Source of the DNA: Squalus acanthias
Taxonomy: Eukaryota
DNA length: 64,000 nucleotides
Reading direction: 5' to 3'
Assembly: GCA_030390025.1 (NCBI GenBank)
Contig: CM059431.1
Span: forward strand, 120,592,001 to 120,656,000
The stretch's first letter is position 1. The number at the start of each line of letters is the position of its first letter. A model generated the notes under the pieces. The model saw nothing but the letters and a program-made list of their open reading frames with translations, was not told the DNA's origin and did not search any database. Both the position numbers and the translations under genes were made by a program. This document shows, piece by piece, positions 1-64,000 of the stretch.

Positions 1-421
1 CACTGCTTGTGGGCCAGGAGGAGCAGACTGAATCCCCCCGCTGGCACCCAAGCAAACCTGCCACGATCTGCCTTCCCCCGCGCTCGGCCGACCCGCCCGT
101 GATCTCCGGAATCCCCCCCCATCCGCAAAATCTTCCCCCCGCCATCCGATCTCACTCCCACGCAATCTCCAGACACCCCCGCCATCTCTCCCTGCCTTCA
201 TCCTCTCCGCCATGCTCTGAGCACTGACCCTCGATCTTCTTGATTGCCGAGGACCATCCCCAGTGGTTCCCCAGCTGCTGCCTTCAATCTGGCTGGTTGC
301 CGGGTGGGAAACAAAGTATTTTTAATAAGGTAACACCCCCGTGTTCCCCAGCATTTCTGGGTTTCACAGTCGCAGACAGGCGCCCACACACCCTCCCCAC
401 CACCCTGTAAGTATCAAGGCC
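1..421 (+). mobile_element. Right part of a GC/C-rich non-autonomous Harbinger-like element (same family as 58028-58876)
   Basis: Opening cactgcttgtgggccaggaggagcag matches ~58347 and ~23863; ends gtaagtatcaaggcc like 58876 (caaatatcaaggc). Confidence 0.65.
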
Positions 422-499
422 TATTAGCCAGCTTAGTGTAGCATGCAGGATGAGAGGAAGAAGCAGCAAGTGTGGCCAAGAGGGGGAAGTAGTTGTGAG

Positions 500-740
500 C
501 GTCATGCAGGGCTGTGAATGGAAGTCTTACCTTGGCACTCCTGGTCAGATAATTACAATTTTCCTTGCACTACAGTCAGGCCTTTAGAATATTGATTTTG
601 GTATAAACAGACTCTGCTACCTCTCTCCATTCCTGCCGAATATTGTCTCTCAGCACCCATCAGTCATTGAAGGGGAGGAGGACCTTCATCCTCCTACTCA
701 CTTGGTCAATGAGCACCTCCTCCTGCATCTGTGAATTAAT
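500..740 (-). pseudogene. Old Harbinger Myb/SANT exon-1 remnant
   Basis: Minus strand gives EVLIDQVSRRMKVLLP...CKENCNYLTRSAK|gtaag, same layout and donor position as the Myb exon 1 of the better-preserved copies. Confidence 0.5.
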
Positions 741-1595
741 GGGTCCCGATCAAAGTCATCCAACCTGCATTCACCACAAACTCCATTCCCTAGCCACCAA
801 CTCCATCCCTCTACGTGTCTGTGACTGAACCAGACTGTTCGCAACCGTGGCATCCTAATTGACTCTGAGCTGAGCTTCCAACCCCATTTTCTTTTCTCCA
901 CCATTGATAGCAGTGCCTTCAGCTGCCTAGGCCCTAAGCTCTGTAATTCCCTCCCTAAAGCTCTCCGCCTTGCTACCTCTCTCTCCTCCTTAAAGAAGCT
1001 CCCGAAAACTAACCTACATTGGCTCCCGGATAAGCAGTGCCTCAATTTCAAAATTCTCATCCTTGTTTTCAAATCCCTCCATGGCCTCGCCTCTTCCTAT
1101 CTCTGTAATCTCCTTCAGCCCCGCAACCTCACAAAATATCTGTGCTCCTCTAATTCTGCCCTCTTGAGGATCCCTGATTATAATCACTCAACCTTTGGTG
1201 GCCGTGCCTTCTGTTGTCTAAGCCCTAAGCTCTGGAATTTCCTGCCTAAACCTGTCCGCCTCGCTACCTCTCTTTCCTCCTTTAAGACGCTCCTTAAAGC
1301 CTACCTCTTTGACCGAGCTTTTGGTCACTTGCCCTAATTTATCCTTATGTGGATCGGTGTCAAAAAAATGTTTTTGTCTTAAAATACTCCTGTGCAGCGC
1401 CTTGAGATGTTTTACTACGTTAAAGGCGCTATATAAATTGTTGTTGTTGTTGTTTAATGTTGTAAGGTTTTGGTCACATGTCCTACTATCTCCTTATGTG
1501 GCTCGACATCATATTTTGTCTCATTATTTTCCCTGGGACGTTTTACTACATTAAGGGTGTGATTTAATTGCAAGATGTTGTTCTTGCTGTTGTTC
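740..1595 (+). mobile_element. Several overlapping L2 LINE 3' fragments
   Basis: L2-type 3' motifs (ccttcagctgcctaggccctaagctctg; aaaattctcatccttgttttcaaatccctcc; ggcgctatataaa + (ttg)n tail), reverse complement of the L2 at 24614-25540. Confidence 0.8.
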
Positions 1596-2204
1596 CACTA
1601 TGTCACTGTCCACTCTCCTTTAAGGTGCTGCAGGCTGAACTTAAATAACGGCCACCCCACCAAATTTCCTGCCCTCCCAATTGGCAAGCTGCCTATAGGG
1701 TGCGCGGTTTGCATGTCGCCGATTTAATTTGAATTAAGCCTGACCCCAGAAATGGCACAGGTCCCATGCCTTCAGGCAGCTGGAGCCCACCACACACCCA
1801 ATGAACGTGGATTATGAAAATCACCTCCAATGATTGGTGCTTCAAGCTTAAAATAAATATCGTAAATAAAGCTGTGGTTTTGGTTTTAAAATGTTCTACC
1901 CATGCTGCACAACAAAAAATATTATGCTGATAATATTCTGATAAACGTTTTCGGGGTATTTGTTGTTGAGTGACATAAATACAACTTTAAATAAAAATAG
2001 AATTAGGAACATAGGAACAGGAGTAGGCCATTCAGCTCCTCGGGTCTGCTCTGCCATTCAGTTAGATCATATCTGCCTTTGCTCCATATCTCTTTTCGCA
2101 ATTTTAATCTTTGAAATTACAACTACAGGGTCCTGTTTTGTTGTTTGTCAATGTCAGCACTAGGCATGATTAATATCTGCAGCATCTTTTCAATTGGCTA
2201 GTAC

Positions 2205-2353
2205 CTTGATGATAGGTTGCTCTTTTATTCTTCCTAGCTGTTATCATAAAACAGACCACAGCAAATTCCTTGTGATCCTTTGCATTGTCGAAGTTAATGT
2301 TATCAATAGCCATAAAATCAAGTTTTGTTAGATTTGGATAATTATAGTCACAG
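2205..2353 (-). CDS. Candidate coding exon of an unidentified host gene (149 bp; xCDYNYPNLTKLDFMAIDNINFDNAKDHKEFAVVCFMITARKNKRATYHQx)
   Basis: Non-repetitive DNA; acceptor tgttttatttcag|, donor AAG|gtacta; only one frame open; phase 2 in, phase 1 out. Confidence 0.6.
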
Positions 2354-3529
2354 CTGAAATAAAACATGATTTACATTGGTTGAAATATAAATAAATGAGG
2401 CAATGTAGCTGATTTATATTAAATATCAGATGCCATTTAACAATTTTTAATATTTGTATTATTAGAGATGTATCATGCTGTTTGGGTTACTTAGGTAATG
2501 TGTACTAACTAGGGAACAGGCTATTGGGATTTAGTTAAATGCAAAACTAGGGTCTTAAATCTAAACAAAGCAAACTATGTAGGTGTGAGGGGCGAGTTGG
2601 CTAAGGTAGATTGGGAAACTACATTAAAAGGTATGATGGTAGAGAAGCAATAGCTAGCATTTATAGAATTAATACATAATTTACAACAAATATAGATTCC
2701 TTTAAGGTGCAAAAATCCCACAGGAAAAGTGGTCCAACCATGGCTAACAAGAGAAGTTAAAGATGGCATTAGATTAAAGGAAGAGGCTTATAATGTTGCC
2801 AAAAAGTGTAGTAAACCTGAAGATTGGGAGGATTTTAGAATTCAGCAGAGTACCAAGAAATTGATAAAGAAAGGGAAAATAGAATATGAGAGTAAACTAG
2901 CGAGAGACATAAAAACAGATTGTAAAAGCTTCTATCGGTATGTAAAAAGGAAAAGATTAGTGAATGTAAATGTGGGTCCCTTACAGGCTGAGACAGCAGA
3001 AATTATAATGGGGAATAAGGAAATGGCAGAGAGATTAAACAAATACTCTCGCCGCAATTTTGCCAATTCTCAGAGGGCGGGTTTGGAGGCGGGTCAGAGG
3101 TTAAAGTCATTTTGATTGACGGCGAGTCCAAACTCGCCGTCAACCCGCCTCCACGCAACTTTGCAAAGTGTCGGGTCTGGGAGTCCCGATCAGACCCAAC
3201 ACCATTTTATAAGGCTCTTCCCATTTTACAGCATTTTCAGCATGTTCCACATCGTTCGCAAAACATGCCAGCTGATTGTGCCGGGTTCAGCAGCTACGTG
3301 AATTCTTGACAGCTGCACCTGCAGCATAAAAGTGGACCTGTAACATGGCTGACTTTCAGATGGCAGAACTTTGTTTTTTGAGGTGTTGGAACACATTTTG
3401 CAGGTCTATTGAGCTTGTAAGTGTTTAACCTGAGATCCATATGCACTGTGACCTCCTTGGAAAACCCTCTCCCAACATTGACTGAGTGCTTATAACATCT
3501 ATTTCTCAACTGACATATATACCAGCGGA

Positions 3530-4420
3530 ATGGGAACCTGGGTGGACACTCCTTACCAGTGGCTGTCAAAGTCACCACCGCCCTCAATTTTTTTGCTTCA
3601 GGGTCCTTCTAGTGATCATCTGCAGATATCAGCAGCATCTCCCATTCGGCCGCACACACTTGCATCACACAGGTTACCGATGCCCTCGTGGCAAAGGCGC
3701 ACAATTACATCCACTTCTCCAAGGATAAAGCAAGTGTAACCGCACGTGCGGTTGGCTTTGCAAATATGGCAGGCTTGCCAAGGGTGCAGGGTGTCATAGA
3801 CTGCACACATGTGGCTATTAGGGCACCCCATCACAACTCAGCTGTATTTGTCAACCGCAAGGGCTTCCACTCCCTTAACGTCCAGCTGATGTGTAACCAC
3901 AGGAAGAACATTATGCATGTTTGCGCCAAGTTCCCTGGCAGTTGCCATGACTTGTTCATCCTGCGGCAGTCTACTGTGCCTCAGCTCTTCAATCCACCAA
4001 TGCAACTTTCCGGATGGCTACTTGGAGACAAGAGCTATCCCCTGAAGACATGGCTAATGATGCCGTTGAGGACCCATCAAATGAAGCTGAGGAGCGCTAC
4101 AATGCCAGCCACATTTCCAGCAGAGGCATCATTGAGCAAACTATCGGCTTGCTCAAAATGCGATTCAGGTGCCTCGACAGATCAGGTGGAGCCCTGCAGT
4201 ACTCACCAGCCAGGGTCTCCAGAATCATCGTGGTCTGCTGTGCACTGCACAACATCGCACAGCAGCATGGCTTACCGCTGCCTGAGGAACAAGTGGCTCA
4301 GTGCACATCCTCCTCAGATGAGGAAGACCTTGTGGAGGCGGATGTGCCATTCCACCAGCATGCAAGCACATTGCTGGTCGTGAGGCAAGGGATGCACTAA
4401 TCCATGCCAGATTCGCTTAA
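3530..4420 (+). pseudogene. Harbinger (HARBI1-like) DDE transposase, frameshifted, ~300-bp N-terminal deletion relative to copy 2
   Basis: [58 protein letters not shown]. Confidence 0.9.
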
Positions 4421-4683
4421 GTTTACGAAGCAAACACATCTGGCTGCCACCTTCTTAACACACCATACACCATCTGTACAATAAACTGTGGGTTCCTATC
4501 ACTCTCACCACCATCATTACAGATGAAAGGCGCCCTGGCACCTCACTGTGACACTTCCATTTCTGGGCACACATAGGCCAACTCTTTGAATCATTGCCAT
4601 CGCATTTCTTTATTACAATTGAAATGACGATGATAATCTTCAATTTGTATTACATCAAAACACCCAAGTGACTAGCTTTGTGA

Positions 4684-6531
4684 CTATTTGTGTGTTAACT
4701 TTCTCTTATGCGTGCTTGTATGTGGTGCTTCCCCTGTGGCTTCAGCAGATGTGGAGGCACTTTGCTCACTTTCATGCTGCTTCTGCTTCGAAACCTTTGG
4801 CGGGCATCCTCAGGGCTCGGCAACAGTCTGCTCCTCCTGCGGCTGTGCAGGGGCTGAGACGGCCATCTCAGATGGGTGAGGAATCTGGTGCTCTGACTGA
4901 GGGCTCCGCAGTGGTATGGGAGTGTGAGCACTTGGAGAGGAGCCCACACTTCCTTGTTGTCGACCACCAACATCCCTCTCATGGGTTGCCCGCACTTCAC
5001 TGCTAGCAAGTAGTTGGAGAACATCTTGCTGCACATCAGTGGGGCCATGAGGACCCGTCTCTGTAATGACAGTCCTCATAACGGGGACGTCCATGTACCT
5101 CTGGTGTCTCTCCTCAATAGCTGCCCATCTATCCTCCATAGCAGACCATCTATTTAGAAGAGTCACTATGCTCTGTTGAGTCTGGTGACTTATGTGAGGT
5201 TGCCACCCTCTCCATGGTGGCACGTTCATGCACTCCTCCATTCTCTGCACACTCGCAGTTACCGTGGATGCAAAACCTGTCAGAGACTCCTGCACTTGTT
5301 GCTGAAGTTCCAGCACCGCTCTCTTTCTGGATGGCCCCAGAGGCACAGGGTCCACATGCAGCTAAGCAGAGCTAGGAGTGCCCTGTGGCCTCCAACGAGG
5401 ACTCTCCACTGCTGTCCCTGTCTCCACCATCTGCTGATGCTCACTTGTGATCTGTGATACACCAGATGACAACACTAATCTATCTCACGATTGACCCACC
5501 AAGGTGTGCGTCTCTGCGCTGGTGCTGAGTGCACTCAATTCTGCTGACACTGCGCCCTCAGAGGTTGCAGCTTCCTCTGAGGAGTCTTCTGGCTCTTCCT
5601 CCTGGACAGTGGGGAGGGGGGCTCTCGATGGTCCTGTGGGAGAGTAAAGGCATGAGTTACACATGTGATGTTAACGTAGCATGCACATCGAATTGTGCAG
5701 ATGATCATAACTCAATCTGTATGAACATCAGATGCCATATCAGTCACTCATGCAATCTAACTGAGAGGGTTGCAAATCTATTCTGTCACCAGCTTGCTCT
5801 ACTGCGCCCATCTCACCATCCCCCACTTCCAGCTCCTTAGCACCTCCGACGAAGTCGAGAGCAGCCTCCTCAGCGGTGGACTAGTGGGCAATCGAAGGTG
5901 GCCCTCCTCCGGTCCTGCCCCTCTCCCTCTTATTGTGGGCTCTCTTTTCCTGCAATGAGGGAAACAAGTGGAGTTTGAGTGAGGATGTTGGATTGAGTGT
6001 AGAGAATCCATAGCATTGATGCTTAGAGGGAGACAAAGATGGAGTGAGGTGCCAATACCAAGGGCCCTCCCTGTGCATTGTTAGTTGTTGTCATTGCATA
6101 ACAGTGATAGCGAGTGTGAGGGTGCATAGTAGAATGGTGAAGTGATTCTGTACATAGAGAGAGAGGGATGGTTAAGGGTGCAAGGGATGTAAGGGTAAAG
6201 TGGGATGTGCAGGAGTAGGTTGACAATGCAGAGTGCTGGTGATGAGAGGAGATGGGGAGCAGATTGAAGGTAAGTGTGATGTTATACTCACTTTTGCTGT
6301 GCGTAGCAGGTCATTGAACGTTTTCCTGCACTGAACCCAGGTGCGACCACACACAGACCTGGCACTCACCTCCTCAGCAATTTGCAGCCAGGCTGCTTTG
6401 GTTTGCTGAGGAGGCTTCCTCCGTCCGTTTGAGGGGAACAGTACCTCCTGGTGCCCTCTCACTCCCTCCACAAGAGCATGGAGGGAGTCATCATCGAACT
6501 GTGGAGATGCCTTTGGTCTTAAAGCAGTCAT
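4684..6531 (-). pseudogene. Harbinger Myb/SANT-like DNA-binding protein gene, 3 exons (6531-6292, 5949-5790, 5633-4684)
   Basis: PQFDDDSLHALVEGV...WLQIAEEVSARSVCGRTWVQCRKTFNDLLR; splice sites AAA|gtgagt, cattgcag|GAAAAG, CTG|gtgaca, cccacag|GACC; frameshifts in exon 3. Confidence 0.85.
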
Positions 6532-7326
6532 TTTCAGAAGTACCACACCGAGAAGCAGCAGGAAAGGATGGTTCAAAAACAAGGCTGCATGGGCCCCTTA
6601 AATACAACTGGCTGAGAGACATCAGCAGAGGTGAGCAGCAGACCCGAACCCACTGATTGAGCCGGGTAGCGTGCATGATGGGCTTAATCAGCCCACTTAA
6701 GCCAAAATCGTTATTTCAGAGTGGATTAAACCAGCAGTAGGACCAAAACCCATCGAACCCGCCTCCAACCCACCCCCACTCGGAAAAATCACAGCCTTTG
6801 TGTCTGTCTTCACGGAAGAAGATGCAAAAAACTTCCTGGAAATAGTGGAGAACCAAGGGTCTAGCGAGAATGAGGAACTGAAAGAAATTAGTATTATTAA
6901 AAAAAAGGACTGGAGAAATGAATGGGACTGAAAGCTAATAAATCCCCTGGTCCTGATGGCCTACACCCTACGGTTTTGAAAGAGGTGGCTATAGAGATAA
7001 TGGATGCATTGGTTGTCATTTTCCAAAATTCTGTAGATTCTATAATGGTTCCTGCGGATTGGAAGGTAGCAAATGTAACCCCACTATTTAAGAAAGGAGG
7101 GAGAGAGAAAACGGGGAACTACAGACCAGTTAGCCTGACATCTGCAGTAGGGAAAATGCTAGAAACTATTATTAAGGATGTGGTAACAGGGCACTTAGAA
7201 AATAATAATAGGATTGGACAGAGTCAACACAGATTTATGAAAGGGAAATTGTGTTTGATGAATTTCTTAGAGATTTTTGAGGTTGTAACTAGCAGAATAG
7301 ATATGGGGAAACCAGTGGATGTGGTG

Positions 7327-7711
7327 TGATGGAGTAAATTAGGACTTAAAGTTAAAGAATGTAATAAAAAAGTTAAATGTAACACAGTTCGATGGAAAAT
7401 GTCTGTGGTTAACATGTGTATGTGCAAGGGGATAACCAGACAGCCATACCAGACAAAGCTGACCACATTTCGATGTTTATAGTTTCGGTTAAGAAGCAAA
7501 AACCCCCTGTGTTCTAATTATTTGTTGTTGCTAAGGGAACATGATTGGATGATGTAATGTATAAAAGAAGTTTTGATACCACTGTAAAGACGAGAAGAAG
7601 TTCACCTGATCGCGGGGATCTATGAATTCTTCTCCCAGAACACCGCTCTGTTAAATAAACTATGATCTTCTGCCTTAAGACAGACTCGAGTGAATTCATT
7701 TTTCACATACA
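7327..7711 (+). mobile_element. Solo LTR (385 bp) inserted in CR1
   Basis: TG...CA ends; 5-bp TSD TGGTG (7322-7326, 7712-7716); tataaaa ~7560 and aataaa ~7653; CR1 reads through on removal (VDVVYL). Confidence 0.8.
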
Positions 7712-9508
7712 TGGTGTATTTGAATTTCCAGAAGGCATTCGATAAGGTGACACACAAGAGGTTATTAAACAAAATTAGGGCTCATGGGATTGGGGGTAAT
7801 ATACTAGTATGGATTGAAAACAGAGAGTAGGAATAAACGGGTCATTTTCAGTTTGGCATGCTGTAACTAGTGGGGTACCGTAAGGATCAGTGCTTGGGCC
7901 TCAACTATTCACAATCTACATCAATGATTTCGATGAGGGGACCAAATGTAATATATCCAAGATTGCTGATGATACAAAGCTGGGTGGGAATGTAAGTTGT
8001 GAGGAGGTTGCAAAAATGCTTCAAGGGGATATAGACAAGCTAAGTGAGTGGGCAAGAACATGGCAAATGGAATATAATGTGGAGAAATGTGAAGTTATCC
8101 ACTTTGGTAGGAAAAATAGAAAAGCAGAGTATTTTTTAAATGGTGAGAGATTGGGAAATGTTGGTGTTCAGAGGGACCTGGGTGTCCTTGTACACAAATT
8201 ACTGAAAGTTAACATGTAGGTACAGCAAACAATTAGGAAAGCAAATGGTATGTTGGCCTTTATTACAAGAGAATTTGAGTATAAGAGTAAAGACGTCTTA
8301 CTGCAATTATATAGGGCATTGGTGAGACCACACCTGGAGTATTGTGTACAGTTTTGGTCTCCTTACCTAAGGAAGGATATACTTGCCATAGAGGGAGTGC
8401 AATGAAGGTTCACCAGACTGATTCCTGGGATGGGGGGATTGTCCTATGAGGAGAGATTGAGTAGACTAGGCCTATATTCTCTAGAGTTTAGAAGAATGAG
8501 AGCAGATCTCATTGAAACATATAAGATTCTGAGGGGGATTGACAGGCTAAATGCTGAGAGGTTGTTTCCCCTGGCGTGAGAGTCTAGAATTAGGTGGCAT
8601 AGTCTCTGAATAAGGGGTTGGCCATTTAGAACTGAGGTGAGGAGAAATTTCTTCACTCAGAGGGTGGTGAATCTTTGGAATTCTCTACCCCAGAGAGCTG
8701 TGGAGGCTGTTGTTGAGTATATTCAAGACAGAGATCGATAGATTTTTGGATATTAAGTGAATCAAGGGATATGTGGATAGTGCAAGAAAGTATAGTTGAG
8801 GTAGAAGATCAGCCATGATCTTATTGAATGGCGGAGCAGGCTCGAGGGGCCAAATGGCCTACTCCTGCTCCTATTTCTTATGTTATTATGTGTAACATAT
8901 ACGGAACATCCAGCTTCCAAATGAATGTTTTGATTACATAGCATTTTCTTAATGTGAATTTCTTGAGTACTTTCAATTAAAATCAGCAAAGTTGGAATAA
9001 AATCTAAATTTAAGCTAGCATCCACCCATCATTGCATTCTCTCTTTGCCTTTTATAAAACAGGAAGTATAATGAGATACTGACTCAACGTCAATTGCAAA
9101 TATAAATTATTTATCTGAAAGCAACATAAAATCATGTCTCATTTTTGATGATTCAAATGTACATATCAGGCACGATAATGTGCTGCTGCTGAAGAAGAAA
9201 GAAATCAGTAGATGGAATTTCCATTATTAACTGTATAATAAATCAATTTACCGGGTAACCTTTAACTAACTGAACACAGCAGAATTTATAAAATTTCTCC
9301 GAAAGGTCTCACTGTAGCACTGTCACCAGCTACCTTATAATAGATCGTGCTGTACGCAAGGTACTTCCCACAATTCTCAAACATATTTGGAAAGTTTACT
9401 TGATTTTTGTACTTGTAGAAGATGTAGAAAATATGTGCTTGTTTTGGATCATACAAAGTGCATTCTTCAACAAATGATTTTTACTATGATTGCAATAGCT
9501 GTATTTAA

Positions 9509-9679
9509 GAGCCAATTTTCCAAATGCAAGCCCCTGGCACAGAGTTTTGCCTGCTGGGAGCATGTATCAGGATATCCTGAGTGTGCTGTCCACAATTTTC
9601 TCTCCATTAATACACCCACGTTTCTCAATATGCATTCCTGGCAGTTAAAGCCAGGAGCACACTTTTGGAAAATTAGCCC
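9509..9679. mobile_element. Harbinger-type MITE
   Basis: TIR gagccaattttccaaa / tttggaaaattagccc. Confidence 0.6.
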
Positions 9680-9706
9680 TTTTATGTTAACTCAATGCCT
9701 TATATT

Positions 9707-9803
9707 CTTAACACTAGTACAAACAATATTTGGGTAAGTTACATTATGCTTTTAGTATATATAATATATATATATACTAAAAGCATAATGTACTAGTGTT
9801 AAG
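9707..9803. repeat. Local fold-back (nested inverted repeats around a (TA)n core)
   Basis: Perfect 24-bp arms 9740-9763/9769-9792 plus 15-bp arms 9707-9721/9789-9803. Confidence 0.85.
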
Positions 9804-9989
9804 ATGCCTGCCTTACCTCACGTGTGGGTAAACTTCGACATTCCATAATATAGATTTAAATTAGTCAACATTTAGAAAAATATGGTTAGCAAAGGACAGT
9901 AGGCATAGATTTGCATAGGGTACATCATTCTTGACAAATTCAATTGAATTTTTGGAGCGATCACAGAGTATATAGATAACAACAAAAGA

Positions 9990-10575
9990 ACTAGAACAAC
10001 AACAGCTTGTATTTTTATAGTGTCTTTAACATAAAACAAACCCCAAGGTGGCTAATAGTTGTGATAAATAAGGGAATAGAAGAAAATGTTAGGAAGTGTG
10101 ACCAAAAGCTTGAATGAAAGGGTGCCTTACGAGAAGTTATTTTAAAAGTGAGGAGAGGAGAGGCGGAGGGGTTTAGAATGGAGTTCAAGAGTGTTAGGGC
10201 CAAAGCAGCTGAAACCTCTACCACCAGTGAAGGGGCGAGGAGAGGAAGGGGATGCACAAAAGGTTAGAGTCAGAGGACATAATGGTGTTGTAGGGTATAT
10301 AAAGCTGGAGGAGGTTGTACAGATAGGATGGATTGAGGCAGTGGAGGGATTTGAAGACACAAACAGGGATTTTAAATGTGACGCACTGGAGTAACGGGAG
10401 CCAATGTAGGTTAGCAAAGTATGTGGCTAATTTGCAAATGGAACTTAGTGGGCAGGGAATGCAGGCTGCTGCCCTTTGGACTAATTAGAGTTTTTGGACG
10501 ATAAAGGATGAGAAGCTGTCTAGAAGGACACTGGAATAATCAAAGCAAGGGTGACAGAAGCATGGAAAAAGGAAT
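9990..10575 (-). mobile_element. Old L2 LINE 3' fragment
   Basis: aacaacaacagcttgtatttttatagtgtctttaac and downstream similarity to 24614-25540. Confidence 0.65.
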
Positions 10576-10680
10576 GCAGTAGATGTACTTTACATGGGTT
10601 TTGAGAAGATATTTGATAAGTTGCAATCTTGTTAGGCATTTGTTAGGCAAATTAAGGCATTTGGAATTAAAGGGAATAAA

Positions 10681-12853
10681 GAGCTAAATATTCGGGGGCT
10701 TATCGCCACCTGTTACTGGCAAAAAATGGCAAAAAGAGGGCGGCCGCCGTACCCTTGCCAACTGGTGGCAGCTCCTGCGGCATCCTCCATTTTCCCTGGC
10801 CCGGTAGCGCTGCCATTAAGAAGTATCGCTCGGCAAACAAAAATGAGCGAGTTGTGATGTCAGTCGGCATGCAACGCCGACTTATCGTCACCACAGCGAA
10901 CTTCGACCCTAGTGCGAGAGCAGCACTGGGTCCTAAGCACTCCAGGTAAACCCAGCGTGCAGCAGACTCACAGGGGTGCTGTCAGCACCTCATAAAGGGA
11001 CACACACATCTTTCCGGTATTTTTGCTTTTAAACTATTGGACTGGGTATTTTTGATATTACTGAAGTAGTGGCTTGCTGCAGTATAAGCTAAAAGTTTTT
11101 AAGTCTGTAGGGAGTGCTGCTGGATGCTTGCAAGGCCTCGGATGGTAAAGGAAGGCCTCTGAGAAGACAGACAATGCTGCAAATACTCAGCAGGTCAGGT
11201 AACATCTGTGGAGAGAGAAACAGAGTTCACGTCTCAAGTCGAGATGCTACCTGACCTGCTGCGTATTTCCAGCATTTTAAGTTGTCATTTCAGATTTACA
11301 GCATCCGCTCACAGAGGGAAGAGGGAGATGCAGAAGAGGAAGAAACAAAAGAGGAAGAAGCAGTAGAGGAGGAAACAGAAGAGGAGGAAGCAGAAAGGGA
11401 GGAAGCAGAAGAGGAGGAAACAGAAGGAAGGATGCAATCCAGACAGCCCCTTTCTGGCTGGGATATCCGGGATAGAATCATCCACCTGCAGTCCTAGTGA
11501 CCACAACCCCAATTCCCCTTTCAACATTAGTCTCTCTGTTACTGACCATCACAGTGTCCTCTTGGCCACAATACTGAAATAAAAGCTACCACAAAGCAAA
11601 CTTTCCACTCCAAATTTATACATCTATGCATCCAATATGACATCAAGAAATCAACTCATCACCCTTATGCATTCTCTTAGTGAGTGTCTTGTGTGTTCCT
11701 TTCCCTACCTACTGATGTCACACAGTGCTACCACAGTGGCTACAGCATGGAAGGTTGCTGACTTTCAGTGGGGGACTCTGCAAATGGCCTTGCTGGTCAA
11801 CCTTGAGGAGCTGGTGGTTGGGAGTGTGAAATCGATTGACGGTGTTTCTTTTTCTTTTTCTTCCTTTTCACTCTCCTCTCCCTCTTCTTGGGTGGATGCC
11901 AAAAGGAGGATAACATATGAGGATACCAGCATCTTGTATCCTTTCTGCGCTACCGCTGGCCAAGGGCTCAGCCATGCCCCTGCCAAGAATGGCCTGCAGC
12001 ATCTTCTCCAAGGGGGTGAGATGAGGCTAGGAATAGGAGATGTGTCTCGTGATTGGTAGAGATTGTTGGTAGGTGAGTGATTGGCTGGGGAGGGGGGGCG
12101 GGGAGGGTGTCGTGCATTGAGCAGTGTGTGAGGCTAGTGATTCAGTTGGTAGGAGATTGCTTTTGAAGATACATTCACTGACCTTGACCAGTGGTCTGAG
12201 ATCGTGAAGCTTCTTTGGACACTGAGCCAGATGGTGGGGGCGACACTGCTCGTAGTGATGGCCTCGGTGATGTGTTCCCACATCGTTCTTTCTGGAGACG
12301 CTCTTGACCTCTGTGGGTAGAGGACCTCTCTTGCAGTGTTGGGCCCTGTACAAAGCTGGAGCACTGTGTGCGAGACTCTGGGTGCCCCTTCCCTGACTTG
12401 CTGAGCCATTTGTGTTAGTGCTGAAGCATTTTTCCCTATTTTTGAGGTTCGGAAGGAAATTCAGCTTTAATTGCTGAAGCCTCCCATTTGGGATTTCTTT
12501 TTAATGTTAATTTTTTTTTAAAAGGCAGTAAGGGCTGAAAACTGCCTTTTTTCACTTCATTTTGATTTTGATTACTTCTGAATGCATTGCCCTTTTAATT
12601 GCCCACAATTCCTTGCGATCTCCATAGCCTTGCTCTCAGAAGCTGGAACGCCACCTCAGGACGGGAACTTCGACTTCCATGCTTGCAGTAACGCCACCAG
12701 GAGGGCGTTACACAGTAAGTTAGCACTGGGCTAAAAACCTTTAGCCCCCAGCGCAAATTTTTCTCGGGTAGCACTTTGTCCATTTTCAGCGGCCTTTAAC
12801 CCAAGCTGTAGGTGACACCAGCAACTCTCGTGGCGACCACAAATTATTCCCCC
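10681..12853. mobile_element. Internally deleted Harbinger of another subfamily (acidic transposase C-terminus +, Myb -)
   Basis: Imperfect inverted ends (gagctaaatattcg...tcgccac / gtggcgaccacaaattattcccc); Glu-rich transposase tail 11310-11497; Myb remnant MAQQVREGAPRVS...QCPKKLHDL..VK|gtcagt. Confidence 0.7.
11165..11305. mobile_element. Short palindromic Penelope-derived repeat lacking the ribozyme core
   Basis: ~35-bp inverted arms aatgctgcaaatactcagcaggtcaggtaacatct / agatgctacctgacctgctgcgtatttccagcatt; same family as 63629-63765. Confidence 0.7.
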
Positions 12854-13147
12854 CTAGCCTCATGAACAAAGAAATAGGGGCCAGAAAGCAAACAGTAGGG
12901 CAAATGGATATTGTTCAGATTGGTGGGATTTTGGTAGTGGTCTGCCCAAGGGATCTGTGCTGAGACCTCTTTTGTTTTCCATTGATAAAATTGAATTAGA
13001 CATAGGCACAAGATGAATGATACTGAAGTTTGCTGATAATACCAAATTATGCGGCAAGGTTAACTGTGAAAAAAGAATGCAAGAGATTGCAGGAAGTATT
13101 ACACAGTGTACTGGACTGGGTAGATAGGAATAGGATGCAATGTAATA

Positions 13148-13511
13148 CAGGAAACTCTTTATTAACCGGCACCGACGGGACCGGCGTGGTGCCGGTTAAT
13201 CAAAAAGTCCGGATAACGGAGAGTTATATCCCCCAACGTACGAGAGCCCCGTACACATTGACATGCGCCTGCATTCGGAGCTCCGTCTCCCCGGGGACCG
13301 CCAGCTGACCATCTGTCGTGTCCGCTGCCTACCCGGGCTGCACATTCCCCTCCCAATCTACACGCTCCGATACAAGGCAAATGCCTCGGGGTTTTTTTTA
13401 AAGTTATTTTTAAAGGAGAGATGAAGGAAAACCCCGGTTACCTACTCAAGAATTTTGCCGGTTAAGTGAGATTTCCGGTTATTTGGGTGCCGGTTAAAAG
13501 AGAGTTTCCTG
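13148..13511. mobile_element. Tc1/mariner (Tigger/pogo-like) MITE, 364 bp
   Basis: ~26-bp TIR caggaaactctttattaaccggcacc / ggtgccggttaaaagagagtttcctg; TA TSD at 13146-7 and 13512-3. Confidence 0.88.
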
Positions 13512-13999
13512 TACAGAGAAATGTGAAGTGGTATATTTTTGGAAAAAGGAAAATGAAAGCATGTATACCCTTAAAGGGGTCATTTTCTGACTGCACTAGC
13601 TGCAGGTAGCCTCGCTTCACTCACTCAAACATGGATTGTTTTGTGGTTAGAAAATCGAAGGAGCACGCACCAGAATTTCTGAAATGTGCAAGGCCGCCCA
13701 ATGGGAGCACAAAGTTAAAAAAATACTCTTATATAGTTGAGATTCTTAACAACGTGAAGAAGAGAAAGATCTGGGGATGCAGATTTGTTGACCTCTAAAT
13801 GTAAAACCGCAGGTAGAAAAGACCATAAACAAGGCAAATGGGATTCAGGGGAATGATTATAAAAACAAGGACATTATGTTGAATTTGTACAACATGATGG
13901 TCAGGGCATGGCTGGATTATTGACTGGAGTGCTGGGTATCCTATTGTAGAAAGCATATTGGAGTCGTAAAAGGGTGAAGATTTATCAGAATAATACCAA

Positions 14000-14440
14000 G
14001 AAAGAGAGGCTGGGTCTCTTTTCTCTTGAAAATAGAAGGCTGAGGGGCGACCTAATAGAGGTCTTTAAAATTATGAAAAATTTTGATAGAGTGGATACAG
14101 AGAGAATATTTCCACTTGTGGGGAAGAGCATTACTAGAGGCCATCAATATAAGATAGTCACCAGGAAATCCAATAGGGAATTCAGAAGAAATTTCTTTAC
14201 CCAAAGAGTGGTGAGAATGTGGAACTCGCTACTACAGGGAGTGGTTGAAGCGAATAGTATAGATACATTTAAGGGGAGGCTAGCCAAGCATATGAGGGAA
14301 AAGGGATCAGAGGGTTATGCTGATAGATTTAGATGAGGAAAGACAGGAGGAGGCTCGTGTGGAGCATAAACGCCGGCCTGGACTGGTTGGGCCAAATGGC
14401 CTGTTTCTGTGTTGTATATTCTATGTATGTAATCTTATGT
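14000..14440 (+). mobile_element. Younger CR1 3' end nested in the older CR1
   Basis: RLGLFSLENRRLRGDLIEVFKIM...FFTQRVVRMWNSL and 3' UTR gggccaaatggcctgtttctgtg. Confidence 0.88.
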
Positions 14441-14844
14441 AGGCTATAGTTATGCAGCAAGGCTTGAAAAATCAGAGCTTTGTGTCTCTAGGTTATGGAA
14501 GATTTTATAGCATTCCAAATTATGAAAGGTTTTGAAATGGTAAATAGCTGAATTGCTTAAAAGGACCATAACCAGAGGATGATCAACAAAAGAACGAAAG
14601 GGAAAGTTAGGAGAATTTTTTTTCATATTAGAACATGGGCACTTGAGCTGGATGTTCAAACATCATTTAAAAAGAAATTGATCAGGTATTTGAAAGGATT
14701 AATATAAAAGCAATTGTGAAAAGAACAGTGAAATAGCATTTGAGTGGATAGCTCCAGTTAAATAATTAGCACTGGCACAGGCACAATGGGCCAGATGGTC
14801 TCCTGCCATGCTGTAATTACTATGCTTCTATGTTATTTAACAAT

Positions 14845-16260
14845 GATATGCATTTATATATCACCTTTGACACAATAAACAGCCCACTGAACTTCACAGA
14901 GAGAACTGTAGATGGTGAGCAGTAATGGAAGAAATAGAGATGGTGACTAAAGGCATGGTTGAAGAGGTAGGTTTTTGAGGATGCTTTGAAAGGACAGGAC
15001 AGAAGTTGCCAGGGAGAGAAATTAAGAGAGACAGTCCCAAAGAATTGAGCCCAGAATGCATCCACTGAAGGCGGAGTGGGAAGAAGAGATATGCAAAGGA
15101 TAGAGTCTGCAGAATGGAGGGTGCACACTGAAACACAGGACTAGAGAAGGTAGTGCTGGCAAGGGCATGCACGAGTTTGCAAATGAGGATAAGGATTTTG
15201 AACACAATGCATTGGTGGACAGAGATGTCACATGGATGAGGATAATAAGAGAGTGGTACTTAGGGGGTGATTTTGCCAGCCCTGGGGAGGCGGGTTTCGA
15301 GGAGGGACAGCAGGGAAAATGGCAGAATCTAGGGATACCCATCCCGCCCCCAGCCCGCCTCCGTGCCATCTTCCCAGGAGGCGGGTACCCGACCCGCGCC
15401 GGGTCCCGTCTCCTGGAGGCGGGAAGGGGATTACAGCCACTTAACTGCCTGATTATCCCCATTTTTCCAACAGAGGGAAACCCCACCAGGGTCAGCGAGG
15501 CGAGCAGTGGGTCTGCGGAAGTGAGAGGGGTCCAAAAGTGCGCTGTGGAGGTGAGTGATGGGTGGAAGTGTGGAGAGGTAAGTATGTGAGGTGAGTGAAA
15601 ACTGTTAGAAAAAGTTTACTTATCTTTGTTTCTTCCTGCAGGCTTCAATCGTTTGGGATCCGGAGGCTTCGGCATCTCCACGGCAGAGATGACAGAATGG
15701 CTGCTGCATTCTCTGATGCAACAGCCATCTGATTTCTGCTCTGGAAATAGGTTTGGTGAATCTTGAGTACAAGAACTCACCAAACAACAGAGAATGTCAC
15801 TGTTTGACAGCTTCTCAAAGCTGTCAAATGATGACAATTCATCTGTCAAAAATGTTTGACAGATGAAACGTCATATGCTGACGTTCTCTGTCACCGGCTT
15901 TCCCTTAATTGGCCTGCTAAGCCCGCTGGGCGGGCTTAACAAGGTCAATCAAGGGAAAATAGCGTGGCTTGGTCAGACGTTGATGGAGGCGGGACTGAAA
16001 CCCGACAAGCAGCAGTCCCACCTCCAACGCGCCCCCATTGGCAAAATCAGCCTCTTATTGTGGGTTTAGGTGCAAGCAGTAGAGTTTTGGATGAGTTGGG
16101 ATTTATGTAGGGTAGAGCTTTTGAGGCAGGTGAAGTGAGCATTCCTGAAATTGGCAAAGGTGTGGATGAGAGTTTCACTGGTGGTGGAAGTGAGGTAAGT
16201 AAAGTAGAAATAGACAGGCTTGGTGAGGGATAGCACCATGGAGAAGGATGAACTTTCAAT
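14845..16260 (-). mobile_element. Old L2 fragment split by the element at 15263-16054
   Basis: FKILILICKLVH motif on the minus strand; L2-type 3' end at ~14850. Confidence 0.6.
15263..16054. mobile_element. Non-autonomous Harbinger element (792 bp)
   Basis: TIR gggggtgattttgcca / tggcaaaatcagcctc; TTA TSD at 15260-2 and 16055-7. Confidence 0.88.
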
Positions 16261-17004
16261 TTATGAATATACTAATTATATAGCTGAAGGAACTGTGCCT
16301 CCCTTATTGGTTAGCTGCACTTTTATTTATTGAGAATTCAGTTTTATTAACTAAGGCATAAATGATGCAATTAATTTTGGTAATTGAAAAAACTGAGTAT
16401 TACCTACCCTGATTGATCATTAAGGCTTTTTTGTCTTTTACTATAAGATTTCAAGGCATAGAAGAAAATATTTTTGCCTTATTAATTATTTAATTACTTG
16501 CAAAATCTGCCTAAATTGGAATTGCGGACACATTCCTGATCGTGAACTGCCTCACCTTACTTTCGAAAACTTCAGATTTCCTATATTAATTGTGGGCATC
16601 CTCAGCAAACATCTTCCCACAATGAAGAGCCACCCTTCCGATCACCGATTCTGAAGGGGAAGACCATGCCTGAGCACACTCTCAACTTCTTTGAGGTATT
16701 GACAGCACACGGGTACAGTTGTAAGCACTGACTTCCAAAAAGCTTTTGATAGTTTCAAATGAAAGGCTATTATTTAAATTCAAAAGCTGTGGGGATTTAG
16801 GGTAAACCCTAGGAATGGATAAGAAACTGGCTGAAGGGTAGGAAACATTGGCCGAGGTTTTGCAGTCAGCGACGAAGTTACAAAGTTCGAGCGGGCTCTG
16901 TGGCGTCGATTTCCCCTTTTCCGATGTGACGTTCCAGTTGGAGCCATCTATGGGGGATCTGTGGCGTCCAGCAACAGTGATGTCATCGATCAGCTTGAGC
17001 AGCC

Positions 17005-20000
17005 AACCCTTACCTGGTCTGGCCTATATGTGATTCCAGATCCACAGCAATGTGGTTGACTATTAACTGCCCTCTGAAATGGCCTAGCAAGCCACTCAGT
17101 TGTACGAATCCGCTTGGAAAATATAAGAATAAAACCGGATGGAACACCCAGCATCGACCTGGGCACCGGATTGGAAATGACAAAGGCCCACTCAGCCCAG
17201 TCGACCCGGCAAAGTTCTCCTCACTCACACCTGGGAGAGCTGTCCCACAGACTAGTCAAGCAACAGTTGACATAGTCATACTCACAGAATCATACCTTTC
17301 AGCCAACGTCCCAGACTTCTCCTGGGTGTGTCCTGACACGTCGGCAGGACAGACCCACCGGTGGTGGCACAGTTACCATACAGTTGGGAAGGAGTGGTCC
17401 TGGGAGTCCTCAACATTGATTTTGGACCCCTTGAAGTCTCATGGCATCAGATCAAACATACGCAAACAAAACCTCCTGCTGATTACCACCTACCACCCTC
17501 CCTCAGCTTATGATTCAGCATTCCTCCATGTTGAACACCACTTGGAAGAAGCATTGAGGGTAGGAAGGGCACAGAATGTACTCTGAATGGGGGACATCAA
17601 TGTCTATTACCAAGAGTGGCTCGGTAGCACCACTACTGACCGAGCTGGCCGAGTCCTGAAGGACATAACTGCCGGTCTGGGCCTGCGGCAGATGGTGAGA
17701 ACCACCACAAGAGAAAACCCAACTTGACCTCGTCCTCACCAATCTACCTGTTGCAGATGCATCTGTCCATGACAGTATTGGTAGGAGTGACCACCGCACA
17801 GTCCCTGTGGAGACAAAGTCCTGTATGCATACTGAGGACACCCTCCATCATGTTATATGGCACTACCACTGTGCTAAATGGGATAGATTCAGAACAGATC
17901 TAGCAACTCAAAACTGGGCATCCATGAGGCACTGTGGGCCATCAGCATCAGCAGAATTGTATACCACCACAATCTGTAACCTCAAGGCCTGGCTTATCCC
18001 TCATTCTACAATTAGCATCAAGCCATGAGACCAAGCCTGGTTCAATGAGAAGTGCAGAATAGCAAGCTAGGAGTAGCACCGGGCATACCTAAAATGAGGT
18101 GCTAACCTGGTGAAGCTGCAACACAGGACTACATCAATGCTAAACAAAGGAAGCAACATGCTATAGACAGAGCTAACCGATCCCACAACCAATGGATCAG
18201 ATCAAAGCTCTGCAGTCCTGCCACATCCAGTTGTGAATGGTGGTGGACAATTAAACAACTAACAGGAGGAGGAGGCTCCATGAATATCCCCATCCTCAAT
18301 GATGGCTGAGCCCAGCACGTGAGCGCAAAAGACAAGGCTGAAGTGTTTGCAACCATCTTCAGCCAGAAGTGCCAAGTGGATGATCCATCTCGGCTTTGTC
18401 CTGAGTTCCCCACCATCACAGAAGCCAGTCTTCAGGCAATTCGATTCACTCTACGTGATATCAAGAAACAGCTGCACGCACTGGATACAGCAAAGGCTAG
18501 GGGCCTCGACAACATCCCGGCTGTAGTGCTAAAGACTTGTACTCCAGAACTAGCCGCGCCTCTAGCCAAGATGTTCCAGTACAGCTACGATACTGGCATC
18601 TACCCGATAAAGTGGAAAATAGCCCAGGTATGTCCTGTCGGCAAAAAGCAGGACAAATCCAATCCTGCCAATTACTGCCCTATCAGCCTACTCTCAATCA
18701 TCAGCAAAGTGATGGAAGATGACGTCGACAGTTCTATTAAGTGACAATTACTCATCAATAACCTGCTCACCGATGCTGAGTTTGGGTTCCACCAGGACCA
18801 CTTGGCTCCAGACCTCATTACAGCCTTGGTCCAAACATGGACAAAAGAGCTGAATTCTAGAGGTGAGGTGAGAGTGATTGCCTTTACATCAAGTGGCATC
18901 AAGGAGCCCTAATAAAATTAAAGTCAATGGGAATCACGAGGAAAAACTCTCCACTGGCTGGAGTCATACCAAGCACAAAGGAAGATGGTTGTGGTTGTTG
19001 GAGACCAATCATCTTAGCCCCAAGACATCACTGCAGGAGTTCCTCAAGGCAGTGTCCTTGGCCCAACCATCTTCAGCTGCTTTATCAATTGCCTTCCCTC
19101 CATCATCGGGTCAGAAGTGGGGATGTTCGCTGATGATTGCGCAGTGTTCAGTTCCATTCACAACTCCTCAGATAATGAAGCAGTCCATGCCCACATGCAG
19201 CAAGACCTGGACAACATTGAGGCTTGGGCTGATAAGTGGCAAGTAACATTCGCGCCACACAAGTGGCAGACAATGACCATCTCCAACAAGAGAGAGTCTA
19301 GCCACCTCCTCTTGACATTCAACAGCATTATCATCGCAGAATCCCCCACCATCAACATCCTGAGGTTCACCATTGACCAGAAACTTAACTGGCTCAGCCG
19401 CATAAATACTGTGGCTACAAAAGCAGGACAGAGGCTGGGTATTCTGTGGCGAGTGACTCACCTCCTGACTCCCCATCATCTAAAGGCAAAAGTCAGGAGT
19501 GTGATGGAATACTCCCCACTTGCCTGGATGAGTGCAGCTCCAACAACACTCAAGAAGCTCGACACCATCCAGGACAAAGCAGCCCGCTTGATTGACACCC
19601 CATCCACCACCTTAAACATTCACTCCCTCTACCACTGGTGCACCGTGACTACAGTGTGTACCATCTACAAGATGCACTGCAGCAACTCACCAAGGCTTCT
19701 TCGACAGCACCTCACAAACCCATGACCTCTACCACCTAGAAGGACAAAGGCAGCAGGCGCATGGGAACACCACCACCTCCAAGTTCCCCTCCAAGTCTCA
19801 CACCATCCTGACTTGGTAATATATCGCCATTCCTTTATCGTTTGGGGTTAAAACCCTGGAACTCCCTCCCTAACAGCACTGTGGGAGTTCCTTCACCATA
19901 CAGACTGCAGCGGTTCAAGAACATAAATCACTACCACCTTCAAGGGCAATTAGGGATGGGCAATAAATGTTGGTCTTGCCATCGACTCCCACATCCCAGG

Positions 20001-20012
20001 AATGAATAAAAA
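17005..20012 (+). mobile_element. Near-full-length non-LTR retrotransposon of the CR1/L2 group (APE endonuclease + RT), pseudogenised; distinct from the classical CR1 copies
   Basis: DIVILTES, TTYHPPS, SDH (APE); [33 protein letters not shown] (RT); 3' end gggatgggcaataaatg...gaatgaataaaaaa. Confidence 0.9.
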
Positions 20013-21544
20013 AGAAATAATCTGTTGTAGTAAAAATAGGGGGCAGATGTTCAAATAGTAAAGGTAATTTTAGGACTGATATCAGGAAATTATTCATTCA
20101 CTAAGAGTGATTACTATGTAAAATAAACTTCCATGTAGATTAGTGGAAATAGAAATCTTAGAATAATTTAAGAAACAACTATAATGGAGGGATATTGTGA
20201 TGTATCTGGAAGGATGAGTTAAGTCACAGCAAATGATCTTCCTCATCTGTAATTATCTTGTGATCATGTGGCTCTCCTTGATGGTTTACTAGGTTAGACC
20301 TCCACCTCATGACAACCTTGACTGAAGATTGCCATTAACAGTTTCCCTGTCTATGTCTTCCTCAATGAAAATGATAATTCACCTTTCTGTGACCAAGAAG
20401 CCTTTTCAACAATCTTCTTGACTTGATAGTCCCTGGTGGTTATACAGTTTAAGCGAACTTGCAACAGTTTACACCCAAGGATTGATGTTTGATCTCTCAT
20501 CATCTTCTAACAATACCTTGCATTTATATAGTGCCTTTGATGTAGTAAAATGCCCCAAAATGTTTCATAGTGAAGGATTGGACCTGAGCAGGAGTAGGAA
20601 GGAGGTTAGGGAAGGTGGCCAACGGAGTCTTTTGAAGGTGAGGAAAGATGTAGTAATGCAGAGGATTTAGGAAGGGAGTTCCAGAAAGTGGGGAGATGAT
20701 AACGGAAAGCTCTGCCATTGATGGTAGAGCACAGGGAAAGTGGAATACACAGTGGACCAGAGTTGGGAGAGTGGAGGGTTAGTTCAGGAGGATTTTGAAG
20801 TTGATGTGCTGAGGAACATAAGAACATAAGAAATAGGAGCAGGAGTAGGTCATATGGGCCTCCAAGCCTGCTCAACCATTCAATAAGCTCATGGTTGATC
20901 TTCTACCTCAACACCACTCTCCCACCCTATCGCCATATCCTTTGATTCCCTTAGTGTCCAAAGGAACAAGGAGGAAATGCATGTAAGCAGGATTGGTTCA
21001 TAGATGACCATGACATTGCTCAGAATAGGATGCAGGTGGCAGAGTTTTGGATGAACTGAAGTTTAGGTAGGGTGGTGCTTTGGAGGTCAGGAAAGAGGGC
21101 ATTGGACAAATCAAATCTGTAGGGGAAAAGGATATGGATGAAAATTTCAGAAGCAGTGGGGATAACGTAAGGGTGGAGATAGGCAGAGGCTACACACCTG
21201 CTCCTTCTCAGCTCCCTCTCCAACTTACAACTCTTGCTTCTCAGACACTCCACCCATCATAACACCACTTTTTCTGTTAACATACTCAACAGCTCCCGTG
21301 TTTCTGCTTTTGACATGCTGGTTGTTCCCCAGTACAACACTCAGCTTGGCTTCCTCAAATTCAAGGGCTATAGGTTTGAGTGAATATGGTGCATAATTGA
21401 CCAGAGATCTGGTTCAACTATCTGAAAAAAATGTTTCTTCCTATCTATAGCCAAATCATCTTATTAATTCTGGATCATTCTGGAAGGCAAGAAAAATGCC
21501 AAATTCCAAATTGATCCAGGTAGCACATACTGCCTCATTGAACC

Positions 21545-21770
21545 TGTTGTCAGCCTCTGTACTTGGATTCTGATAAGGTGTCATTAACCAAGGCTGTTAC
21601 ATTGCTGTTACTGAGCAGTGCAGGTATGCTGGATTGCCTCAGAATATACAAATCTGGGCTACTCCTCATGTAGCATGCACTATCATGCAGAATGAGATAG
21701 TTAGCATCACTCACTATCCAGACATTTAGGGACTGAAGTTCCTTCCTGGTCATGTAGTTGAAGGACTTTT
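21545..21770 (-). pseudogene. Old Harbinger transposase remnant (probably continuous with 23165-23530 across the L2)
   Basis: LQSLNVWIVSD...SSPDLYILRQSSIP, homologous to FHSLNVQ..GSCHD.FILRQS. Confidence 0.6.
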
Positions 21771-21792
21771 AGATGGAGCTTTTATAGTCATA

Positions 21793-23160
21793 ATAACAAC
21801 AGCAAGTTGCATTTATATAGCACCTTTAATGTAGTAAAATATCCCCCACAGGAATGTATCAAACAAAATTTAACACCAAGCCACATAAGGAGATATTAGG
21901 ACAGGTGACAAAAAGCTTTGTCAAAGAGATAGATTTTAAGGAGCGTCTTCAAGTAGGAGAGAGAGGTAAAGAGGCAGAGAGGTTCAGGGAGGAAATTTCA
22001 GAGCTCAGGGCCTAGACATCTGAAGGCACAGCGGCGAATGGTGGAGTGAATAAAATCAGGGATGTGCAAGAGGAGCTCAGATATCTCAGAGGGTTGTGGG
22101 GCTGGTGCAGGTTACAGGGATAGGGAGGGAGAGGCCATGGAGAAATTTGAAAACAACAATGAGAATTTTAATATCGAGGCATTGCTGGACCGTGAGCCAA
22201 TGTAGGTCGGCGAGCACAGGGGTGATGGGTGAATGGGACTTGGTGCGAGTTAGGATATGGGCAGCAGAGTTTTGTATGAGTTCAAGTTTACGGAGGGTGC
22301 AAGGTGGGAGGCTGGCCAGAAGAGCTTTGCAACTGTCATGTCTAGAGCTAACACAGACATCGATGAGGGTTTCAGCAGCAGATGAGCTGAGGCAGGTATA
22401 GAGACTGGTGATGTTACGGAGGTGGCAGTAGGTGGTCTTGCTGATGGAGAGGATATGGGGTTGGAAGCTCAGCTTAGGGTCAAATAGGATGCCAAGGTTG
22501 AGAATGGTCTGGTTCAGCCTCAGACTGGCCAGGGAGAGCGATGGAGTTGGTGCCTAGGGAATTGAGTTTGTGGCGGAATCAAAGACAATGGCTGAGATCT
22601 TTCCAATATTTAACTGGAGGAAATTTCTACTCGTCCAATACTGGATGTCAGACAAGCAGCGTGACAAAGCAGAGGAAGTGGGGCGGGTGGTCGAGAGAGG
22701 GGGTCGTGAGGTAGAGCTGGATGTTGTCAGCATACATGTGGAAACTGACGTTGTGTTTTCAGATGAAGTCGCCAAGGGGCAGCATGTAGATGAGAAATAG
22801 GAGGGGGCCAAGGATAGATCCTGGGGGACTCCAGCGGTAACTGTGTGGGAGAGGGAAGAGAAGCTATTGCAGGTGATTCTCTGGATGCGACCGGATAGAT
22901 AGGAATGGAATCAGGCGAGTGCAGTCCCACCCAGCTGGACAATGGGGGAGAGGCATTGGAGGAAGCTGTTGTGGTCAACCATACCAAAAGTTGCAGACAG
23001 GTCGAGAAGGATGAGGAGGATACCACAGTCACGGTTATAAAGGATGTAATTTGTGACTTTGATAAGAGCCGTTTCATGTACTGTGGCGGGGAGGAAACCT
23101 GATTGTAGGGGTTTAAACATGGAATTCCGGGAAAGATGGGCACAGATTTGGGAGGCGACA
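21793..23160 (-). mobile_element. L2 LINE RT/3' fragment
   Basis: GPLLFLIYMLPLGDF..HNVSFHMYADNIQLYL, FLQLNIGK, HETALIKVTN on the minus strand; L2 tail. Confidence 0.88.
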
Positions 23161-23164
23161 ACAC

Positions 23165-23530
23165 ATTCAGGGATTTGAATCGGTGGCATTAAAGGCACTA
23201 TGCACTTGTGTGAATTTAGCCACTCAGAAGTTGTTGAAGGCTCGTTCTCTTTGCTTTGTTGGGTCCATGTGGAACTGAATGAGAGATGCCTGAACATGAC
23301 ATCCGTGTTGTGTCTAAAGCAGTGACGACCTGCTGACAGATTGATGTGACAAATGTCATCAGCTGCTGCCTGGAAGTATCCAAATGCATAAAAGTTAAGT
23401 GCTTTTGTCACCTTCACATTCATAAAGAAGGGAGTGTCCCCGGTGAAAAGAGGCTTCAAGCTAAATTCCAACAGTTGGATATATCTGTGTTGCCGCCAGG
23501 AGCAAAATGCAACCTTCTCAGACATTGCCT
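23165..23530 (-). pseudogene. Old Harbinger transposase N-terminal remnant
   Basis: VKVTKALNFYAFGYFQAAADDICHI, homologous to [24 protein letters not shown]. Confidence 0.7.
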
Positions 23531-23574
23531 TTAGGAAACATCCAGATAGGACTTACTTTGTCTGCAGACCCGAT

Positions 23575-24100
23575 GGGGGGGAATCTAACCCCAAAAAACG
23601 GGTGCGTTTGGGTCAGGTGGGAGGTTAAAGTGTTAAAAATCTGAATCACTGTCCCGAACCGGCCCACTTCCGGTTTTAACAGAGTCAGGAATGGGAGGCG
23701 GGCAGCCGTCCCGCTCCCAGGAGGCGGGTTGGCGCTTTAAATATGATAATGAGGCTGGAAGCCTTGTATTTAACCTGATTCGCAGGTTTAACTGTGGCCG
23801 GCCAGGGGTTCCCAGGCCTCGGGGTTCCCGGTAGCTGTAGCGAGGAGAGGACAACTTCGGGGAGCACTCCTTGTGGGCCGGGAGGAGCCGGCATGCTTCC
23901 CCCCAGCCCCCCCAAAGTCCCCCACCATCAGCACCCCGCCAAGATCGCACCCCCCCTTTGGAGTCGGGGATCGGATCTACCTGCGACTGCGGCCTCGTCA
24001 CTAGCGTTCCCCACCCGACTGGAAGCTAAGCCAGGCTGACTTCCGGGCGGGGAACCAGTCAGTGACGTCACACGCACGATGTGGAGTTAAAACATATGAA
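23575..24100 (+). mobile_element. GC-rich non-autonomous Harbinger-like element (partial)
   Basis: Colinear with 58028-58400 (gggaggttaaagtgttaaaaat...cccacttccggttttaac...ttaaatat..taatgaggctg). Confidence 0.7.
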
Positions 24101-24613
24101 TCGGGTGTTGCTTACAATGAAGCTGCTGCACCCGCCTAGCTTCCGTCCACTCTTCCTCTATGTCATCCTCTTCCTCAAAGCATTGGAACTATGGAATACC
24201 CAAAGGAAACACACCATTATTTCACAATGCAGAGGTCCCTTTGAATTCTCAGCATGTTTCACAAAGTGCCTTAAAGTGCTCAGAAACTATGAGGGGAATT
24301 TTAACATGGTGGAGCAGGTGGGTTCGGGTACGGGTGGGAGGTCAAATCCGGGGAAGCTGGCTCCAACCCGGCAACTTTCACATTTCACTCCAGCGCATTA
24401 TGCTGCGTGCATGTAATTCCCTCGGGAGAGGCGGGATGCCAATTAACATATGTTAATCGCTCAATTAAAGCAATTTTTGCACACACTTTTGAATTTAATG
24501 TCGAGTCCACGGGTTTCCCGGGCTTCCTGAAACTCGCCAGTGAAAGCAAGGTGAGAGCACAGCAGCCATTGAGGGGGTCAATCAATCTCATGAAAATATG
24601 GCAATAAATACTC

Positions 24614-25540
24614 AACAGCAACTTGTATTTATATGGCGCCTTTAACATAGTAAAACGTCTCAAGGCGCTGCACAAGAGTGTTATCAAACAAAATTTGAAC
24701 CGAGCCACATAAGGAGATATTAGGGCAGATGATCAAAGAGATAGTTTTTAAGGAACGTCTTAAAGGAGGAAAGAGAGGTAGAGAGGCAGAGAGGTTTAGG
24801 GAGGGAATTTCAGAGCTTAGGGCCTCGGCAGCTGAAGGCACGACCACCAATGGTGGAGCGATTAAAATCGGGGATGCGCAAGAAGCCAGAATTGGAGGAG
24901 CGCAGATATCTCAGAGGGTTGTTAGGGCTGGAGGAGATTACAGAGATAGGGAGGCGCGAGGCTTGGGAGGGATTTGAAAACAAGGGATGAGAATTTTAAT
25001 ATCGAGGGATTGCTCAACCAGGAGCCAATGTAGTTCAGCGAGCACAAGGGTGATGGGTGAACGGGACTTAGTGTGAGTTGGGATACGGGCAGCAGAATTT
25101 TGATCTTAAGTTTATGGAGCGTTGAAGATGGGAGGCCAGGCAGGAGTGCGTTGGAAGTCATGTCTAGAGGTAACAAAGGCATTGATGAGGGTTTCAGCAG
25201 CAGATGAGCTGAGGCAGGGGCGGAGTCAGGCGATGTTATTGAGGTGGAAATAAGCGGTCTTAGTGATGGCGTGGATATATTGTTGGATACTCATCTCGGG
25301 GTCAAGTATGACTCCAAGATTGCAAATAGTCTGCTTCATCTTCAGACAGTTGCCAGGGAGAGGGATGGAGTCGATGGCTAGGGAACGGAATTAGTGGCGG
25401 GGACCAAAGACAATGGCTTCGGTCTTCCCAATATTTTCTTGGAGGAAATTTCTGCTCATCCAGTACTGGATGTCGGATAAGCTATCAAGCAATTTAAAGA
25501 CAGTGGAGGTGTCGAGAAAGGTGATGAGGTGGTGGTGAAT
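24614..25540 (-). mobile_element. L2 LINE 3' fragment
   Basis: L2 tail aacagcaacttgtatttatatggcgcc; SNALLPGLPSSTLHKL. Confidence 0.88.
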
Positions 25541-25668
25541 TAGAGTTCACAGCTGCTTTCTTACTTGCTCATGGGAAAGGGTTTGTTCACAACACTTTTG
25601 CTGAGAGTTTACTTTCTACACTTTGGAGGTTTGTTCTACACTTTGGAGGTTTGTTCTATCACATCAGG

Positions 25669-26813
25669 ATGGGTGGCACTTTGGCTGCCTTCGATTGGAC
25701 CTCAATGAGGAGCAACATGACCAGCACCAGCACCAGCAACCTGCTGGTCACAGACTTGTAGCTGCACAGGAGAGAGGGAAGCAGCAGAGAGGGGAGCAGT
25801 TGGCAGGAGGCACTACCCACGAAACAGGGTCTACAGGCAGAGACTGAGTTTCCTTGACATGTCTGAACATCAGTGCCTCTGGAGGCTCAGGTTGTCATGT
25901 CAGGTGGTGGTAGATATCTGCAGCCTTCTAGAAGAAGACCTGCTCCCTGCTGGACCTGGTGGCCACGTGTTACCAATGGCTCTCAAAGTCACCACCATCC
26001 TCAACATTTTTGCCTCCGGATCCTTCCAAGGTTCTGCCATAGACATAGCCAGGATCTCCCAGTCGGCAGCACAAAAATGCATAAGACAAGTTACTGATGG
26101 TTTGGTTGCCAGAACAGGCAATTATCTCAACTTCACTTGTGATGACACCAGTCAGAATGAACAAGTGATCGGGTTTGCATCTCTGGCTGGGTACCACAGA
26201 TTCAAGGTGTCATCGACTGCACACACATGGCAATCCAAGCACCCCCAGGTCAACCAAGATTATTCATCAGTCGCAAGAGCTTCCACTCCATCAATGTGCA
26301 GCTGGTATGCAACCACAAAAAGATATTTCTGCAGGTGTGCACAAGATTCCTGGGGAGCTGCCACGATGCTTTCATACTGCGGAGGTCCAAGCTCATTGAT
26401 GTCTTTGGACTGCAAGCAGATGTAAGGGGTGGCTGCTAGGTGACAAGGGGATACCCGCTTCAAGCTTGGCTGCTGAAACCCATCAGAAACCCGAACATGA
26501 AGTGCAACATCACTACAATGACTGCTGAATGACCACCAGATGTGTGATCAAACAAGCCATCGTCAGGCTGAAGATGTGCTTCAGGTGCCTAGACAGATCT
26601 GGAGGCATCCTTCAGTACACAGCAGCCAGGGTTTCCAGAATGGTCATGGTTTGCTGCAGTCTGCACGACATTGCGCAGCAGCAAGGCTTGGACCTGCAGG
26701 AGGAACAAGGCGAAGAGCTCAGATTCTCCTCAGACGAGGAGAAGGAAGACGAGGTGGAAGAAGGTGATGAGGGCAATGCACCACCAGCTGCGCACATTGC
26801 TACCCAGGATGTC
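25669..26813 (+). pseudogene. Harbinger DDE transposase, frameshifted
   Basis: [69 protein letters not shown]. Confidence 0.88.
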
Positions 26814-28025
26814 AGGGTTGATGAGGGCAATGCGGTTGACGTGGTGTATATGGACTTTCAAAAGGCGTTTGTTAAAGTGCCACATAATAGGCTTGCCAGC
26901 AAAGTTGAAGTCCATGGAATAAATGGGACAGTAACAGCATGGATACGAAATTGGGTAAGTGACAGGAAACAGAGTAGTGGTGAACAGTTGTTTTTCGGGC
27001 TGGAGGAAGGTATACAGTGATGTTCCCCAGGGGTCGGTACTGGGACCACTGCTTTTCTTGATATATATTAATGACTTGGACTTGGGAGTAAAGGGAACAA
27101 TTTCAAAATTTGCAGATGACACAAAATTTGGAAGTATAGTGAACAGTGAGAAGGATAGTGATAGACTTCAAGAAGACATAGACAGGCTAGTGAAATGGGC
27201 AGACAGGTGGCAGATGAAATTTAACGCAGAAAAGTGCAAAGTGATACATTTTGGTAGGAAGAACGAGGAGAGGCAATATAAACTGAAGGGTACAATCCTA
27301 AAGGGGGTGCATGAACAGAGAGACCTAGGGTATGTGTGCACAAATCATTGAAGGTGGCAGGGCAGGTTGAGACAGTAGTTAAAAAAGTATACGGGATACT
27401 GGGCATCATAAATAGAAGCATAGAGTACAAAAGCGAGGAAGTTATGATGAACCTTTATAAATCACTGGTTCGGCCTCAACTGGAGTATTGTGTCCAATTC
27501 TGGGCACCGCACTTTAGGAAGGATGTGAAGGCCTTACAGAGGGTGCAGAAAAGATTTACGAGAATGATTCCAGGGATGAGGGACTTCAGTTACGAGGATA
27601 GACTAGAGAGGCTGGGGTTGTTCTCCTTAGAGCAGAGGAGGTTGAGACGAGATTTGATAGAGGTATTCAGAATCATGAGTGGTCTGGACAGAGTAGATAG
27701 AGAGAAGCTGTTCCCATTAGCGGAAGGGTCGAGTACCAGAGGGCACAGATTCAAGGTGACTGTCAAAAAAAACAAAGGCTACATGAGGAAAAACATTTTT
27801 ACGCAGCGAGTGGTTAGGATCTGGAATGCACTGCCTGAAAGTGTGGTGGAGGCAGACTCAATCGTGGCTTTCAAAAGGGAATTGGATAAGTACCTGAAGG
27901 AAAAATAATTGCAGGGCTACTGTGAAAGGGCAGGGGGAGTGGGACTAGCTGAAGTGCTCTTGCAGAGAGCTGGCATGGGCTCGACAGGCCGAATGGCCTC
28001 CTTCTGTGCTGTAACCATTCTATGA
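26814..28025 (+). mobile_element. CR1 LINE RT C-terminal half plus 3' UTR
   Basis: [52 protein letters not shown]; 3' ggccgaatggcctcc. Confidence 0.93.
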
Positions 28026-28169
28026 AAATACATAATTTAGTCCTGGCAAGGTAAGAATGTGTGGCAAGTTATCATTATGTAGATGATCATATTTACTCAC
28101 TGTTGAAATCAAGTCAACGTGACTGAGTGCCGTATGACCTGTGAGTGGTTAATATTTAATTATTTCATC

Positions 28170-28760
28170 AGGCAGCTGGGAGCGCCCTGTCTCCCCATCT
28201 CCGACAGCCAGGGACGTCGAAACTCAACTGATCTCCAATGCCTCATTCTCTGCGTTTTTCAGTTGCAAGATGTTTGGAGGACCACCTCCAGTTCTGCTCC
28301 TTTCTATCGTGTTCTGTGCGCTCTCTTCCTCTGCAATGAGGGAAAGACAGACCTATGAGTGAGTGTAACGGCATGTGTTCACCCGATGGATGGAGTGCAT
28401 TTGGTGAGGGTGGTGGGTACACCTGCACGGTAAGTGGGTGTGAGGAGTGATGTGATGGAGTAGGATTGAGAAGGTAGAGTGATGGGGTTGGGCTGAAGCA
28501 CACAGCAGGTGAATGTGCAACTGTACTCATCTTTCCTAACCTGGTTAGACCATTAACCGCTTCCTGCACTACATCCAGGAGCATGGCACTATGCCCCTGC
28601 TAGTCTCCTCCTTGGCAACCTCCAACCACGCCTTCTTCGTTTCTGCCACAGGTTTTCTCCTGGGGAATAGTATGGCCCTCCGGCTCCTCACAGGCCCCAG
28701 CAGCACATCAAGGGAGACATCAGTGAACCGGGGTGTAGCCCTTGAACGTCTCAAATCCAT
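28170..28760 (-). pseudogene. Harbinger Myb/SANT gene remnant (exons 1-2)
   Basis: MDLRRSRATPRFTDVSLDVLL...WLEVAKE...CRKR; conserved acceptor ttccctcattgcag at ~28331-28344. Confidence 0.75.
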
Positions 28761-29379
28761 TGTTGAAGTTGTTCCTCTCTTCTTCTCAACTCCAACTCCT
28801 CCAAATTGCATCTTTGGATTGGCCCTTTGAATACTGGAATTGAGATCGCGTAATGCTGGTCCTCATCACGCCTGCTGCCGCTAACTGGACGGCAAACCCG
28901 GGAGTAAAATGTTAATGAGGTGGCTGAGGTAAAAAGCCACTGACAGACACGCTGAACATACTTCCGGGTTTCCTACGCGATATTGGACCCCACTCCAAAT
29001 GCATCTCCCATTCAATATTCGGGCCTTTGGATTCAAAGTAGTGGAAGTGACCCCCAGCCAAAACTTTTTGTGCAGAATTACACTCCTGTCTGGGATTTTC
29101 ACCTTTATAATCTCTTCCTGTCTATGGACCACTCAGCGCTGCCACCTTCACAGTGGTGGTCATTTCTAGGAGTGGTAACTGGGTAAAAACACAGGGAAAT
29201 TACAGGGGGCACTGGGTTGTGTCCCCTACTTCATTTATATGTGGCAGCAGGCAGATCAGAGTCACAGGACAGAAATCATGGTGGCCATTTTTAGCGATAG
29301 AGTGGAAGGTCTCTCCATCTCATTTTACTTCCCTGATGCCTCTACACAGCCAAAAAAAATAAACCCTAGGCCTCAGTGC

Positions 29380-29763
29380 CAGGTTGGCACAGTTGGTAGT
29401 GTTACATGTTACTGAGTTTGAAAGTTGTGTAATCAAACCTGACTCCAGAACATCAGCACATAATCAAAGCAGATATTTCAGTGCAGCATTGAGGGTAGGC
29501 TGCATTTTTGGAGGTGCCGTCTTTCAGATGAAATGTTAAAATCTGTTCAAGTGGACATAAAATATGCCAAGACACTGTGAGAAAGAACAGATGTCTTAGC
29601 CAACATTTATCCCTCAACCAATACCAACAAAACAGAATAATTAGTCATTTATATTATTGCTGTTTGAGGGACTTTGCTGCATACAAATTAGCTGTCACTT
29701 TTGCCTACATGACAGTGATTACATGTTGAGAAATAATTGATTAGCTGTGAAGCACTTTGGGAT
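29380..29763 (+). mobile_element. DeuSINE (SacSINE1/AmnSINE1-like) SINE, degraded
   Basis: ggaggtgccgtctttcagatga...aacatttatccctcaacc...ttgctgtttgaggga...agctgtgaagcactttgggat. Confidence 0.75.
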
Positions 29764-29764
29764 T

Positions 29765-30560
29765 TCTTTTTATATTATTCATTCATGGGATGTGGGCATC
29801 GCTGGCAAGGCCAGCATTTATTGCACATCCCTAATTGCCCTTGAGAAGGTGGTGGTGAGCCGCCTTCTTGAACCGCTGCAGTCCATGTGGTGAAGGTACT
29901 CCCACAGTGCTGTTAGGGAGGGAGTTCCAGGATTTTGACCCACCGGCGATGGATGAACGGTGATATACTTTCCAAGTCAGGATGGTGTGTGACTTGGAGG
30001 GGAACTTGGAGATGGTGGTATTTCCATGCGCCTGCTGCCCTTGTCCTTCTAGGTGGAAGAGATTGCGGGTTTGGGAGGTGCTGTCGAAGAAGCCTTAGTG
30101 AGTTGCTGCAGTGCATCTTGTAGATGGTACACACTGCAGCCACTGTATGCTGGTGGTGGAGGGAGTGAATGTTTAAAGTGGTGGATGGGGTGCCAATCAA
30201 GCGGGCTGCTTTGTCCTGGATGGTGTTGAGCTTCTTGAGTGTTGTTGGAGCTGCACTCATCCAGGCAAGTGTAGAGTATTCCATCACACTCCTGACTTGT
30301 GCCCTGTAGATGATGGAATGGCTTTGGGGAGTCAGGAGGTGAGACACTCGCTGCAGAATACCTAGCCTTTGACCTGCTCTTGTTGCCACAGCATAGATGT
30401 GGTTAGTCCAGTTAAGTTTCTGGTCAATGGTGACCCCCCAGGATGTTGATGGTTGGTGATTCGGCGATGGTAATGCCGTTGAATGTCAAGGGGCAGTGGT
30501 TAGACTTTCGCTTGTTATAGATAGTCATTGCCTGGCACTTGTGTGGTGCGAATGTTACTT
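29765..30560 (-). mobile_element. 3' fragment of the same LINE family as 17005-20012
   Basis: QVRSVMEYSTLAWMSAAPTTLKKLNTIQDKAARLI and matching 3' tail. Confidence 0.9.
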
Positions 30561-30663
30561 TCTTGAAGATGTTAAAATAATTATATAAACTGTAGGTTGT
30601 TTCTTCCTTTAATCTCATAAATCATAGAATCATAAAATCATACAGCACAAAAGGAGGCCATTT

Positions 30664-30965
30664 GGCAACACGGTGGCATAGTGGTTAGCACTGTTGCCTC
30701 ACAGCACCAGGGACCCGGGGGACTGTCTGTGTGGAGTTTGCACATTCTCCCCGTGTCTGCGTGGGTTTCCTCCGGGTGCTCCGGTTTCCTCCCACAGTCC
30801 AAAGATGAGCGGGTTAGGTTGATTTGGCTATGATAAATTGACCCTTAGTGTTAGGGGGGATTAAATACGTGGGGTTACGGGGATAGGGTGGGATATGTGT
30901 CGGCGCAGGCTCGATGGGCCAAAATGGCCTCTATCTGCACTGTGGGGATTCTGTGATTCTGTGAT
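30664..30965 (+). mobile_element. HE1-like V-SINE (tRNA-derived head, V domain, CR1-type tail); B box deleted
   Basis: A box tggcatagtgg; V domain tgtgtggagtttgcacattctccccgtgtctgcgtgggtttcctccgggtgctccggtttcctcccacagtccaaaga; tail gggccaaaatggcct. Confidence 0.88.
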
Positions 30966-31918
30966 ATCAGATGCCCACAATTTTCCAATATCTACGACTG
31001 ACCAATGAGGTGCCCTGCTGGCAGTGAAAACTCGGAAAGCTATTCCCCCCAAAATCCTCCTAGGCCTCTGTTCAGATTAAAATGGTTCTCAGATAAAGGA
31101 CTACCACTTGTACTATTTAATAAGTACAAGCAGTGGAGAACCTTAGAAGTAATTGATAAATGCAAGTAGCTGATGACATGCTTCTGCTGTCTGTAACAAT
31201 GAAGTGCAAGTCTTTATAGGGCTCTGGCATATTCAATTTGACAAAGGGTTTGATAGTCCTCAGGTCCTCCAATTATTTCCCCACCTCTCCTGAAGTCACA
31301 TAGCAGGATATAGTTTAATGGATGCCAATTCATTAGTAGATGCATATGACTATGCTATTTGAGCATGGGACAGTATCACAGCAAAGTCTGATCGTGTCCT
31401 TATCAGATTGTGCACCCATACAATTCCCAGCAGGAGAATTGGACAGCAATCAGGAGCAGGATATTTTCCGTTCCCTACACCCGAGTGTTGGAGCTAATTA
31501 TCTGCCCCTACTGTTGGTCTGGTTTTAGTTTTCTTATGTTAAATTTGGCCCTGAATCTTTTTTTTTAATTTTCTCCCCTTCATAAGCTTGTACCTGCCGT
31601 ATGATCTTTTACTAGGCGGAGGGGCCTTTCCATACTCAATTGCCAGAAGCTATGCTTGCTGACAGAGTAGCCTATCCTCCACTTCTTATGCTATAGCCCC
31701 GATATTAAGTCAGGGCAAGAATCAGGCAGGCGGGGGCCAAGATGGACGGCAGCATGAGATTTTCCTGTTCAAAACCGGTGAGGACTGACTGGCTGGCAAG
31801 CAGGAGTGCAGGCGAAGGCTCGGCAAGGAAAGTCATAATAATTAAAAAGACTTACCTTCTTGAGCCTCTTCTGGATCCAACTCCTCTTACCGCTAGGTGG
31901 GCCTGGCAGGAAAGCCAC

Positions 31919-32594
31919 TGTAAGATGTTTCCTTTCGGGACATCACAGGTTTAAGATTCTGACCCGAGAACTATAAGTGAGCAACTGACTTTATTGAGAC
32001 GTCAGAGATCTAAGGTTACAATACAATGTCAAAACTAAACTGGTTGCAATACAATGCCCGTCACCACTAACATATGTTGCGGAGAGGATATACATACGAT
32101 CACCCATGGATGGTCAGTTCGTGTTGATTGTAGGTTCTTTGGGCCGACCGACCAAGTCACACCCCTCTTCCGACTGCAGCCCTATCCTCGTAGGCGAGAT
32201 GTCTGGCCAGGCCACCTCTTCTGACTGCAGCAGGTCCTCGCAGGCGAGATGACTGGCCAAACCACGTCTTCCGACTGCAGCCCTATCCTCGTAGACGAGA
32301 TGACTGGCCAGGCCACCTCTTTCGACTGCAGCCCTATCCTCGTAGGCGAGATGACTGGCCAAACCACCTCCTTCCGACTGCAGCCCTATCCTCGTAGGCG
32401 AGATGACTGGCCAGGCCACCTCTTCCGACTGCAGCCCTATCCTCGTAGGTGAGATGACTGGCCAGGCCACCTCTTCCGACTGCAGCCCTATCCTCGTAGG
32501 CGAGATGACTGGCCAAACCACCTCCTTCCGACTGCAGTGAAGTTACCTTTTTAGGCATTGTCTTTTATTCTTCTCGGTAACCCACTCTGTGACA
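31919..32594 (-). mobile_element. LTR-like insert (676 bp) containing a tandem array
   Basis: TG...CA ends; minus-strand AATAAA (tttatt ~31991) near its 3' end; no clear TSD. Confidence 0.45.
32163..32537. repeat. Tandem repeat, ~7.3 x 51 bp
   Basis: Unit cttccgactgcagccctatcctcgtaggcgagatgactggccaggccacct; eight gactgcag occurrences spaced 50-52 bp. Confidence 0.95.
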
Positions 32595-34670
32595 TAGTTG
32601 GAGCCCAACCTGCATATTGAAAGAAGAACCCCACCAGTTCCCAGTGGGTGTCCCTGTCACCTGCTCAGCTTAAAACCGTAGCCTATGGGATCAGTGTGTG
32701 ACTTCAACGGGTAAGTCGCATGGGCGATTTTAACTGCCCTCCCACCCGAGTTCCGCTGAGCGGGCAGAGTTAAAATCACCCCTTATGTATTTGTTTTCCT
32801 CCCAAGATGAGATGATTCATTACTGCAGGGCATCTAAACCAGCAGGCAAGCTGAGAACTGATGACATTTATCACATATCTGTATTGCTAATGTAAGTGTC
32901 AGGCAACCCAGGGACTTAAAGTCAGGATCACACGGCCGTGACACGAACATCTTAGCTGCTATGTTAAGGTATTATTTTCTCACAGCTTTTTTCTTATGTT
33001 TTTACCTGAGTCCAATCACAAACAACATGACTTCATAAGTTTGGATAGTTTAATGCACCACTGACTGACAAGAACTCAAATTTAGAAGCATTAAAAACCT
33101 CTTTACTTGGATAACATCAATGTTATCGCTGTTTGTAGCTGATGGGTACTTAAAAGCTCTGGATTTGCCTGCAAGTCTGCTTTCTATTATCACCCCTTTT
33201 GGACTAGCAGCTGCTGGAATAATTCAATGTGCTGTACTCGAACTAGAAATAGCTCAGCACTAAAAATAGGTCTCATTCCAAATTGACCTTTTAGAACTCA
33301 ATTTCCTTTCAAAATACGATTAAGCCCCAACTCTATAAAGGCAAAATTATGAAAATGTACAGAATAACAGAATATCTTTTAGTGAGCTGTATTTTTTAAA
33401 AACTTTATGTCAGCAACATGTCCTGGGAAATCATAATCAGCCTGGGTTGGCCATTTCTTAACCAGTTTTTAGTTCACACACCAGGACACAAAATCATTCA
33501 CAAATAATGCAGTAAAAAAAGCTAATCAAATGTCAGAAATCATTTCTCTGCTGTGATATTCCACTTCACCTTTTAATGTAAATACTTAAAACATTTTTTT
33601 TTAAATTAAGCACTTTACATCTGTTCTTCTCGACTTCCCTTTTCCCCCCATCTTCCTCCCAATTCTGTCTCCTATTTTTATTACACTAACTTTACTCCTA
33701 CTTTTACTATTAAATCTAAGCTAGTGGGGCAGATTTTCCTGTTACTGTGCTTGGATTGCTTGGGGGCATTGCGTAGAAGTGAATTAGGCGGGGGTATCGG
33801 GCACCGCTAATGAGTTCATCTACATGGCTTGGGTGGTAAATTGGTGGAGTGGATCCCCTGCCTGTTATAGAACTCGTCTGATTTTTATTTCCATTGATTA
33901 CTGCATTGGATATCATTCATTTTTCAAATCATTACCATCTCTTATAAAATCTTCAAGCAGAAAGTAATTGAATCTCAGACAATAAGATATTATTAGAACC
34001 AGATTTGTTCAGCTGCCTAAGAAATTGTTATGTAAATATATGTTGGTGTATCTGCCTGGAGGTTGGTGAGACATGTCAGTTGTTAAATGCAAAATACTCA
34101 AAACAAACCGAATTCATTTGAAGGTTTTAATTTTCCTTATTTCAAATTGTCCATGTTAACTTAACATTGTTCACAATGTTTAATAACAATATACATTTTA
34201 ACTACCATGGGAAAGAAGTTAGCTGCCATTAGGAATAAAACCACAATTCTCGTTACCTAGATCTGAATAAGGCCACTGTCAAATTCATATTATATAAAAC
34301 CTTTCATTGGAGCTGTGCTTCTTATTCAAAAAAATGCACCAAAATTTGACATTTTCTTATTCGTTTTGCACGACATCATTTTTTTTTGTGTGTGTTCTTT
34401 TTAAACAAATGTACAATACAACCTTAGTGTAGTGTATGCTAATATAAAAATGATTTAGAAAAATTGCCCAGGACTGTAAAGTCTCACTTTGATAAATTTC
34501 TTCTCTAGACCAAATTCTAATGACCTAAACTGAGTACTGCTTGAGCTCCCCGATTCGGAGCTAGGCATTTATTTTAAACATTGATCATGTTGATGTGAAA
34601 AATGTTGCTATGGAGGCAATAAAATAGGTAATGCAGGAGTCACCAAAATTTATATACTCTTCCCACTCAC

Positions 34671-34766
34671 TTAGCACTGGAGATTTTTAAGCTTTTGCTT
34701 ATCGCCTCAGCCTGGTTAGCATTGTATGAGGCAATCAATGGTTCCTGCACTGATTCAATGTGAAGC
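34671..34766 (-). CDS. Candidate coding exon (96 bp; xLHIESVQEPLIASYNANQAEAISKSLKISSAx)
   Basis: Acceptor tgtcttgacctgcag|, donor TAA|gtgagt; open frame; phase 2/2, compatible with 38573-38628 upstream and 2205-2353 downstream. Confidence 0.45.
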
Positions 34767-37349
34767 CTGCAGGTCAAGACATTTAAATGAAGGTACTGGA
34801 TACATTTTATTGTTGTTTGTGAATCAGGGAGATTATTCCTGGTATACTACATCTTAGTTAGAATTGGTAAACTAGATTTCCACCCCCCCCAAAGTTCAGC
34901 TAAGTCAGGGGTTCTCATTATTTCTACCGCGGGCTACATCCTCACACAGTGTCGTGCAGTCTGCTCAGAATCTGGCAGAGAGATTCATATCTCATGAAGA
35001 GTAAAATGACTGCAGCTATTTGTTCTGAACATCCCTTAAAGGTATAAGGTACGAAGAAAACAAGTAGATTACCACTTGTTGTTTTTACCATTTAATACAA
35101 GTAATTCATGATTTAAGTAGTTCATAACATTATTTTAACCTACAGTCTTTGCAGCAAATGTATTATTGATATCAATACCCACTAAAACTGTTAGATATGC
35201 TCAAAATAGATGATTTAAATTAGGTTTCCTATATTCAGCTAAGGACGTTTCTTATTTGTTTACAGGAATACCATAAGAAAAATCTCATTGGGACTCATTT
35301 TGAGTGCCTCTGATCAAAATGACCATTTATAGAGTTATGTTATAGTTCATTATGTTATTGTAACAGTAACTGCTTGCTGCATTGTATTCTAAATTTGTGA
35401 AATGTTATGAAGTATGGATGAAATAGTAGGGAGAAAACAGGATAACATAGTTCTCATTAATAATCCTGGAAAGGCTTTCATGTATCATCCGATTTGTGGT
35501 AAAACGGCTATACTTTCACCACTATGATACTTTAGCGCTGACCTCTGTTCAAAACTTAATGTAATTACTGATGAAGAAGAAAAATAGAAAAAGAAAATAA
35601 GTCACCTTTTTTGCTCCAGTGGAATATAAGCAAAGTGTCTTCAAGTAGTGCACTTGTTGTCAGAGGCTCTTTATTTTAGGAATGGGTTATGAGATGATCT
35701 GGAACATGAAGGTCTTATACATAGAAGCAGCCAAGAAAAGTATAAAATATAAATTTGTTTTGGATGGTAGCAGAAACAGGCGATAGTGAATCGGCAGCCT
35801 GTTTCGCACTCCAACCAATCTTCTTTTCCGTTGACTTGAATGGAAAAAAGAAATGTGCTGAGTGTAAAAATGAGCTGCCGATTTGCTTCCGGCCAAGATA
35901 AATTTATACCCCACTATCTCTTGCTTCAAGGCAATATTTAATAAATTCCTCCTTGGGCAAAGTGTGAGGAACAACCATGTGCATATCAAGTGGATGACAT
36001 GAATAAGAAAGTACATTCGTGAAATAAAACTTCAAATTGAGAGCAGTTATAAATTAGGCACCCACCTGAAGACATCATCAAATTGTAAATATATAAAATT
36101 ACAACCTACTAATTTTGATTTGTCAGCTTAATGTTGTATTGCGTGGGTTGTAAAGGCACATTCACACATCCCTGGTTCCCACACATTTTTATCCAATGTT
36201 TATTAAACTACTTCTTGAAGAATGTTCCAGCTCTCACAGGAAAAAAAAAATGCTGTTCTGCCTTCCCTAATGGATATGCTCTTAAAAGCCGACTTTACTA
36301 AAAAAAAAGATTAATTGCATTTATTGATGTGTCTAGTTGGACATACCAGGTGATAAACAAAAGCAGGCAGCTGAGAATCTCTGCTGCACTCACTTCCCTT
36401 ACACCACAACTTTGAGATTGAACTCCGTTATACAAAATGCAGGGGTGGGCCCATCATTTTCATCCGCCACAAATGGGCGGGGTCATTGCAATGGTACGTA
36501 AATGAGGAAAAGATGCCATTGGCAGCTTTGGATGGCTATAAATCCCTGGCATCCAGAATTATTGAGGCTGCCTGGCTGGCAGAGGGAGATTGGGAAAAGG
36601 GGATTGTGGGGGTGGGCGGCGCGGTGGGGGGAAGTTGGGAGAGGTCTGATCTTATAATGCACTCAATGGCTCATCAATCAACTGGATTGCCTAATTTGTC
36701 AGAAACTGACAGCTATACTTTTAACAGATTGCATTTTCTACAGCCCCGCAGACCCTCCTTACACTGTGACTAGGGGCCACAGCGTTATTCCTTCCTCCCG
36801 GTCAGGCAGACACTCCAGAACAGTCCCCCCTTTCCCTTCCTAATATATTTAAAGCAGTCTGATCTTTGGATTTCTAATTGGATTAAGGACTAAGTGGGTG
36901 GGCGGAAGTTCTGCTTTGCCCCAGATCCATTGTTTCCCCCTCCACCTGCACCCACCTGCCCCCACCCCCCACGCTCTCCTCAGGAATTTCAGCATCTGTT
37001 TAGTGGGGATGAATAGTTGTGTTTTATGGAGTTTCAGGTTCAGGGCTGGCATAGTTGTTGAAAAAATAAAAGCAAGACAAGAAAATGAATATGGAGCTCT
37101 TCTTCCACTATGGCACCAGGGAATTTAAAGCCTAAAATTGACTGTCAGTGATTGTATTGTACAAAGCTTATTACTCTCATTTCAAATTCCACTACCTTAA
37201 CGGCAATATTGAACCATTTATTGTAAACAGGCTAGTGCCTCTGTTAAATAGTACAGAGAAGTATTTGACATGAGTGTGTTAAGCATTTGTACAGTAACAT
37301 TGTCAAAAGTAATTTCTAATCTATGATTACTTATTTCTAAACTGGAAGG

Positions 37350-38535
37350 TGCAAGGTTTCCAAAATTTACAGATCCCCAAAACCTAAGGAAAAAGGACTT
37401 TGGAACTGCCTCAGAGTGATGAAAATGCATTTGGGCCGAACATAAGGAATTTAAGACCAAAAACCAAGTTTTAGCATTTTAAAAACACGTCTGGGCCTGT
37501 AAAGGGAGAAAAGGCTGTGAAGGAAGCTGGGTTCGACCTCTGTAAAAGCAGTATGGGTATTGCAGTTAATTGCAATGTCTGGGGAATTGGGATGACCTCA
37601 CTCAAAGCCCCAGCAAGCATTAACATTTTGACAATAGACCCTAGGAGGAGACAGTCCCACCCAAAATAACAGGCCCCATCAAACCGTTTACAGAACCCAT
37701 TAAAGACATGCATAAAGCAAATATTCTATACGAAGTCCTAGACCCAGTCAAGGAACCCAAAACATGAGGACAATTCAAACTCCGATTAAACAACAGATCG
37801 ACAGGATGGAGCTATCCTGAAACCACTTCACACATTTACAAAACCAGTTAACACGCTAGTAAAGTCGTTACTGTTAACGAGGTCTTACAATGACTGGGAT
37901 TTGATTTGGTTTTGACAAGGCCACTTCAATTTAGTATAATTGAAGGCCCATCAAGCAAGAAAGGAGTAACAACAGTTCAAGTTCGAGTTCTCCAGCAAGG
38001 AGTTCAACAAGCAGGCAGAAGGCAGTTTCCACAGAGGTAGAGTTCAACTGAAAGAAGTTCAACAAAGTAGGCCAACAGCTCCAGACATAGGCCGACACGC
38101 AAGAAGAGACCAGAGAGACCGCCTCAGTGACCATCGGACACCTCGCGGCAACAAGGGCCTTACGAAACCTTTTACTCAAAAGACTCTAAACCCTAACTCT
38201 CAACTGTCAAGGATTCGTTTGGTGAGCATTATCCCTGGTTCTCCAGAGTCCAACCTAGCTAGTGAAGTGGGATTGGGAGGGGTGAAGTATTCTTCTAATG
38301 TTATTTCCCTCGCTTGTACCGAAGTGTTCCCCACCTTTAGAGTGTTAAGAGTGTTTGTGTTGTGTTTTACTTTCTTGAATAAAGATCGAAGTACTTTCAT
38401 CAAACTCAGTTGTCTGCTGCACCTTTTGTATCACAACCCCCAAATAAGTCCAAGGTCTAGAACCAAGGGAGTGGAAGCGATTCGAACCGTTCAGAAGTCA
38501 GAGGCAAAGCTGACACAAAAACACCACCGCCTACA
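37350..38535 (+). mobile_element. Solo-LTR-like element (1186 bp) flanked by a 22-25-bp direct repeat
   Basis: tgcaagg...cctaca ends; aataaa ~38378; tacttatttctaaactggaagg at 37328-37349 and 38539-38560. Confidence 0.7.
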
Positions 38536-38572
38536 TAATACTTATTTCTAAACTGGAAGGAATCATACATAC

Positions 38573-38628
38573 TTATAATCAAAGGATATGATAGGGTGTC
38601 CTCTGTCAGACTGAAGAAACTGCAGATA
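38573..38628 (-). CDS. Candidate coding exon (56 bp; YLQFLQSDRGHPIISFDYx)
   Basis: Acceptor ccatttctcttgccag|, donor TAA|gtatgt; phase 0/2 reading is open. Confidence 0.4.
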
Positions 38629-38749
38629 CTGGCAAGAGAAATGGGACAAATCCCCATCCCAACCAGTGTGCCAGGATAAAGTCATTACCAAAATCTGCTT
38701 CAGTGATCTTTTCATCTTAATTCACATGCTTCATCCTCTGGGATTCAGT

Positions 38750-38947
38750 GGGGGGGGGAAATTCAGCTTTGGCAGAGGTGCAACACGGGCGTTAGCTGAT
38801 AGGCCACCCGTTACACGCCCTGCCTGATTTTCCTTTCCATTGACTTCACTGAATATTGCCTGTTATACACCCCACCCAATTTTCCTTGCATTGAAGTCAA
38901 TAAATAACGTCTGTTCTGTGCCCTCGCCGGAGTTGAATTTTGTTTCC
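38750..38947. mobile_element. Small Harbinger-type MITE; similar remnants near 33726-33915 and 35745-35912
   Basis: ggggggaaattcagc...gttgaattttgtttcc ends with internal ccattgacttca / ttgaagtcaat palindrome halves. Confidence 0.5.
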
Positions 38948-39667
38948 ACTTTCTTCTCCAACTCAGAATATCAACGCAAAAGAAATGAAGTTTTAGAAAT
39001 TCTTTGTAACTACTATTTCTAAAGGAGCATTAATCATAGATTCATAGAAATTCATGGCACAGTAGGAGGACATTCGGCCCATCGTGTCTGTGCCGGCCGA
39101 AAAAGAGCTATCCAGCCTTTTCCCACTTTCCAGTTCTTGGTCCACAGCCCTGTAGGTTACGACACTTCAAGTGCATATCCAAGTACTATTTAAACGTGAT
39201 GAGGGTTTCTGCCTCTACCACCCTTTCAGGCAGCGAGTTTCAGACCCCCACCACCTTCTGGGTGAAAAAAGTTCTCCTCAACTCCCCTCTAATCCTTCTA
39301 CCAATTACTTTAAATCAATACCCCTTGATTATTGACCACTCTGCTAAGGGAAATAGGTCCTTCCTATCCACTCTATCTAGACCCATCATAATATTAAACA
39401 CCTCAATAAAGTATTCCCTCAGCCTCCTCTGTTCCAAAGAAAACAATCCCAGCCTATCCTATCTTTCCTCATAGCTAAAATTCTCCAGTCCTCGCAACAT
39501 CCTCGTAAATCTCCTCTGTACCCTCTCTAGGGAAATCACATCTTTCCTGTAATGTGGTGACCGGAACTGTATGCAGTACTCGAGCTGTGGCCTAACTAGT
39601 GTTTTATATATTTCAAAAGTGAGAATTCGCACAACACCAGGTTATAGTCCAACAATTTTATTTGAAA

Positions 39668-39705
39668 TCACAAGCTTTCGGAACTGCTGCCCCTTCGTCA
39701 AGTGA
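39668..39705 (-). ncRNA. Minimal type I hammerhead ribozyme motif with a C3->U change
   Basis: Minus strand tcac-ttgacga-a-ggggc agca gttcc-gaaa-gctt-gtga. Confidence 0.6.
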
Positions 39706-40524
39706 AGTGAAGGAATACGAATCGGCAAAGCATATATAGACAGAGAACAATGCCTGTGTCGAGTACAATCTCAGACGACTACAGTTAATCTATCTGACTG
39801 CCTTTCATCACACCTTGGCAGAGAAACAATCAGGTCAGCCAGGAAGGCACCACATCAAAGACATAGCAAGATACAACTGAGACAATGAGGTGGGGTCACA
39901 GGGGGTCTAATGTGTCAAATGCAGTCTGTATGATTAAAGGGGAGGGACCCTGCGCAGCGCGAACCGGGGCCCAGCTGGGCCCCCAGGGATCGGGAGTGCC
40001 GGCAAAAGAGCCCGGCACTCAAGAGAAGTGCCGGGCTCTTGGAGCGCAGCCGGCACTTCACGGTGGGGGGGCTTCACGGGGGCCAGGGACAGCAACGGGG
40101 GCAGGTGCTGGCAGGCGGCCAGCAACAAAAATGGCCGCCTGCCACCTCCCCTTTAAATATCGCCGCCCCGGCCGCACGTACGCCTCCCTGAACCCGTCGG
40201 ACATAGCGTCTGGCGGTAAATCAGGGGGCGCGACCGAAGATCACGGCCGGGGCGCGAGCGGGGTGCTGCGCACGGCGATGACATCATCGCCGGCGGCGCA
40301 GCGCCACAGGGCGCTACCGGCTGCCGCCGCCGCTAACCTCCCGCTGAATTTTTCGGGAGGCGTGGGCGGCGCTGCGCCCGGGCGTTAGCTGCTTTACGCC
40401 CCATTAGCGCCCTCTTAAGGCGCTAACGGGAGGCCAAAAACTTTAAAATTTTTACTTTTTTTTTTAAACTGGAAATCACATCTTTGAACAAGCCAACGAC
40501 GACTCGAGTCTGGATGACTCTACA

Positions 40525-41446
40525 TCGTGTAGCGTGACATGAACCCAAGATCTTGGTTGAGGCTGTCTTCCTGGTTGCGGAACTTGGCTATCAGTTTCTG
40601 CTCGATGATTTTGCGTTGTCGTGTGTCTCAAAGGCCGCCTTGGAGAAAGCTTACCCGCAGATCCGAGGCTGAATGACCTTGACTGCTGAAGTGTTCCCCG
40701 ACTGGGAGGTAACAATCCTGCCTGGCGATTGTTGCGCGGTGTCCGTTCATACGTTGTCTCAGTGTTTGCATGGTCTCGCCGATGTACCATGCTCCGGGGC
40801 ATCCTTTCCTGCAATGTATGAGGTAGACAACGTTGGCCGAGTCACATGAGTATGTACCATGTACCTGGTGGGTAGTGTCCTCACGTGTGATGATGGTATC
40901 TGTGTTGATGATCTGGCATGTCTTGCAGAGGTTGCCGTGGCATGGTTGTGTGGTGTCGTGGTCGCTGTTATCCTGAAAGCTGGGTCATTTGCTGCGAACG
41001 ATGGTACTTTTGAGGTTAGGCGGCTGTTTGAAGGCGAGTAGTGGAGGCGTGGGGATGGCCTTAGCGAGGTGTTCGTCGTCATCGATGACATGTTGAAGGC
41101 TGCGAAGAACATGGCGTAGTTTCTCCGCTCCGGGGAAGTACTGGACGACGTAGGGTACCCTGTTGGTTGTGTCCCGTTTTCGCCTTCTGAGGAGGTCTAT
41201 GCGATTTTTCGTTGTGGCCCGTCGGAACTGTCGATCGATGAGTCGAGCGTCTGATCCCGTTCTTACGAGGGCGTCTTTCAGCGTCCGTAGGTGTCCATTG
41301 CGTTCCTCCTCGTCTGAGCAGATCCTGTGTATTCGCAGGGCTTGTCCTTAGGGGATGGCTTCTTTAACGTGGTTAGGGTCGAAGCTGGAGAAGTGGAGCA
41401 TCGTGAGGTTGTCCGTGGGCCTGCGGTAGAGTGAAGTGCTGAGGTG
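40525..41446 (-). pseudogene. Penelope RT thumb/linker + GIY-YIG, with stop codons
   Basis: LYRRPTDNLTMLHFSS..P.HVKEAIP*GQALRIHRICS...VPYVVQYFPG...; stops at ~41349 and ~40986. Confidence 0.85.
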
Positions 41447-42076
41447 TTCGGCCAGTACTTCCCCAGAGTGGAGAAACTACGCCATGTTCTTCGCAGCCTT
41501 CAACATGTCATCGATGACGACGAACACCTCGCTAAGGCCATCCCCACACCTCCACTACTCGCCTTCAAACAGCCGCCTAACCTCAAAAGTATAATCGTTT
41601 GCAGCAAATTACCCAGCTTTCAGGATAACAGCGACCACGACACCACACAACCCTGCCACGGCAACCTCTGCAAGACATGCCAGATCATCAACACAGATAC
41701 CATCATCACACGTGAGGACACCACCCACCAGGTACATGGTACATACTCATGTGACTCGGCCAACGTTGTCTACCTCATACATTGCAGGAAAGGATGCACC
41801 GGAGCATGGTACATCGGCGAGACCATGCAGACACTGAGACAACGTATGAACGGACACCACGCAACAATCGCCAGGCAGGATTGTTACCTCCCAGTTGGGG
41901 AACACTTCAGCAGTCAAGGACATTCAGCCTCGGATCTGCGGGTAAGCATTCTCCAAGGCGGCCTTCGAGACACACGACAACGCAAAATCATCGAGCAGAA
42001 ACTGATAGCCAAGTTCCGCAACCATGAGGACGGCCTCAACCGAGATCTTGTGTTCATGTCACGCTACACGACGTAG
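41444..42076 (+). CDS. Penelope GIY-YIG endonuclease region, open 210-aa frame of a 5'-truncated fragment (not a complete gene)
   Basis: CHGNLCKTC Zn-knuckle-like motif; NVVYLIHC...WYIGET..LRQRMNGH...EQKLIAKF...GLNRD. Confidence 0.85.
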   Translation: MFGQYFPRVEKLRHVLRSLQHVIDDDEHLAKAIPTPPLLAFKQPPNLKSIIVCSKLPSFQDNSDHDTTQPCHGNLCKTCQIINTDTIITREDTTHQVHGTYSCDSANVVYLIHCRKGCTGAWYIGETMQTLRQRMNGHHATIARQDCYLPVGEHFSSQGHSASDLRVSILQGGLRDTRQRKIIEQKLIAKFRNHEDGLNRDLVFMSRYTT

Positions 42077-42390
42077 AGTCATCCAGACTCGAGTCGTCGT
42101 TGGCTTGTTCACAGATGTGATTTCCAGTAAAAAAAAGTAAATATTTTAAAGTTTTTGGTTTTCCATACAGACTGCATTTGACACATTAGACCCCCTGTGA
42201 CCCCACCTCATTGTCTCAGTTGTATCTTGCTATGTCTTTGATGTGGTGCCTTCCTGGCTGACCTGATTGTTTCTCTGCCGAGGTGTGATGAAAGGCAGAC
42301 AGATAGATTAACTGTAGTCGTCGGAGATTGTACGCGACACAGGCATTGTTCTCTGTCTATATATGCTTTGCCGATTCGTATTCCTTCACT

Positions 42391-42428
42391 TCACCTGACG
42401 AAGGGGCAGCAGCTCCGAAAGCTTGTGA
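42391..42428 (+). ncRNA. Minimal type I hammerhead ribozyme in the PLE 3' repeat
   Basis: Stem I tcac/gtga; core ctgacga + extra a; stem II ggggc/gctcc; gaaa; loopless palindromic stem III (agct). Confidence 0.8.
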
Positions 42429-43244
42429 TTTCAAATAAAACTGTTGGACTATAACCTGGTGTTGTGCGACTTCTCACTTTTGTCCATCCCAGTCCAACAC
42501 CGGCATCTCCGCATCATTATATATTTCAAGCATAACCTTCTTGCTCTTATATTCTATGCCTCAGCTAATAAACAAAAGTATCCTGTAAGCCTTCTTAACC
42601 ACCTTATCTACCTGTCCTGTTACCTTCAGTGATCAGTGGACATGCACTCCAAGGTCCCTCTGTTCCTCTACACTTCTCAGTATCATACCATTTATTGTGT
42701 ATTCCCTTGCCATGTTAGCCCTCCCCAAATGCATTACCTCACACTTCTCTGGATTGAATTCCATTTGTCACTTTTCTGCCCACCTGACCGGTCCATTGAT
42801 ATCTTCCTGCAGTCTGTAGCTTTCTTCCTCACTATCAACCACATGGCCAATTTTTGTATCATTTGCAAACTTCTTAATCATGCCCCCTACATTGAAGTCT
42901 AAATCATTGATATATACCACAAAAAGCAAGGGTCCCAGTACTGAGCCCTACGGAACCCCACTGGAAACACCCTGCTAGGACTGGATTTTGTCATGGGGGC
43001 GGGCTGGAGGTCGTTGTGTCAGGATCCCGACTCTGATGTAAAGTGGGAAAAAAGTGTGATTTTGCCCTAATTGGGCACTTGATTTCCAGCATGTGGGAAC
43101 CCCTGGCCCAATGAGCCTTTTCATACAGAAACTTGCCACCGATTAGGTCATTAATGCTGCTGGATTTAAGGCCTGCAAGCAGCCTTGCTTCTTTTTCAGC
43201 CTTTCAACTTTGTGACCATTGTTTGAGTGATTCCTTCTGCAAGT

Positions 43245-45222
43245 ATGTCCAGCTCTAGACCAAAGTGTGCACCTAGATTTGATGAGGCCTCCCTCCAAGC
43301 TCTGGTGGAGGGAGCAAGAGCAAACAAGAAGTGCTCTTCCCTTCCTCAGGCAGGAAAAAGCCTCCACAACAGACTAAAGCTGTGTGGCTGCAAGTGGCCC
43401 AGGAGGTCAATGCTATTTCTATGTGCAGCAGAACCTGGCTGCAATGCCGAAAGAGGTTTCATGACCTTCTCCGCACAGGCAAAGGGAGTATTACATTCCC
43501 ATCACCCTCAATCTAATCCCCATTGCTTCTCATCATCACCAGCACTCTGCTTTGTCAACCTCCTGCTGCACATCCCACTTCACCCTTACATCCCTGCACC
43601 CTTACCCATTCCCTCTCTCTCTATGTTCACATTCACTGAACTATTCGGCAATGCAACCCTCACACTCCCTATCACTGTGATGCAATGGGAACAACTTACA
43701 GACAGGGAGGGCTCTTGGTCTTGGCACCTCACTCCATCTTTGTCTCTTTCTAAGCATCTATGCTATGGATTCTGTACACTCACTCCTTCATTCTCACTCA
43801 AACTCCACTTGTCTCCCTCATTGCAGGAAAAGAGAGCCCACAATAAGAGAGAACGGGTAGGGACAGGTGGAGGGCCACCCTCAATAGCCCAGCTCACCAA
43901 TGCAGAGGAGGTGGCCCTGGAGATCATGGGAGTGGAAGACGATGCGCAAGTGCAGGACGGACGGACGGGCGCATCACAGCAAGCTGGTGACAGAATAGTT
44001 TTGCATCTCTCTCATTGACATTGCATGAGTGACTGATAATGATTCTGATGCTCCAATAGATTGACTTATGATCATCTGCACAATTCAATGATGCAGCCTT
44101 TATCTCACATCTCTAACTCTTTCCTTTACTCCCCCACAGGACCATCGAAAGCCCCCGTCCCCACTGTCCAGGAGGAACAGCCTGAGCCTCCAGACTCCTC
44201 AGAGGAAGCTGCAACCTCGGAGGGCGCAGCATCAGCAGAATTCAGCGCACCCAGCACCAGCGCAGACACTCACACCTCGGTGGGACCTTCACGAGATAGA
44301 GTAGTGTTGTCACCTGGTGTATCACAGATCACAAGTGAGCATCAGCAGATGGTGGAGACAGGGACAGCAGTGGTGAGTCCTCGTCGGAAGGCACAGGACT
44401 CTGCCAGCTTAGCTCAGCTGCATGTCGACCCTGTGCCTCCGGGTCCATCCAGAAGGAGAGCGGTGCTGGAGCTCCAGGAACAGGTGCAGAAGTCTCTGGC
44501 AGGTTTTGTCTCCAGGGTCGCTGCGGGAGCGAATGGAGGAGTCCAACACGAACATGAACAGAGCCTTTGTGGAGGCATTGGCACATGAACGCATCACCGC
44601 GGAAAGGATGGCAACCTCCGTGGTAAAGCTGGCTTCCTCCATGGTAAGGCTGGCTACTGTAGAGGAGAGGATGGCTACAGCCATGGAGGAGCTTACTCGC
44701 CAGTGTATTGAAAACATGGTGATTGTTCAGAATAGAATGACATCTCCTGAGGAGCGATGGTCAGCTATTGAGCATAGAAACCAGACCTTCATGGAAGTCC
44801 CCTGGAGTAGAACTTCCAGTGCAGAAGCGGGTCCTCATGGCCCCCCTGAAGGGAAGCAAGGTGCTGTCAAGCCACTTGCTACCTCTGGAGTGGGGCTGAC
44901 CCATGAGAGGGATGCTGGTTGCAGACAACAAGGAAGTGGGGGCTCCTCTCCAAGCGCTTACACGACCATGCCACTGCAAAGCCCTCGGTCAGAGCCCCAC
45001 CAGAGTTCTCACCCAACTGAGATGGTCGTCTGAGCCCCTGCACAGCTGCAGGAGCAGCAGACCGTTGCCGAGCCCTCACAGGCTCGCAACCCCAGAGGAC
45101 GCCCGCTAAAGGTGTCGAGACAGTAGCAGCAAGAAAGCAAGCAAGGGGCCTCCACATCTGCTGAAGCCATAGGGGAAGCACCACGTAGGAGCACACGTCA
45201 GAGGAAGATAAAGCACAAGTAG
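43245..45222 (+). pseudogene. Harbinger Myb/SANT gene, 3 exons (43245-43483, 43827-43986, 44140-45222) with heptad repeats, AT-hook and basic C-terminus
   Basis: MSSSRPKCAPRFDEASLQALVEG...WLQVAQEV...RTWLQCRKRFHDLLR; first donor mutated (gggagt); PRGRPLK; PRRSTRQRKIKHK*; frameshifts and stops. Confidence 0.88.
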
Positions 45223-45481
45223 TCACAAGGGTAGTCACTTGGGTGTTCTGTTGTGTTTATTTTTGAAAAGCCATCAGTGAATTGTGATGATAAACAAATT
45301 TGATGGCAAACTGTTGAAGTTGTAGCCTGTTGTCATTTCAAAAATGGGACTTCCACATTGAGGCCTTAGGGCGACTTGCAATTGTCAGTATGGAGGTCAG
45401 AGTGATAGGAATTTGCAGGTTCTTGTCCATTGTCGATGCTCTGGTAAGAAGGTGCGAGGCAAAAGTGTTTGATTGTGCAGG

Positions 45482-46700
45482 CTAAGCAAATCTGGCCAAG
45501 ATTAGTGCGTCCCTTGCATCCCGGGCAGCAATGTGCTCGCGTGCTGGTGCCGCTGGTAGATGGGCCTCCTCAACCTGTTTGTTTTCAGTGTCCTCCTCCT
45601 CCTCCTCCTCATCTGAGGAGGCTATGCGATCAGCCACTTGTACCTCAGACAGCTGCAAGCCACGATGCTGTGGCATGTTGTGAAGTGCACAGCACACCAC
45701 GACGATTCTGGAGACCCTGGCTGCTGAGTACTGCAGGGATCCACCTGATCTATCAAGGCATCTGAATCGTATCGTCAGCAAGCTGATGGTTTGCTCGATT
45801 ATGGATCTGGTGGAAATGTGGCTGGAGTTGTAGTGCTCCTCAGCGTCGTTGGATGGGCTCCTCAATGGCATCATTATCAACGTCTTCAGGGATTAGCCCT
45901 TGTCTCCAAGTAGCCATCCGAAAAGTTGGTCTGGCAGACTGAAGAGCGGAGGCACACTAGACTGGTGCAGGATGTAGGAATCATGGCAACTGCCAGGGTA
46001 CTTGGTGCAAACATGCAAAATATCCTTATTGTGGTCACGCACCAGCTGCATGTTGGGGGAGTGGAAGCCCTTGCGGTTGACAAAAATACCTGGATTGTGA
46101 TGGGGTGCCGTAAGGGCCACATGTGTGCAGTCAACGACGCCCTGCACCCTTGGAAAGCCTGCCAGATTGGCAAACCCAACCACACGCGCGGTTACACTTG
46201 CTTGATCCTTGGACAAATTGATGTAATTGTGTGCGATGGCAAAGAGGGCATCGGTTACCTGCATGATGCAAGTGTGTGCGGCCGCCTGGGAGATGCCGCT
46301 GATGTCTGCTGTTGATCCCTGGAATGAGCCTGAAGCAAAAAAGTTGAGTGCGGTGGTGACTTTGAGGGCCACTGGTAAAGGGTGTCCACCCGCTCCTCTG
46401 GGCAGATGTCACCCACTACCTCTCGCGAAAGTCTGAGCCTCCCTTGGCACTGCTGCTCAGTCATGTTGAGGTAGCTGATCTTCTGTCTGTAGACCCTGTT
46501 TTGTGGGTATCTCCTGCGCCAACGTGCTTCCATGCGCTGGTGCCTTCTTGCCTGTGCAGCTTCAGGTGGGTGAGCAGCAGCTTGGAGCTCCTGTTGTTGC
46601 TCCTGCAGTTGGTGCTGCTGTTTTCAGGGTTCTGCTGCAGCCATGGCTGGTCTTCGTCCAAATCTGATGTCCAGGAGGAAAGGAAATAAATGGTTCCCGT
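45482..46700 (-). pseudogene. Harbinger (HARBI1-like) DDE transposase, full span but frameshifted, start ATG->ACG
   Basis: [55 protein letters not shown], acidic tail. Confidence 0.92.
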
Positions 46701-47575
46701 GCTTCTGGTATATACCTCAGTTGAGGAAGCGCTCAGTCAATGTGGGGAGAGGGGTTTCCCAGGAGGTCACACTGGAGTTGGGTGTCAGGCTCCAAACTTG
46801 CACAACAATGAGTATGCCTGCTAAAAGTTCCCCCAGACCGGAGACAACAAAGTTCTGCCACCTGCAAATGATCATCGGTGAAAACTCCTTTTTAATGGTG
46901 GAGCTGCAGCTGTTAGTAAGCAATCGACTTGTGAGACCGCCAGGATTAACTGGCGTGTTCCAGAGGAGACGTGCAGCACAGGGAAAATGTCTTAAATTCA
47001 GAAAGGCCTCTCAAAATGGGATTATAGAGGCAATTAACTGGTAGTTAAGGGCCTTAAGGGCCTATTGGAGGCAGGATTGAAACGGGGTCTGAAACCATGA
47101 ATGCGGGAAAATTGCTCGGAGGCGGGATGGAGGCAGGATCGGAGCCGCCCCCATTTTTAGCAATTTTTACAACTCACACACCTCCAATCCCGCCTCCTCG
47201 GGCCTGGCAAAATCGAGCCCCTAGTCTCAAAAACACCCGTCGACCATTATACATTGCTTCCTGCCACGGAGCCAATTTTGGAACCAACTTGACACTTTCC
47301 CTTTGATCCCATGGGTTTTTACTTTTCTGATCAGTCTGTCATGTGGGACCTTGTCAAAATCCTTGCTAAAATCCATGTCGACTACATCAAACGTGCTATC
47401 CTCATCAATCTTCTTGTTACCTCCTCAAAAAATTCAATCAAGTTAGTCAGACACGACCTTCCCTTATCAAATCCATGCTGACTGTCCTTGGTTAATCCGT
47501 GCCTTTCTAAATGACAATTAATACCGTCCCTCAGAATTGTTTCCACCACCAAAGATTGGCTGACTAGCCTGTAAT

Positions 47576-50455
47576 TACATAAGAACATAAGAAATAGGAG
47601 CAGGAGCAGGCCATTCGGCCCTTCAAGCCTGCTCCGCCATTCAATGAGATCATGGCTGATCTTCTGTCTCAACTCCATTCACCAGCCCTATCGCCATATC
47701 CCTTGATGCCCTTACTAGTCAGAAATCTATCGACTTCTGTTTTGAATATACCCAATGACTGAGCCTCCACAACCCTCTGGGGTAGAGAATTCCAAAGATT
47801 CACCACCCTCTGTGTGAAGAAATTTCTTTTCATCTCAGTCCTGAATGGCCTACCCTTTATCCTGAGACTGTGGCCCTGGTTCTAGACTCCCCAGCCAAGG
47901 GAAACATTCTCCCAGCATCCACCCTATCAAGCCCTGTAATAATTTTGTATGCTTCAATGAGATCCCCTCTCATTCTTCTGAATGCAAGAGAATACAGACC
48001 TAGTTTACTCAGTCTCTTCTCATACGACAGTCCCGCCATCCCAGGAATCAATCTCGTGAACCTTTGCTGCACTCCCTCTATGGCAAGTATATCATAGAAA
48101 CATAGAAACATAGAATCTAGGAGCAGGAGTAGGCCATTCGGCCCGTCGAGCCTGCTCCACCATTCAATACGATCATGGCTGATCATCCAAGTCCAGTACC
48201 CTGTCCCTGCTTTAATCCCCACAGTACACATATCCCAACCTACCCCCGTAACCCCACGTATTTAATTCCCCCTAACATATCCTATCCTATCCCCATAACC
48301 CCACATATTTAATCCCCCCCTAACACTAAGGGTCAATTTATCATAGCCAAAACAACCTAACCCGCACATTTCCTTCCTTAGGTAAGGAGACCAAAATTGT
48401 ACACAGTACTCCAGGTGTGGTCTCACCAAGGCCCAGTATAATTGGAGTAAGACTTCTTTACTCCTGTACTCAAATCCTCTTGTAATGAAGGCCAGCATAC
48501 CATTTGCCTTCCTAATGGCTTGCTGCACCTGCACATTCACTTTCAGTGACTCATGTACAAGGACACCCAGGTATTGTGCGCAGTTTTGGTTGCCTTATCT
48601 GAGGAGGATGCAAAGAAACTCCAGTATGATTTGGACAGATTGGGTGAGTGGGCAAATGCATGGCAGATGCAGTAAAATGTGGATAAATGTGAGGTTATCC
48701 ACTTTGGTGGCAAAAGCAGCAAGGCAGATTATCTGAATGGCAATAGATTGGGAAAAGGGGTGGTGCAACGAGACCTGGGTGTCCTTGTGCACCAGTCGCT
48801 GAAGGTAAGCATGCAGGTGCAGCAGGCGGTTAAAGAAGGCAAATGCTATGTTGGCCTTCATAGCGAGAGGAATCGAGTACAGGAGCAGGGATGTCTTGCT
48901 GCAGTTGTACAGGGCCTTGGTGAGACCACACCTTGAGTATTGTGTGCAGTTTTGGTCGCCTTATCTGAGGAAGGATGTTCTTGCCATGGAGGGAGTGCAG
49001 CGAAGATTCACCAGACTGATACCTGGGAAGGCAGGGATGACGTATGGAGAGAGATTGGGTCGATTAGGCTTATACTCGCTAGAGTTTAGAAGAATGAGAG
49101 GGGAGCTCATTGCAACTTATAAAATTCTAACAGGACTAGACAGATTAGATGCAGGAAGGATGTTTCCGATGGAGGGTGAGTCCAGAACCAAGGGTCACAG
49201 TCTAAGGATAAGGGGTAAGCCATTTAGGACTGAGATGAGGAGGAATTTCTTCACCCAGAGAGTGGTGAACCTGTGGAATTCTCTACCACAGAAGGCAGTT
49301 GAGGCCAAATCATTAAATATATTCAAGAAGGAGTTAGATATAGTTCATAAGGCTAAAGGGATCAAGGGATATGGGGAGAAAGCAGGGACAGGGTACTGAA
49401 TTTGAATGATCAGCCATGATCTCATTGAATGGCAGAGCAGGCTTGAAGGGTCGAGTGGCCTACTCCTGCTCCTATCTTCTATGTTTCTATGTTTCTACGA
49501 CCCTTTGAGCATCAGCATTCCCCAATCTTTCACCATTTAGGAAATACTCTGCCTTTCTGTTTTTTCTACCAAAGTGGATAACTTCACATTAATCCACATT
49601 ATATTCCATCTGCCATTTTCTCACTCACTCAGAGTCTGTCGAGATCCCCTTGAAGCCTCTTCATATTCTCTTCGCAACTGACACTCCCACATAGCTTTGT
49701 ACCATCAGCAAATTTGGAAATGTTACATTTAGTCCCCTCATCCAAATCATGGAAATAGATTGTGAATAGCTGGGGCCAAGCACCGATCCTTGCGGTGCTC
49801 CACTAGTCACAGCCTGCCATCCTGAAAAAGGCCCATTTATCCCTACTCTTTGTTTTCTGTCTGTTAACCAATTCTCAATCCATGCTCGTATATTACCCCC
49901 AATTCCATGTGCCCTAATTTTGTTCACCAACCTCTTGTGTGGGACCTTATCGAAGGCCTTCTGAAAATCCAGATACACCACATCTACCGGTTCCCCTTTG
50001 TCTACTCCAGTAGTTACATCCTCAAAGAACTCCAATAGGTTTGTCAAACAGGATTTCCCTTTCATAAATCCATGTTGACTCTGCCCAATCTTACTATTAG
50101 TTTCTAAGTGCACAGTTATTGCATCCTTTATAATAGATTCCAGCATTTTCCCAACTACTGATGTGAGGCTAACAGGTCTGTAGTTCCCCGTTTTCTCTCT
50201 CCCTCCTTTCTTAAATAGCGGGGTTACATTTGCTATCCTCCAATCTGCAGGAACCGTTCCAGAATCTATAGAGTTTTGGAAGATGACAACCAATGCGTCC
50301 ACTATCCCAATGGCCACCTCTTTCAAAACGCTAGGATGTAGGTCATCCGGTCCTTGGGATTTGTCGACTTTTAGTCCCATTAATTTTGCTAGTACTGTTT
50401 TTTTATTAATAATAATTTATTTAAGTTCCTCATTCTCGTCACACCCTTGGTTTTC
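47576..50455 (-). mobile_element. CR1 LINE (RT + 3' UTR) interrupted by a CR1 tail/HE1 fragment (48093-48370) and a plus-strand CR1 (48572-49497)
   Basis: 239-aa RT segment NYRPVSLTS...VYLDFQKAFDKVPH...[10 protein letters not shown]1 tail at 47576. Confidence 0.9.
48572..49497 (+). mobile_element. CR1 3' fragment in opposite orientation to its host
   Basis: 183-aa open C-terminus VRPHLEYCVQFWSP...FFTQRVVNLWNSLP; (tttctatg)n tail. Confidence 0.9.
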
Positions 50456-50613
50456 TCTCGATCTATGCCTTTCTCCTTAATGCTAGTACTTCCTCTTTAA
50501 AGTAACAGTTTCAGCAGTTATGGCAATTACAGGGCTTGATTTTATTCCAAGTCTTAGTTTTGGTGATGTAGTTCCTATTTATACCATGGGTATAAGTAGA
50601 CTATAAGACATAA

Positions 50614-51416
50614 GTGCCGGAATTTACTCAAGGGAGGCGGGTTGGGGGTGGGGGCCCCTCTGTGGCCGGCGGGAAACCCGGGAGGCCAGGTTTGCCGCAG
50701 GCCCTGCTGACTTCAACGGCAGGGCCTGATTTCAATGTGAGGCCTTGGATTCCCACCCGCAGCCAGCCAGATTGAGAGGCTGGCTGGCTGCGGGCACATA
50801 GACCTCAGATGCGAGGGGCCGGTCCAGGGGAGGGATCGCAGGAGGGGGGGGGTCGGCAATCGGTCGGGGTTGGGGATCTGGGGTGGAGGGGGAAGAGGAT
50901 CAGCTGGGGTCGGGGATCGGGGGGGCGGAGTCTTCGGGAGGATCGGCGCCGGCCGCCAGAGGATCGTGGTCGGTCTCATCATCATCGTTGGGGAGGGGAG
51001 GAGGCCTGGGGTTGGGTGGGGGATGATTGAAGGCCTCGTGGTGGGGTCTCCGATTGCGGGGTGTGTGTTAGGTAGGGACCCTGGATCCAGGAGGCAGGTA
51101 TAAAACCAGTTACCTCCTGGATTCAGCAGTCCCCGCCTTGGTTTAACTGCTGGGTTTCCCGAATTGTGTGAAATCCGTCCACAGGCAGTTAAACACAAAA
51201 TAGAGGGGAAAAAAAGAGGCTTCCAGCCTCATTACAATATTTAAATTCAGGTAACAGCTCCTGGGAGTGGGTTGGTCGCCAGCTCCCCATCCCGCCTCCG
51301 GCAAAACCAGAAGTGGGCGGATTGGAGGTGGGATCAGATCGGGAATTCCACTTTGATGACTTTAACTGCACCCACGCTCCAAATCCACCCATTTTTTTTA
51401 GGGGAAAATTCCAGCC
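50614..51416 (-). mobile_element. GC-rich non-autonomous Harbinger-like element
   Basis: Ends gtgccggaattta / aaaattccagcc; reverse complement colinear with 58028-58876. Confidence 0.75.
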
Positions 51417-51659
51417 AAGATGTTTCAAAGGAAGGGGAAAAGCTTGCTCAACCCATCCGGTTCACTCTGTCACCTAGGATTATTTTTTTTTTTTTTAAAC
51501 ATGCAAAATGTAGAGTAAGTTTATTATTTCATAAGCCGCAATTTACGTTAAAATCTCTGCATGCTACACAAATATGATGATGGCACCATGCCAATGTCTT
51601 CAATTTGAATCCTCCCAAAACTATCACAAGGTGGATCAAACAGATTTAATGCACATTAC

Positions 51660-51699
51660 TTTGAAATGCTCACTGCCCCTGCCAGACAAAATAAAAATC
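51660..51699 (-). CDS. Candidate small coding exon (40 bp; xIFILSGRGSEHFK)
   Basis: Very strong acceptor tttattttattcttttgcttcag|; donor AAA|gtaatg (alternative GCA|gtgagc 14 nt earlier). Confidence 0.3.
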
Positions 51700-52546
51700 C
51701 TGAAGCAAAAGAATAAAATAAACATATTGACAATAATATCCAAATCAAAATTACACTAATAATCTCTTCAGTGCATTATCAAACCTGTTTAGCCCAGATT
51801 TAGCTCTAATCCATTCTATTTCCACATAACGCAGACACCAAGATGGTCCCCACATTTGAAGAGTCACACATGCTGCCTCTTCCTACCCCAATCCCTTATT
51901 TGATCTCATAACGGATGTCACAGCTCTCAACCCCAAGCCCTTCCTGAGCACAGCAGGACCCACTTGCTCACCCAACCGATCTAATTCTGGTTTGTATGCA
52001 GCACTGAACAAAGTTTGACAAGAGAAAGGAGATTAATTAAAGCAAAGCAACAGGTAACCAGAAAGAAAGCACAATAATTCTACAGCTCGCTCAGTATGCC
52101 AATCAAAAATCTTACAAATTTACCACTTTGCAGGAAAACATAATTCCCTTTGTGTACCCTTACAGTATGGTATGGTATTAATACATTCACAATGTGATTA
52201 CTTTGTTTAACTACCTTTGCAGAATTTCAAAATTTGCAGATGACACAAAACTTGGAAGTATAGTGAACAGTGAGGAGGATAGTGATAGACTTCAAGAGGA
52301 CATAGACAGGCTGGTGGAATGGGTGGACATGTGGCAGATGAAATTTAATGCAGAAAAGTGCGAAGTGATACATTTTGGTAAAAAGAATGAAGAGAGGAAA
52401 TATAAACTAAAGGATACAATCCTAAAGGGGGTGCATGAACAGCGAGACCTAGGGTATATGTGCACAAATCTTTGAAGCTGGCAGGGCAGGTTGAGAAAGC
52501 AGTTAAAAAAGCTTATGGGATCCTGGGCTATATGAACAGAGGTATT

Positions 52547-55500
52547 GGGCTGGATTTTACCAGCCCTGAGGAGGCGTGCTACTTGTTAAAATCGCCAAAA
52601 ATGGTGGGCGGGCCCGATCCCCCCTCTGAGCAATTTTCCCAAATGTGTGCTTTTTTACCCCCTTTCTATCCCGCCTCCCAGAGGCGGGATAGGCCCTTAA
52701 GGCCCTTAACAAACACTTTATTGCCTCTATAATCCCATTTTGAGAGGCCTTTCCACTTTTTAGACATTCCCCCCATCCTACACGCCTCGTCTGGAACACG
52801 CCAGGTAATGCTGGTGGCCTCACAAATCGATTGCTTACTCACAGCTGCAGCTCCACCATTACAAAGGAGTTTTCACCAATGATCATTTGCAGGTGGCAGA
52901 ACTTTGTTGTCTCAGGTCTGGGGGAACTTTTAGCAGGCCTACTCATTGTTGTGGAAGTTTGGAGCCTGACACCCACCTCCAGTGTGATCTCCTGGGAAAC
53001 CCCTCTCCCCACCTTGACTAAGCGCTTCCTCAACTGAGGCATATACTAGAAGCACGACGACCGTTTAATTCCATTCCTCCTGGACATCAGATTCGGATGA
53101 AGACCAGCCGCGGCAGCAGCAGAACCATGAGCAACAGCAGCACCAACAGCAGGAGCATCAACAGGAGCGCCAAGCTGCTAGTCACCCACCTGAAGATGCA
53201 CAGGCCAGAAGGCGTCAGCGCGCGACAACATTGCTGCCTGGGATGCAAGGGACGCACTCATCCTGGCCAGATTTGCTTAGCCTGCACAATCAAACACTTT
53301 AGTCTCACTCCTTCTTACCAGAGCATCGACAATGGACAAGAACCTGCGGAATCCTATCACTCTGACCACCATTCTGACAATCGCAAGGCGCCCTAAGCCC
53401 TCAATGTGAAAGTCTCATTTGCGAAATGAAAGGCCACAACTTCAACAGTTTGCCATAAAAACACTTTGTAATACAATCACAATGATGGGTGGTCTAAAAA
53501 CAAAACAACACAGCTGACTACTTGTGCTTTATCTTCCTCTTACGCATGCCCCTACGTGGTGCTTCCCCTGTGGCTTCAGCAGATGTGGAGGCCCCTTGCT
53601 TACTCTCTGCTGCTCCTGTCTTGATGCCTTTGGCGGGCGTCCTCTGGGGTGGCGAACCTGTGAGGGCTTGGCAACAGTCTGCTGCTCCTACGGCTGTGCA
53701 GGGTCTGAGATGCCCATCTCAGTTGGGTGAGGACTCTGGTGGGACTCTGACCGAGGGCTTTGCTGTGGCATGGACGTGTGAGCGCTTGGAGGGGAGTCCC
53801 CACTTCCTTGTTGTCTGCCACCAACATCCCACTCATGGGTCAGCCCCACTTCAGAGTTAGCAAGTGGCTTGACAGCACCTTGCTGCATTGCAGGGGGGCC
53901 ATCAGGACCTGTTTCTGCACTGGAAGTCCTACTCCAGAGGACTTGCATGAAGGTCTGGTTTGTTTGCTCAATAGCTGACCATTGCTCCTCAAGAGATGTC
54001 ATTCTATTCTGAACAATGACCATGTTTTCAATACCCTGGCGACTAAGCTCCTCCATGGACGTAGCCATCCTCTCCTCTACCGTAGCCATCCTCTCCTCTA
54101 CGGTAGCCAGCCTTACCATGGAGTTAGCCATCCTTTACATGGAGGTTGCCATCCTTTCCGCGGTGATGCGTTCATGCGCCAATGCCTCCACAAAGGCTCT
54201 GCTCATGTTCGTGATGGACTCCTCCATGCGCGCCACACTCGCAGCGACCCTGGAGACAGAACCTGCCAGAGACTCCTGCACCTGTTCCTGGAGTTCCAGC
54301 ACTGCTCTCCTTCTGGATGGACCCAGAGGCACAGGGTCGACATGCAGCTGAGCCGAGCTGGCAGAGTCCTGCGCCCTCCGATGAGGACTCTCCACTGCTG
54401 ACCCTGTCTCCACCATCTGCTGATGCTCACTTATGAGCTGTGATACACCAGGTGCCAACACTACTCTATCTCGTGAAGGTCCCACCGAGGTGTGAGTGTC
54501 TGCGCTGGTGCTGGGTGTGCTGAATTCTGCTGACGCTGCACCCTCAGAGGTTGCAGCTTCCTCTGAGGAGTCTGGAGGCTCAGGTTGTTCCTCCTGGATA
54601 GTGGGGACGGGGGCTTCCGATGGTCCTGTGGGGGAGCAAAGGAAAGAGTTAGAGATGTGAGGCCAAGGTTACATGCACATTGAATATTGCAGATGATCAT
54701 AAGTCAATCTGTTAGAGCATCTGAATCATTATCAGTGACTTATGCTATGTCAATGAGAGAGATTCCAAACTATTCTGTCACCAGCTTGCTGTGATGCGCC
54801 CATCTGTCCATCCCCCACTTGTGTATCGCCCTCGATCCTAGCGATTTCTAGGGCCGCCTCCTTCCAGGCGGTGAGCTGGGCTACTGAGAGTGGCCCTCCT
54901 CCTGTCATGGCTCTTTCCCTCTTATTGTGGGCTCTCTTTTCCTGCAATGAGGGACACAAGTGGAGTTTGAGTGAGAATGAAGGAGTGATTGTAGTGAATG
55001 CATAGCATAGATGCTTAGAATGATACAAAGGACCCTCCCGGTGTGTTGTAAGTTGTTGTTGTCATGGCATCACAGTGATAGGGAGTGTGAGGGCTGCATG
55101 GTCGACTAGTTAATTGCATGTGACCATAGAGAGAGAGGGAATGGGTAAGGGTGCAGGGATGTAAGTGTGAAGTGGCATGTGGAGGAAGAGTTTGGCAAAG
55201 CAGAGTGCTGGTGAGGAGAGGCGATGGGGATCATATTGAGGATGATGGGAAAGTCATACTCACTTTTCCAGTGCGGCGAAGGTCATGAAACTCTTCATCC
55301 ATTGCGGCCAGGTTCTGTGGCTCATTGAAATGGAGTTGACCTTCTGGGCCACTTGTAGCCACACAGCTTTTGTCTGCTGGGGTGGCTTTTTTCTCCCCGA
55401 GGAAGGAAACAGCCCCTCCTTATTACAGCTGGCTCTGTGCACCAGAGCTTGGAGAGAGGGCTCATCAAACTGAGAACACACATTTGCTTGATTGTTGACA

Positions 55501-55781
55501 TTTTCCACAATTCAACTCCTTCATATAAATTGCAAAGCCTTTGCAGTCTCCAGAAGAATCAAGGCTGCTTGCAGGCCTTAAATCCAACAGCATTGATGAC
55601 ATCATCGGAGGCGACTTTCTATATGAAAAGGCTCATTGGGCCAGGGGTTCCCACACGCAGGAAATCAATTGCCCAATTAGGGGAAAATCCCACTTTTTCA
55701 ACACATCACTTAGGAGTCGCGGTCCTAACATGATTTCCATCTGACACGCCCCAGCCCGCCCACACAGACAAAATCCAGCCC
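52547..55781. mobile_element. PIF/Harbinger copy 3 (3235 bp): transposase core deleted, Myb gene retained on the minus strand (53518-~55495)
   Basis: Perfect 12-bp TIR GGGCTGGATTTT; degenerate TSD att/aga (from ATA); transposase N- and C-termini fused at ~53215-53225. Confidence 0.92.
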
Positions 55782-55851
55782 AGAGAGTACAAAAGCGTGG
55801 AAATTATGATGAACTTGTATAAAACACTGGTTCAACCTCAACTGGAGTACT

Positions 55852-57305
55852 GGGCCGTATTTTGCGACCCCTACAGGTGCGTACGAGCTGCGCACTTGCC
55901 CGTAGAGGCCGCGCAAGTTCCGGGTTTAGGCGTGTGGAGCGCATGCGCTAAAACCCGAAATTTGCTATCTGTCAAGAATCTTCTTGACAGATCCTCCGCA
56001 TCCCCGGGAGATGGGCCTCTGCGGGTGGAGAGTTGCGCTATTTGCCCATCCTTCGCACGCTGAATGCCCGTGAAATTCTTCTGCCTGGTAAAAGCAGGCA
56101 TCAGGCCAGCTTTTACCAGCATAAGAGTTTTAAAAAAATAAAATTTTATCACTCATTTATACATTAAAAACCCTGTCCAATAAGGTAAGTTTATTTTTAG
56201 CCCGGTTAAAACATGGGCCTGAATTTCCGATCGGAAGCTTCCTGCGGGCGGATGCCTCCGATCGAAAAAACTCTACGAACCTACCTGCTGGTTCCGTAGA
56301 TCCCAAGGCTTCCGATCCTGGGCCTCTCCTGTTGGAAATGCGCAGAGGCCCAGGTATCCTAAAGGCGCATGCGGCTCGCAAGCGCCCCTGGGATCACGTG
56401 GGCCAGGCGAACCAATCAAAGAAGGGAATCCCCCTTCATACTTTTGACAGTTCTGTATGCAAAGGACTTTCAAAAGTATGAATGGGGATCATATTTAAAA
56501 ACACACTAAAATATGAAATAAATTTTAAAAAAACATTACATATTTAAAATTAATTAAAATGACATTTAATTTAATATTTTAAACAAAAATTTAATTTTTT
56601 TGAAGAAAAAAAGTTAAATATTTTTACGGGGCTAAAAATAAACTTACCTTATTTTTTTTTTTAAAGAGTATTTTTAATTTATAAATGAATTATCAAATTT
56701 CATTTTTCTATTTTTTTTAAACTCTTAAGCTGGTAAAAGCAGACCTTACGCCTGCTTTTACCCGGCGTAAGAATTTGACAGTCATTCAGTGGGCAGAAGT
56801 TGTGCAAAAAGCGCAACTCTCCACCCGCAGAGGCACTATTCTTGTGCATGCGGATGATCTGTTAAGAGAATTCTTGACAGATCGTGTAAATTCTTTTTTT
56901 CAAAAATTTAAATTTTTGTTTCAAAAAATGTAATTTTTGTTTAAAATATTTAATTAAATGGCATTTTAATTAATTTAAACTATGTAATTTTTAAAAATGT
57001 ATTTCATGTGTTCGGGTATTTTTTAAGTGATCCCCATTCATACTTATGGGAGTTCTGTACGTACAGAACTCTGATAAGTATGAATGGGGATTCCCTTCTT
57101 TTATTTGTTGGGGCGGCCCACGTGATCCCAGGGGTGCTTGCAAACCGCCTGCGCCCCTGGGATACCTGGGCCTCTGCCCCCACGTACCCGGAGACGCCCA
57201 GGATCGCAATCTTCCGTATCTCCAGGGCCACTAGGTAAACGCGTAGATATTTTACAGGTCGGAGGCATCCGCCCGCGGGAAGCCTCCGATCGCAAACGCT
57301 GGGCC
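55852..57305. mobile_element. Hairpin-rich non-autonomous Harbinger-like element with an inverted copy of itself inside
   Basis: TSD act/att; 55960-56205 is inverted at 56625-56885 and 56215-56610 is inverted at 56890-57305. Confidence 0.8.
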
Positions 57306-58027
57306 ATTGTGTCCAATTCTGGGCACCACACTTTAGGAAGGATGTGAAGGCCTTACAGAGGGTGCAGAAGATTTACGAGAATGATTCCAGGGATGAGGGA
57401 CTTCAGTTACGTGGATAGACCGGCGAAGCTGGGGTTGTTCTCCTTTAAGGTGATTGACAAAAGAACCAAAGGCGACATGAGGAAAAACGTGTTTACGCAG
57501 CGAGTGGTTAGGATCTGGAATGCAATGCCTGAAATGGTGGTGGAGGTAGACTCAATCATGGCTTTCAAAAGGGATTTGGATAAGTACCTGAATGAAAACA
57601 TATTTGCAGGGTTGCAGGGAAAGGGCAGGGGAGTGGGACTAGCTGAAGTGTTCTTGCAGAGAGCCGGCATGGACTCGATGGGCCAAATGACCTTCTTCCA
57701 TGATGTAACCATTCTATGATTCAGATAAAAGCAGACAGTGAGAGGAAGGGAGATCAAAATGGGAAGAGAGAAAGAAAAAGACTCAGGGTAAAGTGAACAG
57801 AGTCAGGAATCCAAAGAGAAGCATGAGGAGGCTGGAATAGTGGTGGTGACAGATATTAATGCACTTATTTACCAGGTGCTTTGGATCTTGTTCAGGAAAG
57901 CGACTACGGTGTGCTGCTCCCTCTCTCCCTTTTACGTTCAATGTAGGAGTCTTCCTGTATAATACTATGGGACTTAACTGAATAGGGAGACCCAAAGTGC
58001 AAACTGATTTTGTGCAGAAAAAAATGG

Positions 58028-58876
58028 TGAGATAATTTTAACCCTAAAAAACTGGCGGGTTTTGGTCGGGTGGGAGGTTAAAGTGTTAAAAATTTGAATC
58101 CCAAACCCAACTCACTTTGAACCTGCACACTTCTGGTTTTAACTGAGGCTAGACGGTGGGGGCAGGGGGCAAGCGACCTGCTGCAAGGAGGCGGGTGGTT
58201 CATTTAAATATTTTAATGAGGCTGTGTGCCTCACATTTTTTCTCCATTTTAGGTTTAACCCTTGCCGGTCAGATTTATCAGGTCTTGGGAAACCCGGCAA
58301 CTAAAAGGTGAGGACTGCTGGATCCAGCAGGTAAGTGCCTTTCCAGCACTGCTTGTGGGCCAGGAGGAGCAGGAGTGCTTCCCCCGGCCCACCAGACCTA
58401 CCTGTAAACCACTCCCGCAATCTGCTGATCACCTTCCCCCCGCCCCCCGCGCGATCGGCTGTCCCCCCCCACGATCGGAACTCCCCAGCAGTCTTTCCAA
58501 ACCATCCCTTCTCTGCGCTACCCGGCTGCGGCCTTCTATCTCCACCCCCTCCTTCCTTTCCGATCATACCCCCCCCACCCCGGATTTTCCAATCTTCACT
58601 CCTTAACGCCCCTCCAGCCTCTGAACTTCCTCTCGTCCCCAGCATTTCCGATCCCTCCCTTCCTCCCTCCCGCTCCGCGGCTATGGTCTGGTGTTGTAGG
58701 TCTACCCACCCGACAACCAACCAGTCTCTCAATCTGGTTGGCTGCGGACGGGAAACAGAGACAAAAAATGTTAATCAGGTCCTTCCATTAAATTTTGCAG
58801 GACCCGAGGGAAACCCATTCTTCCGGGTCTCCCAAACGCAAAACAACCCCCGCTCCCTCCCTGCAAATATCAAGGC
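58028..58876 (+). mobile_element. GC/C-rich non-autonomous Harbinger-like element (best local reference copy)
   Basis: Homologous to 1-421, 23575-24100, 31695-32782 and 50614-51416; internal CAG|GTAAGT at 58331. Confidence 0.75.
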
Positions 58877-59237
58877 TATTCTGTTTTGGCTGTGAGAAGA
58901 AGGTCATCAGTGTTGAAAAGTAAATTGCTGGGGATTAATGGTGATTAATGTTTCATTGTCAATCTCTACATCGGACAGTGTGAACAGAAAACATGATAAT
59001 TGACATGTCTGTCTTCTCATTAATACTGGTCAAGTACTCCTTACTAAAAACAAAGCATTTATGCAAATGAGTCTAATATATTGCAATTAAAGTCTCGCCA
59101 ATCATAGTTGGAAACATAGCAGCCGCTGTTGAGCAGATGCTATAGTTTACAAATGTATTATCATAGCTGCAGAAAGAGCTGCCCAATTGCATTAACATGA
59201 CGGTATAGTCAGAGACCCGCGTTCTTGTGAAGAGTCA

Positions 59238-59795
59238 GCATGGATCAGATGGTAGTGAGTCAGAAGGCTGTGGGTTGAAGTGCCAAAAGAAAAAAAAAGA
59301 CAGACTTGCATTTATATAGCGCCTTTCGCGACCACTGGACGTCCCAAAGCGTTTTACTGCCAATGAAGTACTTTTGAAGTGTAGTCACTGTTGTAATATC
59401 ACTCCAGAAGAATGGGTTTCCCTCGGGTCCTGCAGTAATAAAGGAGTTTGCAATGGGGGAGGTGCTGCCATTTTGAATGAGACATCAATTTGAGTCGAAT
59501 AAAAATTCAGTCACCTGTTTGATGCATCTATGGAGAGCAAATTGGCTGCTACTATTCAGGTGGAAGCGAGAGATACCATGTCATTATTTGAGGAAGAGCA
59601 GGCAGTTCTTTCTGTGTCCTGGTCAACATACCTCCTTCAACCAGCACTATCAAAACACAGATTAATTGGTCATTCATCTCATCGTTTGTAAGATCTTGCT
59701 GTATACAAAACGATTGCTGACAGTCACTGCACTTCAAAGTAACTCATTAGGTGTGAAACACCGAGACATTTTGACATGATAAATGCAAGTCTTTT
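59238..59795 (+). mobile_element. DeuSINE (SacSINE1-like) with an antisense SINE tail inserted at ~59287-59398
   Basis: caggtgga..gaggaagagcaggcagttct...tcctggtcaaca...aaaacacagatta..ggtcatt; tail aaaaaaagacagacttgcatttatatagcgcc. Confidence 0.7.
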
Positions 59796-60899
59796 TCAGG
59801 TAAGCATATTTTCTGTTGATGAATTTCTTTGCCATTTTCAACACTGATGAAATCTGGCTCCCCTCTGTGTTGTCCCTTCTCAGTCTCCGCTTTGCTAGCT
59901 CACTTCCCACTCCCACAGCACTCCTTAAACAAAGGGCAATATGAAAATCAAGAAAAAAAACATTCTTTTAGAGATTGATTTTTAATTCATTTAAAAAATA
60001 TTGTAAATAGTAAATAAATAGGAGTGCGGAACCCTATAGGGCGAGTGTTTAAATTGCCTCTTCACCACTGGGGATCTTTTAAATAAAAGGTTTTTAAAAA
60101 CACAAAAGGCATTACATATTTTAATGAAATACTTTAAAAAATAATTATTTCCTTTTTTGAAAAACTTTTATTAAATAATGAAACCCCACTGGCAGATAGG
60201 GGACTGGTAGCATATGGAAAATTAAATAATAATATGTGATTTAAAAATCAACACAAAATGGCTGTTGATGAACTATTCGAGGTTAACTGTGGCTCTCTAA
60301 CAGTTTCTGGAAGACTTAATGTCGGCTCATTAACCTCGATCTTGCTGGTTTCTGCTGCAGGCATAAATCATATGCTAGAATGCTTACAAAATTGGTTGAC
60401 CAATGGAACAACAGGAAGGAAGCTTCTGTTAACTGCATTAAGGAAGCAACTAAATCTCGGCACCTGTGGAAAGGAGAGTTGGCCAGTAGTTTACTTAATA
60501 ATATTACTGTAAAATGGCAACCAGGGCTGGCCAGTGTCATTTTGTTGTCCAGGCATTGGAAGCACTGATACAGGAGGTCTGGTATAACAGGCTTGGGATT
60601 AATTCAAAAATAGGGACAAGCGATAAATGCTGGACTTGCCAGCGACACCCACATCTCAAGAATTTTTTTTTTTTTTAAATGCAGTCTCCAGAATGCATCA
60701 GAACCAGAGAGATTGAAAGAGAGTGGCTAACATTAAAACATAGTTAAGGCAATACTAAAGTACTGTTTTCGCCCCGATTAGACATACCCTGAAATGTAAG
60801 ATCATGACCTGTAAATCATTTTGTGTTGAACCATGATAACCACTAATAGAAGCTTAACCTGTGCAGTGCAGCCACTAGAGAAACTGAGCACTAAAAGCT

Positions 60900-61450
60900 T
60901 ACCTTGACATAACTCAAACTGTGGGTACTCAAAAATCTCAAAAGGAACATCCTTGTAAGTCAGTTTAGCCTCTGTACTTTAGGAAAGCCAGAAGTCCTGT
61001 CATGCTGCTGTTGCTGTTCATTGGGAAAGGAGATGGAGCTGTTGGACATGTGGAATAAAAGTTCAGTCACCTGTTTGACGCATACATGGACAGCAAATTG
61101 GCTGACACTACTAACCTGGAAGGACTAAGAGGCATAAAAACTTGAGGGTCATGGTAATCTGGCAGTGCCGACCCGATGAGTAAGGTTGTCCGAAGGTCTT
61201 CCTGAAACAGATAGTACAGCCCTATAATTGTTCTCCTGCTAAGCCTCAGCTTTTGGAGACAGTGCTGTTCACTCACTGCTACACAGCTGTGCGTGGGCCT
61301 TTAAAATCCAATGAGTGGCATAGTGGCAGGTCTGGACAGTATGCCTTTGTTGCCACCTAACATCCCTGGCAGCTCTTCTCTGCTCCTGCTCATCCTCCTC
61401 AGCTAAGTCAAGTACCGCGGAACACTGAAAGCAATCCCCATTATAATGAA
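60900..61450 (-). pseudogene. Old Harbinger transposase N-terminal remnant
   Basis: SEQHCLQKLRLSRRTIIGLYYLFQEDL...SALP, homologous to MSEHQCLWRLRLS...LLEEDL. Confidence 0.6.
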
Positions 61451-63039
61451 CGTCCTGTCACCAGAATCTCAGTGGAACAGCATTTCACTTCAGAATCCTG
61501 ACACATGACTTGGCTTATTTGCAATACATGACTAAAATGGGTGGTAGGAGTGTATTGCACATGATGCACGAAGCCTGTAATTTGTTACACTACCCCCTTA
61601 ATGAGCAATTATACCACCCTCAACATCTCCACAACAATTTCAGAGCAGGCCCAAAACAAGCAGCATGCAAGCATTATACCGCAGTCTTCACATTATACTG
61701 TCTATTACCACTTTATTGCCATCAGAATAAAGGTATATTGCCAACAGTAATTTATACGGCAACACACAGTTTAAAAGGAAATGATGTAAAACTTCTTTCT
61801 CTCATTGTAGATTATCTATTGCTAACTGGGAGAATGTTGTTTTAAAATTTGAAGAAAAATATTTAAGTTCCATATGGCAAATCAGGATTGAAGCCCCAGA
61901 GTAGTGTGTAAATCTTCTGTCTGCGTTAAGAAATATTTTTAAAATGAATAAAATAAAGCAACATTTTTATCACATGAAAACTTTCTTTTCTAGCAATAGC
62001 AGAAAATTACTCGGGGGCAAGAACTTTAAATTAAAAATTTGGAAACGTAAGCAAGATACTGTATTAAACTCAACTGAATTATTTCAGGTTAAGGTTAGAT
62101 CCATGATCCAATGTAAGAGGAAGGAAAAAAAATCAGAAAAGTTTATCGACAGGCCATTATAAGCACTGTCTGCTTTGATTCGTTCAGATCCTGGCAAATC
62201 CAATAACACAGTTTCCAAAATATGGTACTTTCCTTGTATTTCTGCTCAGGACTATCTGTGACAAGTCTGGGAAAAAAGCAGGGTTAATCCTACTAGGCTG
62301 GATCAAGCAACAGAACGTGTGATTTTTTCTTCACCTTGCCCAATCACTTATTTGACTATATTTAAATCTAGCATTGAAAATTTCCACTGGTTCACATGGA
62401 TGGAAGTTGCAATTTATCAGTCATATATATTTGCTGCATGGTTTGTTAATACGTCTGGGTGTGGGGTTTGGCTGATTTCCAGGCTTGCACACACGTGATT
62501 AGTATGAGTGTACAAATTAAACATATAAGGGGATCAATTTTTCACCCAACATCGTGCATAATCCACGTCTAAACTGGGAAATAAAGACTGAAATCCTGTC
62601 CACTGACCTCAATCAGTATATTTTTTTCACAATTTTATTTTAGGTAATCAGGGGTAATTTGGTTAGTGCTTGATTAAGGCGTGAAACGGGTGGTGTGACT
62701 GCAGCACGTAACTGAAGAGGTCGGCCCGAGCATTTCTCGAGATTGGTCCTCATGTTTAATAATCGCAGTGAGCTGTCGGGGCCTGTCGTCCCTCCAGAAG
62801 CAGTCGCAGGATCAACTTGGACCGGCTGCCTCATCATCAACTAAGTCCTGCCAGGGGAGAAGTATCGAAGGGGGAGAAGGATGGGCGGGGGATGATCGTG
62901 GGATGGCAGAAACCTGCAATAGTGCTGTGGAGCCGCAAGGAGCACGCCTGCTTCCTCCAGCTTCACGTAGGTGTAAGTTTAAAAGAAAATTATTGACCTT
63001 TTTATCCGTGGCCTCCAGCGGTCCTTGAATCTAATTTTC

Positions 63040-63617
63040 CTTTCGGAGATGCAATGGTCTCTGCTGCAACTGTTCCTTGTGACAAAGCATTCCATTTTCC
63101 ACCAACCCTCCATGCAAAAAATGTTCCTAACCCCTTTCCTTAGTCTCCTAATAATTTTAAATCAATGAGTCCTTGTCATGGACTCCCCAACCAGGAGAAA
63201 TAGTCTTTCCCTATTCACTCTATCAAAACCCGTCATATGTTTAAAACCCTCTATTAAATCCCATCTTAGCCTTTGCCAAGTCCCAGGACCTCAAGTATCT
63301 CCTCATAATTATAGTTTCCCAACCCTAACATCGTCTTGGTGAATCTGTGTTGTATGTGCTTGTAGTTTTAATGCCCTTTCTATAATGGGGCACACAAAAC
63401 TGCAAACAGTACTCACTCGAATTGTGAACTAACCAATATTTTGTACAGATGTCATTATTTCTATACACTTGTACCCCTGTTTATAAAACTCAGATGACAT
63501 TGGCTTGTTATGGCTTTACCTATCTGCACTGGCACTTTTAACCCCTAGGCCCCTCTGTTTATCTACACCCTTCAGCGTCTTTACATAGTCTTTATATTCC
63601 CATTTATATTCCCACCA
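63040..63617 (-). mobile_element. Degraded CR1 fragment
   Basis: Reverse-complement similarity to CR1 C-terminal coding region (gcattccattttccaccaaccctc, attaaatcccatcttagcc). Confidence 0.65.
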
Positions 63618-63628
63618 CTGAAGGGTGT

Positions 63629-63765
63629 AGAGTTCTGACGAAGGGCCATCGACCTGAAACGTTAACTCTGTTTCTCTCTCCACAGATGCTGCCTGACCTG
63701 CTGAGTATTTCCAACATTTTCTGTTTTTATTTCAGATTTCCAGCATCCGCAGTATTTTGCTTTTG
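63629..63765 (+). mobile_element. Penelope-derived short repeat with a minimal hammerhead motif (63629-63669)
   Basis: agagtt-ctgacga-agggccatcgacct-gaaa-cgtt-aactct, then cagatgctgcctgacctgctgagtatttcc. Confidence 0.8.
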
Positions 63766-64000
63766 CCTAGGTCTTCCTGGATTGCTTGACTCAGTTACTC
63801 ATGAGCTAAACTCGCTGAGCTGACAGGAGAGTTACATTGGTTTAGATATCCCTACTTGAGGCTACGTTTTACTCAAAATGACATGCTTCTGCTGATAAGC
63901 CTGCTATCTGGAATGTCTTATTGAAGAAATGAATAGTGATTCTGCTTACCCTGCCCAAGCCACTGCTCCTACTGACTGATCCAGTATTAATTATACAAAA

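Follow-up and report, generated by a model that had tools for sequence, protein, structure and literature searches.

The DNA analysed here (the window, 64,000 nt in full) contains a head-to-head pair of two 5'-truncated copies of a Penelope-like element (PLE) within an older LINE. In window coordinates, the locus is made up as follows.

39040..39603, minus strand: 3' part of the host LINE, recognised by rejoining it with 42530-42990 and aligning both to 27015-27899
39604..39616: left copy of the target site duplication (TSD); its last 3 nt (39614-39616) also match the element, a 3-nt microhomology
39617-41447, minus strand: left arm as a whole
39617..39932, minus strand: outer part of the left arm, terminal repeat region without the tail; 8 mismatches in 319 nt against 42164-42482
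39673..39706, minus strand: minimal hammerhead motif of the left arm, in which core C3 reads U (39701) and stem II is altered (39683)
39933..40433: GC-rich high-copy repeat fragment of 501 nt, without target duplication and without terminal inverted repeats
40434..41148, minus strand: inner paired part of the left arm, 3' UTR plus endonuclease and linker coding sequence with nonsense changes; 25 mismatches in 711 nt
41149..41447, minus strand: unpaired centre of 299 nt, an extra 5' coding portion of the left arm
41448-42516, plus strand: right arm as a whole
41448..42482, plus strand: right arm up to the tail, with an open frame at 41453-42073 (linker and endonuclease), 3' UTR and terminal repeat region
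42357..42394, plus strand: TATA-like motif and initiator-like TCACT motifs, preceding the hammerhead and assigned by reading the sequence
42390..42428, plus strand: right minimal type-I hammerhead motif, found in full at 42395-42420, with the features listed in the available text of PMC4209133
42483..42516, plus strand: tail of 34 nt, present in the right arm only
42517..42529: right copy of the TSD
42530..42975, minus strand: 5' part of the host LINE, which stops where a Myb/SANT-bearing Harbinger-type element starts near 42976

An exact 13-nt direct repeat, TTATATATTTCAA, occupies 39604-39616 and 42517-42529, and these are its sole two copies in the window. Of its 13 positions, 12 are A/T, and an exact match of this length at a fixed site has a chance probability of ~3e-8. 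The sequence-only reading of this DNA had described a palindromic Penelope insertion bracketed by a 13-bp TSD, and this repeat confirms the TSD. Moreover, when the insert is deleted together with one repeat copy, the LINE is rejoined, its alignment to the paralogous LINE at 27015-27899 extends over 886 nt (68.5%, 1 gap) and a single reading frame runs across the insertion site, so the claim that the host LINE reads through without the insert also stands. The paralogous frame at 26959-27348 matches Pfam RVT_1 (E=8e-14), and we take the host LINE to be CR1-type, following the label first given to it and its motifs.

Comparison of the arms shows 1,030 paired nucleotides with 33 scattered mismatches, in agreement with the ~1 kb of complementarity first proposed, distributed over three ungapped blocks (41148-40468 with 41448-42128, 40463-40434 with 42129-42158, and 39932-39614 with 42164-42482); a 4-nt indel also separates the arms. 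The unpaired spacer, estimated before at ~300 bp, measures 299 nt. The minus arm had been described as one piece from 39617 to 41446 and, although the head-to-head order is real, this arm is split by the 501-nt foreign insert, which had been overlooked and which breaks the stem into two helices of ~320 and ~710 bp. Neither arm is a plain copy of the other, since the left one reaches 299 nt further at the 5' side and the right one 34 nt further at the 3' side. Both arms are devoid of the reverse-transcriptase core (5' truncation), the left-arm translation holds three internal stops across the whole arm, and the pair is probably an inert relic now.

Both arms carry the endonuclease motif VVYLIHCRKGC...WYIGET and the downstream H residues, with two Cys between GIY and YIG (CCHH), which confirms that the duplicated part takes in the endonuclease region. 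The Pfam GIY-YIG model matches the left piece with E=0.004, under the Pfam cut-off, and gives no match for the right one. A PLE-type protein from a shark, which contains RVT_1 as well, is 87% identical to the right arm, and the left arm aligns by tblastn to the 643-aa relative P0001 (88% over 306 aa) starting at residue 337, downstream of the RVT_1 core of that protein (183-309). Also, a C-x4-C-x2-C linker precedes the GIY-YIG core in both arms and in all four relatives aligned. According to the available text of PMC8557442, a CX2-5CxxC linker is present in Neptune and absent in Penelope/Poseidon; by this motif the element likely belongs to the Neptune clade, and the presence of the linker excludes a Poseidon (Penelope/Poseidon) label. 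The features of endonuclease-positive PLEs found at the locus are the GIY-YIG/CCHH domain, a terminal repeat with a hammerhead motif, the one-sided 34-nt tail and a TSD around the unit.

A ribozyme motif had been proposed for each end. The right one is complete, with a 4-bp helix I, a CUGACGA core, an extra A, a 5-bp helix II, GAAA and a loop-less palindromic helix III, whereas the left one is damaged at core position 3 and in stem II; in family contigs, the intact letter makes up 99.8% of the depth at both altered sites. These assignments were made by manual comparison with the published minimal motif, and an Rfam search returned no hammerhead among 6 chance-level matches up to E=10. When the 142- and 108-nt ends and two 66-nt motifs were folded, helices I and II formed with z-scores of 0.1-0.6, so that folding alone is no evidence for a hammerhead; nor is the core pattern CTGANGA..GAAA alone, with 7 occurrences in the window where 4.9 would be expected. 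As the two predicted hammerheads lie on opposite strands, one RNA would have only one of them in sense, and in a read-through RNA this motif would be paired with the other arm. The left arm mirrors the TATA- and initiator-like motifs of the right, both sets being predicted to face out of the insertion, and the rotifer pLTR is described with the same TATA/TCACT arrangement in the available part of PMC3846280.

The foreign insert has a G+C content of 69% and stands in place of 5 nt of the element. It does not fit a non-autonomous DNA transposon (its ends are not inverted copies, 5 nt are lost and there is no duplication). No further copy was found in the window at E<1e-5, and a weak 55-nt likeness links it to the small element at 38765-38822 (score 38; shuffled sequences reach at most 24). 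Its summed depth is ~5e5-1.9e6 in two DNA runs of organism A, and family contigs extend beyond 39934; in run X10, five contigs cross the insert site with element-like letters in its place. The insert is likely repair filler that was patched later into a break of the left arm. A less likely possibility, which we would still keep in mind, is that it was captured during retrotransposition by a template jump onto another RNA and back. The absence of a target duplication agrees with such a capture, as does the separation of the terminal-repeat region from the body, seen also in the spacers of rotifer Pen1_Av (available text of PMC3846280), and the CpG observed/expected ratio of 0.97 in the insert, close to the 0.98 of the inner left arm (0.80 in the whole right arm). 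On the other hand, capture requires two exact jumps. Moreover, among the 40 of 170 rows listed, the LINE (564 nt) has 18 positions at which more than 75% of the X2 depth is unlike the window, the left arm (1,330 nt) has 16 and the insert (501 nt) has 1, counts that weakly fit a younger insert.

Divergence between the arms is even, with 25 mismatches in 711 nt of the inner part and 8 in 319 nt of the outer part (Fisher p=0.45), and CpG decay, which accounts for 11 of the 33 mismatches, is balanced (5 left, 6 right). Gene conversion between the arms was rejected, since mismatches occur in all but one 100-nt bin. The arms were also compared with the family at sites of the paired region where more than 95% of the X2 family depth disagrees with the left-arm letter. 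Among the 40 of 170 rows listed there are 10 such sites: at 7 the departure is confined to the left arm, at 1 each arm departs with a letter of its own, and at 2 both arms have the same departing letter. The arm-common letter at 39760/42336, a non-CpG transversion, is found in 0 of 113,512 depth units in run X2, and in the genome from which the window comes it could mark a subfamily. Given that each arm has sequence which the other lacks and that the common letter is absent from the family contigs compared, a single integration from a single donor is likely. The single integration put forward in the sequence-only reading is thus supported by the one TSD around both arms, the one-sided tail, the even divergence and the common rare letter.

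Four of 21 listed runs of public contigs were compared over 38600-41460, a range that ends short of the right target junction. Here, the locus's own junctions are absent among the 15 of 274 joints and the 24 of 3,639 loose ends listed, no listed contig piece spans the compared stretch, and the empty site is not among the listed rows; contigs drop rare variants, so these missing joints are no evidence of absence. In the unique flank, the runs differ from the window at 3 of 229 and 3 of 118 letters, and the contig runs may come from another individual or a sister species. The family reaches a summed depth of ~1e6 against 2-17 in the flank. In run X1, 45 family contigs go on past 39614 into tail-like letters, and in organism E, 53 contigs depart at 39630, with ~10 more element-like bases followed by mixed and AT-rich letters, as would be expected if the family as a whole had a tail-less end near 39617. 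Among the joints listed, two in other family contigs connect opposite strands inside the coding region, and in one contig of another organism the strand switches at 41149, one base off the equivalent of the right-arm start (41148). In view of the two joints, and of the available text of PMC8557442, which gives this as a usual PLE layout, the novelty first attributed to an inverted copy reaching the coding region is not supported: the inverted layout itself is already published for PLEs, and the shark locus adds one case. A metagenome scan with a 24-nt end pattern gave 0 matches; another yielded a single distant relative, with 30% identity, among 80 candidate stretches. No paper on shark PLE palindromes was found in a literature search that covered mostly papers free of subscription, and sharks are not mentioned in the available part of a 2026 retrozyme preprint (10.64898/2026.07.22.740005).

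The best explanation, which we consider probable, is that one integration made the truncated, Neptune-type head-to-head pair, a relic today, and that the insert was patched in later. The element endonuclease would nick both strands of an AT-rich site in the older LINE, 13 nt apart, and each free 3' end would prime reverse transcription of the element RNA. The right arm would begin at the outer start site, with the tail, and the left arm at a start 34 nt inward, without the tail and with a 3-nt primer match. The cDNAs would end after ~1,070 and ~1,335 nt and would then be joined at their 5' ends, probably by a few bases of microhomology, which at the centre is deduced from the D-G codons of the relative protein P0002 and not from DNA. 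Fill-in would yield the 13-bp duplication, after which the arms would drift ~3% apart and the unrelated high-copy 501-nt piece would be patched into the left-arm break. According to the available text of PMC11167929, AT-rich DNA is nicked on both strands in vitro by the purified Poseidon protein of the anole, which also extends both strands and uses two start sites that bound the tail; from this work we infer, by analogy, the two-nick route for a Neptune-type element. The start sites are described there as being without homology to the cut DNA, unlike the left end at this locus, where the 3-nt target match has a chance of ~1 in 64.

A single integration could also have given rise to the inverted arm by self-priming, with cDNA or antisense RNA folding back and being recopied, as put forward for the head-to-head PLE structures of rotifers (available text of PMC3846280). 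This route likewise predicts one donor, one target duplication and common rare letters. However, it relies on small palindromes at the inverted junction, and none of at least 12 nt is present at 41447/41448; moreover, the arms are out of register by 299 nt in the middle and by 34 nt at their ends, which would require a second jump, and we regard self-priming as improbable. Two independent insertions, with a second, oppositely oriented copy against the first one's 5' end, would be in line with the great abundance of the family and with the 3.2% difference between the arms. Nonetheless, the second copy would have to land exactly between the first and its TSD without a duplication of its own, none being seen, and the even CpG decay (5 and 6) together with a letter that both arms carry and all the family depth compared lacks make this very hard to credit. 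An assembly artefact in the form of a fold-back chimera is the kind of error that inverted PLE structures are known to provoke (available text of PMC8557442), and the locus's own junctions are absent among the public contig rows listed. However, scattered mismatches, CpG decay in either arm, an indel, an insert in one arm, a tail in the other and an exact TSD are unlike a read chimera, and an artefact is extremely improbable.

If the locus were transcribed, a read-through RNA would fold back on itself, and it could be supposed that the locus does supply long dsRNA for small-RNA silencing or A-to-I editing of the family, a role that is compatible with the origin by one integration proposed above. 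Either strand is predicted to form 1,012-1,014 arm-to-arm pairs (~-2,400 kcal/mol), 462 of 970 21-mers are perfectly complementary, and siRNAs of Drosophila have been mapped to the inverted parts of rearranged Penelope copies (available text of PMC3681739). However, according to the same text, siRNAs from inverted copies do not silence Penelope efficiently. Moreover, both TATA/initiator-like motifs face out of the palindrome, and the arms gather mismatches and took up the 501-nt insert with no sign of upkeep. Also, the 174 frames scanned contain only transposon Pfam domains and no host-gene domain, in a scan that took in neither exons below 55 codons nor, left of 28000, 98 shorter frames. Such a role is therefore very doubtful. 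In run X10, RNA by guess, family pieces are present and the depth is zero in 3 of 4 unique-flank bins, which cannot show the locus to be silent. It is also quite unlikely that the family makes head-to-head joins at preferred sites or that whole palindromic dimers are copied as units, as the strand switch at 41149 in the other organism's contig might suggest. If true, the family would keep making kilobase hairpins at fixed coding positions, and those landing in transcribed DNA would be its own triggers of dsRNA silencing or editing in a vertebrate. With its 33 letters specific to one arm and its four private junctions, the locus lends itself to tests for read-through RNA, small RNAs and editing, and it would matter more only if the junction sites recur genome-wide or the hairpin is expressed.

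The inverted PLE units described in the available text of PMC8557442 and PMC3846280 share with the shark locus a truncated copy with an adjoining inverted truncated copy, head to head, and a tail of 30-40 bp at one end only (34 nt here). Also shared are TATA and TCACT motifs in the terminal repeat, a non-LTR retrotransposon as target and a short TSD around the unit, of 8-10 bp in the rotifer against 13 in the shark. The shark locus differs from the inverted PLE units in that ~1 kb is paired, both copies are short, there is no direct upstream pLTR and one arm is split by a 501-nt foreign fragment; moreover, it sits in a genome of shark type. The minimal hammerheads of metazoan PLEs (available text of PMC4209133) have the short helix I, the extra base before helix II, the G10.1-C11.1 pair and the palindromic helix III of the shark motif. 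Opposite-strand motif pairs lie 100-700 bp apart in that work and 2.7 kb apart in the shark locus, and the left shark motif has U3 with G8 kept instead of the U3-A8 covariant. The rearranged Penelope copies of transformed Drosophila melanogaster (available text of PMC3681739) likewise contain long inverted repeats of the element body with the potential for dsRNA; siRNAs were measured for them, whereas the shark copy is old, mutated and known from DNA alone.

Finally, PAc, the Poseidon of Anolis carolinensis (available text of PMC11167929), resembles the shark locus in its AT-rich target and in ends ~30-40 nt apart that bound the tail. Further likenesses are a hammerhead adjoining the end and extension on both strands, a mechanism that at the shark locus is deduced from anatomy; a Neptune-type linker and a left start with a 3-nt target match set the shark locus apart. 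The locus is a clean genomic footprint of a known process and fits the two-start-site, both-strand priming of the lizard Poseidon in vitro. This suggests, by analogy, that in a cartilaginous fish a Neptune-type element is primed in the same way.

Between two exact copies of the 13-mer TTATATATTTCAA, separated by 2,900 nt, an insert at 39604..42529 interrupts a LINE fragment, which the sequence-only reading labelled CR1, a label that agrees with familiar motifs. The 13-mer is absent elsewhere in the whole window, and the chance of an exact 13-nt match at a fixed site is ~3e-8. When the flanks are rejoined without the insert and with one 13-mer copy, a single frame runs through the site, and over 886 nt the rejoined LINE aligns, with one gap, to its paralog at 27015-27899; that paralog matches Pfam RVT_1. 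The target site duplication and the LINE read-through of the sequence-only reading are thus both confirmed. In the same LINE, ~450 nt to the right of the palindrome, starts a Harbinger-type element (42976-47220); another lies in opposite orientation at 52547-55781, both having Myb/SANT and DDE_Tnp_4 (Pfam) and being ~84% alike across 2.6 kb and 0.7 kb. A third relative lies at 3309-6501, and 25716-26754 holds a remnant. Also, inverted LINE pieces within 47577-49500 (47577-48093 against 48974-49492, 77%; 48371-48572 against 48773-48975, 82%) form an older, more diverged arrangement.

The insert consists of two 5'-truncated Penelope-like element (PLE) copies joined head-to-head, whose arms pair in three ungapped blocks (681, 30 and 319 nt); the mismatches number 33 (3.2%, K2P 0.033). 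Its parts are as follows.

39617-41447, minus strand: left arm
39933-40433, within the left arm: unpaired insert, 501 nt, 69% G+C
Centre: unpaired, 299 nt
41448-42516, plus strand: right arm
42483-42516, plus strand: unpaired right-arm extension (tail), 34 nt
Small indels: unpaired, 4 and 5 nt

The palindrome proposed earlier is borne out by the paired arms and the centre, although the 501-nt insert had been missed. The structure is real and well preserved; judged from the sequence alone, misassembly is unlikely because CpG-type changes are scattered over both arms, the 501-nt insert is on one arm and the tail on the other, and the duplication is exact.

The left arm extends 299 nt further at the 5' end and the right arm 34 nt further at the 3' end; neither is therefore the full template of the other, and the template of both must have exceeded each in length. 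Along the stem the arms have diverged evenly (25/711 vs 8/319, p=0.45), with CpG decay balanced between them (left 5, right 6). Public contigs of four sequencing runs were compared on 38600-41460, the right target junction lying outside that stretch, and the family is very abundant in them, with a summed depth of ~1e6 vs 2-17 in the flank. In unique flank the runs differ from the window at 3/229 and 3/118 letters, possibly reflecting another individual or species. The site comparison covered 40 of 170 rows; among the listed sites of the paired region, ten have >95% of the depth of run X2 unlike the left arm, seven being private to that arm, one different on each arm and two common to both. A transversion common to both arms (39760/42336) has zero depth in runs X2 and X1, a pattern that favours one donor for both arms. 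The 15 joints listed, of 274 from these contigs on 38600-41460, do not include the junctions of the locus itself. The offset ends, even divergence, balanced decay and common rare letter support the single integration first suggested.

The 501-nt insert is high copy: family contigs extend past its left end. Its site is also spanned by contigs of the element that lack it. At this site 5 nt of the element are missing, and a search for terminal inverted repeats and a target duplication found neither. Among the rows listed, near-fixed differences from the family number 18 in 564 nt for the LINE, 16 in 1,330 for the left arm and 1 in 501 for the insert, the order expected for nesting. We consider it rather probable that the insert is later repair filler; capture during retrotransposition, as in rotifer Pen1 spacers, is possible but doubtful, and a transposon trimmed by deletion is improbable. 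The insert is a fragment of a GC-rich repeat with internal hairpins (40006-40040, 40104-40149, 40262-40305), and its left break is where family contigs suggest a short-palindrome centre. A small element at 38750-38940, with a G-run/AAATTCAG start, has in common with the insert's right end a 13-nt motif and a weak likeness. A GC-rich tandem array (unit ~51 nt, ~92% alike) occupies 32164-32537.

Regarding identity, a 643-aa database protein named from a shark shares 87% identity with the right-arm frame, and other sharks give further matches at 76-88% (39 proteins out of 219 candidates, the comparison being confined to longer proteins). The left arm, with three internal stops, corresponds to residues 337-642 of this protein and the right arm to 438-642; hence both are without the reverse-transcriptase core, which in this relative spans residues 183-309 (Pfam). 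A GIY-YIG-type region is encoded in both arms, two cysteines lying between its half-motifs and C-x4-C-x2-C upstream of it, so the duplicated part does include the endonuclease coding region, as had been claimed. The Pfam GIY-YIG model scores below its cut-off on the left piece (E=0.004) and gives no match on the right arm. In passages of PMC8557442, the two cysteines mark canonical endonuclease-positive PLEs, and the C-x4-C-x2-C-type linker is ascribed to Neptune and not to Penelope or Poseidon. Given this clade description and the presence of the linker, we call the element putatively Neptune-type, on motifs rather than a tree. Pieces 73-84% identical to its frame occur in several host proteins annotated in sharks (cytochrome P450, septin 5a, XRCC5, PPP1R12A-like), representing either gene-model contamination or exonisation.

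At the right end, a TATA-like motif is followed by TCACT motifs and a minimal type-I hammerhead motif (4-bp helix I, CUGACGA, extra A, 5-bp helix II, GAAA, loop-less palindromic helix III), the same features as listed for metazoan PLE hammerheads in sections of PMC4209133. It was undetected by an Rfam search, and neither its fold nor the core pattern is above chance by itself; this candidate hammerhead is called from its layout as a whole and from its position. The left motif has T instead of C at core position 3, where C is kept in 99.8% of family depth in the public contigs. Since C3G abolished cleavage in the anole element (experiments excerpted from PMC11167929), this left motif is likely crippled. 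Thus, of the ribozyme motifs proposed for each end, the right is complete and the left has a changed core. The two sit on opposite strands and would be unable to dimerise within one RNA; minimal hammerheads are thought to need a dimer. A second CTGACGA...GAAA motif, of different sequence type (63635-63659), lies within a short repeat whose structure is locally inverted (63649-63750) and which matches 11164-11308; this may be a small insertion, from another family, that bears a hammerhead.

Read-through RNA from either strand is predicted to fold with 1,012-1,014 arm-to-arm pairs, and 462/970 21-mers are perfect between arms, but the element's promoter-like motifs face outward on both arms, and the one RNA-like run among the four compared consists of contigs. 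No host domains were found among 174 frames scanned, a scan that short exons would escape. According to parts of PMC3681739, siRNAs in Drosophila match inverted regions of rearranged Penelope copies and silence inefficiently; the dsRNA/siRNA idea for inverted Penelope copies is already in print. In other copies, the strand changes inside the coding region at 2 of 15 listed joints, in a table giving no polarity:

40703/40824: strand-changing joint, run X1
40649/41149: strand-changing joint, run X12 (organism E)

The latter, at 41149, is one base from the own junction of the locus (right-arm start, 41148 equivalent), which could be a coincidence, the sign of a favoured joining site, or due to a related copy. 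It seems very improbable that join sites recur or that the hairpin is expressed and silences the family.

As outlined in PMC8557442, the usual PLE insertion has an inverted 5'-truncated copy adjoining the 5' end and, at one terminus, a 30-40-bp tail, and rotifer units of this type lie inside 8-10-bp duplications (from portions of PMC3846280). In vitro, a purified Poseidon protein nicks AT-rich DNA on each strand and extends both, reverse transcription starting at two sites bounding the tail (excerpts of PMC11167929). At the present locus, a top-strand nick would prime from the inner site, with a 3-nt match to the primer, yielding the left arm; a bottom-strand nick 13 nt away would prime from the outer site, yielding the right arm with its tail; and the two truncated cDNAs would be joined at their 5' ends, priming and joining being steps that we infer. 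Family-wide ends are supported by 45 contigs of X1, which carry on beyond 39614 with tail-like letters, and by 53 of X12, which depart at 39630, track the element for ~10 bases and then carry mixed letters. The rival reading, a self-priming origin of the inverted arm, depends on small palindromes at the junction, and none of at least 12 nt is found there. One integration of a kind already described is most likely, and the locus has the structure that the two-start-site, both-strand Poseidon mechanism predicts.
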